Assembly: GCA_016711435.1 (NCBI GenBank)
Contig: JADJSY010000083.1
Coordinates: forward strand, 107,993 to 171,992
Direction: 5' to 3'
Length of the DNA: 64,000 nt
DNA from: Lewinellaceae bacterium
Lineage (GTDB): Bacteria > Bacteroidota > Bacteroidia > Chitinophagales > Saprospiraceae
The position numbers and the translations under genes were made by a program. Of the stretch, positions 1 to 64,000 are shown piece by piece. Numbering within the stretch: position 1 is the first letter of the stretch; each line of letters opens with the position of its first letter. The notes under the pieces were generated by a model that had not been told where the DNA came from, searched no databases, and was given only the letters and a program-made list of their open reading frames with translations.

Positions 1-997
1 GGCCATTTTCGCCCATTTTTCCGCTTGTTCGAGCACTTTTTCATCCTCCGGGAAAGACCTCATCATAGTAATTACCAGGTCGTGCAACTGGGCCGCATTA
101 TTTTTAATTTCACTTTTCTGCAAAGCCTGGGCCGATTTGAGGTATTTTTTTACATCCTTGATGGCTTGGTAATATTGCATATCGGCAGTATTCGCAAATG
201 CTTCTGCTTTTTTGGGGCAAGGCTGTTTTCATTTTGGCCTTCGTCTCGGCCAGCAATACCTCATTTTTGAACTCAATGGCTTTTTTCAGGGTGTTGCGAC
301 AGGCTTTTTCAATGCGGGCGCTGACGGGCCCTTCTCCGACCAATCCTGTTATGTCTTTCTGGTATTTAAGCAGCAAGTCGAATACACGGCTATCCGCTTC
401 CACTGCGCCTTCCAGAATGAATTTCTGGTTGAACTCGGAGCTCATATCTTTTTGACTATTCAGGTATTCATTCGTTATTTTCAGGGAAGGTTTACCGCTG
501 GCATTCAAGGCCCGCACATAATCAAACATCAGCTGGGGTTCACGATTGCCTTCGTTGTACTTTTTTTCGTAATCGACGGACTTGTCTGATTTACCCAACG
601 CTTTCTGGCCGGATTGAATGAGCTGTTCCACGTTTTTGGCCCCTACTTCTTTCAGCACGATTTTTCCGGTGGCATCAATAAAAAACAAGGTAGGGTAAGA
701 GCTAACCGGGTATTTATTCGCGAATTCGGAATTTTCCGGTTTCTCCATGTCAATTTTCAAATTGATAAAATTGGCATTGTAGTACTCGCCGGCCTTGGGA
801 TCGGGAAAAGTCTGGCTCGCCATCCGTTTGCAGGGGCCGCACCAGGAAGCGAATGCATCAACAAAAATGATTTTCTCTTCTGATTTAGCTTTTTCAAGGG
901 CATCAGCCCAGCTGCCGTGAAAAAACTCGATACCCTGCGCATGAATGGCAGGTGTCAAAAAAAGGGAAAAGAATACCGTGTGCAGGATATTTCTCAT
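1..997 (-). pseudogene. Secreted thioredoxin-fold protein (WCGPC) with helical C-terminal region; frame broken at homopolymer 208-213; 3' end runs off window
   Basis: ORF 110..1069(-). Met at 997 gives signal peptide ...TPAIHA|QG. WCGPCK redox motif. Downstream of the T6 run at 208-213, a second frame stays open to base 1 and reads protein-like (AEAFANTADMQYYQAIKDVKKYL...EQAEKWAKMA). Confidence 0.7.
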
Positions 998-1151
998 GCT
1001 CGATGATACAGTTTGGGTGAATGAAGTAAAAGGATAAAATTGCAAAGGGCAAAAAGCAATCCAAATCAATGTGTTACAGAAGATTTAGTTTTAACTCATT
1101 TTGAACACATCATTAAAATGATTTTAAAGATGCAAAAATACATCAAAATGG

Positions 1152-1212
1152 GTTAAGCCGAGGATACGTTTACTAAACTTTTAAAGTTTAGTAAACGTAT
1201 CCTCGGCTTAAC
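1152..1212. repeat. A-family perfect palindrome (30-bp arms, 1-nt centre)
   Basis: gttaagccgaggatacgtttactaaacttt-t-aaagtttagtaaacgtatcctcggcttaac. Lies between two minus-strand genes. A truncated second copy is at 16492-16519. Confidence 0.95.
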
Positions 1213-1282
1213 ACATTACATGGAATAGAAATGTATCCTTATAACCACCAGCCTGAAAAACACTGATAATCCGATAACCACC

Positions 1283-2443
1283 TCAATTTTGGCTCGTAGA
1301 AGTGGCGGCGCCCGTTTTTTGGGTGAAGGTGATGTTGAAAACGGAAGATTTTTCACCCTTGCTGTCCAGACAATAAGCGTATCCTTCCTCAATCCACAGG
1401 GTTTTCATGAAGCCCTGGCGAATGTTTTCTTCGTGGTACAAATCGACACAAATAACGCGACCGCCGTAGTGGGCGGTAATATCCGGTTGGAGCGTGTGGC
1501 CGACGACCATCCGTTTTGCCTGTGCGAAATCAAGGATTCGGGTCACTTCATCCATATCGAGGCTGTTTTTGGCAGCGCCACGATACCAGTAAATTCCCTT
1601 TTTCAGGTCAAAAATGAGTTGAGCATCCTGACTGGTGATGTCTTTGTTCTGCTTGCCAAGGTTATCGCGGCTGATCCGGTTGATATCCTCCAATGTGAGT
1701 TGTGAAACAGCCATTTCAGGGCTGATGCCTGCATGACAGAAGACATAATCGCCAATAAGTTCCACTGCATTTTTGGTGCGCAGCCAGCGCCCCATTTCAG
1801 TGTTATTATCAAAAAGTCTTCTATAAGGCTCTCCCAAAATATGGGCATTTTCCAGGTACTTTTTACGTGCATACTGTGTGTTACCCTGCAGGTTCAGTAC
1901 TTCGTGATTACCCAGTATAAAATGCACTTTGCCGCCTGCTGCCTCCGCTTCCGATTCCAGTTTGTAGATCAACCAGAGACACTCCGTGACATTCAGGCCC
2001 CTGTCAAAGAAATCACCCAGCAATACGATATGCCCATTCCCGAAAGTCCAGTTGAAATTTTTATCGATCACCTTCGAGCCGAGCAACATCATTTTAAAAG
2101 CTTTAAAATTGCCTTCAATGTCAGACAGTACCAGCATTTTTGCAGGCAAATCATAACGGGTCTGTTGGTTTTCCAGTGACTTTTTTAACTGAAAGGAAAA
2201 AACATCGCCCTCTTCCGGTCCGCGGCAACTGAGTGCCACCATAGATTTATCCGTAAAAATCTTCATGTTCAGAACGGCCTGTGTATCGCGGAGTTCAACG
2301 GATTTCACCACCACTTTTTGACCCCTGTATAACACATAGGGCCCATCGGGGCCTGCCTTCGAATTATCCTCGAAAGGTCCTCCGGCAACGACGAAAGTTG
2401 GCATTGCCAGGATCAACGGAAGAATTATACTTTTCAGGATCAT
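1283..2443 (-). CDS. Calcineurin-like metallophosphoesterase, secreted
   Basis: ORF 1283..2449(-). GDFFDRG, GNHE and VVGHT motifs. Hydrophobic N-terminal signal. ATG at 2443 preferred over GTG at 2449. Confidence 0.8.
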   Translation of the reverse strand: MILKSIILPLILAMPTFVVAGGPFEDNSKAGPDGPYVLYRGQKVVVKSVELRDTQAVLNMKIFTDKSMVALSCRGPEEGDVFSFQLKKSLENQQTRYDLPAKMLVLSDIEGNFKAFKMMLLGSKVIDKNFNWTFGNGHIVLLGDFFDRGLNVTECLWLIYKLESEAEAAGGKVHFILGNHEVLNLQGNTQYARKKYLENAHILGEPYRRLFDNNTEMGRWLRTKNAVELIGDYVFCHAGISPEMAVSQLTLEDINRISRDNLGKQNKDITSQDAQLIFDLKKGIYWYRGAAKNSLDMDEVTRILDFAQAKRMVVGHTLQPDITAHYGGRVICVDLYHEENIRQGFMKTLWIEEGYAYCLDSKGEKSSVFNITFTQKTGAATSTSQN

Positions 2444-2706
2444 GCTCACAGTTCGATTTGATTACTGAATAAAGAAAACGCAATCAACAGCATTTTGTCA
2501 CTGGCAAAGATACAATACATCACCGTACTCTATTTGGACTTTTTTCACAGGATACAAACTTCGTTCTTTTAGCTAAGCAAATACCCCATTAACTTTTTGA
2601 AATTATCTAAAATATGTATTCCAGTCCAAACATCATTTGGAAACCGCCGCAGACAAACCCCAAAATTTTTTTTTAAAAATTTTTTTTTATGACGCGTTTG
2701 TGACCC

Positions 2707-2746
2707 AAAAAAGCGATCCCCGGCCTGTTTGCAGACCGGGGATCGC
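2707..2746 (-). terminator. Rho-independent terminator of the adhesin-PorP-OmpA operon
   Basis: 11-bp GC-rich stem gcgatccccgg (2713-2723) / ccggggatcgc (2736-2746). On the minus strand it is followed by a U6 tract (A-run 2707-2712). It lies 28 nt after the stop at 2774. Confidence 0.75.
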
Positions 2747-2773
2747 CGATAAAAATAAAAAAAAACGGAACGT

Positions 2774-4806
2774 TTAAGGCCGCAACGGCTTGCCCAAACG
2801 GCGAATGAGAACCTCCAGTCGGTTATTTTCCTGGTGCTCTTCGTCGGTACATTCCACCCCTTCCACGCAGTGGTTGCGCGGCGTCGTTTCACCTTTACCA
2901 AAAGCGTTGATACGTTCGGCTTCCACACCTTTATAGACTAAATATGTTTTGGCATTTTTTGCCCGTTCGTCGGTAAGTTCCTGGTTCAGGCGTTTTTCAC
3001 CCCGGGTTTCTGTGTGGGCTACCAGGTCAATTTCCATTTCAGGATACTTCTTCATCAGTTCTACCAATCCGTCCAGGTGACGTACAGCGCCCTGGTTCAA
3101 AGTGGCTTTGTTGTATTCGTAGAAAATTTTATCCATGACGAGCACCGATCCGGCAAAAAGCCGTTCGCCAGCGGCATGGTTTCTTCTGCGTTGGTGCCAG
3201 GAACTGCCCGAAGTTTGATCTCGTCATAAGGTTGAATGCCCTTTCCGACAGTCACTTTAAAGTTTTCATTCAGGAAGCCTTCCCGTTGTACATAGGCTAC
3301 ATATTCGCCATCTGCCGACAGGCATGCGTCAAATTCGCCGTTCAGGTTGGTACGAACGGTTTCGGTGTAACCCGTCTGGCGGTGTACAAATTTAATGGCT
3401 GCGTTGGCGATACGGGTACCGAATTCGACGGTGGAAATGATGCCGCCCGAACGCATACAGATCGGCGCATCCTGCATTTTGAAACTAAGTTTCATATTGT
3501 CTTCCGTATCCACCGAAATCAGTTTCTCGCTGGTGCGGTAGCCGTCAACACTGACCAATACCAAATAACTGCGGTAACGCACAAACTCCGTTTTGGCTTC
3601 TCCGGCTACATTGGAGAAAAGGTCGGGTTTGCCCAGTTCTTCCGCGCCTTTGCGCACCAGTTGCAGGCTCAGGGCGTTGGGCTGGTTTTGTACCGGCAGC
3701 AGGTCGAAGGTGTAAAAATCTTTGGTGCCGCTGATAAAGCCGTCGTCGGAAGGTTGCAGGATGCGGATAGAAGCGCCTTTGATCGGTTCGCCGGTTTTTG
3801 CATCCAGAACGGTGATAGCGACGGGGTTGACTTCCGGTTTGCCGGTGCCTTCCAGGCCTTTATCCGCTTCAAATTTGTAAATATCTTCCTTGCCGTATCC
3901 GCCCACCCGGTCGCTGGAAAAAAAGCCGCGTTTTCCGTCTTTGTCGATGATAAAACTGTGGTCGTTGCCAGAGGAGTTGAACGGCGTATCCATGTTGACG
4001 ATTTCCGAAGGATCGGTCAGCGGCTTGGTAACAAAATAAATATCCAGCCCGCCCAGCGAGTTGGAATGCCCGTTGGAAGAAAAGAACAGTGCGCCGGTCA
4101 GGCTGATAAAGGGGTATAACTCCTGTTGCGGCGTATTGATCGTTTCGCCGAGGTTGATCGGTTCTCCCCAGCCATCGGTGGTTTTCCCGACCACGTAAAT
4201 ATCGAAACCGCCGTAGCCGCCCGGCATGTCCGACGCAAAAAACAGCTTGGTGCCGTCGGGGCTGAGGCTCGGGTGTTTGCAGGAATATTCGTCGCTGTTG
4301 AAAGCCAGTTCAAAAGGAGGCGTCCAGTCCGGGAAACCAAAGCGGGTTTCATATATTTTAAGCACCGATTTTTTGCCCGTCTTATCTGCTTTAATCACCC
4401 CGTCCTTGTTGTTGTTGCGGGTGATAAAAGAGCGTTTGAAATCACGGGTAAAAGTCATAGGCCCTTCATGGAACTCCGACTTTTTCTCCACGTTGAATTC
4501 AAACAAAGAAGGTGTAGAAGGCTGGCCGATTACATCAAAAGGTGAAAAATATACCTCGTGGAATTTGGCGGTGGCGCCCCTGCTGGGTCGGCTCGATACA
4601 AACATAATGCCCCCGTCATAAAACATGGGCGCATAATCCGTATCCTTCGAGTTGAGTTCTTTCGCGTTTTCTACCCGCACCGGATAACGACGATCATCCT
4701 TTTCGCGGTAACGGTCTTTGGATTTACTTTTTGAAGAATTCTGGGCAAATACCGTCAGTGAACAGAACAGTAGCAGGGAAAAACTAAAGATTATTTTTTG
4801 AAACAT
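2774..4806 (-). pseudogene. OmpA-family protein with TolB-like propeller repeats and C-terminal OmpA domain; frame broken at A5 run 3155-3159
   Basis: ORFs 3097..4821 and 2774..3145 are co-linear. The first has signal peptide MFQKIIFSFSLLLFCSLTVFA|Q and WD40/TolB-like repeats. The second is an OmpA C-terminal domain (IFYEYNKATL...NRLEVLI). Adding one base in the run joins them as ...LANGFFAGSVLVMDKIFY. Confidence 0.75.
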
Positions 4807-4836
4807 TTGTATGAGAAACAATTGATTTTTAATAAA

Positions 4837-5790
4837 TTAGTAACCAAGTGGACTTTCAATATTGCCCTCCGAAATATCCGCCGGCGGATTGAAATACCAA
4901 CGAACAGTGGCTTCCACCGAACCGTTGTTGAATTTGCGCAGTCGGGTCAAACCAATATCATAAGACAGGCACATGAACAGGTTTTCAGTAGCCTGAAGAC
5001 CCAGCAAAGCATCAACGCTTTCTCCGGCCCCGTTGGTATCGCCGCCGACGCGGTATGTGGCGCCGACATAAAATTTTCTTTTCAACATCAGACTTACATT
5101 GATGTCTGCGTCAAATGGAGCGTTGAAAACATAGCGCAAGAGTGCCTGCGGCGTCAGGTCGATTTCTTCAGTCAAATGAAACGTAATACCACCCATTGCA
5201 TTGATGTGCTGTACTTCCCGCGATATTTCAGATCCGAACTCGGAAAAGTCGATATTGTTGGCCACCAGGCGCGGAATGGCAACGCCTGCATACCATTTAT
5301 GGCCGGTATAAAAAGCGCCGAAGCCCACATTGGGCAGGTATTTATTGCTCGGTTCGATTGGTATGGACAAGTCGTTTTGATCGATGGCTCTCAGGCGCGG
5401 ATCCGCCCAGTTTTGCCTGAAATAACGCACGCTGGGTTGCAATCCAATACTCAGCGTACCCCTTTTAAACGGAATACGGTAGGCATAAGTCACATCCAGG
5501 GTCAGGCTGCTGGTAATACCGATGCTGCTGCGGCTCAGGTTGCCACCCAGCCCCACGCGGTTATTGAGAATCCGCTGGTTGTACGACAGTATCTGGGCAT
5601 TGGGTGCGCCCTCCAGTCCCATCCATTGGTTGCGGTACACTGCCACCAATGTCGGCGACTCGAAACTGCCTGCATAACCGGGATTGTGCGCCAGTTTATT
5701 GAACATGAACTGCGTGTACAAAATATCCTGCTGCGCCCAAAGGCCCATAGAACACATACACAAAAGAACAATGGCGTATATTTTTTTCAT
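4837..5790 (-). CDS. Type IX secretion system membrane protein, PorP/SprF family
   Basis: ORF 4837..5865(-); ATG at 5790. Signal peptide ...GLWA|QQDILYTQFMFNKLAHNPGYAG is the family's hallmark N-terminus. Beta-barrel-like alternating pattern. Immediately downstream of the type-B-CTD adhesin. Confidence 0.85.
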   Translation of the reverse strand: MKKIYAIVLLCMCSMGLWAQQDILYTQFMFNKLAHNPGYAGSFESPTLVAVYRNQWMGLEGAPNAQILSYNQRILNNRVGLGGNLSRSSIGITSSLTLDVTYAYRIPFKRGTLSIGLQPSVRYFRQNWADPRLRAIDQNDLSIPIEPSNKYLPNVGFGAFYTGHKWYAGVAIPRLVANNIDFSEFGSEISREVQHINAMGGITFHLTEEIDLTPQALLRYVFNAPFDADINVSLMLKRKFYVGATYRVGGDTNGAGESVDALLGLQATENLFMCLSYDIGLTRLRKFNNGSVEATVRWYFNPPADISEGNIESPLGY

Positions 5791-5861
5791 ATTATCAGCG
5801 GTAGAGCGGGGAGCCGCTATGAGGAAAAGCAAAAATGCAAAAGGCAAACGGTCGAGTCTGC

Positions 5862-8800
5862 TCATTGCTGAATAATCATAAAGCCCTTTTTCGGTTCGTC
5901 ATTCGTACTAAACTCCACTACGTAGAAATAAGTACCGGGGGGCAATGGGTTGCCATTGTAAGTACCCTCCCAATCGTTCAGGTAAGGCACGGCATGAAAT
6001 ACCTGGTCGCCCCACTGGTTAAAAATAGTCAGTTCCACTACCACGCCGCCTTCTCCCACCAAACAGGTTTCGGGAACAATAAAGGCATCATTCAGATCGT
6101 CGCCGTTCGGTGTAATGATATTCGGCAGGAAACACTCGCCCGGTCCGGTAACATTAAATACTACCGTGGTGTAACTGCATGCATCGGGGCAGCGCAGGTT
6201 GCACACTTCGTATTCCATCTGATCCGAACCGGAAAAGTTGGAGTTCGGCTGATAAACATAGGTGCCGACACCAGTCGTATCTACGATGCGGCCGTGAACG
6301 GGCGGAACCGTAATTTCCACGCTAAACTGATTAGGTACCATGTCGTTGCCCAACACATTCACAGTAGCGGATGCGCCAAAAAGCACCTCAACAGCATCCG
6401 CATTCGCCGTTGGAAACAATTCAAAATTGACCACCACGGTATCGCGGGAATTATCGCCACAAAATCCATTGTTCGTAGCCCAAATCATAGTATTCGAGCC
6501 GGGTTGCAAACCGCAGATAGTAGTTTGATCGCTGCTGGGCGTGGTAAAAGTGATTTGTGAATTCAAACTGGTCCAGAATCCAAACTCGAATGCCTGCAAG
6601 TTGGAGGCATCGAGCAGCGTACAATCCTGATTGTTGCAGATAAACTGATCCGGCCCGGCATTGGGTTTCTGGCTAAAGATATGTACGGCAACCGTATCGG
6701 TCACAGAGCCGCATCCCGGATTGCCTAAAGTCCAGTAGAAATAGTAAATATTGCCTGGCGTCAGGGCCGTGCCGGCAATCGGCGTTTGCGGATTCAAAGG
6801 CTCCGTAATGGAAATCCCCAAATTGGCCTGAGAAGGCAGCTGGCTCCAAACGCCACTCACCATTTGTCCCTGTGTTGCGGCAAGTCGTATATCTTTTACC
6901 GTGCAGGTAAAAATATCCGGTCCGGCAAAGGGTAACTCAAATGCCTGCGCCTGAAGGGTAACCGTATCGCGGCTGTAATTCATACAGCCACCGCTGGAGA
7001 GCGACCATATAAACTGATAGGTATTGCCCGCTATCGCGCCTGTAACGGTTGAATTGGGATTGCCCGGACTCACAATGGTCACCGGCAAAGGCGCCAACTG
7101 GCTCCATTGACCGGTAGAACCGGCTGTTGGTGCAGATGCGCCCAGGATAATGGGTTGGGCCACACAAACAGGGCCATCCAACCCTGCAAAAGCGGTATTA
7201 TTCGGAATGGTATCAAAAGACACCGTGACCGGGGTAGAAATTTCCGAATCGCAGCCATTTCTCCAGGCAATTGCGCGAAAAGTATGTGTACCCGGGGTAA
7301 ATAAAGTACCCAGATTGGTAAAGGTAGTACTCAGGCTGCTTAATGGCCCTGCGATGGTATCGTTTGTCTGGTTGATCCACACATATTGCGAGCCGGGGGT
7401 GGCAGACGTCGAACTGATGGTAAGCGTCAGGAATGCTCCGGGTTGTTCTAAACAAATGGAAGATGGTACCGGCGGAATAATCACAGGTTTCTTCGGCCGG
7501 GGCGTCACTTCAACTGCTATAACAGATGCAGGAGAAACGCAACCGTTGACGGTTAATATGGAAGAATAATTGCCTGCAAAACTCATCGTAACAGGCTGAC
7601 GCGTAGGGTTTTGTATAGCGGCGCTAAAACCGGAAGGCCCCGTCCAGGTATAGGACGCGCCGGGAATAGTATTACTATTGAGTTCAAGCACATCGCCTTC
7701 ACAAACAGGCGTATTGGCGGATAAAACCGGCGCAGCAGGAATGGCATTAATCGAAATACTGACAGGTGCAGAAGTGTCCGACTTGCAAATGCCATCATTG
7801 ACGAAAACGGAATATACGCCTGATTGCGCTACCTGTGAATTCGGAAAATTCAGGAAAGACTGCATCGTCAGGGTATCGCCGGAAGGACGAATCCAGATGA
7901 ATTTGGCGCTTGGATTGTATTGCCCTGCATTGGTAACGGAAATCGTTACCGGCGTCCCCACACACACGGCAGCCTGTTGGCTCAATAACGGGATAACCAA
8001 TGGCGGACCGACATTGACGGTTGTGGTTTTGGGTATGGACGGACAACCGAATGCATCTGTGACCAGCAAGGTATAAGGGCCGTTATTTACCGTGGATACA
8101 TCAGGAATAACCAGTGTTGGATTGACAGATATTGGTCCGCCCGGGCCGGTCCACTGATACATGAGCGGTCCGTTCGGACTCGAAACATTGGCGGATAAAA
8201 TAGCATCTGTCGAGCCGTCTGAACAAATAGGCGACACGTTCCAGATCGAATCGATCACCGGAGCTTGAATCACATTTACATTGACAAAAGCGGAATCGGA
8301 GCAGCCGAAACTTGTTTTGCCTACTACTTTGTACAGTCCCGACACAGGGGGTTGTAAGGTGACAAATTGCTGGTAATTAATAAAATTATTAGGGCCTGTC
8401 CAGAACCAGCTGAGGTTGCTGATATTTGCTGTTGCCGCCAGGTTCAGTCCGGAGCCTGCACACAGCGGACTGTTGGAGCCGGCTGTTACATCGGGATATT
8501 GCTGAATGCGAATGACAATGGAGTCGGACCAGTCGGACAAACAACCCTGCTGCACGACCCGCACTTTCCAGGCGCCCGAATCGGGAACCATGATGCCGGG
8601 CAGGGTTAGCGAATTAGTCGTAGTATTGATTATATTGGAACCTGGGCCTCCCCAGATATACTGCGCTGCCGTCGGAGTATTCGCTAACAGAATCACTGTA
8701 GCGCCTTCACATACCTGGTTGGAACCGCTCAACTGCGGCTTGGGAGGTTTGGGCCGTACAATTACTTGTACATTGGCGGGTTTGGAAGCACATCCGTTTT

Positions 8801-11800
8801 GAGTAACAACCAGCGTATAAGTCCCGGCGTTAAAGAGGGTAGCGCTCAAAATGGGAGGCGGGTATTGCAAGGTGCTCTCAAGTCCCGGCCCAATCCAATA
8901 ATAGGTCATTCCAGTACCCTGGGAGGGTGTACCCAGCACAATCGGCTGCCCCTCACAGATATTAATCACTTCCTGATCCAATTGCGCTATGGGACGGATA
9001 GCCACAATGACAGTTAACACCTCGGAATTCAGGGAAGTGCAACCGTCTGCCAGTACTTTTACAAAAAACTGGTAGGTACCCGCATCTGCCTCCGATAAGG
9101 TGAAATTAGGTTGTCCTGTGGCACCCAGTAAAATAGCGTTGCCCGGGATTCCGAGAAACCATTGATACGTAACATTGCTGCCGCCATAAGTCGGCGTATT
9201 CAGATGTATATCATCACCGCCGCAAAGATTGATATTCACCAACTGGAGTACCGGTTGTGTGGGCAGGTTGACCAGATCGACGGTTACAACACCGGTAGCG
9301 GTGCAACCAGTCAGGCCCGTAATTTTTACGGTGTAAGGCCCTTCAAAAGACAATTGCGCATTCGAGCGGATGGGATTTTGAACCGCTGAAGCAAAATTAG
9401 GCCCTGTCCACATATAGGTGAAAGTATTGGGCGGCGCCGCAGGCGGATTGGCAAACAATTGCAGGTTGCCTCCTTCACAAACAGGCGTGTAGGTCGGGTT
9501 TAAGGTAACTGTTTCTACCCGGACGAGGGTCGTGCAGGCAGCAGAGTTGCCGGAACTGTCTGTTACAGTAAGGGTTACATTGAAGTTATTCCCGGCATTG
9601 GCACAAGTGAAGACACTTTGCGAAAGCTGGAAATTCAGTGTGCCCGGACAATTATCCGTACTTCCATTGTCAATTTCGGAAGGTATCAGGGTATAACCGG
9701 AACCAACTGCCCCGGAGGGATTGACAAAAATGGTGGTTGACTCGCAAATAGCCACCGGTTTGATCGTATCCAGCACATTTATCTGAAATGTTGCCATGCC
9801 CTCGAGGCCGTATATGTCATCCGTCAGGTAGTTCACCGAATAAGTATCCGGTGAAAGAATCAGCGTAGTTTCATTGCCGTTCAGGCCGCCGCTCTGTATC
9901 AGTTGATCGGCACTGTTCCTGATTTCATAGGTTACGACCGCAAAACTATATTCCAGAATGGCCTGCACGCGGCTGATCCCATCTGTCTGATCGGCCTGCA
10001 AGGGACCGCAAGGTTCTATAAACTCGAAGAAGGTGCCCGCCTCGTCATTTGCCGCTAATTTGATCGCGGTACTTCCATTTGCTGCCCATGTATTGATCTG
10101 GGCTGCGGAAACAGGGATGATCGTCTCATGAAATTCATTACAATTACCAGGTGTTGTGCCGTTGGTAGTATTACCTAAATTAACATTATTTTCATCAAAA
10201 ACTTTGAAAAACTCACCGTTTTCGTCATTGTCGCCTTTGTGGCGGATTTTAAGAACCCCTCCGCTGACGGCATTGGGAATCAATCCTGCAATGTTCAGGG
10301 TAATCATTCCCGGAATCAACCCTGCATTCGGATCATTGACAAACTGTAGCGGCAGAATAGCCGAAGCCTGCGTAAGGCTGCCCGAAACATCACAGTTGTC
10401 TGTAATAACCGGGAATGGCAAATTTACCAGCGCTTCGCACTCATTGGCAATTACATACGCCGTCTGTGTAGAGGGCGCAGTAATGACAGGCAACTCCTGA
10501 TCGCTTACCGTAACAGTGCTGGAAGCAGTCGATTCATTGCCTGCACAATCTGTTGCCGTATAAACAATGGTATGTACACCTGGCGGCAGGAAGATTGGGT
10601 TTGCCGGAGGAAAAGGCATCTCCGGATTACCATCCAGCTGGAAAGACAGGATTACCGGAACCTGTGGCTCCGCAAACTGGTAATCGAGCTGCGCTCTTGA
10701 CCGGCCGCCCATACAAACTGCATTGGCGGCATTGGCGCCTGTACCGTTTGGCGCCAGCCGCAGCGTCAGGATGCCATCGGCCAGCCAGTTATTCAACAAT
10801 GTTTCCGAAATACTCACATCGGTAAATCCGGAGCCGCACTGGCCAGGTGTAACAGGGTTGGTAATGCCGAGTACAACATTATTTTCTCCCAGAATGGTAA
10901 AACTTTCAGAAGATTGTTCAGAGTCCGCACTGTCTAAAAAAATCCGCAAAGCGGCATTCCCGGTTACCGGAACAACAGGCGGCACATTTGGAGCAATCCA
11001 TTGAAAAACGACGGTATCGACCGGGGAGGTATTGTTTGGGCCGCCGGATGTATTGACCAATAACGAAGTGTCTCTCAGGGTAATACTGACCGGGAGAGAG
11101 GTGCAAATGTCAAATACCGAAACTGGTGGCGGAACAATGAAATCGGCGCCGCATTCCCCCGGATCATTCGCTAACGTAAGCGCATCAGGCGGAATCAGAT
11201 TGGGCGGCGTATTATCCTGAATAAGAATATTTTGGGTGTATCTGTTGGTATTCCCGCAATTGTCGGTAGCCGTCCATTCGCGTCGAATAATATAGTTGGT
11301 CCAATGGTCGCAGTTATTTAAGTCGGGATTTCGCAACTCCGATTCAACAAGCGCCACATCCACGGAGTCGTCGCAATTGTCGCTTGCATTAAAAGTGGCC
11401 GGATCGGGGGGGGCAGGAATGGCATCGCAGGAGACGGTAACATTGGGTGGAATGTTGGTCAGCACCGGACGCACCGTATCGAAAATGGCAATGTTCTGGG
11501 AAAAGGTGCTGGTATTGCCACATACATCACTGGCAACCCAGGTAATAGTCAGTGTGTAAGCATCTGCACACACACCGGGCGTATTGACCACACCCACGGT
11601 ATCCGGCGTTGCGGTTACGCCGCTACATGCATCCGTTGCTACCGGGATGGGCAATACCGGCGCCACGTCACAAACGCCTGTAGTATCCAGAAAACCCGCA
11701 AAAACAGGCCCCAGGTTATCTATGATGGACAGAACCTGTGTGGCAGTACGCGTATTCCCGCACTCGTCCGTGGCCGTAAAAATCCGGGTAATCTGGTAGC

Positions 11801-13763
11801 TATAATGCCCGCAGGTTTGCGGATCGGGATTTTGCCCTGAAATCGTCTGTGTTGTGATACTCGTCACCGGGCTGCAATTATCCGTCGCATTGATATTTAT
11901 ACCCTGCACCGGTACGGCAGGCAGGGCAAAGGTGTCGCAGCGGAAGGTTTTATCAGCCGGGATAAGGCTGAAGACCGGCGCAATGGTGTCGCGCACCAGC
12001 ACGGTCTGAACAGCTGTCCCCACATTGCCACAATCATCGGTAGCCGACCAGGTCACGGTCATGGTATAGGAGCCATCGCACAGGGAATCGGACTGAACAA
12101 TGGTATGACTGATGACCATGCTGGTGTCGCAGTTGTCCGATACAAACTGGGTGGGCAGACTTGGGACAGGATTGGGGCATGCAAGCATGACGGTATCGGG
12201 ATAACCTGTGATGACAGGAATTGTATTGTCCTGGATTTGAAAGCGCAAGGTTTTTGAACCCAGGTTGCCACAGCCATCGAAGGCACGGAAGGTGACATCC
12301 ACCCACCAATTGCAATTGTGGGCTTGCACCTGCGGGTAAGGGCCGTTGTTGAAGAAACCATTCCCCGATTGTCCGGTAGAAGTCAGGTAGGAAAAATTGA
12401 CCCATGACGTGGTAGAACATTCGTCGGTGATAGTGGCATTTCCATGTGCATTGATCCAGGTTTGCAGCGCCACGTTGTCGTTGGCAGTGGATCCGCATTG
12501 CTCTGTGGTATTTACCCCGCTAATGACTGGCGGCAGCGTATCAATCGCAGCAAAAGTCGCCTGACCGGCAAAGGTTTCATTTCCACAGGCGTCTTCCACA
12601 AAAAGGTCGATGGTGACGGAAGCGCGAACTTTGTTATAAGATTGCCCCCCAATGATTTGCGTTCCGCATCCATTGGCGTAGGATGCTAAAAATGCGGCGA
12701 CGACCTGTGCCGAATCTACCTCGGTATTATTGATTTCGAGACGATAACTGACTCCAGAACAGGAATCAATGATCTGTGAATAAGCATAGGTATCTATCCA
12801 TTCGCTGAGTTTGTCCAGCTGGCTGCTGTCCGGAGTGCAATAGGCTACCGTGTCCTGCGGCGCTACCACTATAACAGGGCCTTCCGTATCGGAGGTCGTA
12901 AATGTAGCGCTGCGAAAGGCAACGAGCAAACAATTGTCCTTTGCTGTAAAAGTAACGGTCACCGGAACCGGACAAGCGGGCGGATAATTAGCGGGAGCAT
13001 TATTGGTCAGGGAACGAATACCCGAAGCGTCCGTCGCCTGGAAGGCAAGTGTTTGTGCAGCCAGCCAGCTCAGGTAAGCGCCGGGCAGCGCTTCGCAGGG
13101 AGCAGAACCGTTCTCGGGGAAGGGAGGCATAATGGTTGGGGCCAGATTATCCTCCACAATCGTAATCGTTTGTGTAAAAACAGCGCTGTTGCCCGATTGG
13201 TCGGTGACTACCCAGGTTCGGGTCACCATACCGGCAAGGCAGGTGTCGGGCCGGGCGGTTTCAGACAAAACCTGTGTGAGATTAGCAGGGAGTGAACAAT
13301 TATCCGTTGCGGGTAGGGGCGCCTGTGGAGGCAGCGATACAATCGAACCTACCGTCAGAGTGTTGTCTATATTGGTAAGATCAAACACGGGTGAGGTTGT
13401 ATCTACCACGTTTCCAACCACATAATTAAAAGTGTACGTGTGTCCCTGATCGTCTTCTACATGCCATTTTACTGTAAAACTCTGCCCTAATGACCACACA
13501 GTATTCAGCGTAAAGCCTGAGGCGGCTTCATCAAACATGGAAACGGTAATATTGGCGCCCGAAGTGGACGTTACCACAGGGGGAGTGAGATTACCCTGGA
13601 GGGTTACCGTACAATTGGCGCCCACCGGAATGGGTACCACGGTTAATGGAGGCACATTAAAAAAACTACTCTGGGCTACCAGAAGTTGAGCGGGAAGAAG
13701 GCATAAACAAATACCACAGATATAAGGTATTGCCCGCAAAGTTTTGCGTAACCGGTTTGCCAT
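5862..13763 (-). CDS. Giant cell-surface adhesin (2633 aa) with T9SS type B C-terminal sorting domain
   Basis: ORF 5862..13808(-); ATG at 13763 with signal peptide ...LLVA|QSS. The N-terminal half has HYR-like repeats with recurring (A/S)TD-x-CGN. About 10 Ig/PKD-like repeats follow (C-G--L-L...Y-W-GP-GF...G-Y-V). C-terminus is CFLPNIITPNGDDLNDAFIV...GTYFYVVEF, the gliding-motility-associated C-terminal domain. Confidence 0.85.
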   Translation of the reverse strand: MANRLRKTLRAIPYICGICLCLLPAQLLVAQSSFFNVPPLTVVPIPVGANCTVTLQGNLTPPVVTSTSGANITVSMFDEAASGFTLNTVWSLGQSFTVKWHVEDDQGHTYTFNYVVGNVVDTTSPVFDLTNIDNTLTVGSIVSLPPQAPLPATDNCSLPANLTQVLSETARPDTCLAGMVTRTWVVTDQSGNSAVFTQTITIVEDNLAPTIMPPFPENGSAPCEALPGAYLSWLAAQTLAFQATDASGIRSLTNNAPANYPPACPVPVTVTFTAKDNCLLVAFRSATFTTSDTEGPVIVVAPQDTVAYCTPDSSQLDKLSEWIDTYAYSQIIDSCSGVSYRLEINNTEVDSAQVVAAFLASYANGCGTQIIGGQSYNKVRASVTIDLFVEDACGNETFAGQATFAAIDTLPPVISGVNTTEQCGSTANDNVALQTWINAHGNATITDECSTTSWVNFSYLTSTGQSGNGFFNNGPYPQVQAHNCNWWVDVTFRAFDGCGNLGSKTLRFQIQDNTIPVITGYPDTVMLACPNPVPSLPTQFVSDNCDTSMVISHTIVQSDSLCDGSYTMTVTWSATDDCGNVGTAVQTVLVRDTIAPVFSLIPADKTFRCDTFALPAVPVQGININATDNCSPVTSITTQTISGQNPDPQTCGHYSYQITRIFTATDECGNTRTATQVLSIIDNLGPVFAGFLDTTGVCDVAPVLPIPVATDACSGVTATPDTVGVVNTPGVCADAYTLTITWVASDVCGNTSTFSQNIAIFDTVRPVLTNIPPNVTVSCDAIPAPPDPATFNASDNCDDSVDVALVESELRNPDLNNCDHWTNYIIRREWTATDNCGNTNRYTQNILIQDNTPPNLIPPDALTLANDPGECGADFIVPPPVSVFDICTSLPVSITLRDTSLLVNTSGGPNNTSPVDTVVFQWIAPNVPPVVPVTGNAALRIFLDSADSEQSSESFTILGENNVVLGITNPVTPGQCGSGFTDVSISETLLNNWLADGILTLRLAPNGTGANAANAVCMGGRSRAQLDYQFAEPQVPVILSFQLDGNPEMPFPPANPIFLPPGVHTIVYTATDCAGNESTASSTVTVSDQELPVITAPSTQTAYVIANECEALVNLPFPVITDNCDVSGSLTQASAILPLQFVNDPNAGLIPGMITLNIAGLIPNAVSGGVLKIRHKGDNDENGEFFKVFDENNVNLGNTTNGTTPGNCNEFHETIIPVSAAQINTWAANGSTAIKLAANDEAGTFFEFIEPCGPLQADQTDGISRVQAILEYSFAVVTYEIRNSADQLIQSGGLNGNETTLILSPDTYSVNYLTDDIYGLEGMATFQINVLDTIKPVAICESTTIFVNPSGAVGSGYTLIPSEIDNGSTDNCPGTLNFQLSQSVFTCANAGNNFNVTLTVTDSSGNSAACTTLVRVETVTLNPTYTPVCEGGNLQLFANPPAAPPNTFTYMWTGPNFASAVQNPIRSNAQLSFEGPYTVKITGLTGCTATGVVTVDLVNLPTQPVLQLVNINLCGGDDIHLNTPTYGGSNVTYQWFLGIPGNAILLGATGQPNFTLSEADAGTYQFFVKVLADGCTSLNSEVLTVIVAIRPIAQLDQEVINICEGQPIVLGTPSQGTGMTYYWIGPGLESTLQYPPPILSATLFNAGTYTLVVTQNGCASKPANVQVIVRPKPPKPQLSGSNQVCEGATVILLANTPTAAQYIWGGPGSNIINTTTNSLTLPGIMVPDSGAWKVRVVQQGCLSDWSDSIVIRIQQYPDVTAGSNSPLCAGSGLNLAATANISNLSWFWTGPNNFINYQQFVTLQPPVSGLYKVVGKTSFGCSDSAFVNVNVIQAPVIDSIWNVSPICSDGSTDAILSANVSSPNGPLMYQWTGPGGPISVNPTLVIPDVSTVNNGPYTLLVTDAFGCPSIPKTTTVNVGPPLVIPLLSQQAAVCVGTPVTISVTNAGQYNPSAKFIWIRPSGDTLTMQSFLNFPNSQVAQSGVYSVFVNDGICKSDTSAPVSISINAIPAAPVLSANTPVCEGDVLELNSNTIPGASYTWTGPSGFSAAIQNPTRQPVTMSFAGNYSSILTVNGCVSPASVIAVEVTPRPKKPVIIPPVPSSICLEQPGAFLTLTISSTSATPGSQYVWINQTNDTIAGPLSSLSTTFTNLGTLFTPGTHTFRAIAWRNGCDSEISTPVTVSFDTIPNNTAFAGLDGPVCVAQPIILGASAPTAGSTGQWSQLAPLPVTIVSPGNPNSTVTGAIAGNTYQFIWSLSSGGCMNYSRDTVTLQAQAFELPFAGPDIFTCTVKDIRLAATQGQMVSGVWSQLPSQANLGISITEPLNPQTPIAGTALTPGNIYYFYWTLGNPGCGSVTDTVAVHIFSQKPNAGPDQFICNNQDCTLLDASNLQAFEFGFWTSLNSQITFTTPSSDQTTICGLQPGSNTMIWATNNGFCGDNSRDTVVVNFELFPTANADAVEVLFGASATVNVLGNDMVPNQFSVEITVPPVHGRIVDTTGVGTYVYQPNSNFSGSDQMEYEVCNLRCPDACSYTTVVFNVTGPGECFLPNIITPNGDDLNDAFIVPETCLVGEGGVVVELTIFNQWGDQVFHAVPYLNDWEGTYNGNPLPPGTYFYVVEFSTNDEPKKGFMIIQQ

Positions 13764-13847
13764 ACGGACGAGTTCATTTACCGGATCGATCTGGGAACAC
13801 CAATCCAAGTGTCAAAGGGATATTTTCGGTTGATCGGATTAAAGTAA

Positions 13848-14030
13848 CTATTCTTCAAACTTCTTATCTGGTACGTTCTTATTCAAAAAGGCATTAATGT
13901 CATCGATATTGAAATCCCGTTCAATCTGACCGAGCGTATTTACCCTGATCTCGATGTTTTTTAATGCCTTATCCTGCTTTTCAGACTTTCCGGTTGGAGA
14001 CGATCGGGTTGTTTTTTTCTGTTTGGGCAT
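13848..14030 (-). CDS. Hypothetical small Lys-rich protein (60 aa)
   Basis: ORF only. Sits between gltX and the adhesin on the same strand. No motif recognised. Confidence 0.4.
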   Translation of the reverse strand: MPKQKKTTRSSPTGKSEKQDKALKNIEIRVNTLGQIERDFNIDDINAFLNKNVPDKKFEE

Positions 14031-14058
14031 GGGTCGATCAATTGTTTTCAGAAGTGTA

Positions 14059-15560
14059 TTAACCTAATTCGGAAAGTGCCTGCAAACGCCGTACCGTCTC
14101 ATTGCGCCCCAAAGCCACAGCCATATCAAACACGGCAGGCCCTTTCATGGTGCCGGCCAGCGCTATGCGGAGGAGGGGCAGGATGTCGCCCGGTTTCACC
14201 GCTTTTTCATGTATAAAATGTTTGACGGCTTCTTCCAGCGCAGGGCCGTTAAAAGGTTCAAAAGTAGCCACCATTCCCGTTAATTCATTAAAAATTTCTG
14301 CGATGGGTGGGGTCCATTTCTTCTGAAACGTTTCTTTGTCGTATTCCCGTACCGCTTCGAATAAATAATACCCAGTCTCGACGAAATCCGGTAGAAAGGT
14401 CACCCGTTCCTTCATCAAGGCTGCCACTTGCTCCAGGTATTCATCCGTTACTTCATATCCCCTGGCTTTTGCCAGCGGTCGGATATAAGAGGCCAACAGT
14501 TCGTTATTGGCTGCCTGAATATATTTCTGGTTGAACCATTTTGCTTTTTCGTAATCGAACCGCGCGCCACTTTTGCTGATCTGATCTATCGAAAACGCCT
14601 GTATCAGGTCTTGCAAAGAAAATATTTCCTGCTCGCCACCCGGGTGCCAGCCCAGTAACGCGAGAAAGTTGATTGCCGCTTCAGGCAAAAAACCGGTATC
14701 GCGAAAGCCGCTAAAACTTTCCTCGGGTGTAGCGCCTTCCCATTCCAACGGGAATACAGGCATGCCGAACTTCGCGCCGTCGCGTTTGCTTAGTTTACCA
14801 TTGCCGACCGGTTTTAAAATAAGCGGCAAATGCGAAAAAACAGGCATCGTATCTGTCCAGCCGAAACCCTCATACAATAACACATGGTGCGCCGTACTGG
14901 GAAGCCATTCTTCCCCCGAATGACGTGCGTAATCTCCATCCGGTGGTCGTCCACAATATTGGCTAAGTGATACGTAGGCATCCCGTCCGCTTTCAACAGC
15001 ACTTTGTCATCTAATTCGCCGCTTTGAAAAACCACTTCGCCCCGAATCAGGTCGTGGACGTGAATGGAGCGTCCGGGTTCCACTTTCAAACGTATGACAA
15101 AAGGCATTCCCGCCTTCAGGCGGCTTTCCACTTCCGTCTCCGAAAGGGTCAGACTGTTGGATAAACCGCTGCGGGTCAGTTGATTGTAGGTAAAATTTTC
15201 TTCCGCCTGTTTGCGGAGCGCCAATTCTTCGGGGGTATCGAAAGCATAGTAGGCATGTCCGCGTTGAACCAGTTCGCGGGCATAATGATGATATATTTCC
15301 TTGCGGTCGCTTTGACGATACGGGCCTTTGTCGCCGCCAAAGCCTACGCCTTCGTCGGGCAGCAGGCCCACCCATTTCAAAGTCTCAATAATATATTCCT
15401 CCGCGCCCGGCACATAACGGGTTCGGTCGGTATCTTCAATTCGAAGGATAAAGGCGCCCCCTTGCTGTTTGGCAAAGAGATAATTGTACAATGCAGTACG
15501 TACACCGCCAATATGCAGTGCGCCAGTTGGAGAAGGAGCAAATCTTACGCGAACAGACAT
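14059..15560 (-). pseudogene. gltX: Glutamate--tRNA ligase, frame broken at C5/G5 run 14913-14917
   Basis: ORFs 14814..15590 ([18 protein letters not shown] motif, ...ITHVIRG) and 14059..14883 ([21 protein letters not shown]...KLSKR) are co-linear. Adding one G restores [26 protein letters not shown] at 15560. Confidence 0.85.
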
Positions 15561-15765
15561 ATATATTAAACTATAAAAAATCTGAACCACAAAGATATTG
15601 CTACATTACCTTGTAATCCGGATTCGTCGTCATGGGAGAAAAAAATGCGCGGCGACCGAAATGACAGCCGTCGCGCTTTGAATATACTTGCAGCAAAAGT
15701 AACAGTTTTCTTCTTTTGCGGAACCATCATGTCGTTAATTGGCAAAACCTTTACACCATCACCTT

Positions 15766-16389
15766 ATGTATATAGTCAAAACACCCGCTTTTGTTCAACG
15801 CCTTTTTCCTGATTATACCTGGCAAATACCTACAGCGGAGCGGGTGTTGTACCTGACTTTCGACGACGGCCCTATTCCGGTTGTAACGCCCTGGGTGTTG
15901 GATACCCTGCGTCCCTTCGATGCCAAAGCCACTTTTTTTTGTGTGGGTGAAAATGTGCAGCGGCATCCCGATATTTTCCAACAAATAATAAAAGAAGGAC
16001 ATACGGTTGGCAATCATACCCTCCAACACCTGAATGGCTGGAAAACGGATACGGATACATACCTCCAAAACGTACAACTATGCGCCAACCTGGTTCCCGG
16101 TAATTTATTTCGCCCGCCTTATGGCCGCCTGCGCACTACCCAGGCTACTGCCTTAAAAAAAAATTACCAGATCGTTCTGTGGGACGTCTTGAGCGGCGAT
16201 TTTGACCGGGGCATTTCACCACAAAAATGTTTCAACAATATCAGGCGGCACGCCCGGCCGGGTTCAATTGTCGTACTGCACGACAGCCTGAAAGCAGAAC
16301 GCCATCTTCGATACGCCCTGCCGGCGTTGCTTGATTTCTATGCCGGGAAAGGATGGCGGTTTGAGCGTGTTTTGGTGTTTAGTGTTTAG
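15766..16389 (+). CDS. Polysaccharide deacetylase family protein
   Basis: ORF 15739..16389; ATG at 15766. YLTFDDGP and NHT..H motifs of NodB-type deacetylases. The last 5 codons plus stop lie inside a repeat arm. Confidence 0.8.
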   Translation: MYIVKTPAFVQRLFPDYTWQIPTAERVLYLTFDDGPIPVVTPWVLDTLRPFDAKATFFCVGENVQRHPDIFQQIIKEGHTVGNHTLQHLNGWKTDTDTYLQNVQLCANLVPGNLFRPPYGRLRTTQATALKKNYQIVLWDVLSGDFDRGISPQKCFNNIRRHARPGSIVVLHDSLKAERHLRYALPALLDFYAGKGWRFERVLVFSV

Positions 16390-16610
16390 GGCGCGTTGCC
16401 TTTGGCAGTAGTGGGTAGTTTGGCCAAATGGTGACTATATTTGGGGCGGCGGGGTGTGGGGTTTCGGGGGGGGGGGGGTTTCTCGACTTTTAAGTTTAGT
16501 AAACGTATCCTCGGCTAACCATGCACAAAACCTAACGGCGCAAACTATAACTAAGGCCAAAAGTTACCACCCCTAAACACTAAACACCATACCCTAAACA
16601 CCATCAAACA
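16371..16610. repeat. Composite H-family element: inverted CAAACAC-word arms enclosing an H unit, a G-quadruplex/G13 tract and a truncated A-family copy
   Basis: Left arm ttggtgtttagtgtttaggg (16372-16391). Right arm ccctaaacactaaacaccat... (16571-16609). Interior: gcgcgttgcctttggcagtagtgggtagtttggcc, G-runs at 16443-16478, the A half-copy at 16492-16519, and gttaccac at 16563-16570. Confidence 0.85.
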
Positions 16611-17928
16611 GCTCTATTAGCGTCAAACTGCTCCAGATAATCGGCCACCCGGCGCAGGAAAGAGCCGCCCAGGCTACCATCCACAACGCGGTGATCGTAG
16701 GAAAGAGACAGGAACATCATCTGCCGGATCGCGATAACGTCGCCGTATTGCGTTTCGAGCACCGCCGGTTTTTTGCGGATCGCTCCGGCAGCCAAAATAG
16801 CCACCTGCGGTTGATTGATGATCGGCGTACCCATCACATTGCCGAACGTACCTACATTGGTGAGGGTAAAAGTACCACCCTGAATATCTTCCGGTTTGAG
16901 CTGGTTTTGCCGCGCCCGGGCGGCCAGGTCATTTACCTGTTTAGTCAAACCGGCCAGGTTCAGCAGATCGGCATTTTTAATCACCGGGACGATCAGGTTG
17001 CCCGAGGGCAATGCGGCAGCCATCCCAATGTTGATGTCTTTTTAACGATGATGCGGGTGCCGTCCACAGAAATATTAATCATCGGGAAATCGCGGATCGC
17101 CCGGGCGATGGCTTCTATAAATATAGGTGTAAACGTGATGTTTTCGCCGTACTGTTTTTTAAACGGTTCTTTCACCCGGTTGCGCCAGTTGACCATGTCG
17201 GTTACATCCACCTCTACAAATGAAGTGACGTGCGGACTGGTCTGTTTACTCATCACCATGTGGTCGGCAATGAGTTTGCGCATCCGGTCCATTTCTACAA
17301 TCTCGACATTGCCGCTTACGCTGACCGCCGGTGCCGTTTTCGCTATAGCAGGCGGCGTTGCAACTACGGCAGGCGCTACCGGTGCGGTAGCCGTTTGGCC
17401 GCTACCCTGGCGATGGGCGACATAAGCCAGCATATCTTTTTTTGTAACGCGCCCATCCTGGCCGGAGCCGGGAATGGCTTCGAGTTCTGCCTGGCTGATG
17501 CGTTCTTCTTTGGCAATGGTGCGTACCAGCGGCGAATAAAACCTGCCTGAAGCGCCGATAGCAAGTGGTTGCTGCACCATCGCTGATTCTGACGCTGGGA
17601 CGTATGGCACTGCCGCCGCTTCGCTGTGGCCATTCGACGGGGTCGGCTGGCTTATAGCGGGCGATGCGGCAGGCTGGGCGTTGGCAGCATCGGTTTCAAT
17701 GATTGCAATCACCTTGTTGATGGGCACGACATCATCTTCCTGAAAAAGAATTTCCACCAGTACGCCGGCTACCGGAGACGGCACTTCGCTGTCCACTTTG
17801 TCCGTGGCAATATCAAGCACTGCTTCATCGAGGTCGATGCGCTCACCGGTTTTTTTGCGCCATTTCAAGATGGTGGCTTCCATGATACTTTCGCCCATTT
17901 TGGGCATTACGAGTTCGACACGAGCCAT
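16604..17928 (-). pseudogene. 2-oxo acid dehydrogenase E2 component (dihydrolipoamide acyltransferase), frame broken at T5/A5 run 17039-17043
   Basis: ORFs 16993..17967 (lipoyl domain ...DIATDKVDSEVPSP, E3-binding region) and 16604..17023 (catalytic ...SLSYDHRVVDG) are co-linear. Adding one A restores IIVKKDINIGMAAALPSGNL. ATG at 17928. Confidence 0.8.
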
Positions 17929-18103
17929 ATTGCAAAAGGTGGGAAAGAAGATGCCATACCCTGACAATCCCTGATCCCGTTTTTATGGTTTGATAATAAT
18001 TTGGTTAAAGCAGCGCAAAGGTACTACTCTCGTCGGGAGTTGGCGAGGAGAGTTGGCAGTTTTAGAATAAAATTTTGTCAGGAAATCTCAACTTTGCCCC
18101 GTC

Positions 18104-18733
18104 ATGGAATATATCAAAAACATCATTTTCGATTTCGGCAATGTCCTCATGGACCTCGACCTGCCGGCTGTCGAACGGGAATTTCAGCGCTTATGGGGCG
18201 ATCAATTTGAACAGGCGCGCGCTAAACTCGGTCGGGACCATATCTTTGAACTGTATGAAACGGGCGGACTCAGCACGGATGAGTTTGTAGCAGCCATTCG
18301 TTTTGCCGGGCCTTCTCCGCTTTCCAAAGAGCAGGTCGTGCAGGCCTGGAACTCGATTTTTATCGGTATGCCCAAACACCGTTTCGATTTCCTGCTCCGG
18401 CTCCGGCAGCGTTATAAATTGTTCCTGCTCAGCAATATCAATGACCTGCACGAGCGCTGGATAGCCGACTACATGGTGCGGGAACACCAAATTCACGACT
18501 ATGAATTGAAATATTTTGACGGCGTGTATTTCTCACACCTCATTCGCCTGCGCAAACCTGACCGCGACATTTATGAATATGTCCTGGCCGACGATGAAAT
18601 CCTGGCAGGAGAATCTGTTTTTTTCGACGACCTCGAAATCAATGTGGAGGCGGCCCGCCAAACAGGCATTCAGGCATTTTTACATCCGGCAGGCACCGAA
18701 ATAGCCAGTCATATCCAACTTATTTTACCATAA
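18104..18733 (+). CDS. HAD-superfamily hydrolase
   Basis: N-terminal IIFDFGNVLMDLD (DxD motif I) and LLSN motif II. 209 aa. Confidence 0.75.
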   Translation: MEYIKNIIFDFGNVLMDLDLPAVEREFQRLWGDQFEQARAKLGRDHIFELYETGGLSTDEFVAAIRFAGPSPLSKEQVVQAWNSIFIGMPKHRFDFLLRLRQRYKLFLLSNINDLHERWIADYMVREHQIHDYELKYFDGVYFSHLIRLRKPDRDIYEYVLADDEILAGESVFFDDLEINVEAARQTGIQAFLHPAGTEIASHIQLILP

Positions 18734-18929
18734 AAAAAAGTGCAAAACAGCACCAGGCAAAAGGCCGTATAACTCATTGGCATTCATAGTCTTTAGCTGT
18801 TCGCCATTTTGCCTTTTTCACTGGCCGCCTTATATTGCTGCGCCAATCAGGTGTAGAAATTTATTGTCAGACAAGCGACATTACCCGCAAACTTTCTACA
18901 TTTGACAAAGCGAAAGCAATCCCTCCCGT

Positions 18930-20018
18930 ATGTCGCTGACAAAAAAAATGCTCCTCTTTGACGCGATCCCGCTGGTCGCTTGCCTGGCTACCCTTTGGAT
19001 GATGCACTACCATCAACCCAATAAGGTTCCTATTCCATTTAAAGCTCCTCCTGAAAGTGTGGTCGTCAGCAGTATTGACCGTGTCAACAATTCGGATACG
19101 GTAAAAAGGACTCAGGAGTCGCCGCAGGAACTAAAAAAAGACAACCGGCAAAAACGCAAACTTTCCCACTCCGTATTTCGCCCAGGCGGCCCTGATACGA
19201 TTCCCTACCTGGCATTTGACCCCATGATGTTGCAAGCGATGTACGAGCAGGCCAACTTTCTGCGCCGCAGCGATACGCCTGTTCGAGGCGCATCGGGCAT
19301 TTCCAAAAGTGATATGCTGCGTACTGTGGAGCTGCTGCAAAGCGTACAATTACTCGATCCGAATGTGCTCCATACTACTTTTGATTTTTACAGCATTAAT
19401 ACGGATCTGAAAAAAGATAAGGTGCGGGTGACGGGTTATTATACGCCGTTAATAAAAGCAAGCCGCGTACAAACGCCGGAATTTCCCGTTCCCATGCTGC
19501 GCCGCCCGGAATCCGGCGTACCCAGTCCGGCTGCTATTGAAGCCGGAGCGCTGGCGGGCCAAGGTCTGGAACTGGCCTGGTTGCCTTCTCAAAAAGAACT
19601 CCGCAACGCACAGTTACAAGGTTCCTGTATGGTTGAATTTACAGATGGCAAACGCGAGCATTTCGGTTTTGGCGGTTCGGTGAGGGGCGCCGGAGGAACC
19701 TATGTGTTTTTTGAAGATGTAGGCAAAACAGTCCTCGGCGCAGGTTTTTTCCCGCTCACACCCGGTTATTCTGTGGCTGTCGACACCCGTTACATTCCCA
19801 TCGGCAGCACCCTGCTGGCCGAACTGCCTGATATAGACGCCTCCGGCAAATTGAAAGGATACATCTATCGGATCATTTTTGCCCAGGATCGGGGCGGAGC
19901 GATTAAAACAACCAAACGGATCGACCTGTATTGTGGCCTGGGCCAAAAAGGTTTGCAGGAAGCGCGAAAAGTGAATCGTTTTGGACGACTTTGGCTACTT
20001 TTGCCGAAAGAAAAATGA
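18930..20018 (+). CDS. MltA-like murein transglycosylase (MltA plus 3D domains)
   Basis: VTGYYTPLIKAS, LQGSCMVEFTDGK, DTRYIPIGS, and AQDRGGAIK...RIDLYCG, typical of MltA/3D-domain lytic transglycosylases. Confidence 0.7.
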   Translation: MSLTKKMLLFDAIPLVACLATLWMMHYHQPNKVPIPFKAPPESVVVSSIDRVNNSDTVKRTQESPQELKKDNRQKRKLSHSVFRPGGPDTIPYLAFDPMMLQAMYEQANFLRRSDTPVRGASGISKSDMLRTVELLQSVQLLDPNVLHTTFDFYSINTDLKKDKVRVTGYYTPLIKASRVQTPEFPVPMLRRPESGVPSPAAIEAGALAGQGLELAWLPSQKELRNAQLQGSCMVEFTDGKREHFGFGGSVRGAGGTYVFFEDVGKTVLGAGFFPLTPGYSVAVDTRYIPIGSTLLAELPDIDASGKLKGYIYRIIFAQDRGGAIKTTKRIDLYCGLGQKGLQEARKVNRFGRLWLLLPKEK

Positions 20019-20030
20019 TTCCTTTTTAAC

Positions 20031-20999
20031 ATGAAAAATATTGCCATTCTTACAGGAGGCGACTCCGCAGAGCGGGTGATCTCGCTCAAAAGCGGACAGG
20101 TTGTACGCGAAAATTTACCCTCCGACCGCTATCGTACTTTCCTGATAGACATTCAAAAAGCCGACTGGCGGGATCTGGATTCCGGGATTTCCATAGATAA
20201 AAATGATTTCTCCCTGCGCCTTGCCAATGGAGAAAAAATTCATTTCGACGCTGCATTTGCCGCTTTACACGGCAGTCCGCTCGAAGACGGCAAAATGCAG
20301 GGTTACCTCGAAATGATAGGCATCCCATATACTTGCTGCGACGGTTATGTGAGTGCGCTTACCATGAGTAAACACAACACTAAACTGCAACTGGCGCCCT
20401 ACCAGGTTCCGATGGCGCCTTCTGAACTCTTGCAAAAAGGAGCGGCAGTGGATGTGGAGCAATTGCTTCAACTGGGCCTTCCGCTTTTTGTAAAACCCAA
20501 TGACCACGGTTCCAGTTTCGGCGTAACCAAGGTAAAAACGCAGGAAGCGCTGCTGCCCGCCATTATGGAAGCATTCGGGTATAGCAATGAAGTGATGGTG
20601 GAAGCATTTATGCCGGGCCGCGAATTCTCCAACGGCGTTATGCGGGTCAACGGCGAAATCGTTGTGTTGCCTGTCACGGAAATTATTCCCGAGACCGAAT
20701 TTTTTGATTTTGCCGCCAAGTATGAAGGGAAATCAAAAGAAGTCACGCCGGCTGATTTGTCAGACGCCCTTACGCAGCAATGCAGGCAACTGACCGGCAA
20801 AATTTATGAACTGCTCAAATGCAAAGGAGTGGTTCGGATTGATTACATTCTCGTGGGCGAGACTTTTCACCTGCTCGAACCCAATACCATTCCCGGTATT
20901 TCTCCTGCCAGTATTGTGCCGCAACAGGCACAGGCGCACGGCTGGTCATTGGGACATTTTTTTTCATTGCTGATTGAAGAGTCCCTGCGTACTGCTTAG
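20031..20999 (+). CDS. ddl: D-alanine--D-alanine ligase
   Basis: ATP-grasp pattern: ILTGGDSAERVISL, HG..GEDG-like LHGSPLEDGKMQGYLE, PLFVKPNDHGSSFGV, EPNTIPG. Confidence 0.9.
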   Translation: MKNIAILTGGDSAERVISLKSGQVVRENLPSDRYRTFLIDIQKADWRDLDSGISIDKNDFSLRLANGEKIHFDAAFAALHGSPLEDGKMQGYLEMIGIPYTCCDGYVSALTMSKHNTKLQLAPYQVPMAPSELLQKGAAVDVEQLLQLGLPLFVKPNDHGSSFGVTKVKTQEALLPAIMEAFGYSNEVMVEAFMPGREFSNGVMRVNGEIVVLPVTEIIPETEFFDFAAKYEGKSKEVTPADLSDALTQQCRQLTGKIYELLKCKGVVRIDYILVGETFHLLEPNTIPGISPASIVPQQAQAHGWSLGHFFSLLIEESLRTA

Positions 21000-21080
21000 T
21001 TATCCATTATTATTTGTTGGTTATCAGTCTTCATAATCAAGCATTTACAAAGAATTTAATCAAAACTAATTTTGCACACG
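21000..21080. repeat. G-family intergenic cassette (GTTATC words, degenerate palindrome, CAAAACTAATTTTG box)
   Basis: Aligns by eye with 30541-30625 and 53377-53459. TAATTTTG at 21067-21074 lies 13 nt before the ATG at 21088. The ddl stop TAG is the first word of the cassette. Confidence 0.8.
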
Positions 21081-21087
21081 TACTAAC

Positions 21088-21699
21088 ATGAAGATATTCT
21101 GCATCGGTCGCAACTACATCGACCACGCGAAAGAACTGAACAATCCGGTGCCCTCGGAACCGCTTATTTTTATGAAGCCGCCGACGGCGCTACTGTTGAA
21201 TAATCGGCATTTTTTTCACCCCGATTTTAGTAATAACATCCATTACGAAGGGGAAATCGTGCTGCGTATTGCTAAAAACGGCCGCTCGGTGCAGCCTGAA
21301 TTTGCGGGCCGCTACTACGACGCGGTGGCATTCGGAATCGATTTCACCGCACGCGATTTGCAGGATCAATTAAAAAGCAAGGGACATCCCTGGGAAATTG
21401 CCAAAGGATTCGACCGCTCGGCCCCGCTGAGCCGGTTCATCCCGCTGGAGGAGTTGAGTAATGCCGGCGATATTCATTTTCAATTGAAAAAAAACGGCGA
21501 AGTAGTACAGGACGGCCACACGCGCGACCTGATTTTTAGTTTTGACACCTTGATTTGCCATATTTCCCGTTATTTCACGCTTCACAAAGGCGATTACGTG
21601 TTTACGGGCACTCCGGCAGGCGTCGGCCCCGTCCAAATCGGCGATGTCCTGGAAGGTTTTATAGAAGGCGAGCGTTTGCTGCTGTGTAATGTTAAGTAG
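21088..21699 (+). CDS. Fumarylacetoacetate hydrolase family protein
   Basis: IFCIGRNY.DHAKE, IHYEGEIV, DFTARDLQ, and GDYVFTGTPAGVGPV motifs of the FAH family. 203 aa. Confidence 0.85.
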   Translation: MKIFCIGRNYIDHAKELNNPVPSEPLIFMKPPTALLLNNRHFFHPDFSNNIHYEGEIVLRIAKNGRSVQPEFAGRYYDAVAFGIDFTARDLQDQLKSKGHPWEIAKGFDRSAPLSRFIPLEELSNAGDIHFQLKKNGEVVQDGHTRDLIFSFDTLICHISRYFTLHKGDYVFTGTPAGVGPVQIGDVLEGFIEGERLLLCNVK

Positions 21700-21855
21700 T
21701 TATCCGTTAGTAGTTATTGGTTATCCGTGTTGTAGCGGAGAGGTGTCATTTGCGACGCAGGAGCAAGTGACATCTCGTAGCGGAAACCTGCTGGAAAACG
21801 GCCGTTTCGAGATGTCACCTCCTTCCTACGTCAGGAGATGACACCTCTTCACTAC
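21700..21855. repeat. G-family word fragment (21700-21731) followed by I-family nested palindrome (21732-21855)
   Basis: ttatccgttagtagttattggttatccgtgttg, then gtagcggagaggtgtcat...atgacacctcttcactac. Inner arms are gacgcaggagcaagtgacatctcg / cgagatgtcacctccttcctacgtc. Confidence 0.8.
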
Positions 21856-21915
21856 CCTTAAGTCAACCACATTGCCATAAACCCTTCAATTACAAACGCA
21901 TAAATTTTTTAAGCA

Positions 21916-23208
21916 ATGAAGTCCTTGTATTCCTTGATTCTGAGCATCCTCTCCCTGTCAACCCTGGCAGCCCAGCAGCCCGTTCCCGCTCCGGCACAAA
22001 AATCACCTATCCTGATTTTCGGGGCAGTAGCGCACATAGGCGATGGAACGGTCATTGAGAACAGCGCCATCGCATTTGAAAACGGCAAACTGACCATGGT
22101 AGCTGATGCGACTATAATTCGGATAGACAGGACGAGGTTCTCCAAAATATTTGACGCTTCGGGAAAACACGTTTATCCGGGATTTATCGCTCCTAACGCA
22201 CAACTGGGTTTGATTGAAATCGACGCAGCCCGACCTACTTTGGATGCCGCAGATATTGGCGCTTTCAACCCCCAGCTGCGTTCCATCGTCGCTTACAATA
22301 CGGACTCGGAGGTGTTGCCTACCATTCGTTCCAACGGTGTTTTGCTGGCACAGATCGTACCCACCGGCGGCACACTTTCCGGCGCCTCCACGGTGGTACA
22401 ACTTGACGCCTGGAACTGGGAAGATGCGGCATACAGCATCGACGAGGGCCTGCACCTCCGGTGGCCTGCGCCCCGCAGTAACAGCGGTTTTCAGACCCTG
22501 ACGCCTGAACAACAGCGGGGCGACACGTACGAAAAGTCAGTACGGGAAATGCACGCTTTTTTTGAAGAAGCCCGGGCATACGCACAACAGTCGGCGCAGG
22601 AAGTAAAAAACCTGAAATTTGAAGCCATGCGCAGTTTGTTTGATCAAAAGAAACCGCTCTATATCCATACGAATAATGCCAAAACCATACAGGAATCGGT
22701 GCTTTTTGCCGAAAAGTATGGCTTGAAGGCTGTGTTGGTCGGAGCTACAGACGCCTGGATGGTCACCGATTTTTTAAAGAGCCATAATATCCCGGTCATT
22801 CTTTCCAGCACACACAGCCTGCCTACCCGCGATGACGATGATGTGGACCAGGCTTATAAAACAGCCGTACAACTGCACGAAAAAGGCATTTTGTTTGCGT
22901 TTTCGCACAAATTGGCGTGGCAACAACGCAACCTTGCTTTTCAGGCAGGTCAAGCCGTTGGTTTCGGTCTGCCCAAAGAAGCCGCCGTACAGGCACTGAC
23001 CCTCCATACCGCGCAGATCATGGGTATCGCCGATCGCTGCGGCTCCCTCACGGTTGGGAAAGATGCCACCCTTTTCATCAGCGAAGGCGATGCCCTCGAT
23101 ATGCGCAGCAGTCAGGTGACGGCAGCCTTTATTCAAGGCCGGGAAATCAACCTGGACAACAAGCACAAGCAACTTTCCCGGCGTTTTGATGCGAAATACA
23201 AACAATGA
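21916..23208 (+). CDS. Amidohydrolase family protein, secreted
   Basis: Signal peptide ...LSTLAA|QQP. Metal-dependent amidohydrolase-like pattern (PGFIAPN..LGL.EI, C-terminal GSLTVGKDATLF). Confidence 0.75.
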   Translation: MKSLYSLILSILSLSTLAAQQPVPAPAQKSPILIFGAVAHIGDGTVIENSAIAFENGKLTMVADATIIRIDRTRFSKIFDASGKHVYPGFIAPNAQLGLIEIDAARPTLDAADIGAFNPQLRSIVAYNTDSEVLPTIRSNGVLLAQIVPTGGTLSGASTVVQLDAWNWEDAAYSIDEGLHLRWPAPRSNSGFQTLTPEQQRGDTYEKSVREMHAFFEEARAYAQQSAQEVKNLKFEAMRSLFDQKKPLYIHTNNAKTIQESVLFAEKYGLKAVLVGATDAWMVTDFLKSHNIPVILSSTHSLPTRDDDDVDQAYKTAVQLHEKGILFAFSHKLAWQQRNLAFQAGQAVGFGLPKEAAVQALTLHTAQIMGIADRCGSLTVGKDATLFISEGDALDMRSSQVTAAFIQGREINLDNKHKQLSRRFDAKYKQ

Positions 23209-23286
23209 TCTGTCAATTATCGGGGACTTTAATACAGAGGATGCGTAACTTTGCAGCCCTTTTTATTAGCCAGTAACCCAAAATAT

Positions 23287-24450
23287 ATGGACTCGATTGG
23301 TATTCTTGGCGCAGGCGCCATGGGCAGCGGTATCGCGCAGGTGGCTGCCGCTGCAGGGCACGACGTTGTAGTTTGCGATAACCTCACCATTGCGCTTTCC
23401 AAAGCAGGTAAAAATATCCAGGCGACCCTGAAAATGCTGGTAGAGCGCGGTAAAATAGCCGATGCGGAAGCCTACTCGCTTTTTAGCCGGATCAAATTTA
23501 CCGACCACATGAGCGAATTCCGCAATTGCTCTCTTGTGATCGAGGCTATTCAGGAAGATATTGAGCAAAAACAGATCGCTTTCAAAAGTATGGAAGCCAT
23601 TGTAGAAGAGACGGCTATCATTGCCAGCAACACCTCTTCTCTTTCTATTTCTGCCATGGGCGCACATTTGCGTCATCCCGAGCGCATCCTGGGCGTACAC
23701 TTTTTCAACCCCGCGCCTATGATGCGCCTGGTCGAAATTATACCCGCACTGCAAACCAAACCGGAAATTGTGGAACGCGGCAAAGAACTCATCAGTAGTT
23801 GGGGGAAAACAACCGTGCTGGCCAAAGATACGCCCGGATTTATTGTCAACCGCGTCGCCCGGCCTTACTATGGAGAAGCGCTGCGCATACTCGATGAAGG
23901 TATTGCCAATATTGCAACCATCGACTGGGCCATGCGCGACCTGGCGGGTTTTCGTATGGGGCCTTTTGAACTCATGGATTTTATCGGAAACGATATTAAT
24001 TATGCCGTGACGGAAGTGGTTTTTCAAAATTTTTATTTTGACCCGCGTTACAAACCCTCTTTCACCCAAAAACGTTTGGTGGATGCACACTTTTTCGGTC
24101 GCAAAACGTCCCGCGGATTTTATGATTACCGGGAAGGCGCCTTCTGGCCCGAACCCGTCAAAGACACAACCCTGGGCGCGGAAATAGCCAATCGTATTAT
24201 TGCCATGCTCATCAATGAAGCCTCCGATGCGCTCTACTGGCGCATTGCCAGCCGCGATGATATTGACCTGGCGATGACCCGCGGCGTAAATTATCCCAAA
24301 GGTTTGCTGGCCTGGGCCGACGAAATCGGTATCTCCGTCATTGTTGAAAAACTGGATTCGCTTTATGTCGAATACCTGGAAGACCGTTATCGCTGTAGCC
24401 CGCTCTTGCGCAAAATGCAGCGCCAGGGCCTGACTTTTTACGAAAAATAG
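23287..24450 (+). CDS. 3-hydroxyacyl-/3-hydroxybutyryl-CoA dehydrogenase with extra C-terminal 3HCDH domain
   Basis: ATG at 23287. Rossmann motif GILGAGAMGSGIAQV. NTSSLSI, HFFNPAP.M.LVE, and GFIVNR motifs. Confidence 0.85.
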   Translation: MDSIGILGAGAMGSGIAQVAAAAGHDVVVCDNLTIALSKAGKNIQATLKMLVERGKIADAEAYSLFSRIKFTDHMSEFRNCSLVIEAIQEDIEQKQIAFKSMEAIVEETAIIASNTSSLSISAMGAHLRHPERILGVHFFNPAPMMRLVEIIPALQTKPEIVERGKELISSWGKTTVLAKDTPGFIVNRVARPYYGEALRILDEGIANIATIDWAMRDLAGFRMGPFELMDFIGNDINYAVTEVVFQNFYFDPRYKPSFTQKRLVDAHFFGRKTSRGFYDYREGAFWPEPVKDTTLGAEIANRIIAMLINEASDALYWRIASRDDIDLAMTRGVNYPKGLLAWADEIGISVIVEKLDSLYVEYLEDRYRCSPLLRKMQRQGLTFYEK

Positions 24451-24514
24451 TAACCTATGATTCGCATAACTAGTAACATAGGGGCAGCGCCCCGGTAATA
24501 TTTGTAGTAGCTAC

Positions 24515-25189
24515 GTGAAAACGCCTCCCGAATTTTTTCAACTGGTTTACGATGCCTTTCAAGAGCAGGGCAACCCGGAACGCGCGCAGCAACAGATGCG
24601 GTACATGCGGCATCAGTTTGAATATTTTGGACTGGGCATGCCGCAATGGATGGCGATTACCAAAAAGATACACGCCACAGAAGGTATTCCCGAAGGGGAG
24701 GATTTAAAAGCGCTGACTTTGCTTTGTTTTGAAGATGACCACCGGGAAATGCACTATTTCGCGCTCGAAACCGTGCAAAAAGCGCTCAAAAAACAAGCGC
24801 CCGAATTCATCTATTTTTTGGAAGCACTCATTTGCACCCGCTCCTGGTGGGATACGGTGGACTGGCTGGCAAAATTAACCGGGCTTCATTTCAAGTCGCA
24901 TCCGGCGCTGATTCGTCCGGTTACGGAGCGCTGGATGGACTCCGGCAATATGTGGTTGCAGCGCGTTTCCATGATCTTCCAACTGTCCTATAAAGAAAAA
25001 ACGGATACGGAACTGATGTTCGGTTACATCCGCAGACTGGCGCATTCCAAAGAATTTTTTATCCAGAAAGGGGCCGGCTGGGCATTGCGGCAGTATTCCA
25101 AAACCAACCCGCAGGCAGTAGTTCATTTTGTGGAGACTACGCAATTGGCTCCCTTGACGAAGCGGGAGGCACTGCGGTTAGTGAAGTAA
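24515..25189 (+). CDS. DNA alkylation repair protein (AlkD-like HEAT repeats)
   Basis: 224 aa helical repeat protein. WWDTVD and KGAGWALRQYSK motifs typical of the DNA_alkylation family. GTG start. Confidence 0.7.
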   Translation: MKTPPEFFQLVYDAFQEQGNPERAQQQMRYMRHQFEYFGLGMPQWMAITKKIHATEGIPEGEDLKALTLLCFEDDHREMHYFALETVQKALKKQAPEFIYFLEALICTRSWWDTVDWLAKLTGLHFKSHPALIRPVTERWMDSGNMWLQRVSMIFQLSYKEKTDTELMFGYIRRLAHSKEFFIQKGAGWALRQYSKTNPQAVVHFVETTQLAPLTKREALRLVK

Positions 25190-25405
25190 AAAGGCAAGGG
25201 GCAAATATGAGTCATCCCGGATTTTTGTGGGCTCTTGTATGCGGCAATTTTATTGATGACCTTATTGACAATTGATGTTTTTGATGCAGGGTGGCACCTG
25301 CACAAATCATCAATGTCAATAAGATCATCAATAAATACGAGTTTGACCTTTTTGTGGCCGTTTTAGGCAAAATCCGGGATGACTCATATTTGCCCCTTGC
25401 CTTTT
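25189..25405. repeat. F-family nested double-hairpin element (copy 1)
   Basis: Perfect 37-bp outer arms at 25189-25225 / 25369-25405 (aaaaggcaaggggcaaatatgagtcatcccggatttt). Imperfect inner hairpin ttattgatgaccttattgacaattgatg.../...catcaatgtcaataagatcatcaataa. Homologous to 63648-63857. Confidence 0.9.
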
Positions 25406-25410
25406 GCCTT

Positions 25411-26481
25411 TTATTTATTCGCCAGCTGCCCGCAAGCCGCATCAATGTCTTTCCCGCGACTCCTGCGAACCGTCACCGTCACCCCTTCCTTCGCCAGATA
25501 AGCCACAAAAAGATTCAGCCGGTTTTCATCCGATTTTTCAAAAGTCGTACCCTCGATCGGGTTGTATTCAATGATATTGACCCGAACAGGGAATCTGCGG
25601 CGGCAAAGTTGCACCAGGCGGGCGGCGTCTTCCAGCGAGTCGTTGAAACGTTCAAAGGCGATGTATTCGTAGGAAATCCGGTTTTTTGTTTTTTCGTAAA
25701 AATATTCGAGCGCCTCCATGAGTGCGGCCAGGTTGTTGCTCTCGTTGATCGGCATGATTTCATTGCGCTTTTTGTCATCAGCGGCATGGAGGCTGAGCGC
25801 CAGGTTGGAGCGGTAGCCATCATCGGCTAATTTCCGGATCATTTTGGCGATACCGGCAGTGCTGACCGTAATTCGCCGGGCGCCCATGCCAAGCCCCAAA
25901 GGCGCCGGGGAAGTAAGCCTTGCGATACTTTCCATGGTATTGGAATAGGTCAGCAAAGGTTCACCCATACCCATGTACACCACATTGGAAAGCGGGCGCC
26001 CGAAACTTTGAATACTTTGCCGGTTTACGCCTGCTACCTGGTCAAAAATTTCCCCGGCTGAAAGGTTGCGTTTGCGCCCCATCCGGCCCGTCGCGCAGAA
26101 AGTACAGGTCAGGCTACAACCCACCTGCGTGCTGACGCATACGGTAAAACGCTCGTCGGCAGGTACGGGAATCAGGACACTTTCGATGCGGTGCCCGTCG
26201 TGGGTGACCCAGCGGGATTTGATGGTACCATCATCGCTGTGCTGTGTTTTATCTTCAAAAAGGATATGAAAATGGAAGTTTTCCTTGAGTTTCGTCCGCA
26301 AATCTTTGGACAGATTAGACATAGCGTCAAAATCGGTCACGGCTTTCGACCATATCCATTCGTACACCTGTTTGCTGCGAAAACGCGGTTCGCCCCAGGA
26401 GGCAAAAAGCGCCTCCAGTTCAGGCAGGCTCAGGCTGCGGATATCCTGTTTGTCTATCTTTTCTGTCACAGTATGTTCCAT
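25411..26481 (-). CDS. rlmN: 23S rRNA (adenine2503-C2)-methyltransferase, radical SAM
   Basis: CSLTCTFCATG radical-SAM cluster motif, C-terminal DIDAACGQL, RlmN-type N-terminal domain. Confidence 0.9.
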   Translation of the reverse strand: MEHTVTEKIDKQDIRSLSLPELEALFASWGEPRFRSKQVYEWIWSKAVTDFDAMSNLSKDLRTKLKENFHFHILFEDKTQHSDDGTIKSRWVTHDGHRIESVLIPVPADERFTVCVSTQVGCSLTCTFCATGRMGRKRNLSAGEIFDQVAGVNRQSIQSFGRPLSNVVYMGMGEPLLTYSNTMESIARLTSPAPLGLGMGARRITVSTAGIAKMIRKLADDGYRSNLALSLHAADDKKRNEIMPINESNNLAALMEALEYFYEKTKNRISYEYIAFERFNDSLEDAARLVQLCRRRFPVRVNIIEYNPIEGTTFEKSDENRLNLFVAYLAKEGVTVTVRRSRGKDIDAACGQLANK

Positions 26482-26587
26482 AAGAACTGCAAAGGTACGC
26501 AGTACGGCGAAACTTTATTTCGTGTAAATGTCCGGGGTGAAACTGTACTTTTAGGCCGTTTTCGCCACCCAGTCCTACTCTATAGCC

Positions 26588-27457
26588 GTGTACGCACTTT
26601 TTAAGCCACTTCTTTTCCTCTTTTCTCCTGAAAAAGCCCACCGGATAACGGTTTTTCTGCTGGATGCTGCCGCAGCTATTCCACCCGTTCGGTGGCTGCT
26701 GCGCCAATTGTTTTGCGAAACGGAAGCCGTTTTGAAAAAAAATATCCTGGGCCTTGCATTCCCCAATCCGGTCGGTTTGGCGGCTGGTTTTGACAAAGAC
26801 GGAAAACATATTGAAGGTCTGGCCTGTCTGGGTTTCGGTTTTATCGAAGTCGGAACCGTCACGCCGGTGGCCCAGGCGGGCAATCCACTTCCCCGTTTGT
26901 TCCGCTTGCCTGCTGACCGGGCGCTGATCAACCGCATGGGTTTTAACAACGAAGGCCTGGACGCCCTGGTGGATAGGCTGCGGAAATTGCGCGAAAAAGG
27001 CCCCCCTGATGGTATTATTATCGGTGGAAATATTGGAAAAAATAAAAACACGCCGAACGAAGCAGCCGAACAGGATTACCTGCTGTGTTTTGAAGCCCTG
27101 TTCCCCTGGGTCGATTATTTTGTTGTCAATGTCAGTTCTCCAAATACGCCCAATTTGCGGGCTTTGCAGGAAAAAGAACCCCTGACCCGGCTGTTGTCGC
27201 TGTTGCAGAAAAAAAACAGGGCACACAACAAGCCCAAACCGATCCTGCTGAAAATTGCGCCCGACCTCGGCGACGAACAATTGGCAGAGGTGGCTGAAAT
27301 TGTGCGCGCTACCGGACTTGCGGGCGTTATCGCTACCAATACCACTATTTGCCGGGCACATTTAACGACGCCGGCAAATGAACTGGAAACGTGTGAAGTC
27401 AGGGGTTGTTTCAAAAGTCTAAAGCGAAAAAAAATGTTTTTTCGCGCCGAATTATAG
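26588..27457 (+). pseudogene. pyrD: Dihydroorotate dehydrogenase (quinone), 3'-truncated
   Basis: Class-2 PyrD N-terminus YALFKPLLFLFSPEKAH and NRMGFNNEG...VNVSSPNTP...ATNTT. After about 27400 no frame continues with the expected GGLSG / GVGGI region; the last ~20 codons read through AT hairpins. Confidence 0.75.
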
Positions 27458-27475
27458 TTGCTAAAGGCAATGTGA

Positions 27476-27508
27476 AAATTTGACAACTTTCAAAAAGTTG
27501 TCAAATTT
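27476..27508. other. Perfect 15-bp stem / 3-nt loop hairpin
   Basis: aaatttgacaacttt-caa-aaagttgtcaaattt. Preceded by a second hairpin gcgaaaaaa/ttttttcgc at 27424-27445, inside the aberrant pyrD tail. Confidence 0.85.
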
Positions 27509-27529
27509 AGCACCCGACCAAAACTTTAT

Positions 27530-27658
27530 TTGGTGTCCTTTGGCCAGGCTACCCACTGTTGCCAAAGGCGAAGCGCCCCAAACACGAAACACCAAACACT
27601 ACACACGGCCGACCCAAGGCAATGCGCCCCAAACACTAAACACCATACACTAAACACG
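27530..27658. repeat. H-family units (2 direct copies)
   Basis: ggccaggctacccactgttgccaaaggcgaagcgccccaaacacgaaacaccaaacac..., then ggccgacccaaggcaatgcgccccaaacactaaacaccatacactaaacacg. Confidence 0.85.
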
Positions 27659-27659
27659 C

Positions 27660-28688
27660 TTACAGCACCCCATTATACGTCTGATAAACAAAAGCCGTCA
27701 TCGTTTGCCCCACAGCCTTCAGGGTACTTTTGTCGATCACGTTTATATTATCAATATGCCGGTGGTGGTGCCGTCCAAACGGATCATCTCCTTCATTCGG
27801 GGTGCTGATAATATCGACCATCGGGATACGAGCGCGCTGAACAACAAAGACATGGTCGTCCGTAATACCGGAACGCTCTGTCGGATCGAAATACGTGCCG
27901 TAACCGAGTGAGGCGGCGAGGTTCCATATTTTATCTACCGTTTGAGGCGCCACCTGCATGGAAATACCTTCTTTCATAAATTTAGCGCCCTTGGCGCCCA
28001 CCATATCGAGTAGTACGGCGGTGTAAGGCATGTAACCCGGGCGATGCAAATTGGCGGCCCAGTATTGCGAGCCAAGGCACCAGGTTTCGGATGCGCCATC
28101 GTCGTCGCCCTGGTCTTCCACATCAAAAAAAACAATGTCGACCCCTACGTCGAGCGGGTGGGCGGCCAGTGTCCGGGCTATTTCAAGCAAAACGGCTGTT
28201 CCGCTGGCGCCGTCATCTGCGCCGTCAATGGGTTTGTTCTGGTTTTTTTCGTCTTTATCCGCCTGAAAACGGCTATCCCAGTGTGCTGCCAGCAAAATGC
28301 GTTTGGGCATATCCGGTTTGTACTGGGCAATGATATTGACCGCATTGAAGGTAGTTCCCTTGTAGTGCACGGCTTTAAAGGCCTGTTCTGCAACTGTGAA
28401 GCCATGCCGTTTAAATTCCTTCGTAAACCAGGCAGCACATTTCTGGTGGGCGGCCGTGTTGGGTACCCGTGGGCCGAAATCCACCTGTTTTTGAATAAAT
28501 AGAAAGGCGGAATCCGCATTAAAATCAGGCACGGCTACCTGTGGTACCGTTACGGTCGGCGGTGGCGGCGGCGGTGTTTCCTTCCGAAGAGCCGGTAAAA
28601 AAGGTTGAATCGTAACAAAAACCGTTGAAAGCAGCACTGCTGCAATCAGGATGTAAGCTAAACGGGAGCGGAATGACTTTTTACGCAT
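27660..28688 (-). CDS. M28-family glutaminyl-peptide cyclotransferase-like enzyme
   Basis: ATG at 28688. One N-terminal TM/signal anchor. HWDSR, DGADDGASGTAVLLEIAR, FFDVEDQG, LGSQYW, and ITDDH metal-site motifs shared by M28 peptidases and animal-type glutaminyl cyclases. Confidence 0.7.
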   Translation of the reverse strand: MRKKSFRSRLAYILIAAVLLSTVFVTIQPFLPALRKETPPPPPPTVTVPQVAVPDFNADSAFLFIQKQVDFGPRVPNTAAHQKCAAWFTKEFKRHGFTVAEQAFKAVHYKGTTFNAVNIIAQYKPDMPKRILLAAHWDSRFQADKDEKNQNKPIDGADDGASGTAVLLEIARTLAAHPLDVGVDIVFFDVEDQGDDDGASETWCLGSQYWAANLHRPGYMPYTAVLLDMVGAKGAKFMKEGISMQVAPQTVDKIWNLAASLGYGTYFDPTERSGITDDHVFVVQRARIPMVDIISTPNEGDDPFGRHHHRHIDNINVIDKSTLKAVGQTMTAFVYQTYNGVL

Positions 28689-28727
28689 GTTTAAATTTAT
28701 TTTGAGCAAATGTCTTTTGCCCTTTAC

Positions 28728-29813
28728 TTATTTCTGTGCTCTGCTGACTAACCAGATCGCTATAATGCTGAAGAATATGTTGGGAATCCACATACCGAGG
28801 ATGACCGGAACCGTACCGCTGATGGCAAAGGAAACGGCAAATTTGGACAACAGGATAAACGAAGCTCCAATGCCGATGCCCAGCGCCAGGTGCAGGCCCA
28901 TTCCGCCGCGTACTTTCCGACCGGCCACAGCCAACCCGATAATGGTCAGGATAATATTGGTAAAAGCATCGGCCGTTCGGCGTTGCATTTCGATTTCGTA
29001 ACTTCTGTTGGCGATACCGCGGCTTCGGTCGCGCTCGATGGCGGTCAGCAGTTCGCCGGTTGTCATCGCCTGGTTCTGGTTCTGGTAGTACACAAAATCC
29101 TGTGGCGCCAGGTTGATGGCTGTGTCGAGCGGGGTGTTGTAACGCTTATAACTTTCCCGAAGTCCGTCGAAAGTGCGCACGGAATAATTGTTGAGTTCCC
29201 AGCGCTGTATATCCGGTTTCCATTTCATGTTATCGGCCTCCAGAATACTCGCAATGCGGTTGTTGACCAGTTTTTCCAAACGCAGTCCGGTACCGGATTG
29301 GCTAAGTTTATTGTACCCCCGGATGTACACTTTCGTATCGGGCGACACCAGAAAATGCACATTGGAGCTGCGACCTTTTTCCTGATCCGTCCAGACGAAC
29401 GTATTTTCAAAATATAATTTCCAAACGTTGGTATAGGGAGTGACCACGTGGTTGAGCAAGAGGTGTACGGCAACGACAATGCTGCCGGCAATCATGTATG
29501 GGCGCAGCAAACGGCCAAAACTGACTCCCGCATTCAACACCGACAATATTTCGGAGTTAAACGCCAATCGGGACGTAAAAAAGACGACGCCAATCAGGGT
29601 ATATAGTGGCAGTAACAAACCCGCCATGTGGAGTGTGAAGCCTGTGTAATAAGCCAGAATGTCTTTCCAGGTACAGGGCTTTTCAATGATGGATTGCACC
29701 TTGTCGCTGAAATCGATGGCCACGGTTATCAGGGTGCAAATCAGGAGAGAGAAAAGCACCGTAGCCAGGTATTGCCGAATAAAATATTGATCCAGTACCT
29801 TGATTTTCAGCAT
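28728..29813 (-). CDS. LptF/LptG (YjgP/YjgQ) family permease
   Basis: 361 aa. 3+3 TM helices flanking a periplasmic beta-jellyroll-like segment. N-terminal LDQYFIRQYL motif. Confidence 0.8.
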   Translation of the reverse strand: MLKIKVLDQYFIRQYLATVLFSLLICTLITVAIDFSDKVQSIIEKPCTWKDILAYYTGFTLHMAGLLLPLYTLIGVVFFTSRLAFNSEILSVLNAGVSFGRLLRPYMIAGSIVVAVHLLLNHVVTPYTNVWKLYFENTFVWTDQEKGRSSNVHFLVSPDTKVYIRGYNKLSQSGTGLRLEKLVNNRIASILEADNMKWKPDIQRWELNNYSVRTFDGLRESYKRYNTPLDTAINLAPQDFVYYQNQNQAMTTGELLTAIERDRSRGIANRSYEIEMQRRTADAFTNIILTIIGLAVAGRKVRGGMGLHLALGIGIGASFILLSKFAVSFAISGTVPVILGMWIPNIFFSIIAIWLVSRAQK

Positions 29814-29817
29814 GTTG

Positions 29818-30537
29818 TTATTTTGCCCAGAGGTTATATTTCAGGATGCAGTAAATGGCCCGAAACCCGTCTTTTGCGCCGATTTTTTTGCCTTCGGCAT
29901 AAGAACGGCCATAGTATGAGATACCAACTTCATAAATCCGTATGGCGGGAATGCGGCTGATTTTGGCGGTTACTTCCGGCTCAAAGCCAAAACGTTTTTC
30001 CCGAAGATTCAATCCTTTCAGAATATCTGCCTTGAATAATTTGTAGCAGGTTTCCATATCCGTCAGGTTCAGATTGGTAAACATATTGGAAGTAAACGTC
30101 AGAAACTTGTTTCCGATGCTATGCCAGAAAAATAAAATACGGTGCGGCCGACCACCCATGAAGCGGGATCCGTAGACGACATCGGCATAACCATCCAGAA
30201 TCGAACGCAACAGGATATTATACTCCGCCGGATCGTATTCCAGATCGGCATCCTGAATGATGATGTATTGCCCTGAAGCATACTGAATACCCGTATGCAA
30301 GGCGGCGCCTTTTCCTTTATTCACTTCGTGTTTTTGATAGCGAATATTGAGTTCCGGATTGGCATCCATATATCGTTTGATGGCGCCTTCCGTATCGTCT
30401 TTTGAGCAGTCGTTGGTAATGATAATTTCTTTCTGTATGCCGCCGATCAATTCCACCCCTTTTATTTTATCGAGGATTCGATGGATGGTTCGCTCTTCGT
30501 TGTAGGCGGGAATAACAATAGACAAAGTGTCAGGCAT
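29818..30537 (-). CDS. Family 2 glycosyltransferase
   Basis: LSIVIPAYNEE, ITNDCSKDDT, and IIIQDADLEYDP (DxD) motifs. Confidence 0.85.
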   Translation of the reverse strand: MPDTLSIVIPAYNEERTIHRILDKIKGVELIGGIQKEIIITNDCSKDDTEGAIKRYMDANPELNIRYQKHEVNKGKGAALHTGIQYASGQYIIIQDADLEYDPAEYNILLRSILDGYADVVYGSRFMGGRPHRILFFWHSIGNKFLTFTSNMFTNLNLTDMETCYKLFKADILKGLNLREKRFGFEPEVTAKISRIPAIRIYEVGISYYGRSYAEGKKIGAKDGFRAIYCILKYNLWAK

Positions 30538-30540
30538 GGT

Positions 30541-30625
30541 TAAGTAGTTATTCGTTATTAGTTATCGGCTATTTGTGTTGATAATCAATCATTTGCAAAT
30601 AATTTAGCCAAAACTAATTTTGCTT
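30541..30625. repeat. G-family intergenic cassette (full copy)
   Basis: gtagttattcgttattagttatcgg...gtgTTGATAATCAAtcaTTTGcaaataatttagccaaaacTAATTTTG. Begins 3 nt from the GT2 start codon. Confidence 0.85.
30592..30622 (+). promoter_or_regulatory. Candidate Bacteroidetes-type promoter (-33 TTTG, 19-nt spacer, -7 TAATTTTG) inside G cassette
   Basis: TTTG at 30592-30595 and TAATTTTG at 30615-30622. The complementary strand reads TAGTTTTG (30609-30616), facing the GT2 gene. Confidence 0.35.
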
Positions 30626-30676
30626 GATTACTTATAATTTCAGGTAAAGACAAGAATTGGAGGGTAAAGGTACACC

Positions 30677-30921
30677 GTTTTTGGTGTTTCGTTTTTGGTG
30701 TTTGGGGGCGCATTGCCTTTGGCAACAGTGGGCATGACGGCCATAGAGTAGTTCAGGCGAAGCGGCCCAAACACCAAACACCAAAAACGAACCACCAAAA
30801 ACGGCCAAAGGCGCAGCGGCCCAAACACGAAACACCAAACACTAAATACCATACACTAAATACCAAAATGGCCAAGGGCGGAGCGCCCCAAACACCAAAC
30901 ACCACACACGAAACACCAAAT
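30677..30921. repeat. H-family cluster: one inverted plus three direct units
   Basis: Inverted unit at 30677-30742 (gtttttggtgtttcg...gcattgcctttggcaacagtgggcatgacggcc). Direct units start near 30755, 30803 and 30870, each with (g)gcc..ggcg.agcg(g/c)cccaaacac.aaacaccaaac. Confidence 0.9.
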
Positions 30922-31050
30922 CTGCGAAATTTGAAAAGTTTAACTAAAAATTATCCCGGAGGCAGAAACTTAATCGGTTTAACCTACGTTAATTTATTTG
31001 TAATCAACGAATTAACCCATTCTTAATAATCACACAAACTACTCTGCCCA

Positions 31051-31224
31051 ATGGCTCGTCGTATCTATAAATTCCGCCGCTTATGGCGCAAATCCCCACG
31101 TCTTGCAATGGCCTATCTTCGTCGTAAAATGACCCGTCAGGCCAAACGCATCATCACAGTCGATGAATGGAATATCAACTGGCTCGGTGAAGAAATGCGG
31201 CCGTTCAACAGCCTGAGACACTAA
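31051..31224 (+). CDS. Hypothetical small basic protein (57 aa), below ORF-track cutoff
   Basis: ATG at 31051, TAA at 31222-31224. Sequence MARRIYKFRRLWRKSPRLAMAYLRRKMTRQAKRIITVDEWNINWLGEEMRPFNSLRH. Followed by an intrinsic terminator. No homology recognised. Confidence 0.35.
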   Translation: MARRIYKFRRLWRKSPRLAMAYLRRKMTRQAKRIITVDEWNINWLGEEMRPFNSLRH

Positions 31225-31250
31225 CGTAAATGGCAAAGCGCATTCAAAAA

Positions 31251-31277
31251 AACCTTCCTGTCCGGAGGGTTTTTTTA
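31251..31277 (+). terminator. Rho-independent terminator
   Basis: Stem aaccttcc / ggagggtt (one G-U pair), 5-nt loop, then T7 run. Lies 27 nt after the small ORF stop. Confidence 0.6.
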
Positions 31278-31353
31278 TTTTAATCCAACCACATTGTTCG
31301 TTTCGTGTTAAAACGCTATCCTTGCAATTCTTGCGAACATTGATTCAATAAAC

Positions 31354-32394
31354 ATGAAATACATCTCCCTGCTTTCCCTCCTGTTACTTGTTGCCGCCTG
31401 TCAAAAAACAGATAAAAAAACGGATGTGGCTCCTGCCGCTGCTAAAACAGGTCTTGTTGTATCTGCTGTAGAAGGTTATACAGTGAAACCCAGCGTTTTA
31501 ACCGAAAACGTCACCACCAGCGGCAGCATTCTGGCTGCTGAAGAAACGGAACTCCACCCCGAATCCTCCGGCCGTGTCGTCCGCCTCAATTTACCGGAAG
31601 GGCGCAGCGTCCGAAAAGGAGAATTGCTGTTGAAAATCTTTGATGAAGATTTGAAATCGCAACTGCGCAAATTAGAAACCCAAATAAAACAGGCGGAAAT
31701 CACCGAACAAAGGCTGGCCGACCTGCTCAAAGTGAAAGGGGTGAGCCAGCAGGAGTACGATCTCGCCGTGCTGCAAACGCAGACCCTGCGCAGCGAGATG
31801 GAACTGACTAAAATAAATATTGATAAAACAGAGCTGCGGGCGCCTTACGACGGCATCATCGGACTTCGGAATATCAGTCCGGGCGCGTATGTGACGCCTG
31901 CTACGGCGGTGACAGTACTTCGCTCCGCAACGGCGCTCAAGCTGGATTTTTCCGTGCCCGAAAAATACAGCCGGCTGCTGCGAAGCGGACAAACGGTCAC
32001 TTTTAAGGTAGAAGGCAGTGCTGCCGACTACACGGCTGTGGTGCAGGCTACGGAACAAAGTATCCAGGCCGACTCCCGCAACCTGCGCGTAAGGGCATTG
32101 GTTCGGAATGGCAAAGGGCTGCTGCCCGGCTCTTTCGCAGAGGTAAACCTGGCATTGGGCGAAAAACAGAAGGCATTATTGATTCCAAATCAGGCAGTTA
32201 TACCACAGGCCCGCGATAAAAAAGTAATTGTAAGCAAAGGTGGCAAAGCACAGTTTGTAACCATAAAAACCGGGGTACGCCAGGCTGGAATGATCGAAAT
32301 TACAGAAGGCCTTCAAATTGGCGATACCATTTGTACCACCGGTATTCTCTTTTTACGCCCCGGTTCGGCTGTGACTTTTTCTAAAGTTGACTGA
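31354..32394 (+). CDS. Efflux transporter periplasmic adaptor subunit (RND/HlyD-type MFP), lipoprotein
   Basis: Lipobox LLVAAC|Q. Barrel-sandwich/hairpin pattern (GEL..KI.DEDL, coiled-coil, LRAPYDGIIG). 346 aa. Confidence 0.85.
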   Translation: MKYISLLSLLLLVAACQKTDKKTDVAPAAAKTGLVVSAVEGYTVKPSVLTENVTTSGSILAAEETELHPESSGRVVRLNLPEGRSVRKGELLLKIFDEDLKSQLRKLETQIKQAEITEQRLADLLKVKGVSQQEYDLAVLQTQTLRSEMELTKINIDKTELRAPYDGIIGLRNISPGAYVTPATAVTVLRSATALKLDFSVPEKYSRLLRSGQTVTFKVEGSAADYTAVVQATEQSIQADSRNLRVRALVRNGKGLLPGSFAEVNLALGEKQKALLIPNQAVIPQARDKKVIVSKGGKAQFVTIKTGVRQAGMIEITEGLQIGDTICTTGILFLRPGSAVTFSKVD

Positions 32395-33569
32395 TGCGCG
32401 TGGGAGCTTTTACAAGTTTTTACCGTCATCATATTGCCCGGTCTATAGGGCTTGTTTTTGCCGCAACCGGATTGCTGTATGGCACCTGGTCGGCACTGAT
32501 TCCATTTGTAAAAGAAAAGTTCGGACTGGATGAAGCGCAGCTGGGCTTACTTCTTTTATCGCTTCCTGCGGGTGTAACAATTATGAACCCTTTCGCCGTG
32601 CCTATTTTACACCGGTTCGGAGCGCCCAAAACAGCGCTTTTTTCGTTGGCCCTGGCATCAGTATTATTTGTGGCGCCTCTGACGGCCACTTCCGTCTGGT
32701 TGTTGGCCGTTTCGCTTTTTTTTGCCGGCGCGGCATTTTCTACCACCAATGTTGCTATGAATACCTGTTCCACCATGTTGGAAGGTCAGCAACAAATACG
32801 TATCATGTCTACCTGCCACGGTTTGTGGTCGGCAGGAGCCATGTCGGGTTCGGCGCTCGCAAGTGTTTTCACCGGCTTGGGTATATTGCCGTTGCTGTAC
32901 AGTTCCATTGTTGCAGGTTTATTAGTATCCGTTGCGCTGTTGTTGCGCAGGCCGCTGCAATTTTTGCGGGAAATCAGGCAGGACGGAGATGAAACTGCGC
33001 CCGTCGGCAAAAAATTTACTTTTCCCAATGCCCTGCTTTGGAGTTTGATTGTTATTAGTCTTTGTACCAACCTGGCAGAGGGTACTATGGCCGACTGGTC
33101 AGCAGTGTATATGAAAGAAGTTTTGGCATCTCCACCTTATATGATCGGCTGGGGATTTGCCTCCTACGCATTTTTTATGGCCGGCGGTCGTTTTGTAGGC
33201 GATGGACTGCTGGTGCGATATGGCGAGCGGGTCGTACTGATGGGCGGCGGGATCGTCGCAGCCATCGGTTTATTGTTGCCAGTCATTTTCCAAAATACAG
33301 GCGTGGCACTGCTGGGTTTTGCTATGGTGGGCGCCGGGGTTTCATTGGGCGCCCCTGTTCTTTACGGCGCTTCATCCCGTGTGCCGGGCATGGCGCCTGG
33401 CGCAGGATTGGCAACCATGAATACCTTTGCAATGGCCGGATTTCTGGGAGGCCCTGCACTGATCGGTTTTATTGCCAAATACTGGAGCCTTCCGGCCGCT
33501 TTTGCGCTGGTATCTTGCGCGGCCCTGTTCTGGGCCTGGCGGGCGCGACAAACGGTGGCGATCAAGTAG
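32394..33569 (+). CDS. MFS transporter (12 TM)
   Basis: 391 aa, hydrophobic throughout in a 6+6 pattern. ATG overlaps the adaptor stop (TGATG at 32392-32396). Confidence 0.8.
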   Translation: MRVGAFTSFYRHHIARSIGLVFAATGLLYGTWSALIPFVKEKFGLDEAQLGLLLLSLPAGVTIMNPFAVPILHRFGAPKTALFSLALASVLFVAPLTATSVWLLAVSLFFAGAAFSTTNVAMNTCSTMLEGQQQIRIMSTCHGLWSAGAMSGSALASVFTGLGILPLLYSSIVAGLLVSVALLLRRPLQFLREIRQDGDETAPVGKKFTFPNALLWSLIVISLCTNLAEGTMADWSAVYMKEVLASPPYMIGWGFASYAFFMAGGRFVGDGLLVRYGERVVLMGGGIVAAIGLLLPVIFQNTGVALLGFAMVGAGVSLGAPVLYGASSRVPGMAPGAGLATMNTFAMAGFLGGPALIGFIAKYWSLPAAFALVSCAALFWAWRARQTVAIK

Positions 33570-33735
33570 TTTGATGGTTTGAGAAGGTTTGATGGTTTGA
33601 AAAGTTTGATGGTTTGAGGTGGTAACTCATGGCTTACAGGTTACCACCTCAAACCATCAAACTTTTCAAACCATCAAACCTTCTCAAACCATCAAACCCC
33701 TTCAAACCATCAAACTTTCTCAAACCACTCAACCA
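33570..33735. repeat. B-family palindromic element (copy 1)
   Basis: Core ggtggtaac (33618-33626), loop tcatggcttacag, gttaccacc (33640-33648). Left arm has 3 tttgatggtttga words. Right arm has 5 caaaccatcaaac words at 17-18-nt period. Starts at the base after the MFS stop. Confidence 0.9.
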
Positions 33736-33743
33736 ACAGCACT

Positions 33744-34409
33744 TTGCAGATTATTTTTGAAGATTATTACCTGTTAGCGATCAACAAGCCGGGCGGACTT
33801 TCGTCCGAGAGCGGAAAAGAGCGGCACCCATCGGCGGAGCAGGAGGCATTGATGTATTTTACCCAGCAATTGCAAAAAAACTCCAGCTCCAAACGGCTCA
33901 AAGAAACGCCCTACCTGCGGGCGGTACACCGGCTCGACCGGGCTTCGAGCGGTGTGCTGGTATTTGCCAAAACAAAACTGGCGCTTTCTGCGCTCATGTT
34001 GCAGTTTGAACAACGCAGTGTCGAAAAAGTATACCAGGCCGTGGTAGAAAAACGCCCGACCGAACCGGCGGGGCATCTGGTCCACTGGCTCCTGAAGGAC
34101 GAGAGCGGCCGGAAAGCGCTGATCTCCGAAAAACAGCTACGGGATAGTCAACACTGCATTTTGGACTATATCACCCTGCCATCGGAGGATAAAACCATCC
34201 TGCTGGAATTACACCCTCAAACGGGCCGTTTTCACCAGATTCGCGCCCAATTGGCGCATATTGGATGCCCGATCGTGGGCGATATCCTGTATGGCGGAAA
34301 GCCCTGGCGCGAGCATCAGATTAAACTGCATGCGCAGCGGCTGCGTTTTAAACACCCCAAAACGGGCGAAGAGATGACCCTGGAGGCGCCGTTGCCCGAG
34401 GGTTTCTGA
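33744..34409 (+). CDS. RluA-family pseudouridine synthase
   Basis: TTG start. IIFEDYYLLAINKPGGL, HRLDRASSGVLVFAK catalytic Asp motif, HQIRAQLA. Confidence 0.8.
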   Translation: MQIIFEDYYLLAINKPGGLSSESGKERHPSAEQEALMYFTQQLQKNSSSKRLKETPYLRAVHRLDRASSGVLVFAKTKLALSALMLQFEQRSVEKVYQAVVEKRPTEPAGHLVHWLLKDESGRKALISEKQLRDSQHCILDYITLPSEDKTILLELHPQTGRFHQIRAQLAHIGCPIVGDILYGGKPWREHQIKLHAQRLRFKHPKTGEEMTLEAPLPEGF

Positions 34410-34412
34410 GTG

Positions 34413-34469
34413 GAAAAGGCAAAAAGCAAAGGACAAAGGGCAAAAACATGCCTGGTATTTTGCTTTTTG
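34413..34469. repeat. J-family word block (CAAAGG/GCAAAAA words), partial palindrome
   Basis: gaaaaggcaaaaagcaaaggacaaagggcaaaaacatgcctggtattttgctttttg. Related word blocks at 1036-1060, 5822-5849, 35794-35885 and 45969-45992. Confidence 0.55.
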
Positions 34470-34526
34470 AAATAGCCGGTACACAAGATTTGAGACTTCT
34501 GCTCGTTTTAAGCGTCTTTTAGGTCT

Positions 34527-35792
34527 ATGAAAATATTACTGTTTTGCTGCGCTGTTTTGTTTTACCCGGTTTTACTTGTTGCTCAAAGTGAAACGGAAAA
34601 CAGTGTTTTCGACGAAGACATCCGAACGGTACAACTGCAATTAGCGGGATCGCCGCTGTCGTTGCCGATGGTGGATTTGCCCACCCGCTTCAATTCCCTG
34701 ATACTCGATTTTGACCATATCGGCGACGAAATCAAGGACTATAAGTACACGATTGTGCATTGCAATAGCGACTGGCAACCTTCTGAACTGGTTGATAATC
34801 AGTACATGGACGGTTTTCTGGAAGATCGTATCACGCTGGTGGAAAGTTCCTTCAATACCCTGACGCAGTACACACATTACAGGCTCCCGCTTCCCAACAG
34901 CAATATACGCTGGAGTAAGTCGGGCAATTATCTGCTGAAGGTATTTGATGCCGATGAAGACGACGAACTGGTATTGGTGCGGCGTTTTATGGTAGTGGAA
35001 CCCATCTGGCGCATTTCGGCGCAGTTTGTCAGAACGGCCAAAGTAGACAAATACAATACCCACCATGAAATTGATTTTCTGGTGAAACCCAAAGGTGAAC
35101 GTATTTCCAACCCGCAAAACGACGTAAAGGCTTTTGTTTTACAAAATGGCCGCTGGGACAATGCCATCGGGCCGCTAAAGCCCTATATCACCCGCGGCGA
35201 AGACATCGTGTACGATTACCAGGATCAGATTGTTTTTCCGGCAGGCAAGGAATTCCGCTTTTTTGATATGCGCACCCTCGATGTTCGCGGCGAACGGGTA
35301 AAAATCATTACTGAAAAATATGATTATTACGAAGTGACCCTTCAACGTGACGAATCGCGTTTTGACCGCGCTGCCATATTCCGGGAAGACGCCGACGGGC
35401 GTTTTGTGATCGATAACCGCCATTACAACCAATCACTTTTGCAATGCGATTACGCAAATGTATTGTTTTCCGTCAGCCGGAATGCGCCCTTAGACGATGA
35501 AGATATTTACGTATTCGGCGAACTGACAGACTGGCAACTCAAACCGGAATTCAAGATGGTGTATAATGCTGAAGCCCAGGCATATTATTGCGAAGCGTTC
35601 CTCAAACAGGGTTATTACAACTATCAGTATATGCTGGTCGATCGGGCAAGCGGCGAACTCGATTCGGAAGGATTTGAGGGCAACTGGTATGAAACGGGCA
35701 ATCAGTATACCGTGCTGGTTTATTTCCGGCCTTTTGGTACCCGGTACGACCGGCTGATGGGCGCGGCTACTTTAAAAAGCGGCAGACCGTAG
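34527..35792 (+). CDS. DUF5103 / T9SS Plug-like protein
   Basis: Signal peptide ...LLVA|QSE. IRTVQL...LDFDHIGDEIKDYKYTIVHCNSDWQPS and KSGNYLLKVF match my recollection of the DUF5103 (T9SS_plug) family. 421 aa, typical length. Confidence 0.6.
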   Translation: MKILLFCCAVLFYPVLLVAQSETENSVFDEDIRTVQLQLAGSPLSLPMVDLPTRFNSLILDFDHIGDEIKDYKYTIVHCNSDWQPSELVDNQYMDGFLEDRITLVESSFNTLTQYTHYRLPLPNSNIRWSKSGNYLLKVFDADEDDELVLVRRFMVVEPIWRISAQFVRTAKVDKYNTHHEIDFLVKPKGERISNPQNDVKAFVLQNGRWDNAIGPLKPYITRGEDIVYDYQDQIVFPAGKEFRFFDMRTLDVRGERVKIITEKYDYYEVTLQRDESRFDRAAIFREDADGRFVIDNRHYNQSLLQCDYANVLFSVSRNAPLDDEDIYVFGELTDWQLKPEFKMVYNAEAQAYYCEAFLKQGYYNYQYMLVDRASGELDSEGFEGNWYETGNQYTVLVYFRPFGTRYDRLMGAATLKSGRP

Positions 35793-35793
35793 T

Positions 35794-35885
35794 AAAAAGG
35801 TAAAGGGCAAAATTGCAAAGAGCAAAAAGCAATGTAAGTCATTGATTCACATTGCTTTTTGCCCTTTGTTATTTTGCCTTTTTTA
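35794..35885. repeat. J-family imperfect palindrome
   Basis: aaaaaggtaaagggcaaaattgcaaagagcaaaaagcaatgt - loop aagtcattgattc - acattgctttttgccctttgttattttgccttttt. Confidence 0.8.
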
Positions 35886-35914
35886 ATTAACAATTAACGC
35901 CGCATCTTTGCACT

Positions 35915-36559
35915 ATGATTCGCATTTTTATCGCTGATGACCACGTCATGTTTGCAGAAGGCGTGGAAAGTTTATTGGTAGGTGAGCCGGACTTTTTGCT
36001 GACCGGCAAAGCCGGCACGGCTGCCGACACCCTCCAGCACGTCCGGCTGAATCCGCCGGATGTTATATTGCTGGACATCAACCTGCCTGATCAGTCGGGG
36101 CTGGAGGTCTGCAAAGTATTGCGGGAAGAACTGCCCGATTTGAAAATTCTGGTGCTGTCCATGTTCAGTGAAGAAAGTTATATCACGGCCATGCTGGGCC
36201 TCGGCGCGCAGGGTTATTTATTAAAAAACACCGGCAAAACAGAACTCTGTACCGCCATTCGCACCCTGGTTGCAGGCAAAACGTATTTCTGCCAGGAAGT
36301 GACCGATGTGGTTATGCGTGGACTGATGCAAAGCAGGACGGCTTCTACCGCCAAAGAAAATCCCAAAATCAGCCGGCGGGAAAAAGAAGTTTTGCGATTG
36401 ATCGTTGAAGAAAGAACCACGCAGGAGATCGCTACGGAATTATTTATTTCTGAAAAAACAGTGGAAAGCCACCGGGCTGCCCTGCTTGCCAAACTCGGCG
36501 CCCGAAACACCGCCGGCCTGGTGAAATCTGCCCTGCAACTCAAATTGCTGGAAGATTAG
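35915..36559 (+). CDS. Response regulator, NarL/LuxR family
   Basis: REC domain (IFIADDH, LLDINLPD, KILVLS) plus C-terminal LuxR HTH (SRREKEVL.LI..E.T.QEIA..LFISEKTVE.HR). Confidence 0.9.
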   Translation: MIRIFIADDHVMFAEGVESLLVGEPDFLLTGKAGTAADTLQHVRLNPPDVILLDINLPDQSGLEVCKVLREELPDLKILVLSMFSEESYITAMLGLGAQGYLLKNTGKTELCTAIRTLVAGKTYFCQEVTDVVMRGLMQSRTASTAKENPKISRREKEVLRLIVEERTTQEIATELFISEKTVESHRAALLAKLGARNTAGLVKSALQLKLLED

Positions 36560-36617
36560 GGAAACGACAAAATTGCCAAAATCAAAGCACGGCCCGCGCT
36601 TCAAATTCCTCATACGT

Positions 36618-38441
36618 ATGAATATTCGCCCCGAATGGTATCGCCTGCAACAGTCGGCCCGATGTCTGCTCCGCAGCGGAATGTTCCTGTTGCTTTGCCT
36701 GCCGGTTTGTCTCCGGGCGCAATCCGAATTTGACGAGCATCTCACCTTCGATAGTATACAGCGATTGCTGAAAGCAGGCATCGATGAGCGCGATACGCGA
36801 AAACAGGCGCTGGCCTGGTTTCACTGGGCACATTACGACGAAACCCAAACGGGTATTACCGATTCGGCTTTTCAATACTTAGCCAAAAGCGCCGAACGCT
36901 TCGGCCAGGCAAAAGACACGCTGGCTTATCACCGCGTCAGAATGGATCTGGCCGACCGGCTTGCGGACAGGGGTTTGCTCGACGAAGCGCAGCGTATGCA
37001 ACAGGAGGCGCTGGCTTATTTTAAATCTACCGGCAACTTCTTTCTGGAAACCCACGTTTTGGCGCGACTCAACCGGGTTTATTTAGCCCAGGGCGATACC
37101 GTGGGCGCCTTGTTGTTAAAAAGGTCTTTTGTAAATAATAACAAAATCCTGAAAGATACCGTCCTGGAAATCAAGGTGTTAATGGATGAAGCCAGCCATC
37201 TTTTCCAAAAGAAAAAGTACAGCAACGCCCGTTTTACCGCAGGCATTGCCTTGCGGCTGGCCGAAAGGTGTAATTATGAATATTTAGCCAATCGCGCGCG
37301 TGTTGCCATCGGCCAGTTTTGTTTGTATGAACGGGATTATAAAACATCGATTTTTTACCTGAAGAAAGCCGAAGCCAATGCATCCCGCGCGGATGCCTCG
37401 CAACGCTACCAGATTTACCACTTTCTTTCCCAGGCTTATGCAAAACTCGACAGCCTGCCGCCCGCTTACCATTATGCCATTCGGTATGCCGAATTGGGCG
37501 ATACGCTGCTCAACAGGGACAAGGCCACGGCGCTTCAACGGCTCGCACTGCAATTCGATACCCGCCAAAAACGGATAGAAATTGAAACGCTCGAACGCGA
37601 AAAAGAGGCCGTTGAAACCCGCGCCCAGGGTCATCGGCTTACTGCGGCAGCGCTCGCGGTAGCTTTGTGCGCGGTGTTGCTCGCCATGTTTTTTATCGTT
37701 CGCGACTACCGGCACCGACTCCATACCGACCAGGTGATTGCCATGCAAAATGAAGAACTCAACAAGCGCAAAATCCGCGAACTGGAAGATAGCCTGCAGA
37801 TTGAAACCATGCGCAGTATGCTGGCGGGGCAGGAAGGGGAGCGCCGGCGCATTGCGCAAGACCTGCACGACAGTGTCGGCGGTATGCTGGCGGCCACCAG
37901 GATACAGGTGGAAAGCCTGCTGTCAAAAAATACCCAACTTGCTGATAACGAGGATTTAAACAAAGTAAAAAACCTGCTCGATGAAACGGTTTCCGAAACG
38001 CGGAACATTGCCCGGAATATGCAGCCCGGCGCGTTAATGGAGTTTGGGCTGACCAAAGCCGTGCAGGATCTGACAGGCCGCGTTTACGGCGAAAGCGCGC
38101 CGAATATTACTTTTGAGCACTTCGGCGACTGTAGCGACCTCGATCAGACCATCGCATTAAATTGTTACCGTATTGTACAGGAATTGTTGCAAAACAGCCT
38201 TAAACACGCCGAATCCAAAGAAATATTGGTGCAGATTACCCGGACGGAAGGCCAGCTCGCCTTATTAGTCGAAGATGACGGCGTCGGGTTTAACCCACAA
38301 ACTGTACAAAAAGGGATGGGTACCGGTAACATTGCCAATCGGATTCAGTTCCTGCGTGGCGAACTGAATATTCAGACCGCTCCGGGTAAGGGAACCAGTA
38401 CACTGGTTACTATTCCTCTGGAACATCAGGGAAAACCCTGA
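36618..38441 (+). CDS. Sensor histidine kinase with periplasmic/TPR-like N-terminal region (HisKA_3 plus HATPase_c)
   Basis: TPR-like repeats, one TM (AAALAVALCAVLLAMFFIV), coiled coil, ERRRIAQDLHDSVGG H-box, and C-terminal DDGVGF / GMGTGNI ATPase motifs. Start uncertain (36573, 36618 or 36681). Confidence 0.85.
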   Translation: MNIRPEWYRLQQSARCLLRSGMFLLLCLPVCLRAQSEFDEHLTFDSIQRLLKAGIDERDTRKQALAWFHWAHYDETQTGITDSAFQYLAKSAERFGQAKDTLAYHRVRMDLADRLADRGLLDEAQRMQQEALAYFKSTGNFFLETHVLARLNRVYLAQGDTVGALLLKRSFVNNNKILKDTVLEIKVLMDEASHLFQKKKYSNARFTAGIALRLAERCNYEYLANRARVAIGQFCLYERDYKTSIFYLKKAEANASRADASQRYQIYHFLSQAYAKLDSLPPAYHYAIRYAELGDTLLNRDKATALQRLALQFDTRQKRIEIETLEREKEAVETRAQGHRLTAAALAVALCAVLLAMFFIVRDYRHRLHTDQVIAMQNEELNKRKIRELEDSLQIETMRSMLAGQEGERRRIAQDLHDSVGGMLAATRIQVESLLSKNTQLADNEDLNKVKNLLDETVSETRNIARNMQPGALMEFGLTKAVQDLTGRVYGESAPNITFEHFGDCSDLDQTIALNCYRIVQELLQNSLKHAESKEILVQITRTEGQLALLVEDDGVGFNPQTVQKGMGTGNIANRIQFLRGELNIQTAPGKGTSTLVTIPLEHQGKP

Positions 38442-38786
38442 TATAAAATACAGGTTTTTTACGGATAGAAAAACCCCTATAACGCCGATACCTTTGCATA
38501 TCAATTGCAAAAACCGGTTTTAGTGTCCCTGACACGTTTTCAGTCTTTTGCAAGCGCTCCCCCCAAGTTGAGATCCCACTCAGTATTTTCCCGATCAGCC
38601 ATTGACTACGAAACTGTCAACATGTTCTTCGGAGCAATGGCATGATTCCCACTTTCAATCTCTTGCGGCCGATAAAGATTTGCCGTTATCCACCCCCCCT
38701 TGTTTAATCCGCATAAGAACCGATTTGATTTTTGTTGATTAGCAACAAATCAAGTTGGAAATAAATTTCCATACTATGTCAAAGCC

Positions 38787-38828
38787 AGGCGCTCGTTGTT
38801 CGACAGAACGGCGAGCGCCTATTTTTTT
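38787..38828 (+). terminator. Rho-independent terminator, about 345 nt from any upstream CDS
   Basis: Stem aggcgctcg (38787-38795) / cgagcgcct (38812-38820), then a T7 run at 38822-38828. Confidence 0.7.
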
Positions 38829-38926
38829 GTCTGTGTCTAAATATGTGCTTTGCATGAACTTCTTACTTTTGACCCTGTTCTAACGATAACTGTGCATATT
38901 TCAAGACCATTTAAACATATAAAGAC

Positions 38927-39544
38927 ATGGCATTTACACTTCCCAACCTTCCTTACGAATTCGCTGCCCTGGAACCGCATATTGATGCGCGTACGATGGA
39001 AATACACCACGACAAGCACCACGCTGCTTATGTCAATAATCTGAATGCCGCTATTCAAGGCACGGAACACGAGGGAAAAAGCATCGAAGAACTGCTGGCC
39101 AATATTTCAAAATTGCCGCCAGCCGTGCGCAACAACGGCGGCGGTCACTGGAATCACTCCATGTTCTGGGAAATCATGGCGCCCAACGCCGGCGGTAATC
39201 CAAGCGGCGACCTGGCCTCTAAAATTGATAAAAATTTCGGCTCCTTTGACGAGATGAAAAAACTGTTTGCCCAGGCGGCTACCACCCGCTTCGGATCCGG
39301 ATGGGCCTGGCTGTGTGTGGATGCCGACGACAACCTGTTTATCACGTCCACGCCGAATCAGGATAATCCGTTGATGGATGTTGCCGAGAAAAAAGGGCTG
39401 CCTGTGCTGGGCCTCGATGTCTGGGAACACGCGTATTACCTGCACTACCAGAATCGCCGCCCGGACTACATCACTTCCTGGTGGAATACGGTGAACTGGG
39501 AGGAAGTAGGTCGCCGCTACCGGAGCGCTGTGCGCTCGAACTGA
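38927..39544 (+). CDS. Superoxide dismutase [Fe/Mn]
   Basis: [32 protein letters not shown] and DVWEHAYYL metal-ligand motifs. Confidence 0.95.
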
Positions 39545-39565
39545 TTCGTGGAATTTTGTACCACT

Positions 39566-40576
39566 TTACAAAACGACCCGGAGCGCCTTTTCCAGCAGGG
39601 TAAATTCGACAGGGGTTTCGCCTAAAAATTCTCCATCCGCTTCCAGTAGTGTGGGGTGGGCGCCTGTTTGTTCCACGCGGATGCTGCGCGCCTGGGCACT
39701 GCCTATTTTAGGATGCCGGAGCAGCGTACCATTGTAAAACCGGGGCGTCTGTATCAATACTTCCAGCTTATGCAGGCGGCGTGCATACGTGAGGGCAAAC
39801 AAGCCGTCATCGGGAACCGCGTGTGGCACAAATTGCATCCCGCCGCCCGAAAAGCGGCACAGCCCAATGTTGATGGTATAAAACTCGTCTTCCACTGTTT
39901 GCCCGTCGAAGTTGATTTTCGCCCCTGTCAGGCGATACTCCAAAAGATATTGGGCCACCATGAGCAGGTAATGTGCACGGTTGGACACCGGGCGTTCGGT
40001 CAGTTTTTTGCCGATAAATCCATCGTAGGCCATACCGGCAACATTCACGAAATAGCGCTTTTCGGGATTCCCATCCCTGAAATAATCTACGATTCCGACA
40101 TCCTGCAAGGTTGTTTGAACGGCTTTGAGCCTTTCGAGGCGCTGTCGCGGATCGCAGGGTATCTGGTACTCTCTTGCCCAGTCATTGCCGGTTCCAACCG
40201 GAAGCAGGGCGTAATGGACATCTGCCGTTGGCGCAAAGGATTGCCCCAGAATGCCGTTGGCAATTTCGTGGTTGGTGCCGTCGCCACCGATGCCGAGCAA
40301 ATAACGCCCGCCTTTGAGAATGATGTCTTCCGCCAACCGGGCGGCATGGCCCCGCCGTTCGGTAAACTGGACGGAATAAGAGAACCCCATCTCTTGCAGG
40401 AGTTGCTCGATCTGTGGCCAGCGCCGCTCCACGCTGCCGCCGCCGGCTGCAGGATTGGCAATGATATGCCAGAAGGGAGGTGTTTCAGTTGTTTCCACAG
40501 GCGAACCGAAAATTTCGTGACTGCCAGCCGGTTCATTAACAATCAATCTCCTGCAAATGTGAAAAAAACCGAACAC
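39566..40576 (-). CDS. Diacylglycerol/lipid kinase family protein (YegS-like)
   Basis: IIANPAAGGG, GGDGTNHE and PVGTGNDWA motifs. No ATG upstream of the domain, so the start is GTG at 40576 or an internal TTG/GTG. Confidence 0.75.
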   Translation of the reverse strand: MFGFFHICRRLIVNEPAGSHEIFGSPVETTETPPFWHIIANPAAGGGSVERRWPQIEQLLQEMGFSYSVQFTERRGHAARLAEDIILKGGRYLLGIGGDGTNHEIANGILGQSFAPTADVHYALLPVGTGNDWAREYQIPCDPRQRLERLKAVQTTLQDVGIVDYFRDGNPEKRYFVNVAGMAYDGFIGKKLTERPVSNRAHYLLMVAQYLLEYRLTGAKINFDGQTVEDEFYTINIGLCRFSGGGMQFVPHAVPDDGLFALTYARRLHKLEVLIQTPRFYNGTLLRHPKIGSAQARSIRVEQTGAHPTLLEADGEFLGETPVEFTLLEKALRVVL

Positions 40577-40603
40577 TTCCTGTCCAAAACTTATCTTTGC
40601 CGC

Positions 40604-41059
40604 GTGTTACTCGAACTTGATCTTCTGACTTTCCAACCTCGTCTCCGCTTATCGCAATCGGGCGGCAAACACTTGGTTTTTGACCCGATCCGGCGAAAGG
40701 AAATGGTGCTGACACCGGAAGAAATGCTCCGCCAGATGGTGCTTCTGTATTTACTGGAACACAAAAAATACCCCGCTAACCGGATCCGGGTCGAAGTGGG
40801 CATCGAGTTAAACGGGCTGAAAAAACGCTGCGATATCGTCATTTTCGACCCGGAACTGCGGCCCTGGCTGCTACTGGAATGTAAATCGCCCAAAGTATCG
40901 CTTAACCAGGCCACTTTCGAGCAGGCTGCGCGCTATAATCTACAACTGCAAGCCCCTTTTTTAGTCATCACCAACGGCCTCTCTACTTATTGCGCCGGGC
41001 TGGATTTTGAACAACAAAGTTTTCAGTATTTGGCGGAACTGCCCGAATACTTGACGTGA
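40604..41059 (+). CDS. Type I restriction enzyme HsdR N-terminal domain-only protein
   Basis: C-terminal part of ORF 39656..41059; the remainder is antisense shadow of the kinase. IFDPIRRKEMVLTPEE..RQ...YL...KYP...I.VE..I.LNGLKKRCDIVIF......LLLECKSP.V and LVITNG match the HSDR_N_2 pattern. GTG at 40604 is the first in-frame start. Confidence 0.6.
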   Translation: MLLELDLLTFQPRLRLSQSGGKHLVFDPIRRKEMVLTPEEMLRQMVLLYLLEHKKYPANRIRVEVGIELNGLKKRCDIVIFDPELRPWLLLECKSPKVSLNQATFEQAARYNLQLQAPFLVITNGLSTYCAGLDFEQQSFQYLAELPEYLT

Positions 41060-41163
41060 ATCGTGAGTCGTGAATCGTGAGTGGCATTCCCTTGAAAGAC
41101 AATTGAGTACTTTCTTCAAACGGAATGCCACTCACTATTCACGACTCACCACTCACGATTCAC
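41056..41163. repeat. C-family palindrome built from GTGAATCGTGAGT words
   Basis: Left arm gtgaatcgtgagtcgtgaatcgtgagtggcattcc (41056-41090). Right arm ggaatgccactcactattcacgactcaccactcacgattcac (41122-41163). Sits between convergent stops; the TGA of the HsdR_N gene lies inside the arm. Confidence 0.9.
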
Positions 41164-41174
41164 TACTCTCGACA

Positions 41175-42389
41175 TCAATGTTCCTCCGCCCGTCCGATGA
41201 TCTTCCCCCCGTTGAATGTTTTTTGCAGTTCTTCTTGCTCTTTGCGTTCCTCTTCCGTCGGCAAGGGAATGTCCATGCGCGACATATCCGGCTGTCCGGC
41301 GTCTACCCAGGCGGTGTACCAGGAAGAACTGACTGCGTGGATGGCAGCGCGCATCCGGCGTTCCACCATGTTGTTGAGCGCATCGGAGTAGGCAGCCGAG
41401 AAATCGCGGCAAGGCGCCAGCACAGCCCTGCCGAGGCGCATATCGGGACATGACTGCCGGTCGGGCGGGAAGGTAATGCGCAAGGCCCGTTCTATCGTTA
41501 ACACGCTGTCTACCATCGTGTTACTGGCAAAAACCATGTCCCAAAACCAGTCTGTCGAACGCTCGACATATGCCGGTTTGCCGACAAAGTAGTCGTAACT
41601 TTCATCCGCAAAGAGTTCGGGAATCCGGCTTTCCCAAAAACCGTGAATACCGTGTTGGCCGGTCTTTTGTCCATTGTAATTGCTGGTCGTATGAAGCGGC
41701 ACATGCGCATCTCCGATATAATGCCCCATATCAGCGCATAGGCGCAGGATACGTTTCGCATCGCGGCGGCGAAAGGCTTCCGTCAGGTCGCGCTGCATCC
41801 GCTGTAAATGCCAGGGCAAAACGCCATGCAGGGCCATCTGATCCCGGAAAAATGCCGCCTGAAAATCGGTTGCCATGCCATGCCGGTTCAGAAAGGCTGC
41901 CAGGGAATCCGGATCGAGTGTTTCCACTTCTTCATACAGGCGCGGCAGTACCTGGGTATTAAAATATTTTTTGTAATCAGGCTGTATGTCGGCAGCGACA
42001 GGCATTTGTCTGCCAAAGAGTTGCACCGTATCTCCGGTGTTTTTCACCACCCATATTTCCGTAAAATACTGCATGGCATCCACGCGCTGCCGGGGGAGAT
42101 TATCGAAGGGCGGACCGTAATTATCCAGGTCGATGAAGTGTCTGGGGCCTTCGTGTTTGGAGGCATACCGGCGCATATCGGGATCTACCGCATGATCCGA
42201 GATATAGTCGATATTAGGTTTGAAAAACACCATCATCTGCGGCGGCAGGGTCAGCACAGCCAGGCGGTTGATGCGTTTGTGCGCGAAAAAGCCCCAGTCG
42301 GGGGTAGCAGGCGCTATCGAATGAAAGGAACTCAGGCTGAGTAACAGCACGAGAGCCGCAAAAGGTAGAATCGGTCGCAAGGCAATCAT
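41175..42389 (-). CDS. Zinc-dependent phospholipase C-like / S1-P1 nuclease-like secreted hydrolase
   Basis: Signal peptide. WGFFAHKRIN, HFIDLD and DAHVPLHTT His/Asp metal-ligand motifs. Confidence 0.6.
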   Translation of the reverse strand: MIALRPILPFAALVLLLSLSSFHSIAPATPDWGFFAHKRINRLAVLTLPPQMMVFFKPNIDYISDHAVDPDMRRYASKHEGPRHFIDLDNYGPPFDNLPRQRVDAMQYFTEIWVVKNTGDTVQLFGRQMPVAADIQPDYKKYFNTQVLPRLYEEVETLDPDSLAAFLNRHGMATDFQAAFFRDQMALHGVLPWHLQRMQRDLTEAFRRRDAKRILRLCADMGHYIGDAHVPLHTTSNYNGQKTGQHGIHGFWESRIPELFADESYDYFVGKPAYVERSTDWFWDMVFASNTMVDSVLTIERALRITFPPDRQSCPDMRLGRAVLAPCRDFSAAYSDALNNMVERRMRAAIHAVSSSWYTAWVDAGQPDMSRMDIPLPTEEERKEQEELQKTFNGGKIIGRAEEH

Positions 42390-42413
42390 TTTTTTGAACG
42401 AAAGATAGGGAAT

Positions 42414-43874
42414 TTAATAAACCCCTCGCCTCAACTGCCGTATACTTTCCCATTTCACCCATTTAAAAAGCAGTAGTCCCGGCAGACATGCAGCCGCAGA
42501 CAGGGCCATTTTTATATACCAGATAAAAGAGGTTTTTTCAACAATTAGGATATTTATCAATAAGATAAACAGCACATAACCAATTACTTGTGCAATTGAC
42601 CCCATGCCCGGCCTCCACTGGAAAGTATGCAGGGCAAGCCCCACCATACTCGCTGCTATGAACCCCTGTGTAGCCACTGCCGCTATGGCCGATCCGAAGG
42701 CCTGCCAGTAGGGAATCAGCAGCAGGTTGAGCGCAACGTTCAGCCCGATACCGGCAATAAAAAAGCGATTCATCATAGCCACCTTGCCATGCGCGGTCAG
42801 TAGCGTACTGAAAATATACGTGGTGCTGACCGGCACAAAAGCCCAAATCAAAACGCCCAGCGTATCCCAGCGATAAGGGGAAGCCTGCCGCGGCATCATC
42901 AGGTGCAGCAGATCTTCCCGGGCAAAACAGATCGCCATAGCCAGGGCCACACTTCCAGCCCAGATGAGCCTGAAACTCAGGGATAAAAGCGGTTTTACCA
43001 AATCCGGTTTTTTTTGCAGGCGGGCAAACATGGGCAGCAGCAGCGAAGCAAACAGGTAGCCGAGCATATTGCAGGCATCGAGCACCCGATATGCGCCTGC
43101 AAATACCTCCGCATGCGCTTTTCCACTGAAACGCTCCAGTAAAACGCCGTCGAGGCGGGTATAGGCAAACATCAGGAAAACGACCAGCGCATAAGGCAAA
43201 CTCCCGCGAAACAGCACAATCAGGGTCGGAATGCCCGATCGCCAGTTGTCCGCCCAGGTCGGGCGCACCCGGAATTTTACCTTACTGCGCAATATGCCGA
43301 ATGCGATGGCTGCCGTCAGTGCCAGCGGAATGGTTTGGGCCAATGCGAAGTACTCAATTCGGAACAGCCTGCCTGCCGGGTATGTCCACAACAACAGACC
43401 GCAGGTGAAGAGCATCAGCAATTTATCAAGGGAGGACAACACACTGTCCGTGCGGTAATGGCCCAAGCCGGACAGGTTGGAACGCAGGAAAAAAATCATC
43501 TGCACCAGCACCTGGTTGGCCAACAGGATCAACAGCAGCAACAAAGCGCGGCTGTCGTAACGCATCGTCCAGGCCAATACCAGGGAAATCAGGATATAGA
43601 CAACACTGAGCAATATCTTGATTGCCAGCAGGTTGGGAAAATATTTCGGGAGCAGTTGCGGGTGCTGGCTGATGTGGCGGTTGTTGAAACTCTGAATCCC
43701 GAAATCATTGAGAATCTGAAAAAGGTACGTCAGATTCATCAGTGCAAAATACAAACCGTATTCCTGACCCGTCCGGTTTTGCACCGTCAGGTCGATCCCG
43801 AAAATAAAAAACGGCTTTATCAGCAGGTTGATAAAGAGCAGGAAAAGAATGTTGACGATAAATTCGCGGTTCAC
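42414..43874 (-). CDS. Polysaccharide/oligosaccharide flippase (Wzx/MATE-like)
   Basis: 486 aa, about 12-14 TM helices, typical polysaccharide biosynthesis protein pattern. GTG start. Confidence 0.7.
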   Translation of the reverse strand: MNREFIVNILFLLFINLLIKPFFIFGIDLTVQNRTGQEYGLYFALMNLTYLFQILNDFGIQSFNNRHISQHPQLLPKYFPNLLAIKILLSVVYILISLVLAWTMRYDSRALLLLLILLANQVLVQMIFFLRSNLSGLGHYRTDSVLSSLDKLLMLFTCGLLLWTYPAGRLFRIEYFALAQTIPLALTAAIAFGILRSKVKFRVRPTWADNWRSGIPTLIVLFRGSLPYALVVFLMFAYTRLDGVLLERFSGKAHAEVFAGAYRVLDACNMLGYLFASLLLPMFARLQKKPDLVKPLLSLSFRLIWAGSVALAMAICFAREDLLHLMMPRQASPYRWDTLGVLIWAFVPVSTTYIFSTLLTAHGKVAMMNRFFIAGIGLNVALNLLLIPYWQAFGSAIAAVATQGFIAASMVGLALHTFQWRPGMGSIAQVIGYVLFILLINILIVEKTSFIWYIKMALSAAACLPGLLLFKWVKWESIRQLRRGVY

Positions 43875-43933
43875 GGGGGCAAAGGTAAGAACGAGACGCG
43901 GATTACGCGGATAAGGCAGATTTACGCGGATTT

Positions 43934-44025
43934 TTTACCACAATAGGCACATAGAAACTCCACATAGATCATATAAGATGCCTAATGTGATCTATGTGGA
44001 GTTTCTATGTGCCTATTGTGGTAAA
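43934..44025. repeat. D-family palindrome (38-bp arms)
   Basis: tttaccacaataggcacatagaaactccacatagatca / tgatctatgtggagtttctatgtgcctattgtggtaaa. Preceded by tandem gattacgcgga words (43895-43936). Half copy at 53522-53562. Confidence 0.9.
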
Positions 44026-44027
44026 TT

Positions 44028-45620
44028 CTACCGGTAATAAAACACGACTGCAAACGTGATTACCAACAAAATAACCGACAGGACACGGTAATTCTGGTAC
44101 CATGGAACGCCCACCAACTCTGCGGAATCTGCATCGTACACCGCTTTGTTCCAGGTAAATCCGACTAATTTATGAGCGGGAGGTATCGCAGTCGCCAGAC
44201 TCACGGCCACCTGAACCACAGAACAAATGGCAAAAATGATCGGCGCTTTCATCAAAAAGTGTACGCTGTTCCAGGCAGGAGAAAGCCCCGTCACTTCACT
44301 GGCTACTGTGAACAACGCGATGACTAATCCGGTCATCAGCGCTGCAAAAGCGCCGTCGGCATTGGCCCTTTTCCAGAACAGTCCGATCAGGAAAATAGCG
44401 ACGACCGGCGGGCTGATCAGTGCCAGTACGCCTTGCATGTAGTTCATCAGCGACTCAAAATTGGCGATTTGAGGCGCCCAGGCTACCGTAATCACCATAA
44501 AAACAACTGTGGAAATCTGACCGGCCCGAACAAGTCCTTTGGAATCCATATTCGGCCGGAATTTTTGAACAAAATCCATTGTAACAAGGGTGCGGGCCGA
44601 ATTGAGTGTCGCACTCACCGCAGATGCCATCGCAGCCAGAAAACCGGCCACAACCAGACCAACCAGGCCGGCCGGCAACAACTGGAACACCAGCGTTGGG
44701 TAAGCGCCATCCGCAAAGTTTTTTAACTGACCGGCGTACATATCCTGCAAGTTCGGGTACAATTTCAACGCCGCCAGCCCGGGGAAAACCAGCAAAAACA
44801 GAATGGGAATTTTTAACAATGCTGCAAACAACGCGCCTTTGCGGGCCTCATTGGCATTGCGGGCGCTCAGTGCGCGCTGCACGATAAACTGGTTGTTGCA
44901 CCAAAAATAAAAACCCAGCAAGGGCACACCCAACAGCAGTCCCGGCCAGGGCATATCCGGGTGATCGATCGGCTGCACCAGGTGCATAAATGATGGGTCC
45001 TTGGCATTTGCATGAGCCACAATGGCATCATAACCTCCCGCCTTATCGTACACGATGAAGCACAAAATCACCGCCGAAATCAGTAAAATAATCGTATTCA
45101 CCATTTCCGTCCGCATCACAGACGACAGTCCGCCGAAAATCGTATACCCTGCAGCAAATACGGCTAACAAACTGACAATCAGCAAGGTATTCGCTTCCGG
45201 GTAGACTAATTTGGCAATTACCACCCCGGCAAAAAGCGTCCCTGCTGTGTCGATAAAAATATTGCCGACCAGGGTGATAAAGGAAAAATAGTAGCGCGAG
45301 CGCACATCATACCTTTTTTCAAAATACTCCGGCATAGTGTACACCTGCGACTTGAGGTAAAACGGCAGGATAAACACACAAAAAAAGGTGAGCACCACCG
45401 AGGCCATCCATTCGTAATTGAAAAATACAATGCCGCCTTTGTACGCGCCGCCGGTAATCGCAATCAACGAGTTGGACGAAATATTGGCCGAAAACATGGA
45501 GATGCCGATGACATACCAGGGCATGTTGCGCCCTGCCAAAAAATACTCTTCCGAACTACCTGCTTTCCGATGATATCCGACAATAATGACTAAGTCGAGG
45601 GTGGTAAATGTAAAATTCAT
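44028..45620 (-). CDS. Sodium:solute symporter (SSS) family transporter
   Basis: EEYFLAGRNMPWYVIG motif. 13-14 TM helices. 530 aa. Confidence 0.85.
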   Translation of the reverse strand: MNFTFTTLDLVIIVGYHRKAGSSEEYFLAGRNMPWYVIGISMFSANISSNSLIAITGGAYKGGIVFFNYEWMASVVLTFFCVFILPFYLKSQVYTMPEYFEKRYDVRSRYYFSFITLVGNIFIDTAGTLFAGVVIAKLVYPEANTLLIVSLLAVFAAGYTIFGGLSSVMRTEMVNTIILLISAVILCFIVYDKAGGYDAIVAHANAKDPSFMHLVQPIDHPDMPWPGLLLGVPLLGFYFWCNNQFIVQRALSARNANEARKGALFAALLKIPILFLLVFPGLAALKLYPNLQDMYAGQLKNFADGAYPTLVFQLLPAGLVGLVVAGFLAAMASAVSATLNSARTLVTMDFVQKFRPNMDSKGLVRAGQISTVVFMVITVAWAPQIANFESLMNYMQGVLALISPPVVAIFLIGLFWKRANADGAFAALMTGLVIALFTVASEVTGLSPAWNSVHFLMKAPIIFAICSVVQVAVSLATAIPPAHKLVGFTWNKAVYDADSAELVGVPWYQNYRVLSVILLVITFAVVFYYR

Positions 45621-45666
45621 GAACTGAAAATGGGTTTAGTAAATCGTGGATGACAAAATAGTCGGA

Positions 45667-45756
45667 GAAGGTTGGATGGTTTGAAGGTTGGATGGTTTGT
45701 GGTGGTAGCGCATGGCTCAGGTTACCACCACAAACCATCAAACCTTCAAACCATCC
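45667..45756. repeat. B-family palindromic element (copy 2)
   Basis: gaaggttggatggtttgaaggttggatggtttgtggtggtagc - gcatggctcag - gttaccaccacaaaccatcaaaccttcaaaccatcc. Confidence 0.9.
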
Positions 45757-46033
45757 CGTTCAGACAAATATAGCAATGGCAAAATTTGATTTTGATGTAT
45801 TGACAATAAAGGCGGGCAATGTTATGCAAAGATTTTTAAATCTGCTACAAAATACTGAAATTCAGCATGGACTTGTTTCGTTACACCGCTAAACCGGGTT
45901 TGAACCCAATTTTATAAGTATGCTGCCACGTTTTTTTGAACGAATTCATTTGTAAAGCATTGGTTATTATTGCTTTTTGCCCCTTGCTTTTTAGTATCCG
46001 GGCGCCAAACTTTCCCGTTCTTTGCGCCTTCAA

Positions 46034-46924
46034 ATGCAACGCACCGACATGCCTTCCCGCCCGCCTTCTTCTTTCGACTGGTTTTTGATGTTTGTATTAG
46101 CCTCCGTTTGGGGCGCTTCCTTTATATTTATCAAACATTCGGTACAAATTTTTAACCCCGTTCAAATGGCCATGTGGCGCATGGTGATGGCAACTATGTT
46201 GTACCTCCCCATCGCTGCGGCATTCTGGTCTAAAATCGACTGGACGCGCTGGAAATCGCTGCTGGTTGTGGCTTTTTGCGGCTCGGCCATTCCTAATTTT
46301 CTGTTTGCCCTGGCTCAGCAGCATGTAAACAGCAGCCTGGCAGGCGTACTGAATTCGCTCACGCCGTTGTTCACGCTGCTCCTCGGCGTGGCTTTTTTTA
46401 AAATGGAATTTACCCGTAGCAAGGTGCTGGGAGTCACCCTCGGACTCGCCGGCGCTTTCATCCTGATTCTTTTTAACAGCAAAAGCGCCGTCACCGGCAA
46501 TGCCTTTTTTGCAGGACTTTGTGCACTGGCTACCGTGTGCTACGCCATCAATGCCAACGTAGTCAATAAAAACCTGCGCGATATGCACCCGGCGGGCATC
46601 GCTTCGGCAGCATTTGTGCTCACCGGGTTCTTTTTTATCATCGGGCTTTGGTGGTCGGGAGGATGGCAGGCCGCACAACAACACGAACAAGGCTTAGAGG
46701 GCCTCGGGTATATTTTTTACCTGGCAGCCGTCGGCACGGTGGGAGGCTCTATTTTATACTTCTGGCTGCTACAGCGCACAACGGCAGTTTTTGCTACCTC
46801 GGTCACCTATATTTTACCCATCGTTGCCATGTTGTTGGGCGCCTTCGATGGAGAAGTGCTCGGCCCCATCGATATGGCCGGGGCTGCCGTGATTTTGACA
46901 GGGGTGTATATTGCGCGGAAGTAA
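46034..46924 (+). CDS. EamA/DMT family transporter
   Basis: 10 TM helices in two EamA repeats (ASVWGASFIFIK...). ATG at 46034 (alternative at 46049). Confidence 0.8.
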   Translation: MQRTDMPSRPPSSFDWFLMFVLASVWGASFIFIKHSVQIFNPVQMAMWRMVMATMLYLPIAAAFWSKIDWTRWKSLLVVAFCGSAIPNFLFALAQQHVNSSLAGVLNSLTPLFTLLLGVAFFKMEFTRSKVLGVTLGLAGAFILILFNSKSAVTGNAFFAGLCALATVCYAINANVVNKNLRDMHPAGIASAAFVLTGFFFIIGLWWSGGWQAAQQHEQGLEGLGYIFYLAAVGTVGGSILYFWLLQRTTAVFATSVTYILPIVAMLLGAFDGEVLGPIDMAGAAVILTGVYIARK

Positions 46925-46928
46925 GCGG

Positions 46929-47351
46929 TTATTGCACCCTTGTCCAGTATTGCGTCCGGTAAAACGGCCCCACGTATCCGCGTACCACAAGCGTATTGTA
47001 GTCGCCTTCTTTCATCCACATTTTGCAGTCGTACCATTTCCCTTTTTCCGGATCAAGGATATTGCCGGATTGCAGCATACCATCCTTTACAACCATATCC
47101 ACCAATAGAATCATGCCCATCAGCGGCTGGTTTTTGCGTTCACCGGGACATTTTTCGCAATGGGTGGGGGCATTCGCGCGGAGCAACTTGTTTATTTTAC
47201 CGTAAACTTTTCCGCCGGACTCATAAATCTGAATATGACTTTTGACTTCACCCGTTTCATCATCTGTCGTTTTCCAGATGCCGAATAGGGATTGCTGCGC
47301 TTGCAGTTTTCCGAAAATACACAATACGAATAGGAAAATCAGTTTTTTCAT
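46929..47351 (-). CDS. DUF2147 domain protein, secreted
   Basis: ATG at 47351. Signal peptide ...GKLQA|QQS. GIWKTTDDETGEVKSHIQIYESGGKVYGKI and GNILDPEKGKWYDCKMW are typical of DUF2147. Confidence 0.75.
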   Translation of the reverse strand: MKKLIFLFVLCIFGKLQAQQSLFGIWKTTDDETGEVKSHIQIYESGGKVYGKINKLLRANAPTHCEKCPGERKNQPLMGMILLVDMVVKDGMLQSGNILDPEKGKWYDCKMWMKEGDYNTLVVRGYVGPFYRTQYWTRVQ

Positions 47352-47411
47352 TGGAGCAAAGGTTTGAATTTTTGTTGTGTAGAGGTACTTAGAGATTTGT
47401 ATGTAGATCAC

Positions 47412-47518
47412 AATAAAGGAGAGTGTTCAGAAAAGTGTGGCACACCTAAATTAGGGTACTGATAATCAATGTAGTAGCAGAGGTGTGCCACACTTTCTTG
47501 AACACTCTCCAATAAAGG
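47412..47518. repeat. E-family MITE-like element: 30-bp inverted arms flanked by direct AATAAA
   Basis: ggagagtgttcagaaaagtgtggcacacct (47418-47447) / aggtgtgccacactttcttgaacactctcc (47481-47510). aataaa lies immediately outside both arms. Confidence 0.85.
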
Positions 47519-47618
47519 TAATATCACGTCTCTCTATGTGCAAATACCTGCCTGGTATTTTTTTAATTTGCTATATGGCGGTGCTGCCGAACCTTTTGAC
47601 ACAACCCCGACATGACAC

Positions 47619-47656
47619 AAAAAAAGCCTTGCCGATCAAAGTCAGTAGGCAAGGCT
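47619..47656 (-). terminator. Rho-independent terminator of the bTHX gene
   Basis: Stem agccttgcc (47625-47633) / ggcaaggct (47648-47656). U7 tract on the minus strand (A-run 47619-47625). Lies 24 nt after the stop. Confidence 0.7.
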
Positions 47657-47679
47657 TTTAAAAAGGACGCATCAAAAAA

Positions 47680-47802
47680 TTAATTGGCTGCAGCAGCCTG
47701 TTTTTTGATGATGGTCTTGAGTTTTTCTAATTTCGGACGGCTTTTACCGTGCGAGCCACGCGTAATTTTACCGCGTTTGGTTCTTGCATCACCTCTGCCC
47801 AT
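47680..47802 (-). CDS. 30S ribosomal protein bTHX (40 aa), below ORF-track cutoff
   Basis: MGRGDARTKRGKITRGSHGKSRPKLEKLKTIIKKQAAAAN matches the G(K/R)GD.RT.RGKI.RG..GK.RP signature of Thx. Own terminator downstream. Confidence 0.75.
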   Translation of the reverse strand: MGRGDARTKRGKITRGSHGKSRPKLEKLKTIIKKQAAAAN

Positions 47803-47956
47803 GTGGTTAGATCAGTTGAATGTGTTGAAAATAATGAATGGTATAATAAACGACCGGCAAAGTTAAGCAGTTTTTTATCAAAAAGGAGCGTTTTGACAAG
47901 GTCGAAAAAAAATGGCCATAGAGTGTTACCTCCACAGCCATCTTATAGTGGTTTTT

Positions 47957-48346
47957 TTATTCTTTATCGAAGCGTATTTCCTGAATGCTCAGGTTATTGC
48001 CGTTTACTTTCAGGTAGAGATACACCCGGTAATTGCCGGAAGCGCCCACCATGTTACCAATACAGTATTGATCGCTGTTTTCGCGGCTGGTACCTTTATG
48101 CACCTGGGTAAAAGACTTGGGCTGATTGGAGCCGAAAAAAGAACGAATTACCTCGGTTGCTTTCGCTTTAGTATATGTTTGCTCTTTATCCTGAATGGAA
48201 ATTTCAACATTATCGGCAAAATATTTTGAAAGCGCATCGGCGTTACCATCGCTCAAAGCAATAGTGATTGCATCGAGGCTTGGATTACCCTGACCGGCAA
48301 AAGCAATAGCAGGGGTTAAAAGCAAGAAGAAAAGCAGATTTTTCAT
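47957..48346 (-). CDS. DUF4783 domain protein, secreted
   Basis: ATG at 48346 with signal peptide MKNLLFFLLLTPAIAFA. ITIALSDGNADALSKYF...QA..V...FF and YRVYLYLK pattern of DUF4783. Confidence 0.6.
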   Translation of the reverse strand: MKNLLFFLLLTPAIAFAGQGNPSLDAITIALSDGNADALSKYFADNVEISIQDKEQTYTKAKATEVIRSFFGSNQPKSFTQVHKGTSRENSDQYCIGNMVGASGNYRVYLYLKVNGNNLSIQEIRFDKE

Positions 48347-48488
48347 TGCGTCAGTTGTAGATTTGATGTTCGAAGAAACGAACGTTTGAATTTTAAACGT
48401 CATTCTTAAACAATGTAACTGTCAATAGTGACTTTGTAGTGTCAATACAAAGTTAATGCCGTTTCTACTCGCTATAAGATGTTGAGTG

Positions 48489-49355
48489 TTAAAGTTTTAG
48501 AATTTTAACAATCTTGCGGTATTTCATACTATTTACGGATAAATAGTAAGTGCCGGCCTCCCAGTTTTCCGTCGGTATCTGATAGTTGCTGATACCGGCA
48601 GGCAGGTTAAGCGCCGATGACCAGATCGAGCTCCCGGACAAATTGTATGCCGTCAACTGGTATTGGCCGGCCTGCTGCAGGTTCAATTCCAACTGTGCCA
48701 CATCGCTTACCGGGTTGGGGCTTACGCTTACAAGGGGGACAGCGGATACCTGTTCATCGCCCGACGAAAGCGTAATTTCTTCAAAAAGCCGGAGCGAGGT
48801 ATTGGATGCGCCATCTCCGTCACTGTTATTATTTCCATTGACGGCATTTCCTGCGGCGTAAAAAGTAACACTTCCGGTTCCGGCTGCCGGAGCCGTCCAG
48901 CGCACATTAAAGATATTGGAAGCGGATGTATTAGCATGTTCAGCATAGGTACGTCCATTGTTTATGGTAGCGATCTTGTAGTTATTGGGATTAATATCGC
49001 TGAATCCGTCGAGGTCGATGTTGCCGGTGTCGCGAAGCGCAATCATCTGGAAACCATAACCTGATAAACCCGTGCCGGAAGCATTGACGCTTACCCTTGC
49101 ATTGTATAATCTGCCCGGCGTATAATGTGTAATGGCAACACCGCCGGTGTCCAGCACCTGCACAAAGACGATGGAATTAAAGGCGTTGTCATCATGGCAT
49201 CCGGTGCAAGTGAGCGGGGCGCCGTTCAGGGTTTGGTCGCCGGGTGCGCCGGTATTGCCTGCGCCCGATTGAGAAGCCCTGCCGTTTTTGTTACCGGACA
49301 AGGTTAGCAGGCCGATAAATGCCAGGAAAAAGAAAACAGAAAGGCGGATTTTCAT
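48489..49355 (-). CDS. Secreted protein with T9SS type A C-terminal sorting domain and an N-terminal CxxCH motif
   Basis: ATG at 49355 with signal peptide MKIRLSVFFFLAFIGLL. GNTGAPGDQT..PLTCTGCHDD. C-terminal VSVSPNPVSDVAQLEL...GTYYLSV....KIVKIL is a por-secretion-tail pattern. Confidence 0.8.
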   Translation of the reverse strand: MKIRLSVFFFLAFIGLLTLSGNKNGRASQSGAGNTGAPGDQTLNGAPLTCTGCHDDNAFNSIVFVQVLDTGGVAITHYTPGRLYNARVSVNASGTGLSGYGFQMIALRDTGNIDLDGFSDINPNNYKIATINNGRTYAEHANTSASNIFNVRWTAPAAGTGSVTFYAAGNAVNGNNNSDGDGASNTSLRLFEEITLSSGDEQVSAVPLVSVSPNPVSDVAQLELNLQQAGQYQLTAYNLSGSSIWSSALNLPAGISNYQIPTENWEAGTYYLSVNSMKYRKIVKILKL

Positions 49356-49507
49356 TTTAAAAAAGAAGATTGGAAAGTAAGGATGAAAAATGTTGCTGCT
49401 GTGTTGCGCAATGCTTGGACAGCAAACGCCTGCAAAAGTTGAAATTCCGGCGGGAAATAAATGTATATTTTCATCCAAATGCCCGATTCTTTCAACGAGC
49501 CACGGTG

Positions 49508-49555
49508 TAAAATAAAAATCCCGGATTGTTCTTCGGGGGAAGAAAAATCCGGGAT
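49508..49555 (-). terminator. Rho-independent terminator
   Basis: 10-bp stem atcccggatt (49518-49527) / aatccgggat (49546-49555). U-rich tail on the minus strand (aaaataaaaa at 49508-49517). Lies 22 nt after the stop at 49577. Confidence 0.6.
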
Positions 49556-49576
49556 GAATCGGCAAGCGGCATCAAG

Positions 49577-49813
49577 TCAGGACTGTGCTTCCAACATGGA
49601 TTTGGCACTGTACTGCAGGATGTTGTTCAGCGTTCCGGTAGCCGGTACAAACTGAACTTTTGGGAACTGGGCTTTTGCTGAAGCAAGGCCGTGAAAAACA
49701 GCCAGCATTTCAATATCGTCTTCCAGCGAATTGGTCATCTCAGTAACTTCCTGAGCAGACAGTTCATGGTAGAGAAATTGTACCAGAGCATCGTATGTGT
49801 ATGTTTCTTCCAT
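49577..49813 (-). CDS. Hypothetical acidic protein (78 aa)
   Basis: ORF with its own terminator. No motif recognised. Confidence 0.45.
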   Translation of the reverse strand: MEETYTYDALVQFLYHELSAQEVTEMTNSLEDDIEMLAVFHGLASAKAQFPKVQFVPATGTLNNILQYSAKSMLEAQS

Positions 49814-50017
49814 AGGCCCTCTAAGGCGTTTTAAAAATTTATAATGTTAAAAACGGTAATTAAACAACAGGTAGCGGCGGTATATTGCTTTCCAGCGGTT
49901 AATATTTTGAATTTTAACATTAGACAAAGAAATCATCTCATTTGCTTATCCCCATTCAGGATGAACAGATGATGCTTGATGCAATCTCCGGGGAAATAGT
50001 TGTCTGCTTCTGCGCAA

Positions 50018-50446
50018 TCAGCGAATATCCCATTTTTTCGTTTTAAAAAAACGAACCATTAGGTACAAAAGCAGGCCTGCCGGGCCGGTGAGCATGGTGA
50101 GCAGCAGGCTGGGAATGACAAAAATGTGTCCGATTTTTAGTTGCCGGGCATCGTGGGTTTGCCAGGTACCCACCAGCAGGCAAAACGACAGGTAATTGAG
50201 CCAGCCGGTCAGCAGCATTTCCTTGCTGCGGAATAAATTTTCAAAACCCTCTAAGGATAAAAAACTCCCTCCCCCCTCGCTGCGGGTCAGGTAGCGAAAC
50301 GTAAAAATGGCGGCGGCGACCAACAAAATAGTGGCCGAGCCGAAAGCGATCGGCTCGGTAAAACGACCATTGGGCGCCAGAATGAGCAGCAGCCAGGGTA
50401 GAAAAATAAGAATACTCGCGTACCAGTAAAAATTGTCGGCAGACAT
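50018..50446 (-). CDS. DUF4281 (ABA4-like) membrane protein
   Basis: 4 TM helices. FLPWLLLILAPN and GWLNYLSFCLLVGTW resemble the ABA4-like family. Confidence 0.55.
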   Translation of the reverse strand: MSADNFYWYASILIFLPWLLLILAPNGRFTEPIAFGSATILLVAAAIFTFRYLTRSEGGGSFLSLEGFENLFRSKEMLLTGWLNYLSFCLLVGTWQTHDARQLKIGHIFVIPSLLLTMLTGPAGLLLYLMVRFFKTKKWDIR

Positions 50447-50451
50447 GCGAA

Positions 50452-50507
50452 GGTTAGTTATTAGTTATCCGTTATTGGTTATCAGTGTTGATAATCAAGC
50501 ATTTACA
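50452..50507. repeat. G-family cassette, truncated (words plus TTGATAATCAA, no -7 box)
   Basis: ggttagttattagttatccgttattggttatcagtgTTGATAATCAAgcatttacag. Confidence 0.8.
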
Positions 50508-50525
50508 GCATTACGAAAGTGCGGC

Positions 50526-51383
50526 TCAGGCAATTTTCAAGCTCAGATCCAGCGGCTGCGCGGAATGTGTGAGGGCGCCCGCAGAAATAAAATTGACGCC
50601 CGTTTGGGCGTATTTCCGCACATTGTAGAGGTTGATTCCGCCGCTGGCTTCCGTTTCAAACAGATCGCCAACCATGGCAACGGCTTCAGCCAGGATCGGA
50701 ATTTCAAAATTATCGAACATAATGCGGGTGATACCGCCGATTTGCAGCACTTCTTCCACTTCCACCAGGTTGCGCACTTCTACGGTAATGCCCAGTTGAA
50801 GGCCTTTTTCCTGCTGGTATTGTTGCGCCCGCCCGATGGCATTGCGGATACCACCCGCAGCGTCGACGTGGTTATCCTTGATCATCATCCAGTCGTACAG
50901 ACCCCAGCGGTAATTTTCGCAGCCGCCTATTTTGACCGCCCATTTTTCCAGAAAACGAATGAGCGGGGTCGTTTTGCGGGTATCGAGCACTTTTACAGGC
51001 AGGTCGCCCACCTCAAAAGCAAAACGACTGCTCAAAGTGGCGATACCGCTCATGCGTTGCATCGCATTGAGAACAAGGCGCTCGGCTTGTAACAGGGCGC
51101 GGGAATTACCTTCCACCTCGAAAGCCACCTCGCCGAAAAGCACATCCGTTCCGTCGGGTTTATGGACGGTTACCTTTGAAGTCGGGTCGATGTGTTTAAA
51201 AATTTGTTCTGCCAGTTCCACGCCGGCTATCACGCCGTAGTCTTTAACTTTTAACACAGCCCGGTTGCGGCTGTCCGCCGGAATAGTAGCAAGTGAAGTG
51301 TGGTCGCCTTCCCGAATGTCTTCGTATAAACCGGCTACGATAAAGTCGTGTATCTGCTGATCGGTAATCTGTGCTGGTCGCAT
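50526..51383 (-). CDS. nadC: Nicotinate-nucleotide diphosphorylase (carboxylating)
   Basis: LDTRKT.P, KDNH, and FDNF...GGI motifs of quinolinate phosphoribosyltransferase. 285 aa. Confidence 0.9.
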   Translation of the reverse strand: MRPAQITDQQIHDFIVAGLYEDIREGDHTSLATIPADSRNRAVLKVKDYGVIAGVELAEQIFKHIDPTSKVTVHKPDGTDVLFGEVAFEVEGNSRALLQAERLVLNAMQRMSGIATLSSRFAFEVGDLPVKVLDTRKTTPLIRFLEKWAVKIGGCENYRWGLYDWMMIKDNHVDAAGGIRNAIGRAQQYQQEKGLQLGITVEVRNLVEVEEVLQIGGITRIMFDNFEIPILAEAVAMVGDLFETEASGGINLYNVRKYAQTGVNFISAGALTHSAQPLDLSLKIA

Positions 51384-51493
51384 TATTTAAAAAACTTTAA
51401 TAAGGTAACAGGGTGATTGGAGAATGATTTTATGCAAAATGTAATGAAAATCAGGGTGTTGCAAAAAAAATGTAATAAACGAACCTTTCCTGC

Positions 51494-52057
51494 TTACGCT
51501 GTTTTCCACTTGATATTACAGCCGCCCGAAGCTCGCTGCATGGAAGAAACCGGTTGATCGGCTAAAACGGCGTCCAACGCTGCCCGAAGATCTTCGCCGG
51601 TGCTCGGAATGGGGTTTCGTTTGGGTCGGCTGGGGTCGAGTTGTCCGCGGTAGACTAACTTCCGCTCACTGTCGAAAACGTAAAAATCCGGGGTGCAGGC
51701 GGCCTCGTATACACGGGCAACAGCCTGCGATTCGTCGTAAAGGTACGGAAATGTATAACCTACTGACCGGGCGTGTTCCGGCATTTTATCCGGGGCGTCT
51801 TCGGGGTAGTTGTCGGCGTCGTTGCTGTTGATACCGACGAAAGAAACACCACGTGTCTGATAGTCGGAAACGATCCGCACAATCTCCGGGTTGACATACA
51901 ACACATAAGGGCAGTGGTTGCAAAGAAACATCACCACTGTAGCGCGGCCTTTCGGCAGACCGCTGAGTCGCAGCGTCCGGCCTGTTGCAGGTTCGGGCAA
52001 TTCAAAATCCGGGGCCACTGTACCCAGCGGAAGCATATTTGATTCGGTGTAGGCCAT
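51494..52057 (-). CDS. Thioredoxin-fold redoxin (AhpC/TSA-like, CxxC)
   Basis: ATG at 52057. APDFELPE...VVMFLCNHCPYV motif. Confidence 0.8.
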   Translation of the reverse strand: MAYTESNMLPLGTVAPDFELPEPATGRTLRLSGLPKGRATVVMFLCNHCPYVLYVNPEIVRIVSDYQTRGVSFVGINSNDADNYPEDAPDKMPEHARSVGYTFPYLYDESQAVARVYEAACTPDFYVFDSERKLVYRGQLDPSRPKRNPIPSTGEDLRAALDAVLADQPVSSMQRASGGCNIKWKTA

Positions 52058-52067
52058 TTTTGTTGTT

Positions 52068-52184
52068 GAGGGTTGATAGGGTTGATGAAGGTTGATGTAC
52101 ATCCGCTCGAAAATGAAACGATTTTACTCATTTCGAGCGGATGTATATCAACCTTCATCAACCCTTATAAACCTTCATAAACCC
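52068..52184. repeat. B-like palindrome built from TCATCAACC words (variant core)
   Basis: gagggttgatagggttgatgaaggttgatgtacatccgctcgaaa ... tttcgagcggatgtatatcaaccttcatcaacccttataaaccttcataaaccc. Confidence 0.85.
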
Positions 52185-52195
52185 ATAAATATCAT

Positions 52196-53005
52196 TCATT
52201 TACACTGTTGATTGATCCCGCCCACATAGTGCTGTATGATGCCGATTTCGGCGGCCAGTTCGGCGCCTTTAAATCCTTTGATGTCGCTTGCTGTGATGGT
52301 TTTTTGATATTCATCCAGCAAAGGTTTGCTCAGGGGCGTGTATGACCAATGCCATTTTTCTTCGTGGTAGCCATTCGGGCGGCCTGCCGTATAGGGTTGG
52401 CAGAATCCGTATTCGTGGGCGTGTTCATTGAGCCAGGCATATACCTTCTGGTATTTTCCGCCGGTTTCGAAGGCGGCATTGTTCAAGTCGTTCAAATCAA
52501 TGTCGCTGCCCCAATGGTGGCGCGAGGAGCCGGGCATGGAAGAAAATTCAAGAATTTTGAGGGCGCGGTTTTTGGGCAGCGGGGCGTCTTTGGCAAAACG
52601 TTCCCATTTGGCTTCCCAGATGTTTTTTTGTTGCCCGAAACTGCGCGTGGAGGAAATGATTTTCAGTACAACTTTATCCTTTTGGGCCGCTGCCCACATT
52701 TTTTTAAATGCTTCGAAACTTTCTTTTCGCAGCATCATGCCTGCCCGGTCCGTATAGGGTTTGCCAACTTTTACGAAGTCGGGATGTGTGGCCGGATCAA
52801 ATTTGCCGAGCAGGTAATCGCTGTCGGCATCGGGCACAGTTACGGCTGCGGCGCTTGCTGCCGCGCCGGCAACAAGTGTAGCGGCCATAGTATCGCTTGC
52901 TACCGGCGCGGCGACTTTGAGCGGCACACCACTTGCTTCCGATGATGGGTCGCTTCCCTGGCAAGCCTGAAAAAAAAGGCTGAACGCCCAAAAAAATATA
53001 TACAT
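52196..53005 (-). CDS. M15-family D-alanyl-D-alanine carboxypeptidase (VanY-like), lipoprotein
   Basis: ATG at 53005. Lipobox LFFQAC|QG. SSTRSF..Q, SRHHWGSDIDL and EKWHWSY zinc-site motifs. Confidence 0.8.
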   Translation of the reverse strand: MYIFFWAFSLFFQACQGSDPSSEASGVPLKVAAPVASDTMAATLVAGAAASAAAVTVPDADSDYLLGKFDPATHPDFVKVGKPYTDRAGMMLRKESFEAFKKMWAAAQKDKVVLKIISSTRSFGQQKNIWEAKWERFAKDAPLPKNRALKILEFSSMPGSSRHHWGSDIDLNDLNNAAFETGGKYQKVYAWLNEHAHEYGFCQPYTAGRPNGYHEEKWHWSYTPLSKPLLDEYQKTITASDIKGFKGAELAAEIGIIQHYVGGINQQCK

Positions 53006-53039
53006 CTCGTATTTCACCGTTTGTAAAATTAAGTGCGTA

Positions 53040-53074
53040 TTCAACACTGATAACTAATAACGGATAACTATTTA
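53040..53074. repeat. G-family word fragment in inverted orientation
   Basis: The reverse complement reads taaatagttatccgttattagttatcagtgttga. Confidence 0.6.
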
Positions 53075-53075
53075 C

Positions 53076-53375
53076 TTACTCGGCGCTTTCAATTATTTTT
53101 TTCAACGCTGTTTTGGTTTGTGTCCCCGCTTCGCTCCAAAGCAATTGCCCGTTTTTATACAGCATAAAAGTAGGAACGCCCATTACTTTCATCTGTACGG
53201 CCAGGTCTGTATGCTCGTCCACATCAATTTTTACGATCTGCACACGATCTCCCAATTCGGCTGTTAATTCATCCAGTATGGGAGTCATTGCACGGCAGGG
53301 GCCGCACCAGGTCGCCCAAAAATCAATGAGCACAGGTACGTCAGACTGGATGATCTGATCAAAAGAAGACGTCAT
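53076..53375 (-). CDS. trxA: Thioredoxin
   Basis: 99 aa. VLIDFWATWCGPCR active site. Confidence 0.9.
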   Translation of the reverse strand: MTSSFDQIIQSDVPVLIDFWATWCGPCRAMTPILDELTAELGDRVQIVKIDVDEHTDLAVQMKVMGVPTFMLYKNGQLLWSEAGTQTKTALKKIIESAE

Positions 53376-53376
53376 G

Positions 53377-53459
53377 TAGTTATCAGTTATTAGTTATCAG
53401 TTATCCGTGTTGATAATCAAGTATTTGTAAAAAATCTAGGCAAAACTAATTTTACACAC
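53377..53459. repeat. G-family intergenic cassette (full copy)
   Basis: gtagttatcagttattagttatcagttatccgtgTTGATAATCAAgtaTTTGtaaaaaatctaggcaaaacTAATTTTA. Starts 2 nt from the trxA start codon. Confidence 0.85.
53424..53454 (+). promoter_or_regulatory. Candidate promoter in G cassette (-33 TTTG, 19 nt, TAATTTTA); minus strand reads TAGTTTTG toward trxA
   Basis: TTTG at 53424-53427. TAATTTTA at 53447-53454 (last base deviates from consensus). The reverse complement of 53441-53448 is TAGTTTTG. Confidence 0.3.
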
Positions 53460-53521
53460 CTGCATTTGTTTGTATCTATTTGCCGCATAGTTCACAGATG
53501 TTAAAAGGTAATCAAAACGGG

Positions 53522-53562
53522 CTATGTGATCTATGTTTTTTTCTATGTATCTATGTGGTAAA
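53522..53562. repeat. D-family half copy
   Basis: ctatgtgatctatgtttttttctatgtatctatgtggtaaa, compared with the D1 right arm tgtgatctatgtggagtttctatgtgcctattgtggtaaa. Confidence 0.7.
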
Positions 53563-53736
53563 CAATAGATGATGACCCAAAACGGGCGCAAGATAGGGCT
53601 TTGTTATTACCTGCCCTAAAGCGGTTGAATACAGAGCGAGAGCGGCTTTCCGGCTATTTTCGCCGGCGAGGTCGGAGCGAATTTCGATTTTTGACCATTC
53701 CTGTTAATTCAAACTTTTCTGTACAAATCCTTTTTT

Positions 53737-54201
53737 ATGAAAAACGTTCGATTCCCCTTACTTGTTCTGTCTTTATGCCTGGTATTGCCGCTGATGGCCC
53801 AAAAAGAAGAGAAAAGTGAAAAAGCCATCAAGGCCGTCATCAACCAGTTTTTTGAAGGGCTGGAAAAAGGCGATACGGCATTGCTGAAAAGCACCTGCAC
53901 CAGTCAGCCTGTTTTACAAACCTATATGGCTGACCGGGATGGCAAATGGCAGGTTTTTACCGAAAATTTTAGTGAATTTGTGACATTCGTTGGAACGCCT
54001 ACCAAGGACAAATACAAAGAACAAATCGAATTCGACGCCGTGTTGAGCGAGGCATCGCTGGCAAGCGTCTGGACGCCGTACAAGTTTTACCTCAACGGTA
54101 AAATATCGCATTGCGGCACCAATTCTTTTCAGTTGGTGAAAATGGAAGACGGCTGGAAAATCCAGTACATCCTGGACACGCGGCGAAAAGCTTGCAAGTA
54201 A
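53737..54201 (+). CDS. NTF2-fold (SnoaL/lumazine-binding-like) protein, secreted
   Basis: Signal peptide ...LPLMA|QKE. About 130-aa alpha+beta pattern ending FQLVKMEDGWKI. Confidence 0.6.
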   Translation: MKNVRFPLLVLSLCLVLPLMAQKEEKSEKAIKAVINQFFEGLEKGDTALLKSTCTSQPVLQTYMADRDGKWQVFTENFSEFVTFVGTPTKDKYKEQIEFDAVLSEASLASVWTPYKFYLNGKISHCGTNSFQLVKMEDGWKIQYILDTRRKACK

Positions 54202-54238
54202 AAGTCCAGATGTGATGCAGGTGCGCTAATTTTGCAAG

Positions 54239-55591
54239 ATGAAATATTTATTCCCTATCCTGCTCTGGAGCGTTTTTATCGGGAAAATATACGCTCAACC
54301 TGCCACATTCCGCCCGATCACACTAAGTGAAAGCCTGCACCTGGCGCTCGAAAACAGTGCGCAACTACAGAAAGCCCGCCTGGACCGGCAGGGCATAGAC
54401 AAACGTATGCAGGAAGGACGCAGCGCTGCGTACCCCCAGATCAGCATGGGATTTGGAATAGATTATCTGCCTGTGCTGCCGACACAACTCCTTCCAGGTC
54501 AACTGTTTGGCATGGCTGACAACACCTTCCTGCCGGTACAATTTGGTCAGCCCTGGCAACTGACCGGCTCCATCCAGTTGCAACAACAACTTTTTAATGA
54601 GTCGATGCGCAGGGCCGCCCCAGCAGCCAATGTTACCAGAAACATCTACGATCTGCTGATTACCCGTTCGGAGGAAGAGGTAGTTTTCACGACTGCCACG
54701 GTTTTTTATCAGACCCTGCAAACGGAGCAGTTGCTGCGCGCCATGAACGCCAATCTCGATAAATTAGACGCCCTGCAACGCATGGCAGAATTACAATTGG
54801 CCAACGGTTATGCCATTCCAACGGATGTAAAACGGATCAAAGTAGCCCGTACGAACCTCGAAACGCAGCGCCAGAATTTGTATACGGCCATCAGCGGCTT
54901 GCGTCAGACCCTGCAATTCCTCTGTGGCGTTCCTTTTGAAGAGGCATTCGATCCGATGGAAGAGATGTCGGCGCCGGCTGCCGACTCGGCGCGTTGGCAG
55001 GTGCTGGCGCTGGAGCCGGAAAACACCACCGAATTTCGCCTGTTGCTGCACCAGGTAGAACTCAACCGCATTCAACTCAGCAGCCTTCGGGCCGAAAACC
55101 TGCCCAATTTTAGTGCGCATGCGAACGCTTTCACCCAAACATTCCGCCCTGACGCCAATTTTTTCGACCTCGACAGGCGCTGGTATGGCGCAGTTGCTTT
55201 TGGCCTGAAAATGCATATCCCGATTTTCGACGGCTTTCGACGCTTACATAAATCGAGTTTCCTGGCCATTGAAGGCCAGAAATTAGCCGAAGACCGCAGG
55301 CAACTGAACAGCGCAAAAGGCCTGGAATTCAGGCAGGCCCGCGAACAACTTCAAAATGCCCTGCGCTCCCTGCGTACCCAAACGGATAATGTCGGTCTGG
55401 CCAGGGAAATCAGCGACAAACTGATGCTTCAGTATAGAGAAGGCGTTGTGCCACTCACCGACCTGCTCAATGCTCAAACAGCCCTTTCCGAAGCAGAAAC
55501 CAACTACTGGCAACAGGTTTTTACCTATAAACTCGCTGTTTTAAAACTGCTTAAAACAACCGGGAAACTGGAGGAATTGAAGGAAAAATGA
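54239..55591 (+). CDS. TolC-family outer membrane efflux protein
   Basis: Signal peptide ...GKIYA|QPA. Two repeats of the coiled-coil/beta pattern (LSL.E.L..AL.N...L, P.ISL). 450 aa. Confidence 0.85.
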   Translation: MKYLFPILLWSVFIGKIYAQPATFRPITLSESLHLALENSAQLQKARLDRQGIDKRMQEGRSAAYPQISMGFGIDYLPVLPTQLLPGQLFGMADNTFLPVQFGQPWQLTGSIQLQQQLFNESMRRAAPAANVTRNIYDLLITRSEEEVVFTTATVFYQTLQTEQLLRAMNANLDKLDALQRMAELQLANGYAIPTDVKRIKVARTNLETQRQNLYTAISGLRQTLQFLCGVPFEEAFDPMEEMSAPAADSARWQVLALEPENTTEFRLLLHQVELNRIQLSSLRAENLPNFSAHANAFTQTFRPDANFFDLDRRWYGAVAFGLKMHIPIFDGFRRLHKSSFLAIEGQKLAEDRRQLNSAKGLEFRQAREQLQNALRSLRTQTDNVGLAREISDKLMLQYREGVVPLTDLLNAQTALSEAETNYWQQVFTYKLAVLKLLKTTGKLEELKEK

Positions 55592-55740
55592 AGATGGTTT
55601 GATTGTTGGAAGGGTTTGATGGTTTGAAAGGTTTGAGGGTTTGAGGTCGTAACGTAAAGCCAAGAGTTACCACCTCAAACCCTCAAACCTTTCAAACCTT
55701 TCAAACCATCAAACCCTTCCAACCATCAAACTTTCCAACC
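55592..55740. repeat. B-family palindromic element (copy 3)
   Basis: ...gggtttgatggtttgaaaggtttgagggtttgaggtcgtaac - gtaaagccaagag - ttaccacctcaaaccctcaaacctttcaaacctttcaaaccatcaaaccc... Starts at the base after the TolC stop. Confidence 0.9.
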
Positions 55741-55878
55741 TTTTCCGGCCTCATAAATCCTTATCCACACAATCCCTGCCATATTATGCCGTTTCAGGCA
55801 ACCTATTCCAGCAGACGTGCGTCATTCCAGCCGTTTGTAAGAGTAATAGAATAGACAAATCCACCTGCTTTTTTGAAA

Positions 55879-58800
55879 ATGACGAAGAGGAACTTCCTTC
55901 TTGGGGCTATATGCCTGTTTTCGGTTTGCGCCCTGTATGCCTTCTCTTATCCGGAAAGTGTGCGCAACAACTTCCTGACGATTTTTTTCCCGGACAGAAC
56001 GTTGCCTGTTGCAACCGACCATTCCGCCGATAAAAAAACGGATGATGCGGAAGATATAGTAGCTGCCGGCCTGGTCGCTGCGCCCGATACGCTCCCGCCT
56101 TTACGGGATCGGTTTGATGATTTTATTCATTCCGGCGATGCTAATCCGATCGACCTGAAAGACCCCAAAGCCATCGAGCAACAGGTCGAGTACGACCCGG
56201 AAACGAATATGTATATCATCAGCGAAAAAGTTGGCGATGATTTCTACCGGGCGCCGACCTACATGACTTTTGATGAGTATGTGCGCTGGCGCGATCAGAA
56301 GCAGCAAAATGAATATTTTGACCGTTTGCAGGGGGTTGTATCGTCTGATAAAAAAAGCAGCAGCGGCATCGTCGATCCGATTGCCAAGTTTGATATTAAA
56401 AATTCGCTGATCGATCGCCTTTTCGGCGGCACGGAAGTCAACATCAAACCGCAAGGCAATATCAACCTCACTTTTGGATTTGATTACCAGAAAATTCAAA
56501 ACCCGATCCTGACCCTTCGCCAGCAGCGCAACGGCAACTTCGATTTTGATATGGACATCAATATGAGTGCTGCCGGCAAAATCGGGGAAAAACTGAACCT
56601 CAATTTTAACTATAATACCCAGGCTACATTCGATTTCGATAACCAGATGAAATTGAACTACGATACGAAAGGGTTTTCAGAAGACGAGATTGTACAAAAT
56701 GTAGAAGCGGGTAACGTATCTATGCCGCTGCGTTCTCAATTGATCAAAGGCGCGCAAAACCTGTTCGGTATCAAAACGGAGTTAAAATTCGGACACCTGC
56801 GTACCACGTTGATAGCCAGCCAGCAGCGCTCCAAACAGCAAAGCCTGACGGTGCAGGGCGGATCTCAGGTTCAAACGTTTGAAAAACCCATCGACGAATA
56901 CGACGAAAACCGCCACTTCTTCCTCAGCCACTGGAACCGCGACGAATTTGAGCCGGCCATGAAGTGCCTGCCCGTCCCACAATCGCTTTTCACGATTACC
57001 CGGATGGAAGTCTGGCTCACCAACGACAAACTGGCTACCGAGCAGTTTCGCGACATCGTTGCCATCACCGACCTGGGTGAACCGATCAAAATCGACTCGA
57101 CCTGGCTCCTGGCCGCGCCTCCTGCTTTGGACATCAAAAACCGGCCGCTCCCCGATAATAACAACAACAGCTTGTACGCCGAATTGATAGACGGCCTGGA
57201 AAACGACTCTACGGGTCGATACAATGACAGGGTAGTGCGCCGGCTGACCAACCTCGGCCTGACCCCCATCAAGGATTTTGAAAAAATGAGCGGTCGTTTG
57301 CTCTCTCCTTCAGAATATACGTACAATGAACAGCTTGGTTTTGTGAGTATTAACCTGAACGTACAGCCCGACCAGGTGATCGGGGTGGCCGTCGAATACA
57401 CTTATAATGGTATCCCCCATAAAATCGGGGAATTCTCCAGCGACATTCCGCGCACCAGTAGCCAGGACTCCCTGAATACCAATGTGTTGTTTGTAAAAAT
57501 GCTGAAAAGTACCACCGCCAATATCCAGTATCCTATCTGGGATCTGATGATGAAAAACATCTACGCGATCGGTACTGCCAACGTGGACCCGAACGAATTC
57601 CGGGTCGATATTTTTTATGAAGATCCGGGTAAAGGACAGAAACGTTTCCTCGGAGGCGAAGGCAGCCCCGACATCCCGGCTTCCATTCGCTCCAGACCCC
57701 TGCTTCAATTATTCGGCCTCGATAACCTGAACCTGCAAAGCGATCCCGGCCCCGATGGTATTTTCGACTTTGTGCCGGGCCTGACCATCAACCTGCGTTC
57801 CGGGCGTATCATGTTCCCGATATTGGAACCTTTCGGCAGTTACTTAGCCGATACATTGGCCGGCGCCGGCGCACCCCAACCGGTTGTGGATAAATATGCC
57901 TACCGGCAGTTATACGACCTGACGCCCTTTTTGGCCCGTGAATTCCAGCAATTCAACCGGTTTGTCCTGAAAGGTTCTTATAAATCCAGCACCTCCTCTG
58001 ATATTTCCCTGGGTACTTTCAACCTGCCGCAGGGTTCCGTTCGGGTAACAGCCGGCGGTCAACTGCTCCGCGAAGGCGTCGATTACCAGATTGACTACAA
58101 CATCGGTAAAGTGCGCATCCTGAACGACGCCATTTTGCAGTCGGGCCAGAATGTAAACGTCAGTTTTGAAGACAATACCCTCTTCGGTTTCCAAAGCCGC
58201 ACGATGCTGGGCGCCCGTTTCGATTATGAACTGAGCAAAGACATCAATATCGGCGCCACATACATGAACTTGTTTGAGCGCCCGCTCACGCAAAAAAGTC
58301 AACTTCGGCGACGACCCCATCAACAACAAGATGTACGGGCTGGATTTCAGCATCTCCAAAGATGCGCCCTGGCTGACTAAAATGGTGGATAAAATTCCAT
58401 TCATCGAAACCAAAGAAGCCTCCAGTATTACGGCGCAGGCGGAAGTCGCCTTGCTGCAACCGGGCCACAATAAAGCCATCAATCAGGGCGGCGATAAAGG
58501 TGGTACGGTTTATCTGGATGACTTTGAGGGCAGTACGGCCAATCTGCCGCTTTCCAACCCCGCCAACTCCTGGGTGATTGCCTCGGTTCCACAGGGCGAC
58601 CTGACGGAATTCCCGGAGGGCAGCGACACTACGCTTGCGCTCGGCGCCAACCGGGCCGGACTTTCCTGGTACATTGCGGACCCCAGCGCCCGCGATGCTG
58701 TGGATGGTACTAACCCATACACCACCCAGATACAATTTCAGGACATTTTTCCCAACCGCCAGCTCACACCCCTCGAACAATCGGCGCTGCGGCCTTTGGA

Positions 58801-61800
58801 CGTGACGGTTTATCCGCGTTCCCGCGGGCCGTACAATTTCGATTTACCGGATGGTTACCACGGCCTTTCCGCCGGTCTCACACAGTCGGGCGAACTCGAC
58901 CAGCCTGCTACCCGCTGGGCGGGTTTTATGCGCGGACTGAATACCAATGACTTTGAGGCGGCCAATATCGAGTTTGTCGAATTCTGGATGCTCAACCCGT
59001 ACATGGAAAAAGGAGATGACCCCGATGTGTCCGATGACGGTAATATGTTCATCGACCTGGGCACCATTTCTGAAGATATTATGCGCGATTCGCGCCAGTA
59101 TTTTGAAAATACCCTGCCAACCGGACCTGGCACCGGCGCTACGGCGCCAACCCCCTGGGGACGTGTGCCCGTGCAAACACCGGTGGTAAATGCCTTTGAT
59201 AATGATCCGGAAAAACGCGCTTTTCAGGATATAGGGCTGGATGGCCTGAACAACGAACAAGAGCTGGCGTACTTCGGCGCCTATGTCAACGCCATAATGG
59301 CTTCTTCGATCAGCCCCAACGCTAAGACTGAAATCCTGGCCGACGTATCGAACGACGACTTTGTGTATTTCCGCGATGACCGTTTCAACGGCGTCAATCC
59401 GGGTTTGCTGGCGCGTTACCGCAAATTCAACAACCAGGAAGGTAACTCTCCGGTGAACAACACGGACAACCTCAACCCATCGGCGACCAACCTGCCCGAT
59501 ATGGAAGACCTCGACCGCAACAACTCCCTGAACGAGAACGAGGCTTATTACCGGTATAAAATCAGTTTTAAAAGTAAAACCCATCCGCTACCCAACAATG
59601 GCCCGATCATCAGGGGGCTGGATATGGAATCGCTTGAATTACGAGACCTTATCACCGATACGGTTGTTTTCCAGCGCAATGGAGAATACTACGTGTGGTA
59701 TCGTTTTAAACTGCCGCTCGACTACACGCAGCGCCAGCAGATCGGCGGTATCCAGGACTTCCGTTCCATGCGTTTTGTGCGCATGTTGTGGAAAGGATTT
59801 ACCGAACAGACGACCTTCCGTTTTGCTACCCTCGAACTGGGTCGCAACCAGTGGCGCCGTTTTAAACAACCGCTACCGCAAATCGATACCCCGACCGGGA
59901 CGGTCTGCGACGTGGGTTTCAGCCCGATTCCTTTCGATATAAATGCGGTGAGTATTGAGGAAAACTCTGCCCGAACGCCGTTTAATTACACGATTCCGTT
60001 CGGTATTCAGCGGGAACAATCGGTGGGCGCGTTTCCCGATATCCTGCAAAACGAGCAATCGCTTTCCATGAGCGTGTGCAGCTTGGGATATTGTGATGCG
60101 CGGGCTGTTTTCAAAAGTCTGAACCTGGATTTGAGGCAGTATCAAAACCTGAAAATGTTTGTACACGCTGAACAATTAGATGAGAACAATTTCCCATTCG
60201 ACAGCACAGACTTGTCGGTGTTTTTGCGCCTCGGTTCCGACTATGTGAACAACTATTACGAATACGAAATACCCCTGCACCCTTCCACTATTGATGGATT
60301 GGCAGGTAACCGGAATCCCGACAGCCGCTCCTATAAAGAAGAGGTCTGGAAAATTCAGAACAGTTTCGATTTCCCGCTGGAACTGCTTACGGATGTAAAA
60401 AAACAACGCAATGCAAGCGGTAACACAGACCTTATTTTTGTGATGCCGGATCCGAACAATCCGAGAAACAAAGTAAAAGTAGTGGGCAATCCGAACCTGG
60501 GGTATGTGAAAGGTGTGATGGTCGGGTGTGCGCAATGTAGATGAGCAAAAACAACAGCATTGCGTGGAAGTCTGGCTCAACGAGCTGCGTCTCAACGGTT
60601 TCAACGAACAGGGCGGCTATGCAGGTCTGGCACGGGTCGATATGAAATTAGCCGATTTTGGCAACGTTTCGATGGCCGGCAACTATACCAGTATCGGTTG
60701 GGGCAGTATCGAACAGAAACTGATCCAGCGCCAGCGGGAAGAAGTGATGCAGGTAGATGTATCCACCAACCTCGAACTGGGCAAGTTTTTACCGGAAAAA
60801 TCGGGCGTAAAGGTGCCGTTCTATGCGCAATATTCCAACATCACCCGCAACCCGGAGTACGATCCGTATGACCTGGACATCAAATTGAAAGACAAGATCA
60901 ATGATGAGACGGATCCCGCTAAAAAAGAGGAAATCCGCACCCTGGCTTAGGATGTGACGGTGGTACGCGGATACAATTTTACCAATGTCCGCAAGGAACG
61001 CAAAGGAGGAAGCCGCAAAATTCCATTGCCCTGGAACATCGAAAACTTCAGCCTCACCTATGCTTTCAACCAGCAAAAACGCCGCACACCGTTTTTAGTC
61101 AATGACCAGCAAAACCGGTATAAAGGCGCCCTCGACTGGCAATATGCAACGGGTATGAAGCCCATCATGCCATTCAAAAAATTGATTAAAAATGATAAAT
61201 ACCTGAAATTTATTTCAGAGTTCAATTTCAATCCCTTGCCGAATACATACGGATTCAATACCAATCTGGAGCGTTTGGCCGGTGTGACAACCTATCGTTT
61301 TGCCGGGGAAGACCCGTCGTTGAATACCTATTACAATCGCCGTTTTACCTGGGACCGCAACTATGACCTGGGTTGGGATATTTCCAAATCCCTGCGTTTC
61401 AACTACGATGCAACTGCCCGCAGTCTGATCGACGAGCCGCTGGAATATAACGTAGACGGAAGCCGTGTGACCAAAGCGGAAAGGCGCGATTCCATCCTGT
61501 CGAATATGCGCAACCTGGGTCGCCCTAAAAACTACAACCACACCGCCAGCCTCAACTGGACGCTGCCGTTCAAGGTGATCCCAATGCTGGACTGGATTTC
61601 GATGAAGGCTTCCTACACTGCCGGTTACACCTGGTCGGCACAGTCGCTGAAACTACAAAACCTGGATGCCGGACAATATGCGGAGTTCAACAATTCCCGC
61701 AATCTCGGCAATGTGATTCAAAACAACAATACGCGGCAGATCAACGGGGATATGAACTTTGAAAGCTTGTACAACAAAAGCAAGTACCTTCAAAAAATAA

Positions 61801-63626
61801 ACAAACCTGCCAAGAAAGGAAGTAAAAGTAATCCTTCCGGCGGGCCGAATAAAAATACTGCCCCGGGAGGTATTTCACCCGATGAGGAAGGCGGCGGTAA
61901 AGCAGCCGGTGGGCGGAATAATAAAAAGGCCGGTGGAAAAGACGCTGAAAAAGGGAAAAACCTGCCTGCTGACAGCAAGGACGTAACGGAAAAAAACAGC
62001 CGCAACAGTGACCGTAAATCAGCAGAAGGTGTAAAACCGGTGATAGGCCCGGATGGTAAACCCATCGATGGTCTCGTTGAGGATGCCGGAGGAGAAGAGG
62101 ATAAAAACTCGAAAAAAGACGATAAAAAGGCAGAAAAAGGTAAAAATAAAAAAGACCGCGTACCTTCTATGGCAGAACGTATTGCTTTGCGTCCGCTTAT
62201 GCTGATCCGGAAAGGCCGCTTTACCTACAGTGAAAATTTTAATACGGTCATACCCGGTTTTACACCCGATACCAAACTCATGGGTCTGAGTGAAGGTTTT
62301 GATGCGCCAGGCTGGGCATTTGTTGCCGGTATTCAACCCGGCAGTGACTGGCTGGATGAAGCGGGCCGGAACGGATGGATCACCCATCGCCCCGAACTCA
62401 ACCAGCAGGTAACGCGCAACTATACCCAAAATATCGATGCTGGTTTAACGGTCGAACCATTTCAGGATTTCCGTATCGAACTGACGGCTAATAAACAGTA
62501 CACGCGCAATGGTACGGAGTTGTTCAAAGACCAGGATTTCAATCTCGACCCCACTGCCACGCAGTTTGAACACCGCGCTCAACGCGATATCGGCAGTTAT
62601 ACGGTATCTTATTTCGCGATGAATACCCTGTTCGGAAACGACATCAACGGCCTTTTCGACCGTTATGAGCAATACCGCCAGACTATTTCACAACGCCTCG
62701 GCGTAGAATCCGGGGCAACCGATCCGCACGAATCCGATCAGGGATATGCCCAGGGATACGGCAAAATTCAGCAACAGGTGCTGGTTCCGGCATTTATTGC
62801 GGCGTATTCCGATGCCGATCCAAATACCGTTGGACTCGATATCTTCAAAACGCGCCCGGCCATCAACTGGAAACTGAATTACAACGGTTTGTCGAAAGTG
62901 GGTAATTTAGACAAAATTTTTGCCAGCGTTCAGATTTCACACGGGTACAAAAGCACCCTGACGGTCAATTCCTATAACACGGATATTTTCTACGATCCGA
63001 CGAATCCGTACACTATTGATCCGCTGAACGCCAATTACATCGCGCGGTATGAAATTCCGCAAATCGTTATTACGGAGCAATTGCAACCGCTGCTGGGTGT
63101 GGACATCAAGTTGAAAAACGAAATGACCTTTAAAACGGACTTCAAAAAAAGCCGTACCCTGGCCATGTCGTTTATCGATTACCGCCTGGCCGAAACACAG
63201 TCGGAAAGTTATACCGTCGGGTTTGGTTACCGGATCAAAGATGTCAAAATCGGTTTCCTGATGGGGAAAAAGGCAAAAAAATCGAGCAGCAAGTCGAAAA
63301 AGAAACCGGCCACAGATGCCGCTTCCGGTACCAAACCTCCTCCCGGCGGTGGCAGCGCCCAACAGTCCAATGACCTGAACATCAAGTTCGACTTCGAGGT
63401 GCGCGACGACATCACGATCAATCACCAGCTCGACCAACTTGTGGAAGCCATTCCTACCCGCGGCGCCCGCACCATCGCGATCAATCCCTCGGTGGAATAC
63501 GCGCTCAATCGCCGCCTGAAACTGCGGCTGTTCACGGACTATCGCAAAACGGTGCCGAAAACATCGCAATCGTTCCCGATCACTACCCTGAGTTCGGGGG
63601 TGACGGTGCAGTTCCAGTTGAATTGA
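55879..63626 (+). pseudogene. sprA: T9SS translocon / gliding protein SprA (Sov), reading frame interrupted three times
   Basis: Four co-linear ORFs: 55873..58380, 58274..60544, 60528..60950 and 60954..63626, about 2580 aa in total. Signal peptide MTKRNFLLGAICLFSVCALYA. SprA-like blocks include NPILTLRQQRNGNFDFDMDINMS and EVWLNELRLNGFNEQGGYAG. Lesions at 58292-58297, 60519-60544 and TAG 60948-60950. Confidence 0.85.
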
Positions 63627-63647
63627 CGGGGGATTTCAGATGGGTGT

Positions 63648-63857
63648 AAAACATGAGTCATCCCGGATTTTGTAGCGACTCTTAGTCGCGCCGGACAATT
63701 TCTTATTGATGATTGCTTATTGACAATTGATGATTTTTGATGTAAGGTGGCATCTTCGCACATCAAAAATCATCAATTGTCAATAAGCAATCATCAATAA
63801 ATAAGAGTTTGACCTCTATGTGGTCGTTTTGGCAAAATCTGGGATGACTCATGTTTT
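63648..63857. repeat. F-family nested double-hairpin element (copy 2)
   Basis: Outer arms aaaacatgagtcatcccggatttt / aaaatctgggatgactcatgtttt. Perfect 41-bp inner arms at 63704-63744 / 63760-63800. Shares non-palindromic blocks with copy 1 (gagtttgacct.t.tgtgg.cgtttt.ggcaaaatc). Confidence 0.9.
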
Positions 63858-63875
63858 TGCGCCATGTAATTGCCC

Positions 63876-64000
63876 CTACCGTACCATGGAAACCGGCATC
63901 TTCGGATCATACGTTCCTTTGATCACCGGGCTTTGCCGGTTGCCGGTGTATTCGCGCACATTGCGTTCGATAAAATCGAACAACTCTTCCACGCTGACTA
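63876..64000 (-). CDS. 3' end of an unidentified gene (C-terminal 40 codons only)
   Basis: Open minus-strand frame ...SVEELFDFIERNVREYTGNRQSPVIKGTYDPKMPVSMVR, with stop at 63876-63878. Too short to assign. Confidence 0.3.
   Translation of the reverse strand, partial: VSVEELFDFIERNVREYTGNRQSPVIKGTYDPKMPVSMVR

Follow-up and report, generated by a model that had tools for sequence, protein, structure and literature searches.

We favor, with some reserve, the interpretation that the B elements are a lineage-specific, non-coding and non-autonomous family of palindromic DNA word repeats of the Saprospiraceae/Lewinellaceae, and that their symmetry is maintained by events at the DNA level. The members of the family combine a shared core with different arms in modular fashion, and comparison of strains reveals inverted loops, replaced interiors, changed numbers of word units and one site that is empty. 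Because these strain comparisons show DNA-level processes that produce symmetry unaided, the symmetry of the elements can be explained without a functional folded RNA.

A B element has as its first module a (quasi-)palindromic core of ~30 bp, GGTGGTAAC-loop-GTTACCACC; some copies have a perfect palindrome, GGTGGTAACTCTTGGCCAAGAGTTACCACC, as their core. The second module is a flanking pair of arms built of tandem 7-8-nt words. The words come as double units of 7+1+7 nt with a variable spacer of 3-5 nt, and on whichever strand the element is read the arm at the 5' end is G/T-rich and that at the 3' end C/A-rich. The window (the whole 64-kb stretch of DNA that was analysed) contains the following features of this kind:

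16540-16571, plus strand: half B core (GGCCAAAA GTTACCACC), with an exact GTTACCACC at 16563-16571
33564-33702, unstranded: B copy 1 hairpin (63-nt arms, 97%; -104.4 kcal/mol; z -19.7; 95 bits)
33618-33648, unstranded: copy 1 core, GGTGGTAAC - TCATGGCTTACAG - GTTACCACC
33703-33735, plus strand: extra unpaired C/A-rich words 3' of copy 1 (tandem array, period 18)
45667-45761, unstranded: B copy 2 hairpin (-63 kcal/mol; z -11.5; 78 bits)
45701-45729, unstranded: copy 2 core, GGTGGTAGC - GCATGGCTCAG - GTTACCACC
52062-52192, unstranded: variant element with GGTTGAT / GTTTATA words (-79 kcal/mol; z -15.8; 32 bits)
52098-52145, unstranded: palindromic core of the variant, unrelated to the B core (ACATCCGCTCGAAA...TTTCGAGCGGATGT; TACATCCGCTCGAAA ... 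TTTCGAGCGGATGTA)
55582-55746, unstranded: B copy 3 hairpin (-89 kcal/mol; z -14.3; 92 bits)
55645-55674, unstranded: copy 3 core, GGTCGTAAC - GTAAAGCCAAGA - GTTACCACC

All four complete elements lie where the first-pass annotation, made from the letters of the window and its open reading frames, had placed them, and all four fold better than shuffled sequence (0/200 shuffles as stable; z -11 to -20). Their inverted-repeat arms are 63 nt at 97% in copy 1 (33564-33626 / 33640-33702), 34 nt at 97% in copy 2 (45674-45707 / 45723-45756), 49-55 nt at 85-86% in copy 3 (within 55582-55746) and 44 nt at 89% in the variant (52069-52112 / 52131-52174). A covariance model built from 27 copies matches exactly three B copies in the window, at 78-95 bits. 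The variant, which had been placed at 52068-52184 and assigned to the B family, is indeed a hairpin and scores 32 bits with this model, but its core is unrelated to that of the B copies. The description of the arms as tandem words was accurate: the word CAAACCATCAAAC, with up to two mismatches allowed, occurs 21 times versus 2.8 expected, nearly always within the three B copies; the arms of copy 1 are GTTTGATGGTTTGA words with 3-4-nt spacers between them; and TRF finds an array of period 18 with 4.7 copies at 33648-33732. Periods of 7-8 (double units 14-18) characterize the B arms in general, and likewise at least 10 other arrays in the window. One strand of the arms had been said to lack G and the other C, and over 29 copies C occupies 5/928 positions of the 5' arm and G 9/928 of the 3' arm.

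The copies differ in their relation to the neighboring genes. The copy 1 hairpin starts within the last codons and TAG stop of an MFS transporter gene (32394-33569), and its unpaired words stop 8 nt before the TTG start (33744) of a pseudouridine synthase gene, a start position that was verified against the MQIIFEDY peptide of the orthologues. Copy 2 occupies the divergent spacer between an EamA gene on the plus strand and an SSF symporter gene on the minus strand, whose start is near 45620, in agreement with the earlier placement of 45667-45756 upstream of the symporter start. Copy 3, whose loop is oriented opposite to that of copy 1, lies directly 3' of the TGA stop (55589-55591) of a TolC-like OEP gene and upstream of sprA. 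The variant sits between co-directional genes of the minus strand: the stop codon of VanY (52196-52198) precedes it by 3-11 nt, and the start codon of redoxin (52055-52057) follows about 10-20 nt after it. Three of the four elements had been read as starting 0-1 nt after a stop codon; this needs correction for copy 1, which begins inside the last codons, and for the variant. The half B core belongs to a different word element (GTGTTTAG words, 16373-16610), in which it makes up the innermost part of the right arm. Nested hairpins are present elsewhere in the window.

The B core is multi-copy in the Saprospiraceae MAGs JALHMA01, JADLCC01 and JADKBV01, in Lewinellaceae JAYSZC01 and in one Bacteroidota MAG, with at least 16 loci in JALHMA01 among the matches listed. 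Across 27 copies 95.7% of the arm cells pair and compensatory changes are present at 10 of the 24 pairs, a level that 0/500 shuffles reach and that compares with 31-50% in slid controls. Arm complementarity thus exceeds chance well beyond the four loci from which it was first proposed, and a conserved core flanked by arms that differ yet stay self-complementary is an apt description of the family. Some of the covariation goes back to one division into two word subfamilies, inherited by many copies, and does not represent many independent events. The B core combines with two word types, GGTTTGA or GTTGAG, and GTTGAG arms are also found with the cores GGCCGCTCTGTG...CACAGAGCGGCC (contigs L026 and L072) and GGCATT...AATGCC (L011). 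Matches to the core pattern outside the Saprospiraceae/Lewinellaceae were rejected as family members and treated as chance, because they are single short hairpins that have no word arms; of 16 exact-core matches in viral contigs, none has word arms. Some of these viral matches are GGTGGTAACC iteron-like repeats in unrelated high-GC phages.

All of the data compared here are MAGs and metagenome contigs, in which palindromes are hard to assemble, and in these the loop is inverted at all three B loci. Among same-species contigs, L001 and L003 have TCAGGGCTTTAC as the copy 1 loop, and L004 has the exact reverse complement of this sequence. At copy 2 the window, L214, L215 and L217 share one orientation together with the flanking sequence AATAGTC, and L213, L216 and L218 have the exact reverse-complement orientation together with AATAGTT, so that orientation is perfectly linked to the flanking SNP in these seven assemblies; the inverted stretch takes in an asymmetric G.T position. 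The copy 2 core is thus present in the population in two heritable orientations. The orthologue of copy 3 in L064, from a species with 92% identical DNA, again has the exact reverse complement of the loop, and the arms at this locus carry a compensatory change (GATGG/CCATC in L064, GAGGG/CCCTC in the window).

Interiors have been replaced at two loci, copy 3 and the variant, between strains whose flanks are <1% divergent. In L189 and L192 the interior of copy 3 (55595-55738) is replaced by GTTGAG words and half a B core, with 4/1353 and 13/1500 mismatches in the flanks; within the species the adjacent gene differs at 4-10/1353 nt and the right flank at 10-13/1500. Other strains have at the variant locus a core TTGCCACTC..GAGTGGCTA (L189, L191) or a true B element (L192). 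Within one species there are two alleles at the copy 3 locus and at least four at the variant locus, and the combinations of alleles at these two loci, which are 3.5 kb apart, are reshuffled among L189, L191 and L192. No direct repeats bound the swapped blocks at either locus. Unit number changes as well: at the variant locus the arms in L188 are symmetric and 39 nt long, and the window is missing units in the left arm only. Such gain or loss of units in one arm explains unpaired words better than the earlier suggestion that the extra words are iterated protein-binding sites. Finally, comparison of orthologous spacers, which had been recommended in the first-pass annotation, uncovered presence and absence of an element at the copy 2 locus, where a related species (L235/L236) is without the following block:

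45668-45779, unstranded: block missing at the empty site (the hairpin with a tail of 23 nt)

The alignment with L235/L236 shows no target-site duplication beyond 0-2 nt at this site, and in a second species (L237) the site is occupied by a B element whose arms are different.

How might such events keep two arms complementary? We suggest that the complementarity arises mainly from events in the DNA rather than from selection for a fold, as follows: recombination or replication template switching between the arms would flip the centre and copy one arm onto the other; slippage would add or remove word units in a single arm, leaving words without a partner; core and inner words together can give way to those of a different member of the family, with outer words and flanks staying in place; and a whole element can be present at or absent from a site with no target-site duplication. 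The molecular route may be gene conversion or template switching from one arm to the other, ectopic conversion, or insertion directed to the apex. Correction of quasipalindromes by template switching removes arm mismatches and inverts the centre when the switch crosses the template, and small hairpin-loop inversions occur in chloroplast DNA. The outcome predicted from these processes matches that seen in the B elements, but they act on isolated sites and not on a dispersed family, and the link drawn to them here is a proposed one. Any effect on transcripts would be a by-product; it could come about through a 40-60-bp RNA hairpin that serves as a substrate of RNase III or as a 3' barrier, or through stop codons in two or three frames of the first arm. 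It had been stated that structure rather than sequence is conserved in these elements. Pairing is indeed kept, but the selection for a fold that this wording implies is not supported, because loop inversions, interior replacement and unit-number changes, all of them DNA-level processes seen between strains, produce symmetry themselves.

Are the elements nevertheless maintained as RNA structures? We regard this as possible but doubtful. Pairing would then be selected and a 40-60-bp hairpin after the stop codon, formed by transcription from either strand, would act as a bidirectional terminator/insulator, as a barrier to 3'-exonucleases or as a site of processing by RNase III. Ribosomes would be stopped in every frame by the first arm, which is TGA-rich, and the unpaired C/A words would provide an unstructured leader for the next gene. 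The very stable folds (z -11 to -20, above) agree with this idea, as does the fact that most copies in co-directional or convergent spacers abut or overlap a stop codon, but about 6-8 of roughly 27 classifiable copies, or about a quarter, are in spacers between divergent genes. The bias toward 3' ends that had been expected is accordingly not exclusive, and one site is empty. A hairpin is kept just after the stop codon of the TolC-like gene in four lineages although its words and cores are unrelated, which could reflect selection for structure at that site and not a hot spot. Stop codons are present in two or three frames of the 5' arm in 28/29 copies and the 3' arm has none in 27/29; the other hairpin families of the window mostly share this polarity, a hint of some expression-linked constraint. 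Arm mismatches are G.U in the sense versus the antisense direction in 16 versus 6 cases, but a single element (L090) supplies 7 of the 16, so the bias comes largely from one element. The C/A words of copy 1 reach to 8 nt before the pseudouridine synthase start, where a related species has an AAACCAT x4 array and no hairpin, and for other filamentous bacteria it has been suggested that heptamer arrays just upstream of start codons serve as translational signals (PMC4679880). On the other hand, the U tract is absent although the organism has canonical terminators, the stems far exceed the length that any known terminator requires, one species has no element at all at the copy 2 locus, and near-identical strains differ in loop orientation, in the length of the arms, in word type and even in the core.

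It is unlikely, in our judgment, that the core and words are binding sites through which a dedicated protein mobilises or uses the elements. Candidates would be a REP-associated Y1 transposase acting on the single-stranded core hairpin, a recombinase that recognizes a lox/dif-like core, or a nucleoid protein that binds the iterated words. Across bacterial families both the loop consensus and the 9-bp arms of the core stay conserved while their surroundings change, the conserved 14-nt word with variable spacers resembles an iteron, and presence/absence and interior swapping suggest mobility. The core also contains TTAC and the words TTGAT, the target sites of IS608 and ISDra2. Yet the 64-kb window encodes no RAYT/Y1 transposase, other transposase or recombinase and no such gene was found in the annotated flanks, no target-site duplication is seen, and GTAG or CGTC tags of the REP/REPIN type are absent from all 29 copies, in which the core begins with GGTGGTAAC and is preceded by TTGA or TGAG. 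In addition, a single binding protein is hard to reconcile with the words, because at the same locus these are completely different between hairpin families and species. An IS110-family transposase of strain L214 was also considered as an enzyme that targets B hairpins and was rejected; it is inserted near window position 47605, outside the B elements.

That the elements are phase-variation switches, in which a flip of the centre or a change in word number turns the adjacent gene on or off, is very improbable. Two orientations do coexist in one species at copy 2, 17-47 nt upstream of the symporter start, and word number varies between strains, but the detectable inverted stretch of 11-15 nt is too short for a promoter, the copies are mostly downstream of genes, and the linkage of orientation to the flanking SNP makes it a stable lineage marker and not a rapid switch; for the same reasons of length and linkage, and with no invertase gene nearby, assignment to the invertons was rejected. 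We consider it least credible of all, and largely refuted, that the inversions and allele differences are palindromes mis-assembled from metagenomes: perfect copy 1 arms of at least 58 bp can exceed the assembler k-mer and leave loop orientation ambiguous, contigs L002, L005 and L006 break inside copy 1, and the window has the frameshifts typical of long-read assemblies, but in seven independent assemblies copy 2 orientation shows perfect linkage to a SNP that lies beyond the palindrome, the replaced alleles recur in independent samples (L189 and L192 for copy 3, L189 and L191 for the variant locus), the copy 3 arms in L064 are perfect for 24 bp only, and the family is present in many unrelated assemblies.

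A family whose symmetry may well be generated in the DNA should be compared with the known classes of palindromic and repeated sequence. A search of the whole window against Rfam 15 at gathering thresholds gave 0 matches, and an E-value search around copy 1 returned eukaryotic miRNA-precursor models only, all below threshold; these matches are generic long-hairpin similarity. Rho-independent terminators were rejected because no T tract follows the stems and because of stem length (40-60 bp, followed by C/A words and no T run), as the first-pass annotation had also judged; a terminator scan of the window found none at the B elements and a canonical hairpin plus T tract at 31246-31276 and at 38787-38820. 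The elements are not MITEs, in that filled and empty sites differ with no duplication beyond 0-2 nt and the conserved part is the centre and not the termini. Integron attC sites resemble the B elements as imperfect palindromes at gene 3' ends with structure rather than sequence conserved. Their conserved RYYYAAC / GTTRRRY motifs, however, are outermost and their centre is variable, the reverse of the arrangement in B; GGTGGTAAC and GTTACCACC are central and fall outside the attC consensus, and the window has no integrase gene or cassette array.

The REP, BIME and REPIN sequences of proteobacteria are, like the B elements, abundant extragenic palindromes that are often located at gene ends, and like them a major source of intergenic polymorphism between strains (PMC2884548). 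REP elements are imperfect palindromes 20-40 nt long with a GTAG or CGTC tag at the 5' end (PMC3733652). REPINs are hairpin-forming, non-autonomous mobile units, and RAYT genes adjoin REPIN clusters (PMC3116915). The arms of a REPIN are conserved and its loop varies, whereas in B the centre is conserved and the arms vary, and B elements have neither the tag nor a RAYT gene in the window.

A similar design is that of the STRRs (short tandemly repeated repetitive heptamer arrays) of heterocyst-forming cyanobacteria. Both are intergenic word arrays with a 7-nt period that often form hairpins between genes, and both occur as numerous word families per genome; the B elements have the properties of an STRR-type heptamer array (tandem repeats of ~7-nt period, many families, hairpins) in a taxon that is not cyanobacterial. 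Unlike STRRs, they have a Bacteroidota host, a conserved multi-copy palindromic core at the apex and the 7+1+7-nt double-word unit with its 3-5-nt variable spacer. Vioque is said to have found in 1997 that STRRs lengthen helix P12 of RNase P RNA. We know of no reports of interior swapping or loop inversion for STRRs; in B both are documented between strains. Roles proposed for STRRs are in transcript stability, translational coupling or termination (PMC2670836).

The SDRs (small dispersed repeats) of Nostoc are, like B, built on very small palindromic modules that have no coding capacity. Elhai and colleagues reportedly described in 2008 SDR modules of 21-27 nt in Nostoc that are apparently mobile and insert precisely into other palindromes. 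SDRs are also found within heptamer arrays. SDR5 inserts within the HIP1 palindrome (PMC4390886). The sequences of SDR and B are unrelated, and the modularity of the B elements suggests that their core, too, may insert as a separate unit.

A more speculative reading, which we think rather unlikely, is that the B elements, and by analogy STRRs and SDRs, are gene-less mobile DNA that spreads by way of the apices of existing hairpins and palindromes. A palindromic module (the core with or without inner words) would be copied into the centre of another hairpin either by hairpin cleavage followed by repair from another copy or by some enzyme. If this were true, intergenic hairpins would be rewritten continuously while their position and symmetry persist, which would account for the modular combinations of core and arm, for outer words that are kept where interiors are swapped, for the nested hairpins that the window has elsewhere, and for the persistence at one site, in different species, of a hairpin whose sequences are unrelated.

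Heptamer-type word arrays and tiny palindromic repeats have been known for more than 30 years in filamentous cyanobacteria. The B family brings the same design to a second phylum, with strain-level snapshots of the processes (heritable flips of the centre, gain or loss of units in one arm, replacement of interiors, and filled and empty sites), and the question of the origin, spread and function of such repeats is testable with long reads in the Saprospiraceae populations of activated sludge. The elements are also of practical concern: they break short-read assemblies, supply stop codons at gene ends, are highly variable strain markers, and can pass for structured RNAs if judged by covariation alone.

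Direct repeats of the heptamer TAACTGA are present in Beggiatoaceae, cyanobacteria and some Bacteroidetes and mostly end a few nt before a start codon (PMC4679880). These arrays and the B elements are alike as intergenic heptamer arrays of filamentous bacteria, and both sets of words contain stop codons, but the TAACTGA arrays are direct and have no partner arm or core, whereas those of B are inverted around a core. Arrays of the TAACTGA type are present in the window too; they take the reverse-complement form TCAGTTA/TTAGTTA and lie just upstream of start codons on the minus strand.

The four hairpin elements that the first-pass annotation had proposed, three B elements and a variant with an unrelated core, are all present, and their settings are as follows:

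33564-33735: copy 1, between co-directional genes (MFS transporter, then pseudouridine synthase)
45667-45761: copy 2, between divergent genes (SSF symporter and EamA transporter)
55582-55746: copy 3, between co-directional genes (TolC-like OEP, then SprA)
52062-52192: variant, minus strand, between co-directional genes (VanY, then redoxin)

Their arms are 34-63 nt long and 85-97% complementary, with fold energies of -63 to -104 kcal/mol (z -11.5 to -19.7), and no shuffled sequence folded as well. The word arrays have periods of 8 and 17-18, the word CAAACCATCAAAC (up to 2 mismatches) occurs 21 times where 2.8 are expected, and across 29 copies C occupies 5 of 928 positions of the 5' arm and G 9 of 928 of the 3' arm. 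A covariance model built on 27 copies and then run on the window matches exactly three members (78-95 bits); the variant scores 32 bits. The B elements are a real, well-defined repeat family, and their structural description stands as first given; the functional reading implied with it, of elements selected for structure, biased to 3' ends and built of protein-binding words, is supported only in part.

One genome per species was scanned for the core GGTGGTARC-N9-15-GTTACCACC, and the matches listed include at least 16 cores in JALHMA01 and at least 4 in JADLCC01 (Saprospiraceae MAGs), at least 5 in JAYSZC01 (a Lewinellaceae MAG) and at least one in a Bacteroidota MAG. Word arms are present at these listed matches and absent at the scattered listed matches in other phyla. 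Copies were sampled by exact core match, and the sole unbiased density figure is three copies per 64 kb; the comparison sequences are MAGs or metagenome contigs throughout. The arms are built of two word types, GGTTTGATGGTTTGA and GTTGAGATTGTTGAG, and although every copy has its own variable spacers and word order, its two arms agree in both. In the 27-copy alignment 95.7% of cells pair, whereas shuffles reach 84% and slid partners 31-50%; 10 of 24 pairs show changes on both sides, and much of this covariation comes down to one split, that between the word types. The loop, roughly TCTTGGC/CAAGA, is quasi-palindromic, and two copies are perfect 30-bp palindromes. Cores and arms are modular: the B core is combined with either word type, degenerate and half cores occur, and GTTGAG-type arms surround other cores, namely GGCCGCTCTGTG...CACAGAGCGGCC in comparison contigs L026 and L072 and GGCATT...AATGCC in L011. 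In five viral contigs (L198, L201, L203, L197 and L211, from unrelated high-GC phages) a short palindrome, GGTGGTAAC...GTTACCACC, is surrounded by tandem repeats resembling GGTGGTAACC; these look like operator or iteron sites with no link to the B family.

The window derives from a Saprospiraceae genome (NCBI species label Lewinellaceae bacterium). Contig CAWKXD010000004.1 of GCA_963853525.1 (L001, L187, L213) is 98-99% identical to it, and JALHMA01 (L064) about 92% identical across 8 kb. The genes for glutamyl-tRNA synthetase (14059-15590), 2-oxoacid dehydrogenase E2 (16604-17967) and SprA (55873-63626) are each broken into overlapping ORFs in the window; SprA is one intact gene of 2562 aa in L187, which suggests that the split ORFs are frameshift errors typical of long-read assembly. 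About 350 nt of L001 (4554-4904), spanning the 3' end of a dihydroorotate dehydrogenase gene and half an A-type element (below), are missing at window position 27392, through either deletion or assembly error.

Comparison of these relatives shows that the centres of the elements invert. In copy 1, L001 and L003 have the loop TCAGGGCTTTAC and L004 has exactly its reverse complement; taken alone, this could be assembler ambiguity, since the arms match perfectly over at least 58 bp and three contigs are broken at this element. The copy 3 loops of the window and L064 are likewise reverse complements, and their arms differ by a compensatory change (GAGGG/CCCTC versus GATGG/CCATC). Copy 2 occurs in seven assemblies as two exact reverse-complement forms, an asymmetric G.T position included, and each form goes with a single allele of a SNP lying beyond the palindrome; here, then, the inversion is genuine and inherited.

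Whole interiors are also replaced. Among contigs encoding an identical TolC-like protein, the copy 3 locus holds either a B element of GGTTTGA words or an element of GTTGAG words plus a half B core (L189, L192); mismatches number just 4-10 of 1353 nt in the adjacent gene and 10-13 of 1500 in the right flank. At least four alleles occur at the variant locus, with outer words partly kept: the core seen in the window, combined with varying numbers of left-arm units (L187, L188); another core, flanked by GTTTATA words (L189, L191); and, in L192, a true B element of GTTGAG words. L189, L191 and L192 each combine the alleles of the two loci differently. At the variant locus the arms of L188 are symmetric, at 39 nt, and the window is short of units in its left arm alone, so that right-hand words stay unpaired; such a change in unit number most simply accounts for the extra unpaired words, in place of the protein-binding sites suggested for them at first.

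At the copy 2 site in related species (EamA 90% identical), one species (L237) has a B element with different, longer arms, and another (L235/L236) has an empty site, lacking window positions 45668-45779, with no duplication beyond 0-2 nt. After the TolC-like stop codon two further species have hairpins of GTCCTGA words (L227/L228) or AGTGCGAAGT words (L224/L225) with unrelated cores, and a third (L223) has no word hairpin there; the region upstream of sprA is conserved throughout these comparisons. A 96%-identical pseudouridine synthase orthologue has another upstream gene and another hairpin, sharing just the last words with the window, and upstream of an 81% orthologue only an AAACCAT x4 array is retained.

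Is the symmetry of the arms a property of the DNA or of a transcript? Most simply it is a product of the DNA. By the mechanisms of replacement and spread that we infer, arm exchange or template switching would invert the centre and copy one arm onto the other, slippage would change unit numbers, and interiors would be swapped among family members. Such a scheme would match what is established for quasipalindromes and for small hairpin inversions in chloroplast DNA. Alternatively, selection on an RNA hairpin may keep the B arms complementary. In its favour, a hairpin persists after the TolC-like gene, the first arm is stop-rich and the second stop-free, and there is a weak sense-strand excess of G.U pairs (16 versus 6). 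Against it, copies lie in divergent spacers, an empty site exists, and loop orientation, length, word type and core all vary freely. Stems this long, if transcribed, would be expected RNase III substrates.

The position of the elements relative to genes bears on the 3'-end bias also proposed for them. In a crude census of about 27 copies using rough ORF calls, about 12 spacers are co-directional, about 4 convergent and 6-8 divergent, and in the divergent ones the elements are just as close to start codons; B elements thus tend to fill spacers rather than mark 3' ends specifically. An element abuts or overlaps the stop codon wherever one is near. In 28 of 29 copies the first arm has stop codons in 2-3 frames (the second has none in 27 of 29), so any ORF running into an element ends within a few codons, and this alone explains part of the reported start 0-1 nt after a stop. 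Canonical T-tract terminators exist separately in the window, so the B elements are not the organism's standard terminator, in agreement with the earlier view that they are not ordinary ones.

Among known systems the closest parallels are the STRR heptamer arrays of cyanobacteria, intergenic hairpins of unexplained function (PMC2670836); the small dispersed repeats of Nostoc, which insert into palindromes (PMC4390886), are also close. The B family lacks a defining feature of REP/REPIN elements, of MITEs, of attC sites and of invertons alike. No Rfam match and no description in the searchable literature was found for it; it belongs with word arrays and palindromic repeats, and its evidence of inversion and interior swapping is unusually clear. 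The B family is one case of a genome-wide habit, since the window holds about 18 other word arrays or word hairpins, some nested.

No gene for a transposase, recombinase or Y1 protein was found within the 64-kb window. In one strain (L214, 4440-6100; window ~47605) the spacer that follows a DUF2147 gene contains, directly behind TTTTGACACAAC, an inserted transposase gene of the IS110 family (DEDD_Tnp_IS110 + Transposase_20); past this point the contig differs from the window. A ~100-nt element of GCAAAG-type words bounded by the direct repeat TTTGCC[CG]TTTACTTA is present in L001 (6248-6323) and L002 of the same species and absent at window 28716-28730. Another small variable intergenic segment (53453-53544), ~90 nt long and upstream of an array of CTATGTG words, occurs in the window and in L187 and is missing from L189 and L192.

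A long inverted repeat is present in about half of the window's spacers that exceed 100 nt. Other intergenic hairpins or arrays lie at 41055-41172, 35802-35882, 43934-44025 (reversed polarity, C/A-rich arm first), 47418-47510, 1147-1217, 27580-27657 and 43896-43932, with the words CGTGAAT/CGTGAGT, GCAAAG, CACATAG, AAACACG and ACGCGGATT. A nested element in two copies (25184-25410, 63629-63876) has outer arms of AAAGGCAAGGGGCAAATATGAGTCATCCCGGATTTT and its complement, 143-160 nt apart, around an inner hairpin whose words are TTATTGATGA and whose loop is of GGTGGCA type. The A-type elements (16373-16610, 30675-30920) consist of GGTGTTT / GTGTTTAG words around the core GGGCGC.TTGCCTTTGGCA.CAGTGGG; the one at 30675 has a single left arm and three consecutive right-arm blocks (period 67), and within the one at 16373 lie a run of 13 G and half a copy of the 1147-1217 hairpin. 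A feature separate from the B elements is formed by AGTTATC / TTAGTTA arrays at 53378-53405, 30545-30575 and 50454-50486. These heptamers, which read TAACTGA/TAACTAA on the opposite strand, lie immediately upstream of the start codons of minus-strand genes (ending at 53375, 30537 and 50446), the same arrangement as that of the TAACTGA heptamer arrays upstream of start codons in Beggiatoaceae, in cyanobacteria and in a few Bacteroidetes (PMC4679880). The stretches adjoining two of the arrays (30575-30615 and 53405-53450) are alike.

What the first reader, a model, noticed from the sequence alone, without database searches (positions are those of the whole stretch)
53377..53459. G-family: a repeated roughly 85-bp cassette carrying a promoter-like TTTG-N19-TAATTTTG, an 11-bp perfect palindrome and GTTATC word repeats
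Copies:
- 21000-21080
- 30541-30625
- 53377-53459
- 50452-50507 (truncated)
- 53040-53074 (inverted fragment)
- 21700-21731 (fragment)

Layout: 3-5 GTTATC/GTTATT words - GTG - TTGATAATCAA (perfect 5-1-5 palindrome, operator-like) - ..TTTG - 19 nt - CAAAACTAATTTTG. The spacing and motifs fit the Bacteroidetes primary-sigma promoter (-33 TTTG, -7 TAnnTTTG) on the plus strand. Because CAAAACTAATTTTG is nearly palindromic, the minus strand also reads TAGTTTTG.

The word end of the cassette abuts start codons (GT2 at 30537, DUF4281 at 50446, trxA at 53375). It also supplies the TAG stop of ddl (20997-20999) and of the FAH gene (21697-21699). This could be a portable, possibly co-regulated, bidirectional promoter module.
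Basis: partly seen in the sequence, partly recalled or inferred. Interest (0 to 1): 0.65.

Follow-up and report, generated by a model that had tools for sequence, protein, structure and literature searches.

The report
Mobile intergenic repeat with promoter-like box
The repeated cassette is real, but it is best read as a small non-coding mobile-type repeat (about 94 bases) that has spread through the gene junctions of some wastewater Saprospiraceae bacteria and happens to carry a promoter-like sequence, rather than a dedicated co-regulated promoter switch.

Summary
The true unit is about 94 nt: TAAGTAG, four TTATYNG heptamer words, GTGTTGATAATCAA, GCATTTGCAAAGAATTTAATCTAAACTAATTTTGC, then ..CTACTTA. 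Both boundaries are sharp.

It is a dispersed repeat, at about 9 copies per 100 kb here and in at least three or four other Saprospiraceae/Lewinellaceae MAGs. In wastewater metagenomes its word depth is 100-300 times that of the flanks. It is absent from the orthologous trxA sites of close relatives, so these copies are lineage-specific insertions. Word number and neighbouring repeats vary between strains.

The word end abuts a start or stop codon in about 70% of copies, against 23% for the other end and 10% for random positions. It can supply the stop codon.

The Bacteroidota-type promoter match (TTTG-N19-TAnnTTTG) is real in the window copies and well placed for the FAH gene. Only 8 of 40 full copies keep it intact. 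Occupied junction types match the baseline, and in tandem gene pairs the box more often points against the genes.

No transposase partner, target duplication or transcription start could be shown. Verdict: a MITE-like repeat with an incidental, sometimes usable promoter. The co-regulated operator idea is unsupported.

The parts
53373..53466 (+). Full G copy (the finding). Its left terminus overlaps the trxA start codon (CAT 53373-53375). Its right terminus is degenerate (ACACACCTGCATT).
   Evidence: (nhmmer 53376-53461, E 6e-19)
53380..53407 (+). Four heptamer words: TTATCAG TTATTAG TTATCAG TTATCCG. Word number varies from 3 to 4 among strains that have an identical TrxA.
53400..53420 (.). Central inverted repeat. 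The last word and the core pair (TTATC..GATAA), and the stretch includes the 11-nt palindrome TTGATAATCAA (53410-53420).
53424..53454 (+). Promoter-like stretch: TTTG (53424-53427), 19 nt, TAATTTTA (53447-53454; the last base departs from TAnnTTTG). The predicted start is about 53459, pointing to a 154-aa ORF 280 nt away.
   Evidence: consensus position from PMC9723704; inference
53441..53448 (-). Minus-strand TAGTTTTG box. No TTTG/TTG lies about 19 nt upstream. It would give trxA a leader of about 60 nt.
   Evidence: sequence reading
20993..21086 (+). Full copy filling the ddl-FAH spacer. The ddl stop TAG (20997-20999) lies in the left terminus. Palindrome variant TTCATAATCAA 21030-21040. TTTA 21044-21047. 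TAATTTTG 21067-21074. FAH ATG at 21088.
30541..30634 (+). Full copy. TAAGTAG 30541-30547 lies 3 nt from the GT2 start codon (30535-30537, minus strand). Perfect TTTG-N19-TAATTTTG at 30592-30622. Right terminus ACTTA 30630-30634.
50451..50507 (+). Left half only (words, core, GCATTTA), lying between the nadC stop and the ABA4-like start. Its truncated end is a hot spot where other repeats sit in other strains.
21693..21732 (+). Word arm (TAAGTAG, four words, GTGTTG) that supplies the FAH stop TAG (21697-21699). It is joined to a different palindromic element (about 21733-21867).
53041..53079 (-). Word arm on the minus strand between trxA and VanY. It supplies the trxA stop TAA (53076-53078). 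TrxA is two residues shorter than in relatives that lack the insertion.

Best explanation
The G-family is a non-coding dispersed repeat of about 94 bp, of the miniature mobile-element type (MITE-like). It is an imperfect foldback with short inverted termini (TAAGTAG ... CTACTTA), an arm of four 7-nt words, a central inverted repeat, and an AT-rich right half.

It has multiplied in the intergenic junctions of a subset of Saprospiraceae/Lewinellaceae genomes and is exchanged or rearranged in modules.

Surviving copies sit with the word end directly on a gene boundary. The terminus provides TAA or TAG for an upstream gene, or lies 0-7 nt from the ATG of a gene read away from it.

The right half resembles the Bacteroidota sigma-A promoter. 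Where a gene start lies just beyond it, as with FAH at 21088, it probably serves as that gene's promoter. Elsewhere it is a passenger, and the element is simply transcribed as part of longer RNAs.

Shown: repeat family, boundaries, abundance, lineage-specific presence, strain polymorphism, positional rule, motif match.

Inferred: mobility mechanism (possibly TA-targeted cut-and-paste by a transposase supplied from elsewhere in the genome) and promoter activity.
For: Family and boundaries:
- 60 genuine copies among 96 fetched loci, nearly all in MAGs GFS_13524, SJ208 and Bin_28_2_sub.
- Flanks become random exactly outside T(-34) and A(+59).

Abundance:
- 9.4 copies per 100 kb in the window, and 8.6 per 100 kb for non-anchor copies in the host loci.
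- Word depth of 400-2100 against about 7 for the flanks in four wastewater metagenomes. Contigs break at the element.

Insertion status:
- L126 (TrxA 91% identical) and more distant relatives lack the element both upstream of trxA and between trxA and VanY.
- The native trxA promoter box lies next to the ATG in relatives but about 250 nt away in the window.
- There are no copies in 190 kb of VanY-relative loci or 25 kb of FAH-relative loci outside the window's own strains.

Turnover: word number and neighbouring repeats differ between strains with identical proteins.

No coding capacity and no RNA-family match.

Foldback: z -2.9 for the consensus and -4.05 for copy 30541.

Position:
- The word end is on a start or stop codon in 57 of 81 copies, against 9 of 39 for the other end and 10% for random positions (looser count 52 of 58).

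Promoter plausibility.
Against: - No transposase with matching ends was found. Inverted pairs 0.5-3.5 kb apart merely flank nadA, groEL and radC.
- A target-site duplication could not be established. TA is compatible (TA|AGTAG...CTACT|TA; the ddl-FAH junction would restore to GCTTAACATG), but no clean empty site at high identity was found.
- The inverted termini are only 7 bp in the main subfamily.
- The strong asymmetry, with only the word end tight to genes, is not explained by simple TA-targeted insertion plus neutral survival.
- No transcription start data exist. One metatranscriptome contig spans the GT2 5' end plus the whole cassette, which argues for read-through rather than initiation inside it. 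That contig is undirected, and DNA carry-over is possible.
Confidence: 0.72

Rival explanations
1. One reading: a selected, co-regulated bidirectional promoter module. The palindrome or word array would be an operator for one regulator controlling all adjacent genes.
For: - Good sigma-A-type boxes in the three window copies, including the mirrored TAGTTTTG.
- The words and palindrome are the best conserved part.
- TGATAATCA equals the centre of the enterobacterial Fur box, and AATCAAGCATTTG fits the E. coli IHF consensus WATCAANNNNTTR (own knowledge, a lead only).
- 50 of 54 copies have at least one neighbour that could be driven from it.
Against: - Only 8 of 40 full copies keep TTTG-N18-20-TAnnTTTG, 12 of 40 keep the -7 box and 6 of 40 keep the minus box.
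- The G of the -33 TTTG is present in only about 60-65% of copies (38 of 58; 26 of 40).
- Occupied junction types equal the baseline (chi-square p = 0.32).
- In tandem gene pairs the plus box is anti-oriented in 23 cases and co-oriented in 14.
- Neighbouring genes are functionally unrelated.
- The element is absent from orthologous loci of relatives, where the same genes have their own promoters.
- Hundreds of copies would titrate any regulator.
Confidence: 0.08
2. A REP/REPIN-type element mobilised as single-stranded DNA by a RAYT or IS200/IS605-like tyrosine transposase. GTAG in both termini would be the cleavage tag.
For: - Both termini contain GTAG in inverted orientation.
- Several other word-array repeats in the window also start with GTAG: 27602 (-), 41166 (-), 33568, 35797.
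- The palindromic element joined to the arm at 21733-21867 begins GTAGCGG and ends CACTAC.
- GTAG-tagged repeats are the substrate of RAYTs (PMC3733652).
- A central hairpin is present.
Against: - There is no stem-loop directly next to the GTAG tag, which REPs have.
- GTAG is absent from many arrays.
- Neighbouring copies are co-oriented no more often than by chance (14 against 13), unlike strand-specific single-strand insertion.
- No RAYT gene was seen. None could be searched genome-wide.
- GTAG REPs were not reported from Bacteroidetes in that survey.
Confidence: 0.12
3. A selected gene-boundary element. The 7-nt words put a stop codon into all three frames (GATAAC/AATAAC carry TAA on the minus strand), so they insulate translation at junctions or serve as an unstructured AU-rich leader in a phylum that lacks Shine-Dalgarno pairing. 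Mobility would be secondary.
For: - The word end sits within 0-7 nt of ATGs or on stops in about 70% of copies, and the other end does not.
- Other heptamer arrays in the window and in relatives also start exactly at stops or starts, and most carry a stop triplet per word: (GTGAAAA)x10, (CGTGAAT)n, (GGTTTGA)n.
- The words are more conserved than the terminus or the right half.
- Bacteroidota initiation depends on leader sequence and structure (PMC6847099 abstract).
Against: - The bases at -3 and nearby in the element-derived leader are not the favoured adenines (sequence reading).
- Relatives manage without the element at the same genes.
- Any 94-nt AT-rich sequence tends to hold stops in all frames.
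- There is no expression or ribosome data.
Confidence: 0.08

Closest known systems
Correia repeat-enclosed elements (CREE/NEMIS) of Neisseria (own knowledge)
   Same: - Non-coding dispersed repeats of about 100-150 bp at hundreds of copies.
- Located next to genes and co-transcribed with them.
- Carry promoter elements near their ends and an IHF-like site.
- A TA target is compatible.
   Different: - Correia elements have 25-26 bp inverted termini and a demonstrated TA duplication.
- They have no tandem heptamer array.
- They are not reported to sit exactly on start or stop codons.
- They occur in a different phylum.
BrickBuilt MITE of Porphyromonas gingivalis (PMC4596501)
   Same: - Same phylum.
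- A small MITE-like element with a tandem repeat array between 'leader' and 'tail' parts and small inverted ends.
- Always intergenic.
- Some segments show bidirectional promoter activity.
   Different: - BrickBuilt uses 23-nt repeats in variable number and has only 19 copies.
- It lies 49-591 nt from coding sequences, whereas G copies abut them.
- No sequence similarity was tested or is expected.
GTAG-tagged REP/REPIN repeats and their RAYT transposases (PMC3733652)
   Same: - GTAG at the outer ends in head-to-head orientation.
- High copy number, clustering, nesting and tandem arrays.
- Transcribed as parts of mRNAs.
   Different: - REPs are 20-40 nt stem-loops next to the tag and are enriched downstream of genes.
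- G has a word array next to the tag.
- G occupies junction types at baseline frequencies.
- No RAYT is known for it.
STRR heptanucleotide repeats of heterocystous cyanobacteria (own knowledge)
   Same: Tandem 7-nt words in intergenic regions, in several families per genome, some embedded in MITE-like repeats.
   Different: - A different phylum and different words.
- STRR arrays are not known to carry a promoter-like module or to mark codon-exact gene boundaries.
Bacteroidota sigma-A promoter (-33 TTTG / -7 TAnnTTTG; PMC9723704)
   Same: The window copies match both boxes at 19-nt spacing. The box-to-ATG distance at FAH resembles that of native genes in the window.
   Different: The match is a motif match only. 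It is lost in most family members, and no start site has been mapped.

Membership tests
[quoted passage not shown] | Small (under about 500 bp), non-coding, multi-copy | tested here: met
   - About 94 nt.
- 6 copies in 64 kb.
- At least 60 copies in fetched loci.
- Word depth 100-300 times that of the flanks.
[quoted passage not shown] | Terminal inverted repeats | tested here: inconclusive
   - TAAGTAG/CTACTTA gives 7 bp, with 77% of cells paired over 40 copies.
- The pairing is longer (about 9-13 bp, imperfect) in the ..GATATACTTA / ..GATTACTTA subfamily.
- This is short for a DDE substrate.
[quoted passage not shown] | Target-site duplication | tested here: inconclusive
   TA is compatible with the profile, with the ddl-FAH junction and with abutting elements that share one TA. 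The empty sites found (L126, L128 and others) are too diverged to fix the joint.
[quoted passage not shown] | Presence/absence at orthologous sites | tested here: met
   Both trxA-flanking copies are absent in L126 (TrxA 91% identical) and in 12 further syntenic relatives.
[quoted passage not shown] | Cognate autonomous element with the same ends | tested here: not met
   None was found in the window or in about 350 kb of host loci; inverted pairs flank nadA, groEL and radC. Whole genomes could not be searched.
REP/REPIN (RAYT-mobilised) | GTAG tag at the end of the unit | tested here: met
   GTAG is present in both termini, but the G at -31 is found in only 33 of 58 copies.
REP/REPIN (RAYT-mobilised) | Stem-loop of 5-13 bp directly beside the tag | tested here: not met
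   The tag is followed by the non-palindromic word array. The only conserved hairpin is central.
REP/REPIN (RAYT-mobilised) | RAYT gene flanked by the repeats | not testable with these tools
Bacteroidota sigma-A promoter | -7 TAnnTTTG with -33 TTTG/TTG 17-21 nt upstream | tested here: met
   Perfect in copy 30541, one mismatch in copies 21000 and 53377, but perfect in only 8 of 40 family members.
Bacteroidota sigma-A promoter | Transcription start about 5 nt downstream of the -7 box | not testable with these tools
   Only undirected contigs of metatranscriptomes were available.
Transcription-factor regulon site | Sites upstream of a functionally coherent gene set, conserved at orthologous promoters | tested here: not met
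   The neighbours are unrelated, and orthologous promoters in relatives lack the element.

The most novel reading that the evidence does not exclude
The G-family may be one member of a superfamily of modular 'word-arm' elements in Saprospiraceae. Each element would consist of a TAAGTAG-like tag, a 7-nt word array with a family-specific word, and interchangeable cores.

These elements would be placed, or retained, exactly at start and stop codons by a mechanism that recognises gene ends. They would rebuild intergenic regions wholesale, supplying stops in all frames, leaders and sometimes promoters, in a phylum that does not use Shine-Dalgarno initiation.

That would make them a new class of gene-boundary mobile element, not an ordinary MITE.
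Probability: 0.15. Interest if true: 0.8.

Novelty: new variant of a known kind. Interest (0 to 1): 0.5.

Why it matters
Saprospiraceae are abundant in activated sludge and known mostly from MAGs.

- **Assembly.** A repeat at roughly one copy per 10 kb breaks short-read assemblies at gene junctions: contigs end on it in every metagenome examined.
- **Annotation.** It rewrites 5' leaders and 3' ends. TrxA lost two residues, and the native trxA promoter was displaced by about 250 nt.
- **Expression.** If some copies act as promoters, or if word-number changes next to start codons alter expression, the family would be a source of rapid strain-level regulatory variation.
- **Mechanism.** The codon-exact placement of one end, shared with other heptamer arrays, is unexplained. 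It could point to an unknown insertion or selection mechanism.

Tried and rejected
- **Known RNA or tRNA.** No Rfam hit at gathering threshold or at E <= 1, and no tRNA.
- **Conserved RNA or DNA structure.** The foldback exists but shows no covariation beyond shuffles (31-72 of 500 reach the observed values). RNAalifold keeps only the invariant central hairpin.
- **Transcription starts from metatranscriptomes.** Only undirected Logan contigs were available. Contig ends coincide with polymorphic positions in the repeat, so they are not evidence of starts.
- **Empty alleles in the species' own population.** No contig skips a cassette at 21000, 50452 or 53377 in the DNA runs examined: X1, X2, X5 and X8 for 50452 and 53377, and X1, X2, X5 and X13 for 21000. 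Copy 30541 was not checked this way.
- **An empty ddl-FAH site in relatives.** FAH orthologues at 83-86% identity have different upstream neighbours, so there is no comparable junction.
- **Autonomous partner between inverted termini.** Only housekeeping genes lie there.
- **Replication-strand-type orientation bias.** Neighbouring copies share orientation in 14 pairs and differ in 13.
- **Plasmid or phage carriage.** No blastn hit in plasmids, and the 13 viral-contig pattern hits lack the words.
- **Preference for promoter-needing junctions.** Not significant.
- **Fur-box or IHF-site resemblance of the core.** Noted from memory only, not tested.
- **Shared coding DNA.** (only repeats are shared with the window) says nothing about divergence, because the loci cover other genes.

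Full report
**1. The observation**

The layout is a run of GTTATY words at 7-nt spacing, then GTG, then TTGATAATCAA. In the three long copies this is followed by ..ATTTR-N19-TAATTTTR.

None of this is chance:
- The palindrome with up to 1 mismatch occurs 10 times against 1.4 expected.
- CAAAACTAATTTT occurs 3 times against 0.3 expected.
- Two adjacent words occur 11 times against 0.05 expected.

The repeat finder recovers the copies as families D3-D5 and I14. A profile HMM built from copies in other genomes hits the window at exactly the six listed places and nowhere else.

**2. The real unit**

Sixty matches carry the words upstream. Nearly all lie in three MAGs: Lewinellaceae GFS_13524, Saprospiraceae SJ208 and Saprospiraceae Bin_28_2_sub. 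Single hits lie in a Bacteroidota MAG and in a probably mis-binned contig.

Stacking 58 copies shows random sequence up to position -35 and from +60 onward. Between these lies a conserved block of 94 nt:
- TAAGTAG
- TTATCCG TTATTAG TTATTGG TTATCAG
- TGTTGATAATCAA
- GCATTTGCAAAGAATTTAATCTAAACTAATTTTGC
- then either ACACCTACTTA or CTGATATACTTA

The ends are short inverted repeats. TTAGTTA pairs with TAAACTAA, and the last word pairs with the core (GGTTATCA-GTGT-TGATAATC). The whole unit is therefore an imperfect foldback, with z -2.9 for the consensus and -4.05 for copy 30541.

Forty aligned full copies show no compensatory change beyond shuffled controls. The symmetry therefore looks inherited, not selected as a structure.

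**3. A dispersed, lineage-restricted, turning-over repeat**

Density:
- 9.4 per 100 kb in the window.
- 8.6 per 100 kb for copies in the host MAG loci that were not used as search anchors.
- Among profile hits, 50 are full, 24 are left part only and 2 are right part only.

In four wastewater and activated-sludge metagenomes that hold this species, assembler word depth jumps from about 7 on the flanks to 400-2100 on the cassette. Contigs end there.

Orthologous comparison gives empty sites. Sixty-two VanY-relative loci were fetched, and seventeen keep the trxA-VanY synteny. Only the window's own strains (L125, L127) carry the element. L126 has TrxA 91% identical and VanY about 85% identical. 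It reads ...GGGTCTTCATTATTTAAAAACATGTTTATTATG upstream of trxA and has a 43-nt trxA-VanY spacer with no words. More distant relatives have 28-nt spacers.

In those relatives a -7 box lies just upstream of the trxA ATG: TACCTTTG within about 10 nt in the more distant ones (L131, L132, L134, L141), and TATCTTGC about 40 nt upstream in L126. In the window the orthologous box is about 250 nt away. The G copy and another element of about 88 nt lie in between.

The minus-strand arm at 53041-53079 replaced the last two TrxA codons (..ENQ* became ..E*) and supplies the TAA stop.

Among strains with identical TrxA, the number of words before the ATG is 3 or 4, and the neighbouring 88-nt element is present or absent. 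The nadC-ABA4 spacer ranges from 62 to 262 nt. Other repeats, and in one strain a second inverted G copy, are inserted at the GCATTTA| end of the left half.

FAH orthologues at 83-86% identity have no G copy on either side.

**4. Position relative to genes**

The word end lies on a gene boundary. In 58 copies, 32 have a long ORF running away from the element whose ATG is within -3 to +17 nt of the terminus. Eleven of these use the terminal base as the A of ATG. About 20 have an upstream ORF that stops in TAA or TAG of TAAGTAG.

A stricter test on 81 profile hits gives 70% tight at the word end, 23% at the other end and 10% at random positions.

The kinds of junction occupied (48 co-directional, 14 divergent, 6 convergent) do not differ from unoccupied junctions in the same loci (136, 36, 33; p = 0.32). 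In co-directional pairs the plus-strand box points with the genes 14 times and against them 23 times. Neighbouring copies share orientation no more than chance predicts.

**5. The promoter question**

In Flavobacterium the sigma-A -7 box TAnnTTTG lies at -12 to -5 (PMC9723704). The window's own genes often carry TAnnTTTG 4-30 nt before the ATG, for example at 26490, 43880, 54227, 18897 and 19996.

The three full copies compare as follows:
- Copy 30541 is a perfect TTTG-N19-TAATTTTG.
- Copy 21000 has TTTA and a perfect -7 box 13 nt before the FAH ATG. That is a native-looking arrangement and the best case for real promoter use.
- Copy 53377 has TAATTTTA and points at an ORF 280 nt away.

All three also read TAGTTTTG on the minus strand, but without a -33 element.

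Across 40 full copies, only 8 keep the bipartite motif, 12 keep the -7 box and 6 keep the minus box. The large ..CTGATATACTTA subfamily has lost a T from the box.

Metatranscriptome contigs show that trxA is expressed and that cassettes occur inside RNAs. One contig with a single mismatch covers 30417-30623, which is the GT2 5' end plus the whole cassette, and continues beyond it. These contigs are undirected, end at polymorphic positions in the repeat, and may include DNA. No start site can be read from them.

**6. Mechanism**

The best-supported reading is a MITE-like non-autonomous repeat.

What was shown:
- Sharp ends.
- No coding capacity.
- High copy number.
- Patchy host range.
- Empty orthologous sites.
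- Strain-level turnover.
- Nesting and tandem arrays (L001, L043, L073).

What is inferred is the way it moves. A TA target is compatible with several observations:
- The terminal TA on both sides.
- Restoration of the ddl-FAH junction to GCTTAACATG.
- Abutting elements that share one TA.

No clean empty site fixes this. No transposase lies between inverted termini in the data at hand.

GTAG in both termini, and in some other arrays of the window, recalls RAYT-mobilised REPs. The hairpin next to the tag is missing, however, and there is no orientation clustering.

Simple neutral insertion does not explain why only the word end is codon-tight.

**7. Wider context seen on the way**

The word arm (tag, words, GTGTTG) also occurs joined to other cores:
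- at 21693-21732, joined to a GTAG...CTAC palindromic element;
- in L021, L065 and L070.

A sister family at window 1024-1115 and in L086 shares the termini and right half but has AAAGGGC/AAAAAGC words.

Many other intergenic repeats in the window are heptamer or octamer word arrays that start at stop or start codons and often form long hairpins. Relatives have (GTGAAAA)x10 and (GTACACT)x3 at the ends of FAH.

**8. Comparison and novelty**

Functionally the closest matches are the Correia elements of Neisseria and the BrickBuilt MITE of Porphyromonas gingivalis. BrickBuilt is a tandem-repeat-containing MITE with bidirectional promoter activity in the same phylum.

The family itself was not found in the literature searched. 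It was not found in Rfam, plasmids or viral contigs either.

It fails or leaves open some defining MITE tests: long inverted termini, target duplication and a partner transposase. It also has an unusual positional rule. I therefore rate it a new variant of a known kind, of moderate interest.

Noticed in passing
window 16367-16601, 27538-27657, 30675-30920, 33564-33732, 41055-41173, 45666-45756, 52062-52184, 55582-55750, 63694-63800: Many other intergenic repeats are tandem 7-10-nt word arrays: GTGTTTN, GGTTTGAN, CGTGART, GGTTGATN, TTGATGA. They often form 35-65-nt hairpin arms and often start exactly at a stop or start codon. The one that lay in a stretch laid on metagenomes (52114-52264) is also at very high word depth.
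   Followed up: partly
window 1024-1115; also 35797-35885, 45939-45995; L086:6265-6320: A sister family shares the AAGTA.. terminus and the right half (..TTACAGAAGATTTAGTTTTAACTCATTTTG.. / ..CAAACTAATTTTGCTTGATTACTTA) but has AAAGGGC/AAAAAGC words. The modules appear to be shuffled between families.
   Followed up: partly
window 53454-53547: An element of about 88-94 nt (CATAGATA-type) next to the G copy is present or absent among strains with identical TrxA. L100 and L103 lack it, and a metagenome contig skips 53453-53548.
   Followed up: partly
window 21733-21867: A palindromic element of about 135 nt with ends GTAGCGGAGAGGTGTCAT... and ...ATGACACCTCTTCACTAC is joined directly to the word arm after the FAH stop. 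It looks like a REPIN-type GTAG-ended hairpin repeat.
   Followed up: no
L195:1120-1200 and 1813-1860; L187:1162-1200: Relatives carry other heptamer arrays at the same gene ends: (GTGAAAA)x10 from the stop codon upstream of FAH, (GTACACT)x3 after the FAH stop, and (GTCTACC)x2 before the FAH ATG.
   Followed up: no
window 53076-53084 compared with L126, L128, L131 and others: TrxA of this species ends ..AE*, whereas relatives end ..(A/V)ENQ*. The 3' end of trxA in relatives reads GTGTTGAAAATCAATAG, which resembles the cassette core GTGTTGATAATCAA. This may be coincidence or a hint of microhomology at the insertion.
   Followed up: partly
window 26490-26497(-), 43880-43887(-), 54227-54234(+): TAnnTTTG boxes lie only 4-8 nt before the ATG of their ORFs, which suggests leaderless or near-leaderless mRNAs are common in this organism.
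   Followed up: no
window 5862-13808 (-): A very long ORF of 2648 aa with internal DNA repeats (11248-12047). It was not examined.
   Followed up: no
L202:12686-12757 (IMG/VR contig): A viral-collection contig holds the same core GTGTTGATAATCAA..CATTT flanked by different words ((AAGTGAC)x3 and inverted GTGTCAC..). It may be another member of the modular superfamily.
   Followed up: no
L097/L107 (GCA_963853525.1, contig CAWKXD010000004.1, about 714.9-750.8 kb): The window is co-linear with this 1.5-Mb contig of a wastewater MAG: FAH and trxA are 32.5 kb apart in both. The two differ by point changes, so they are the same species but another strain.
   Followed up: partly
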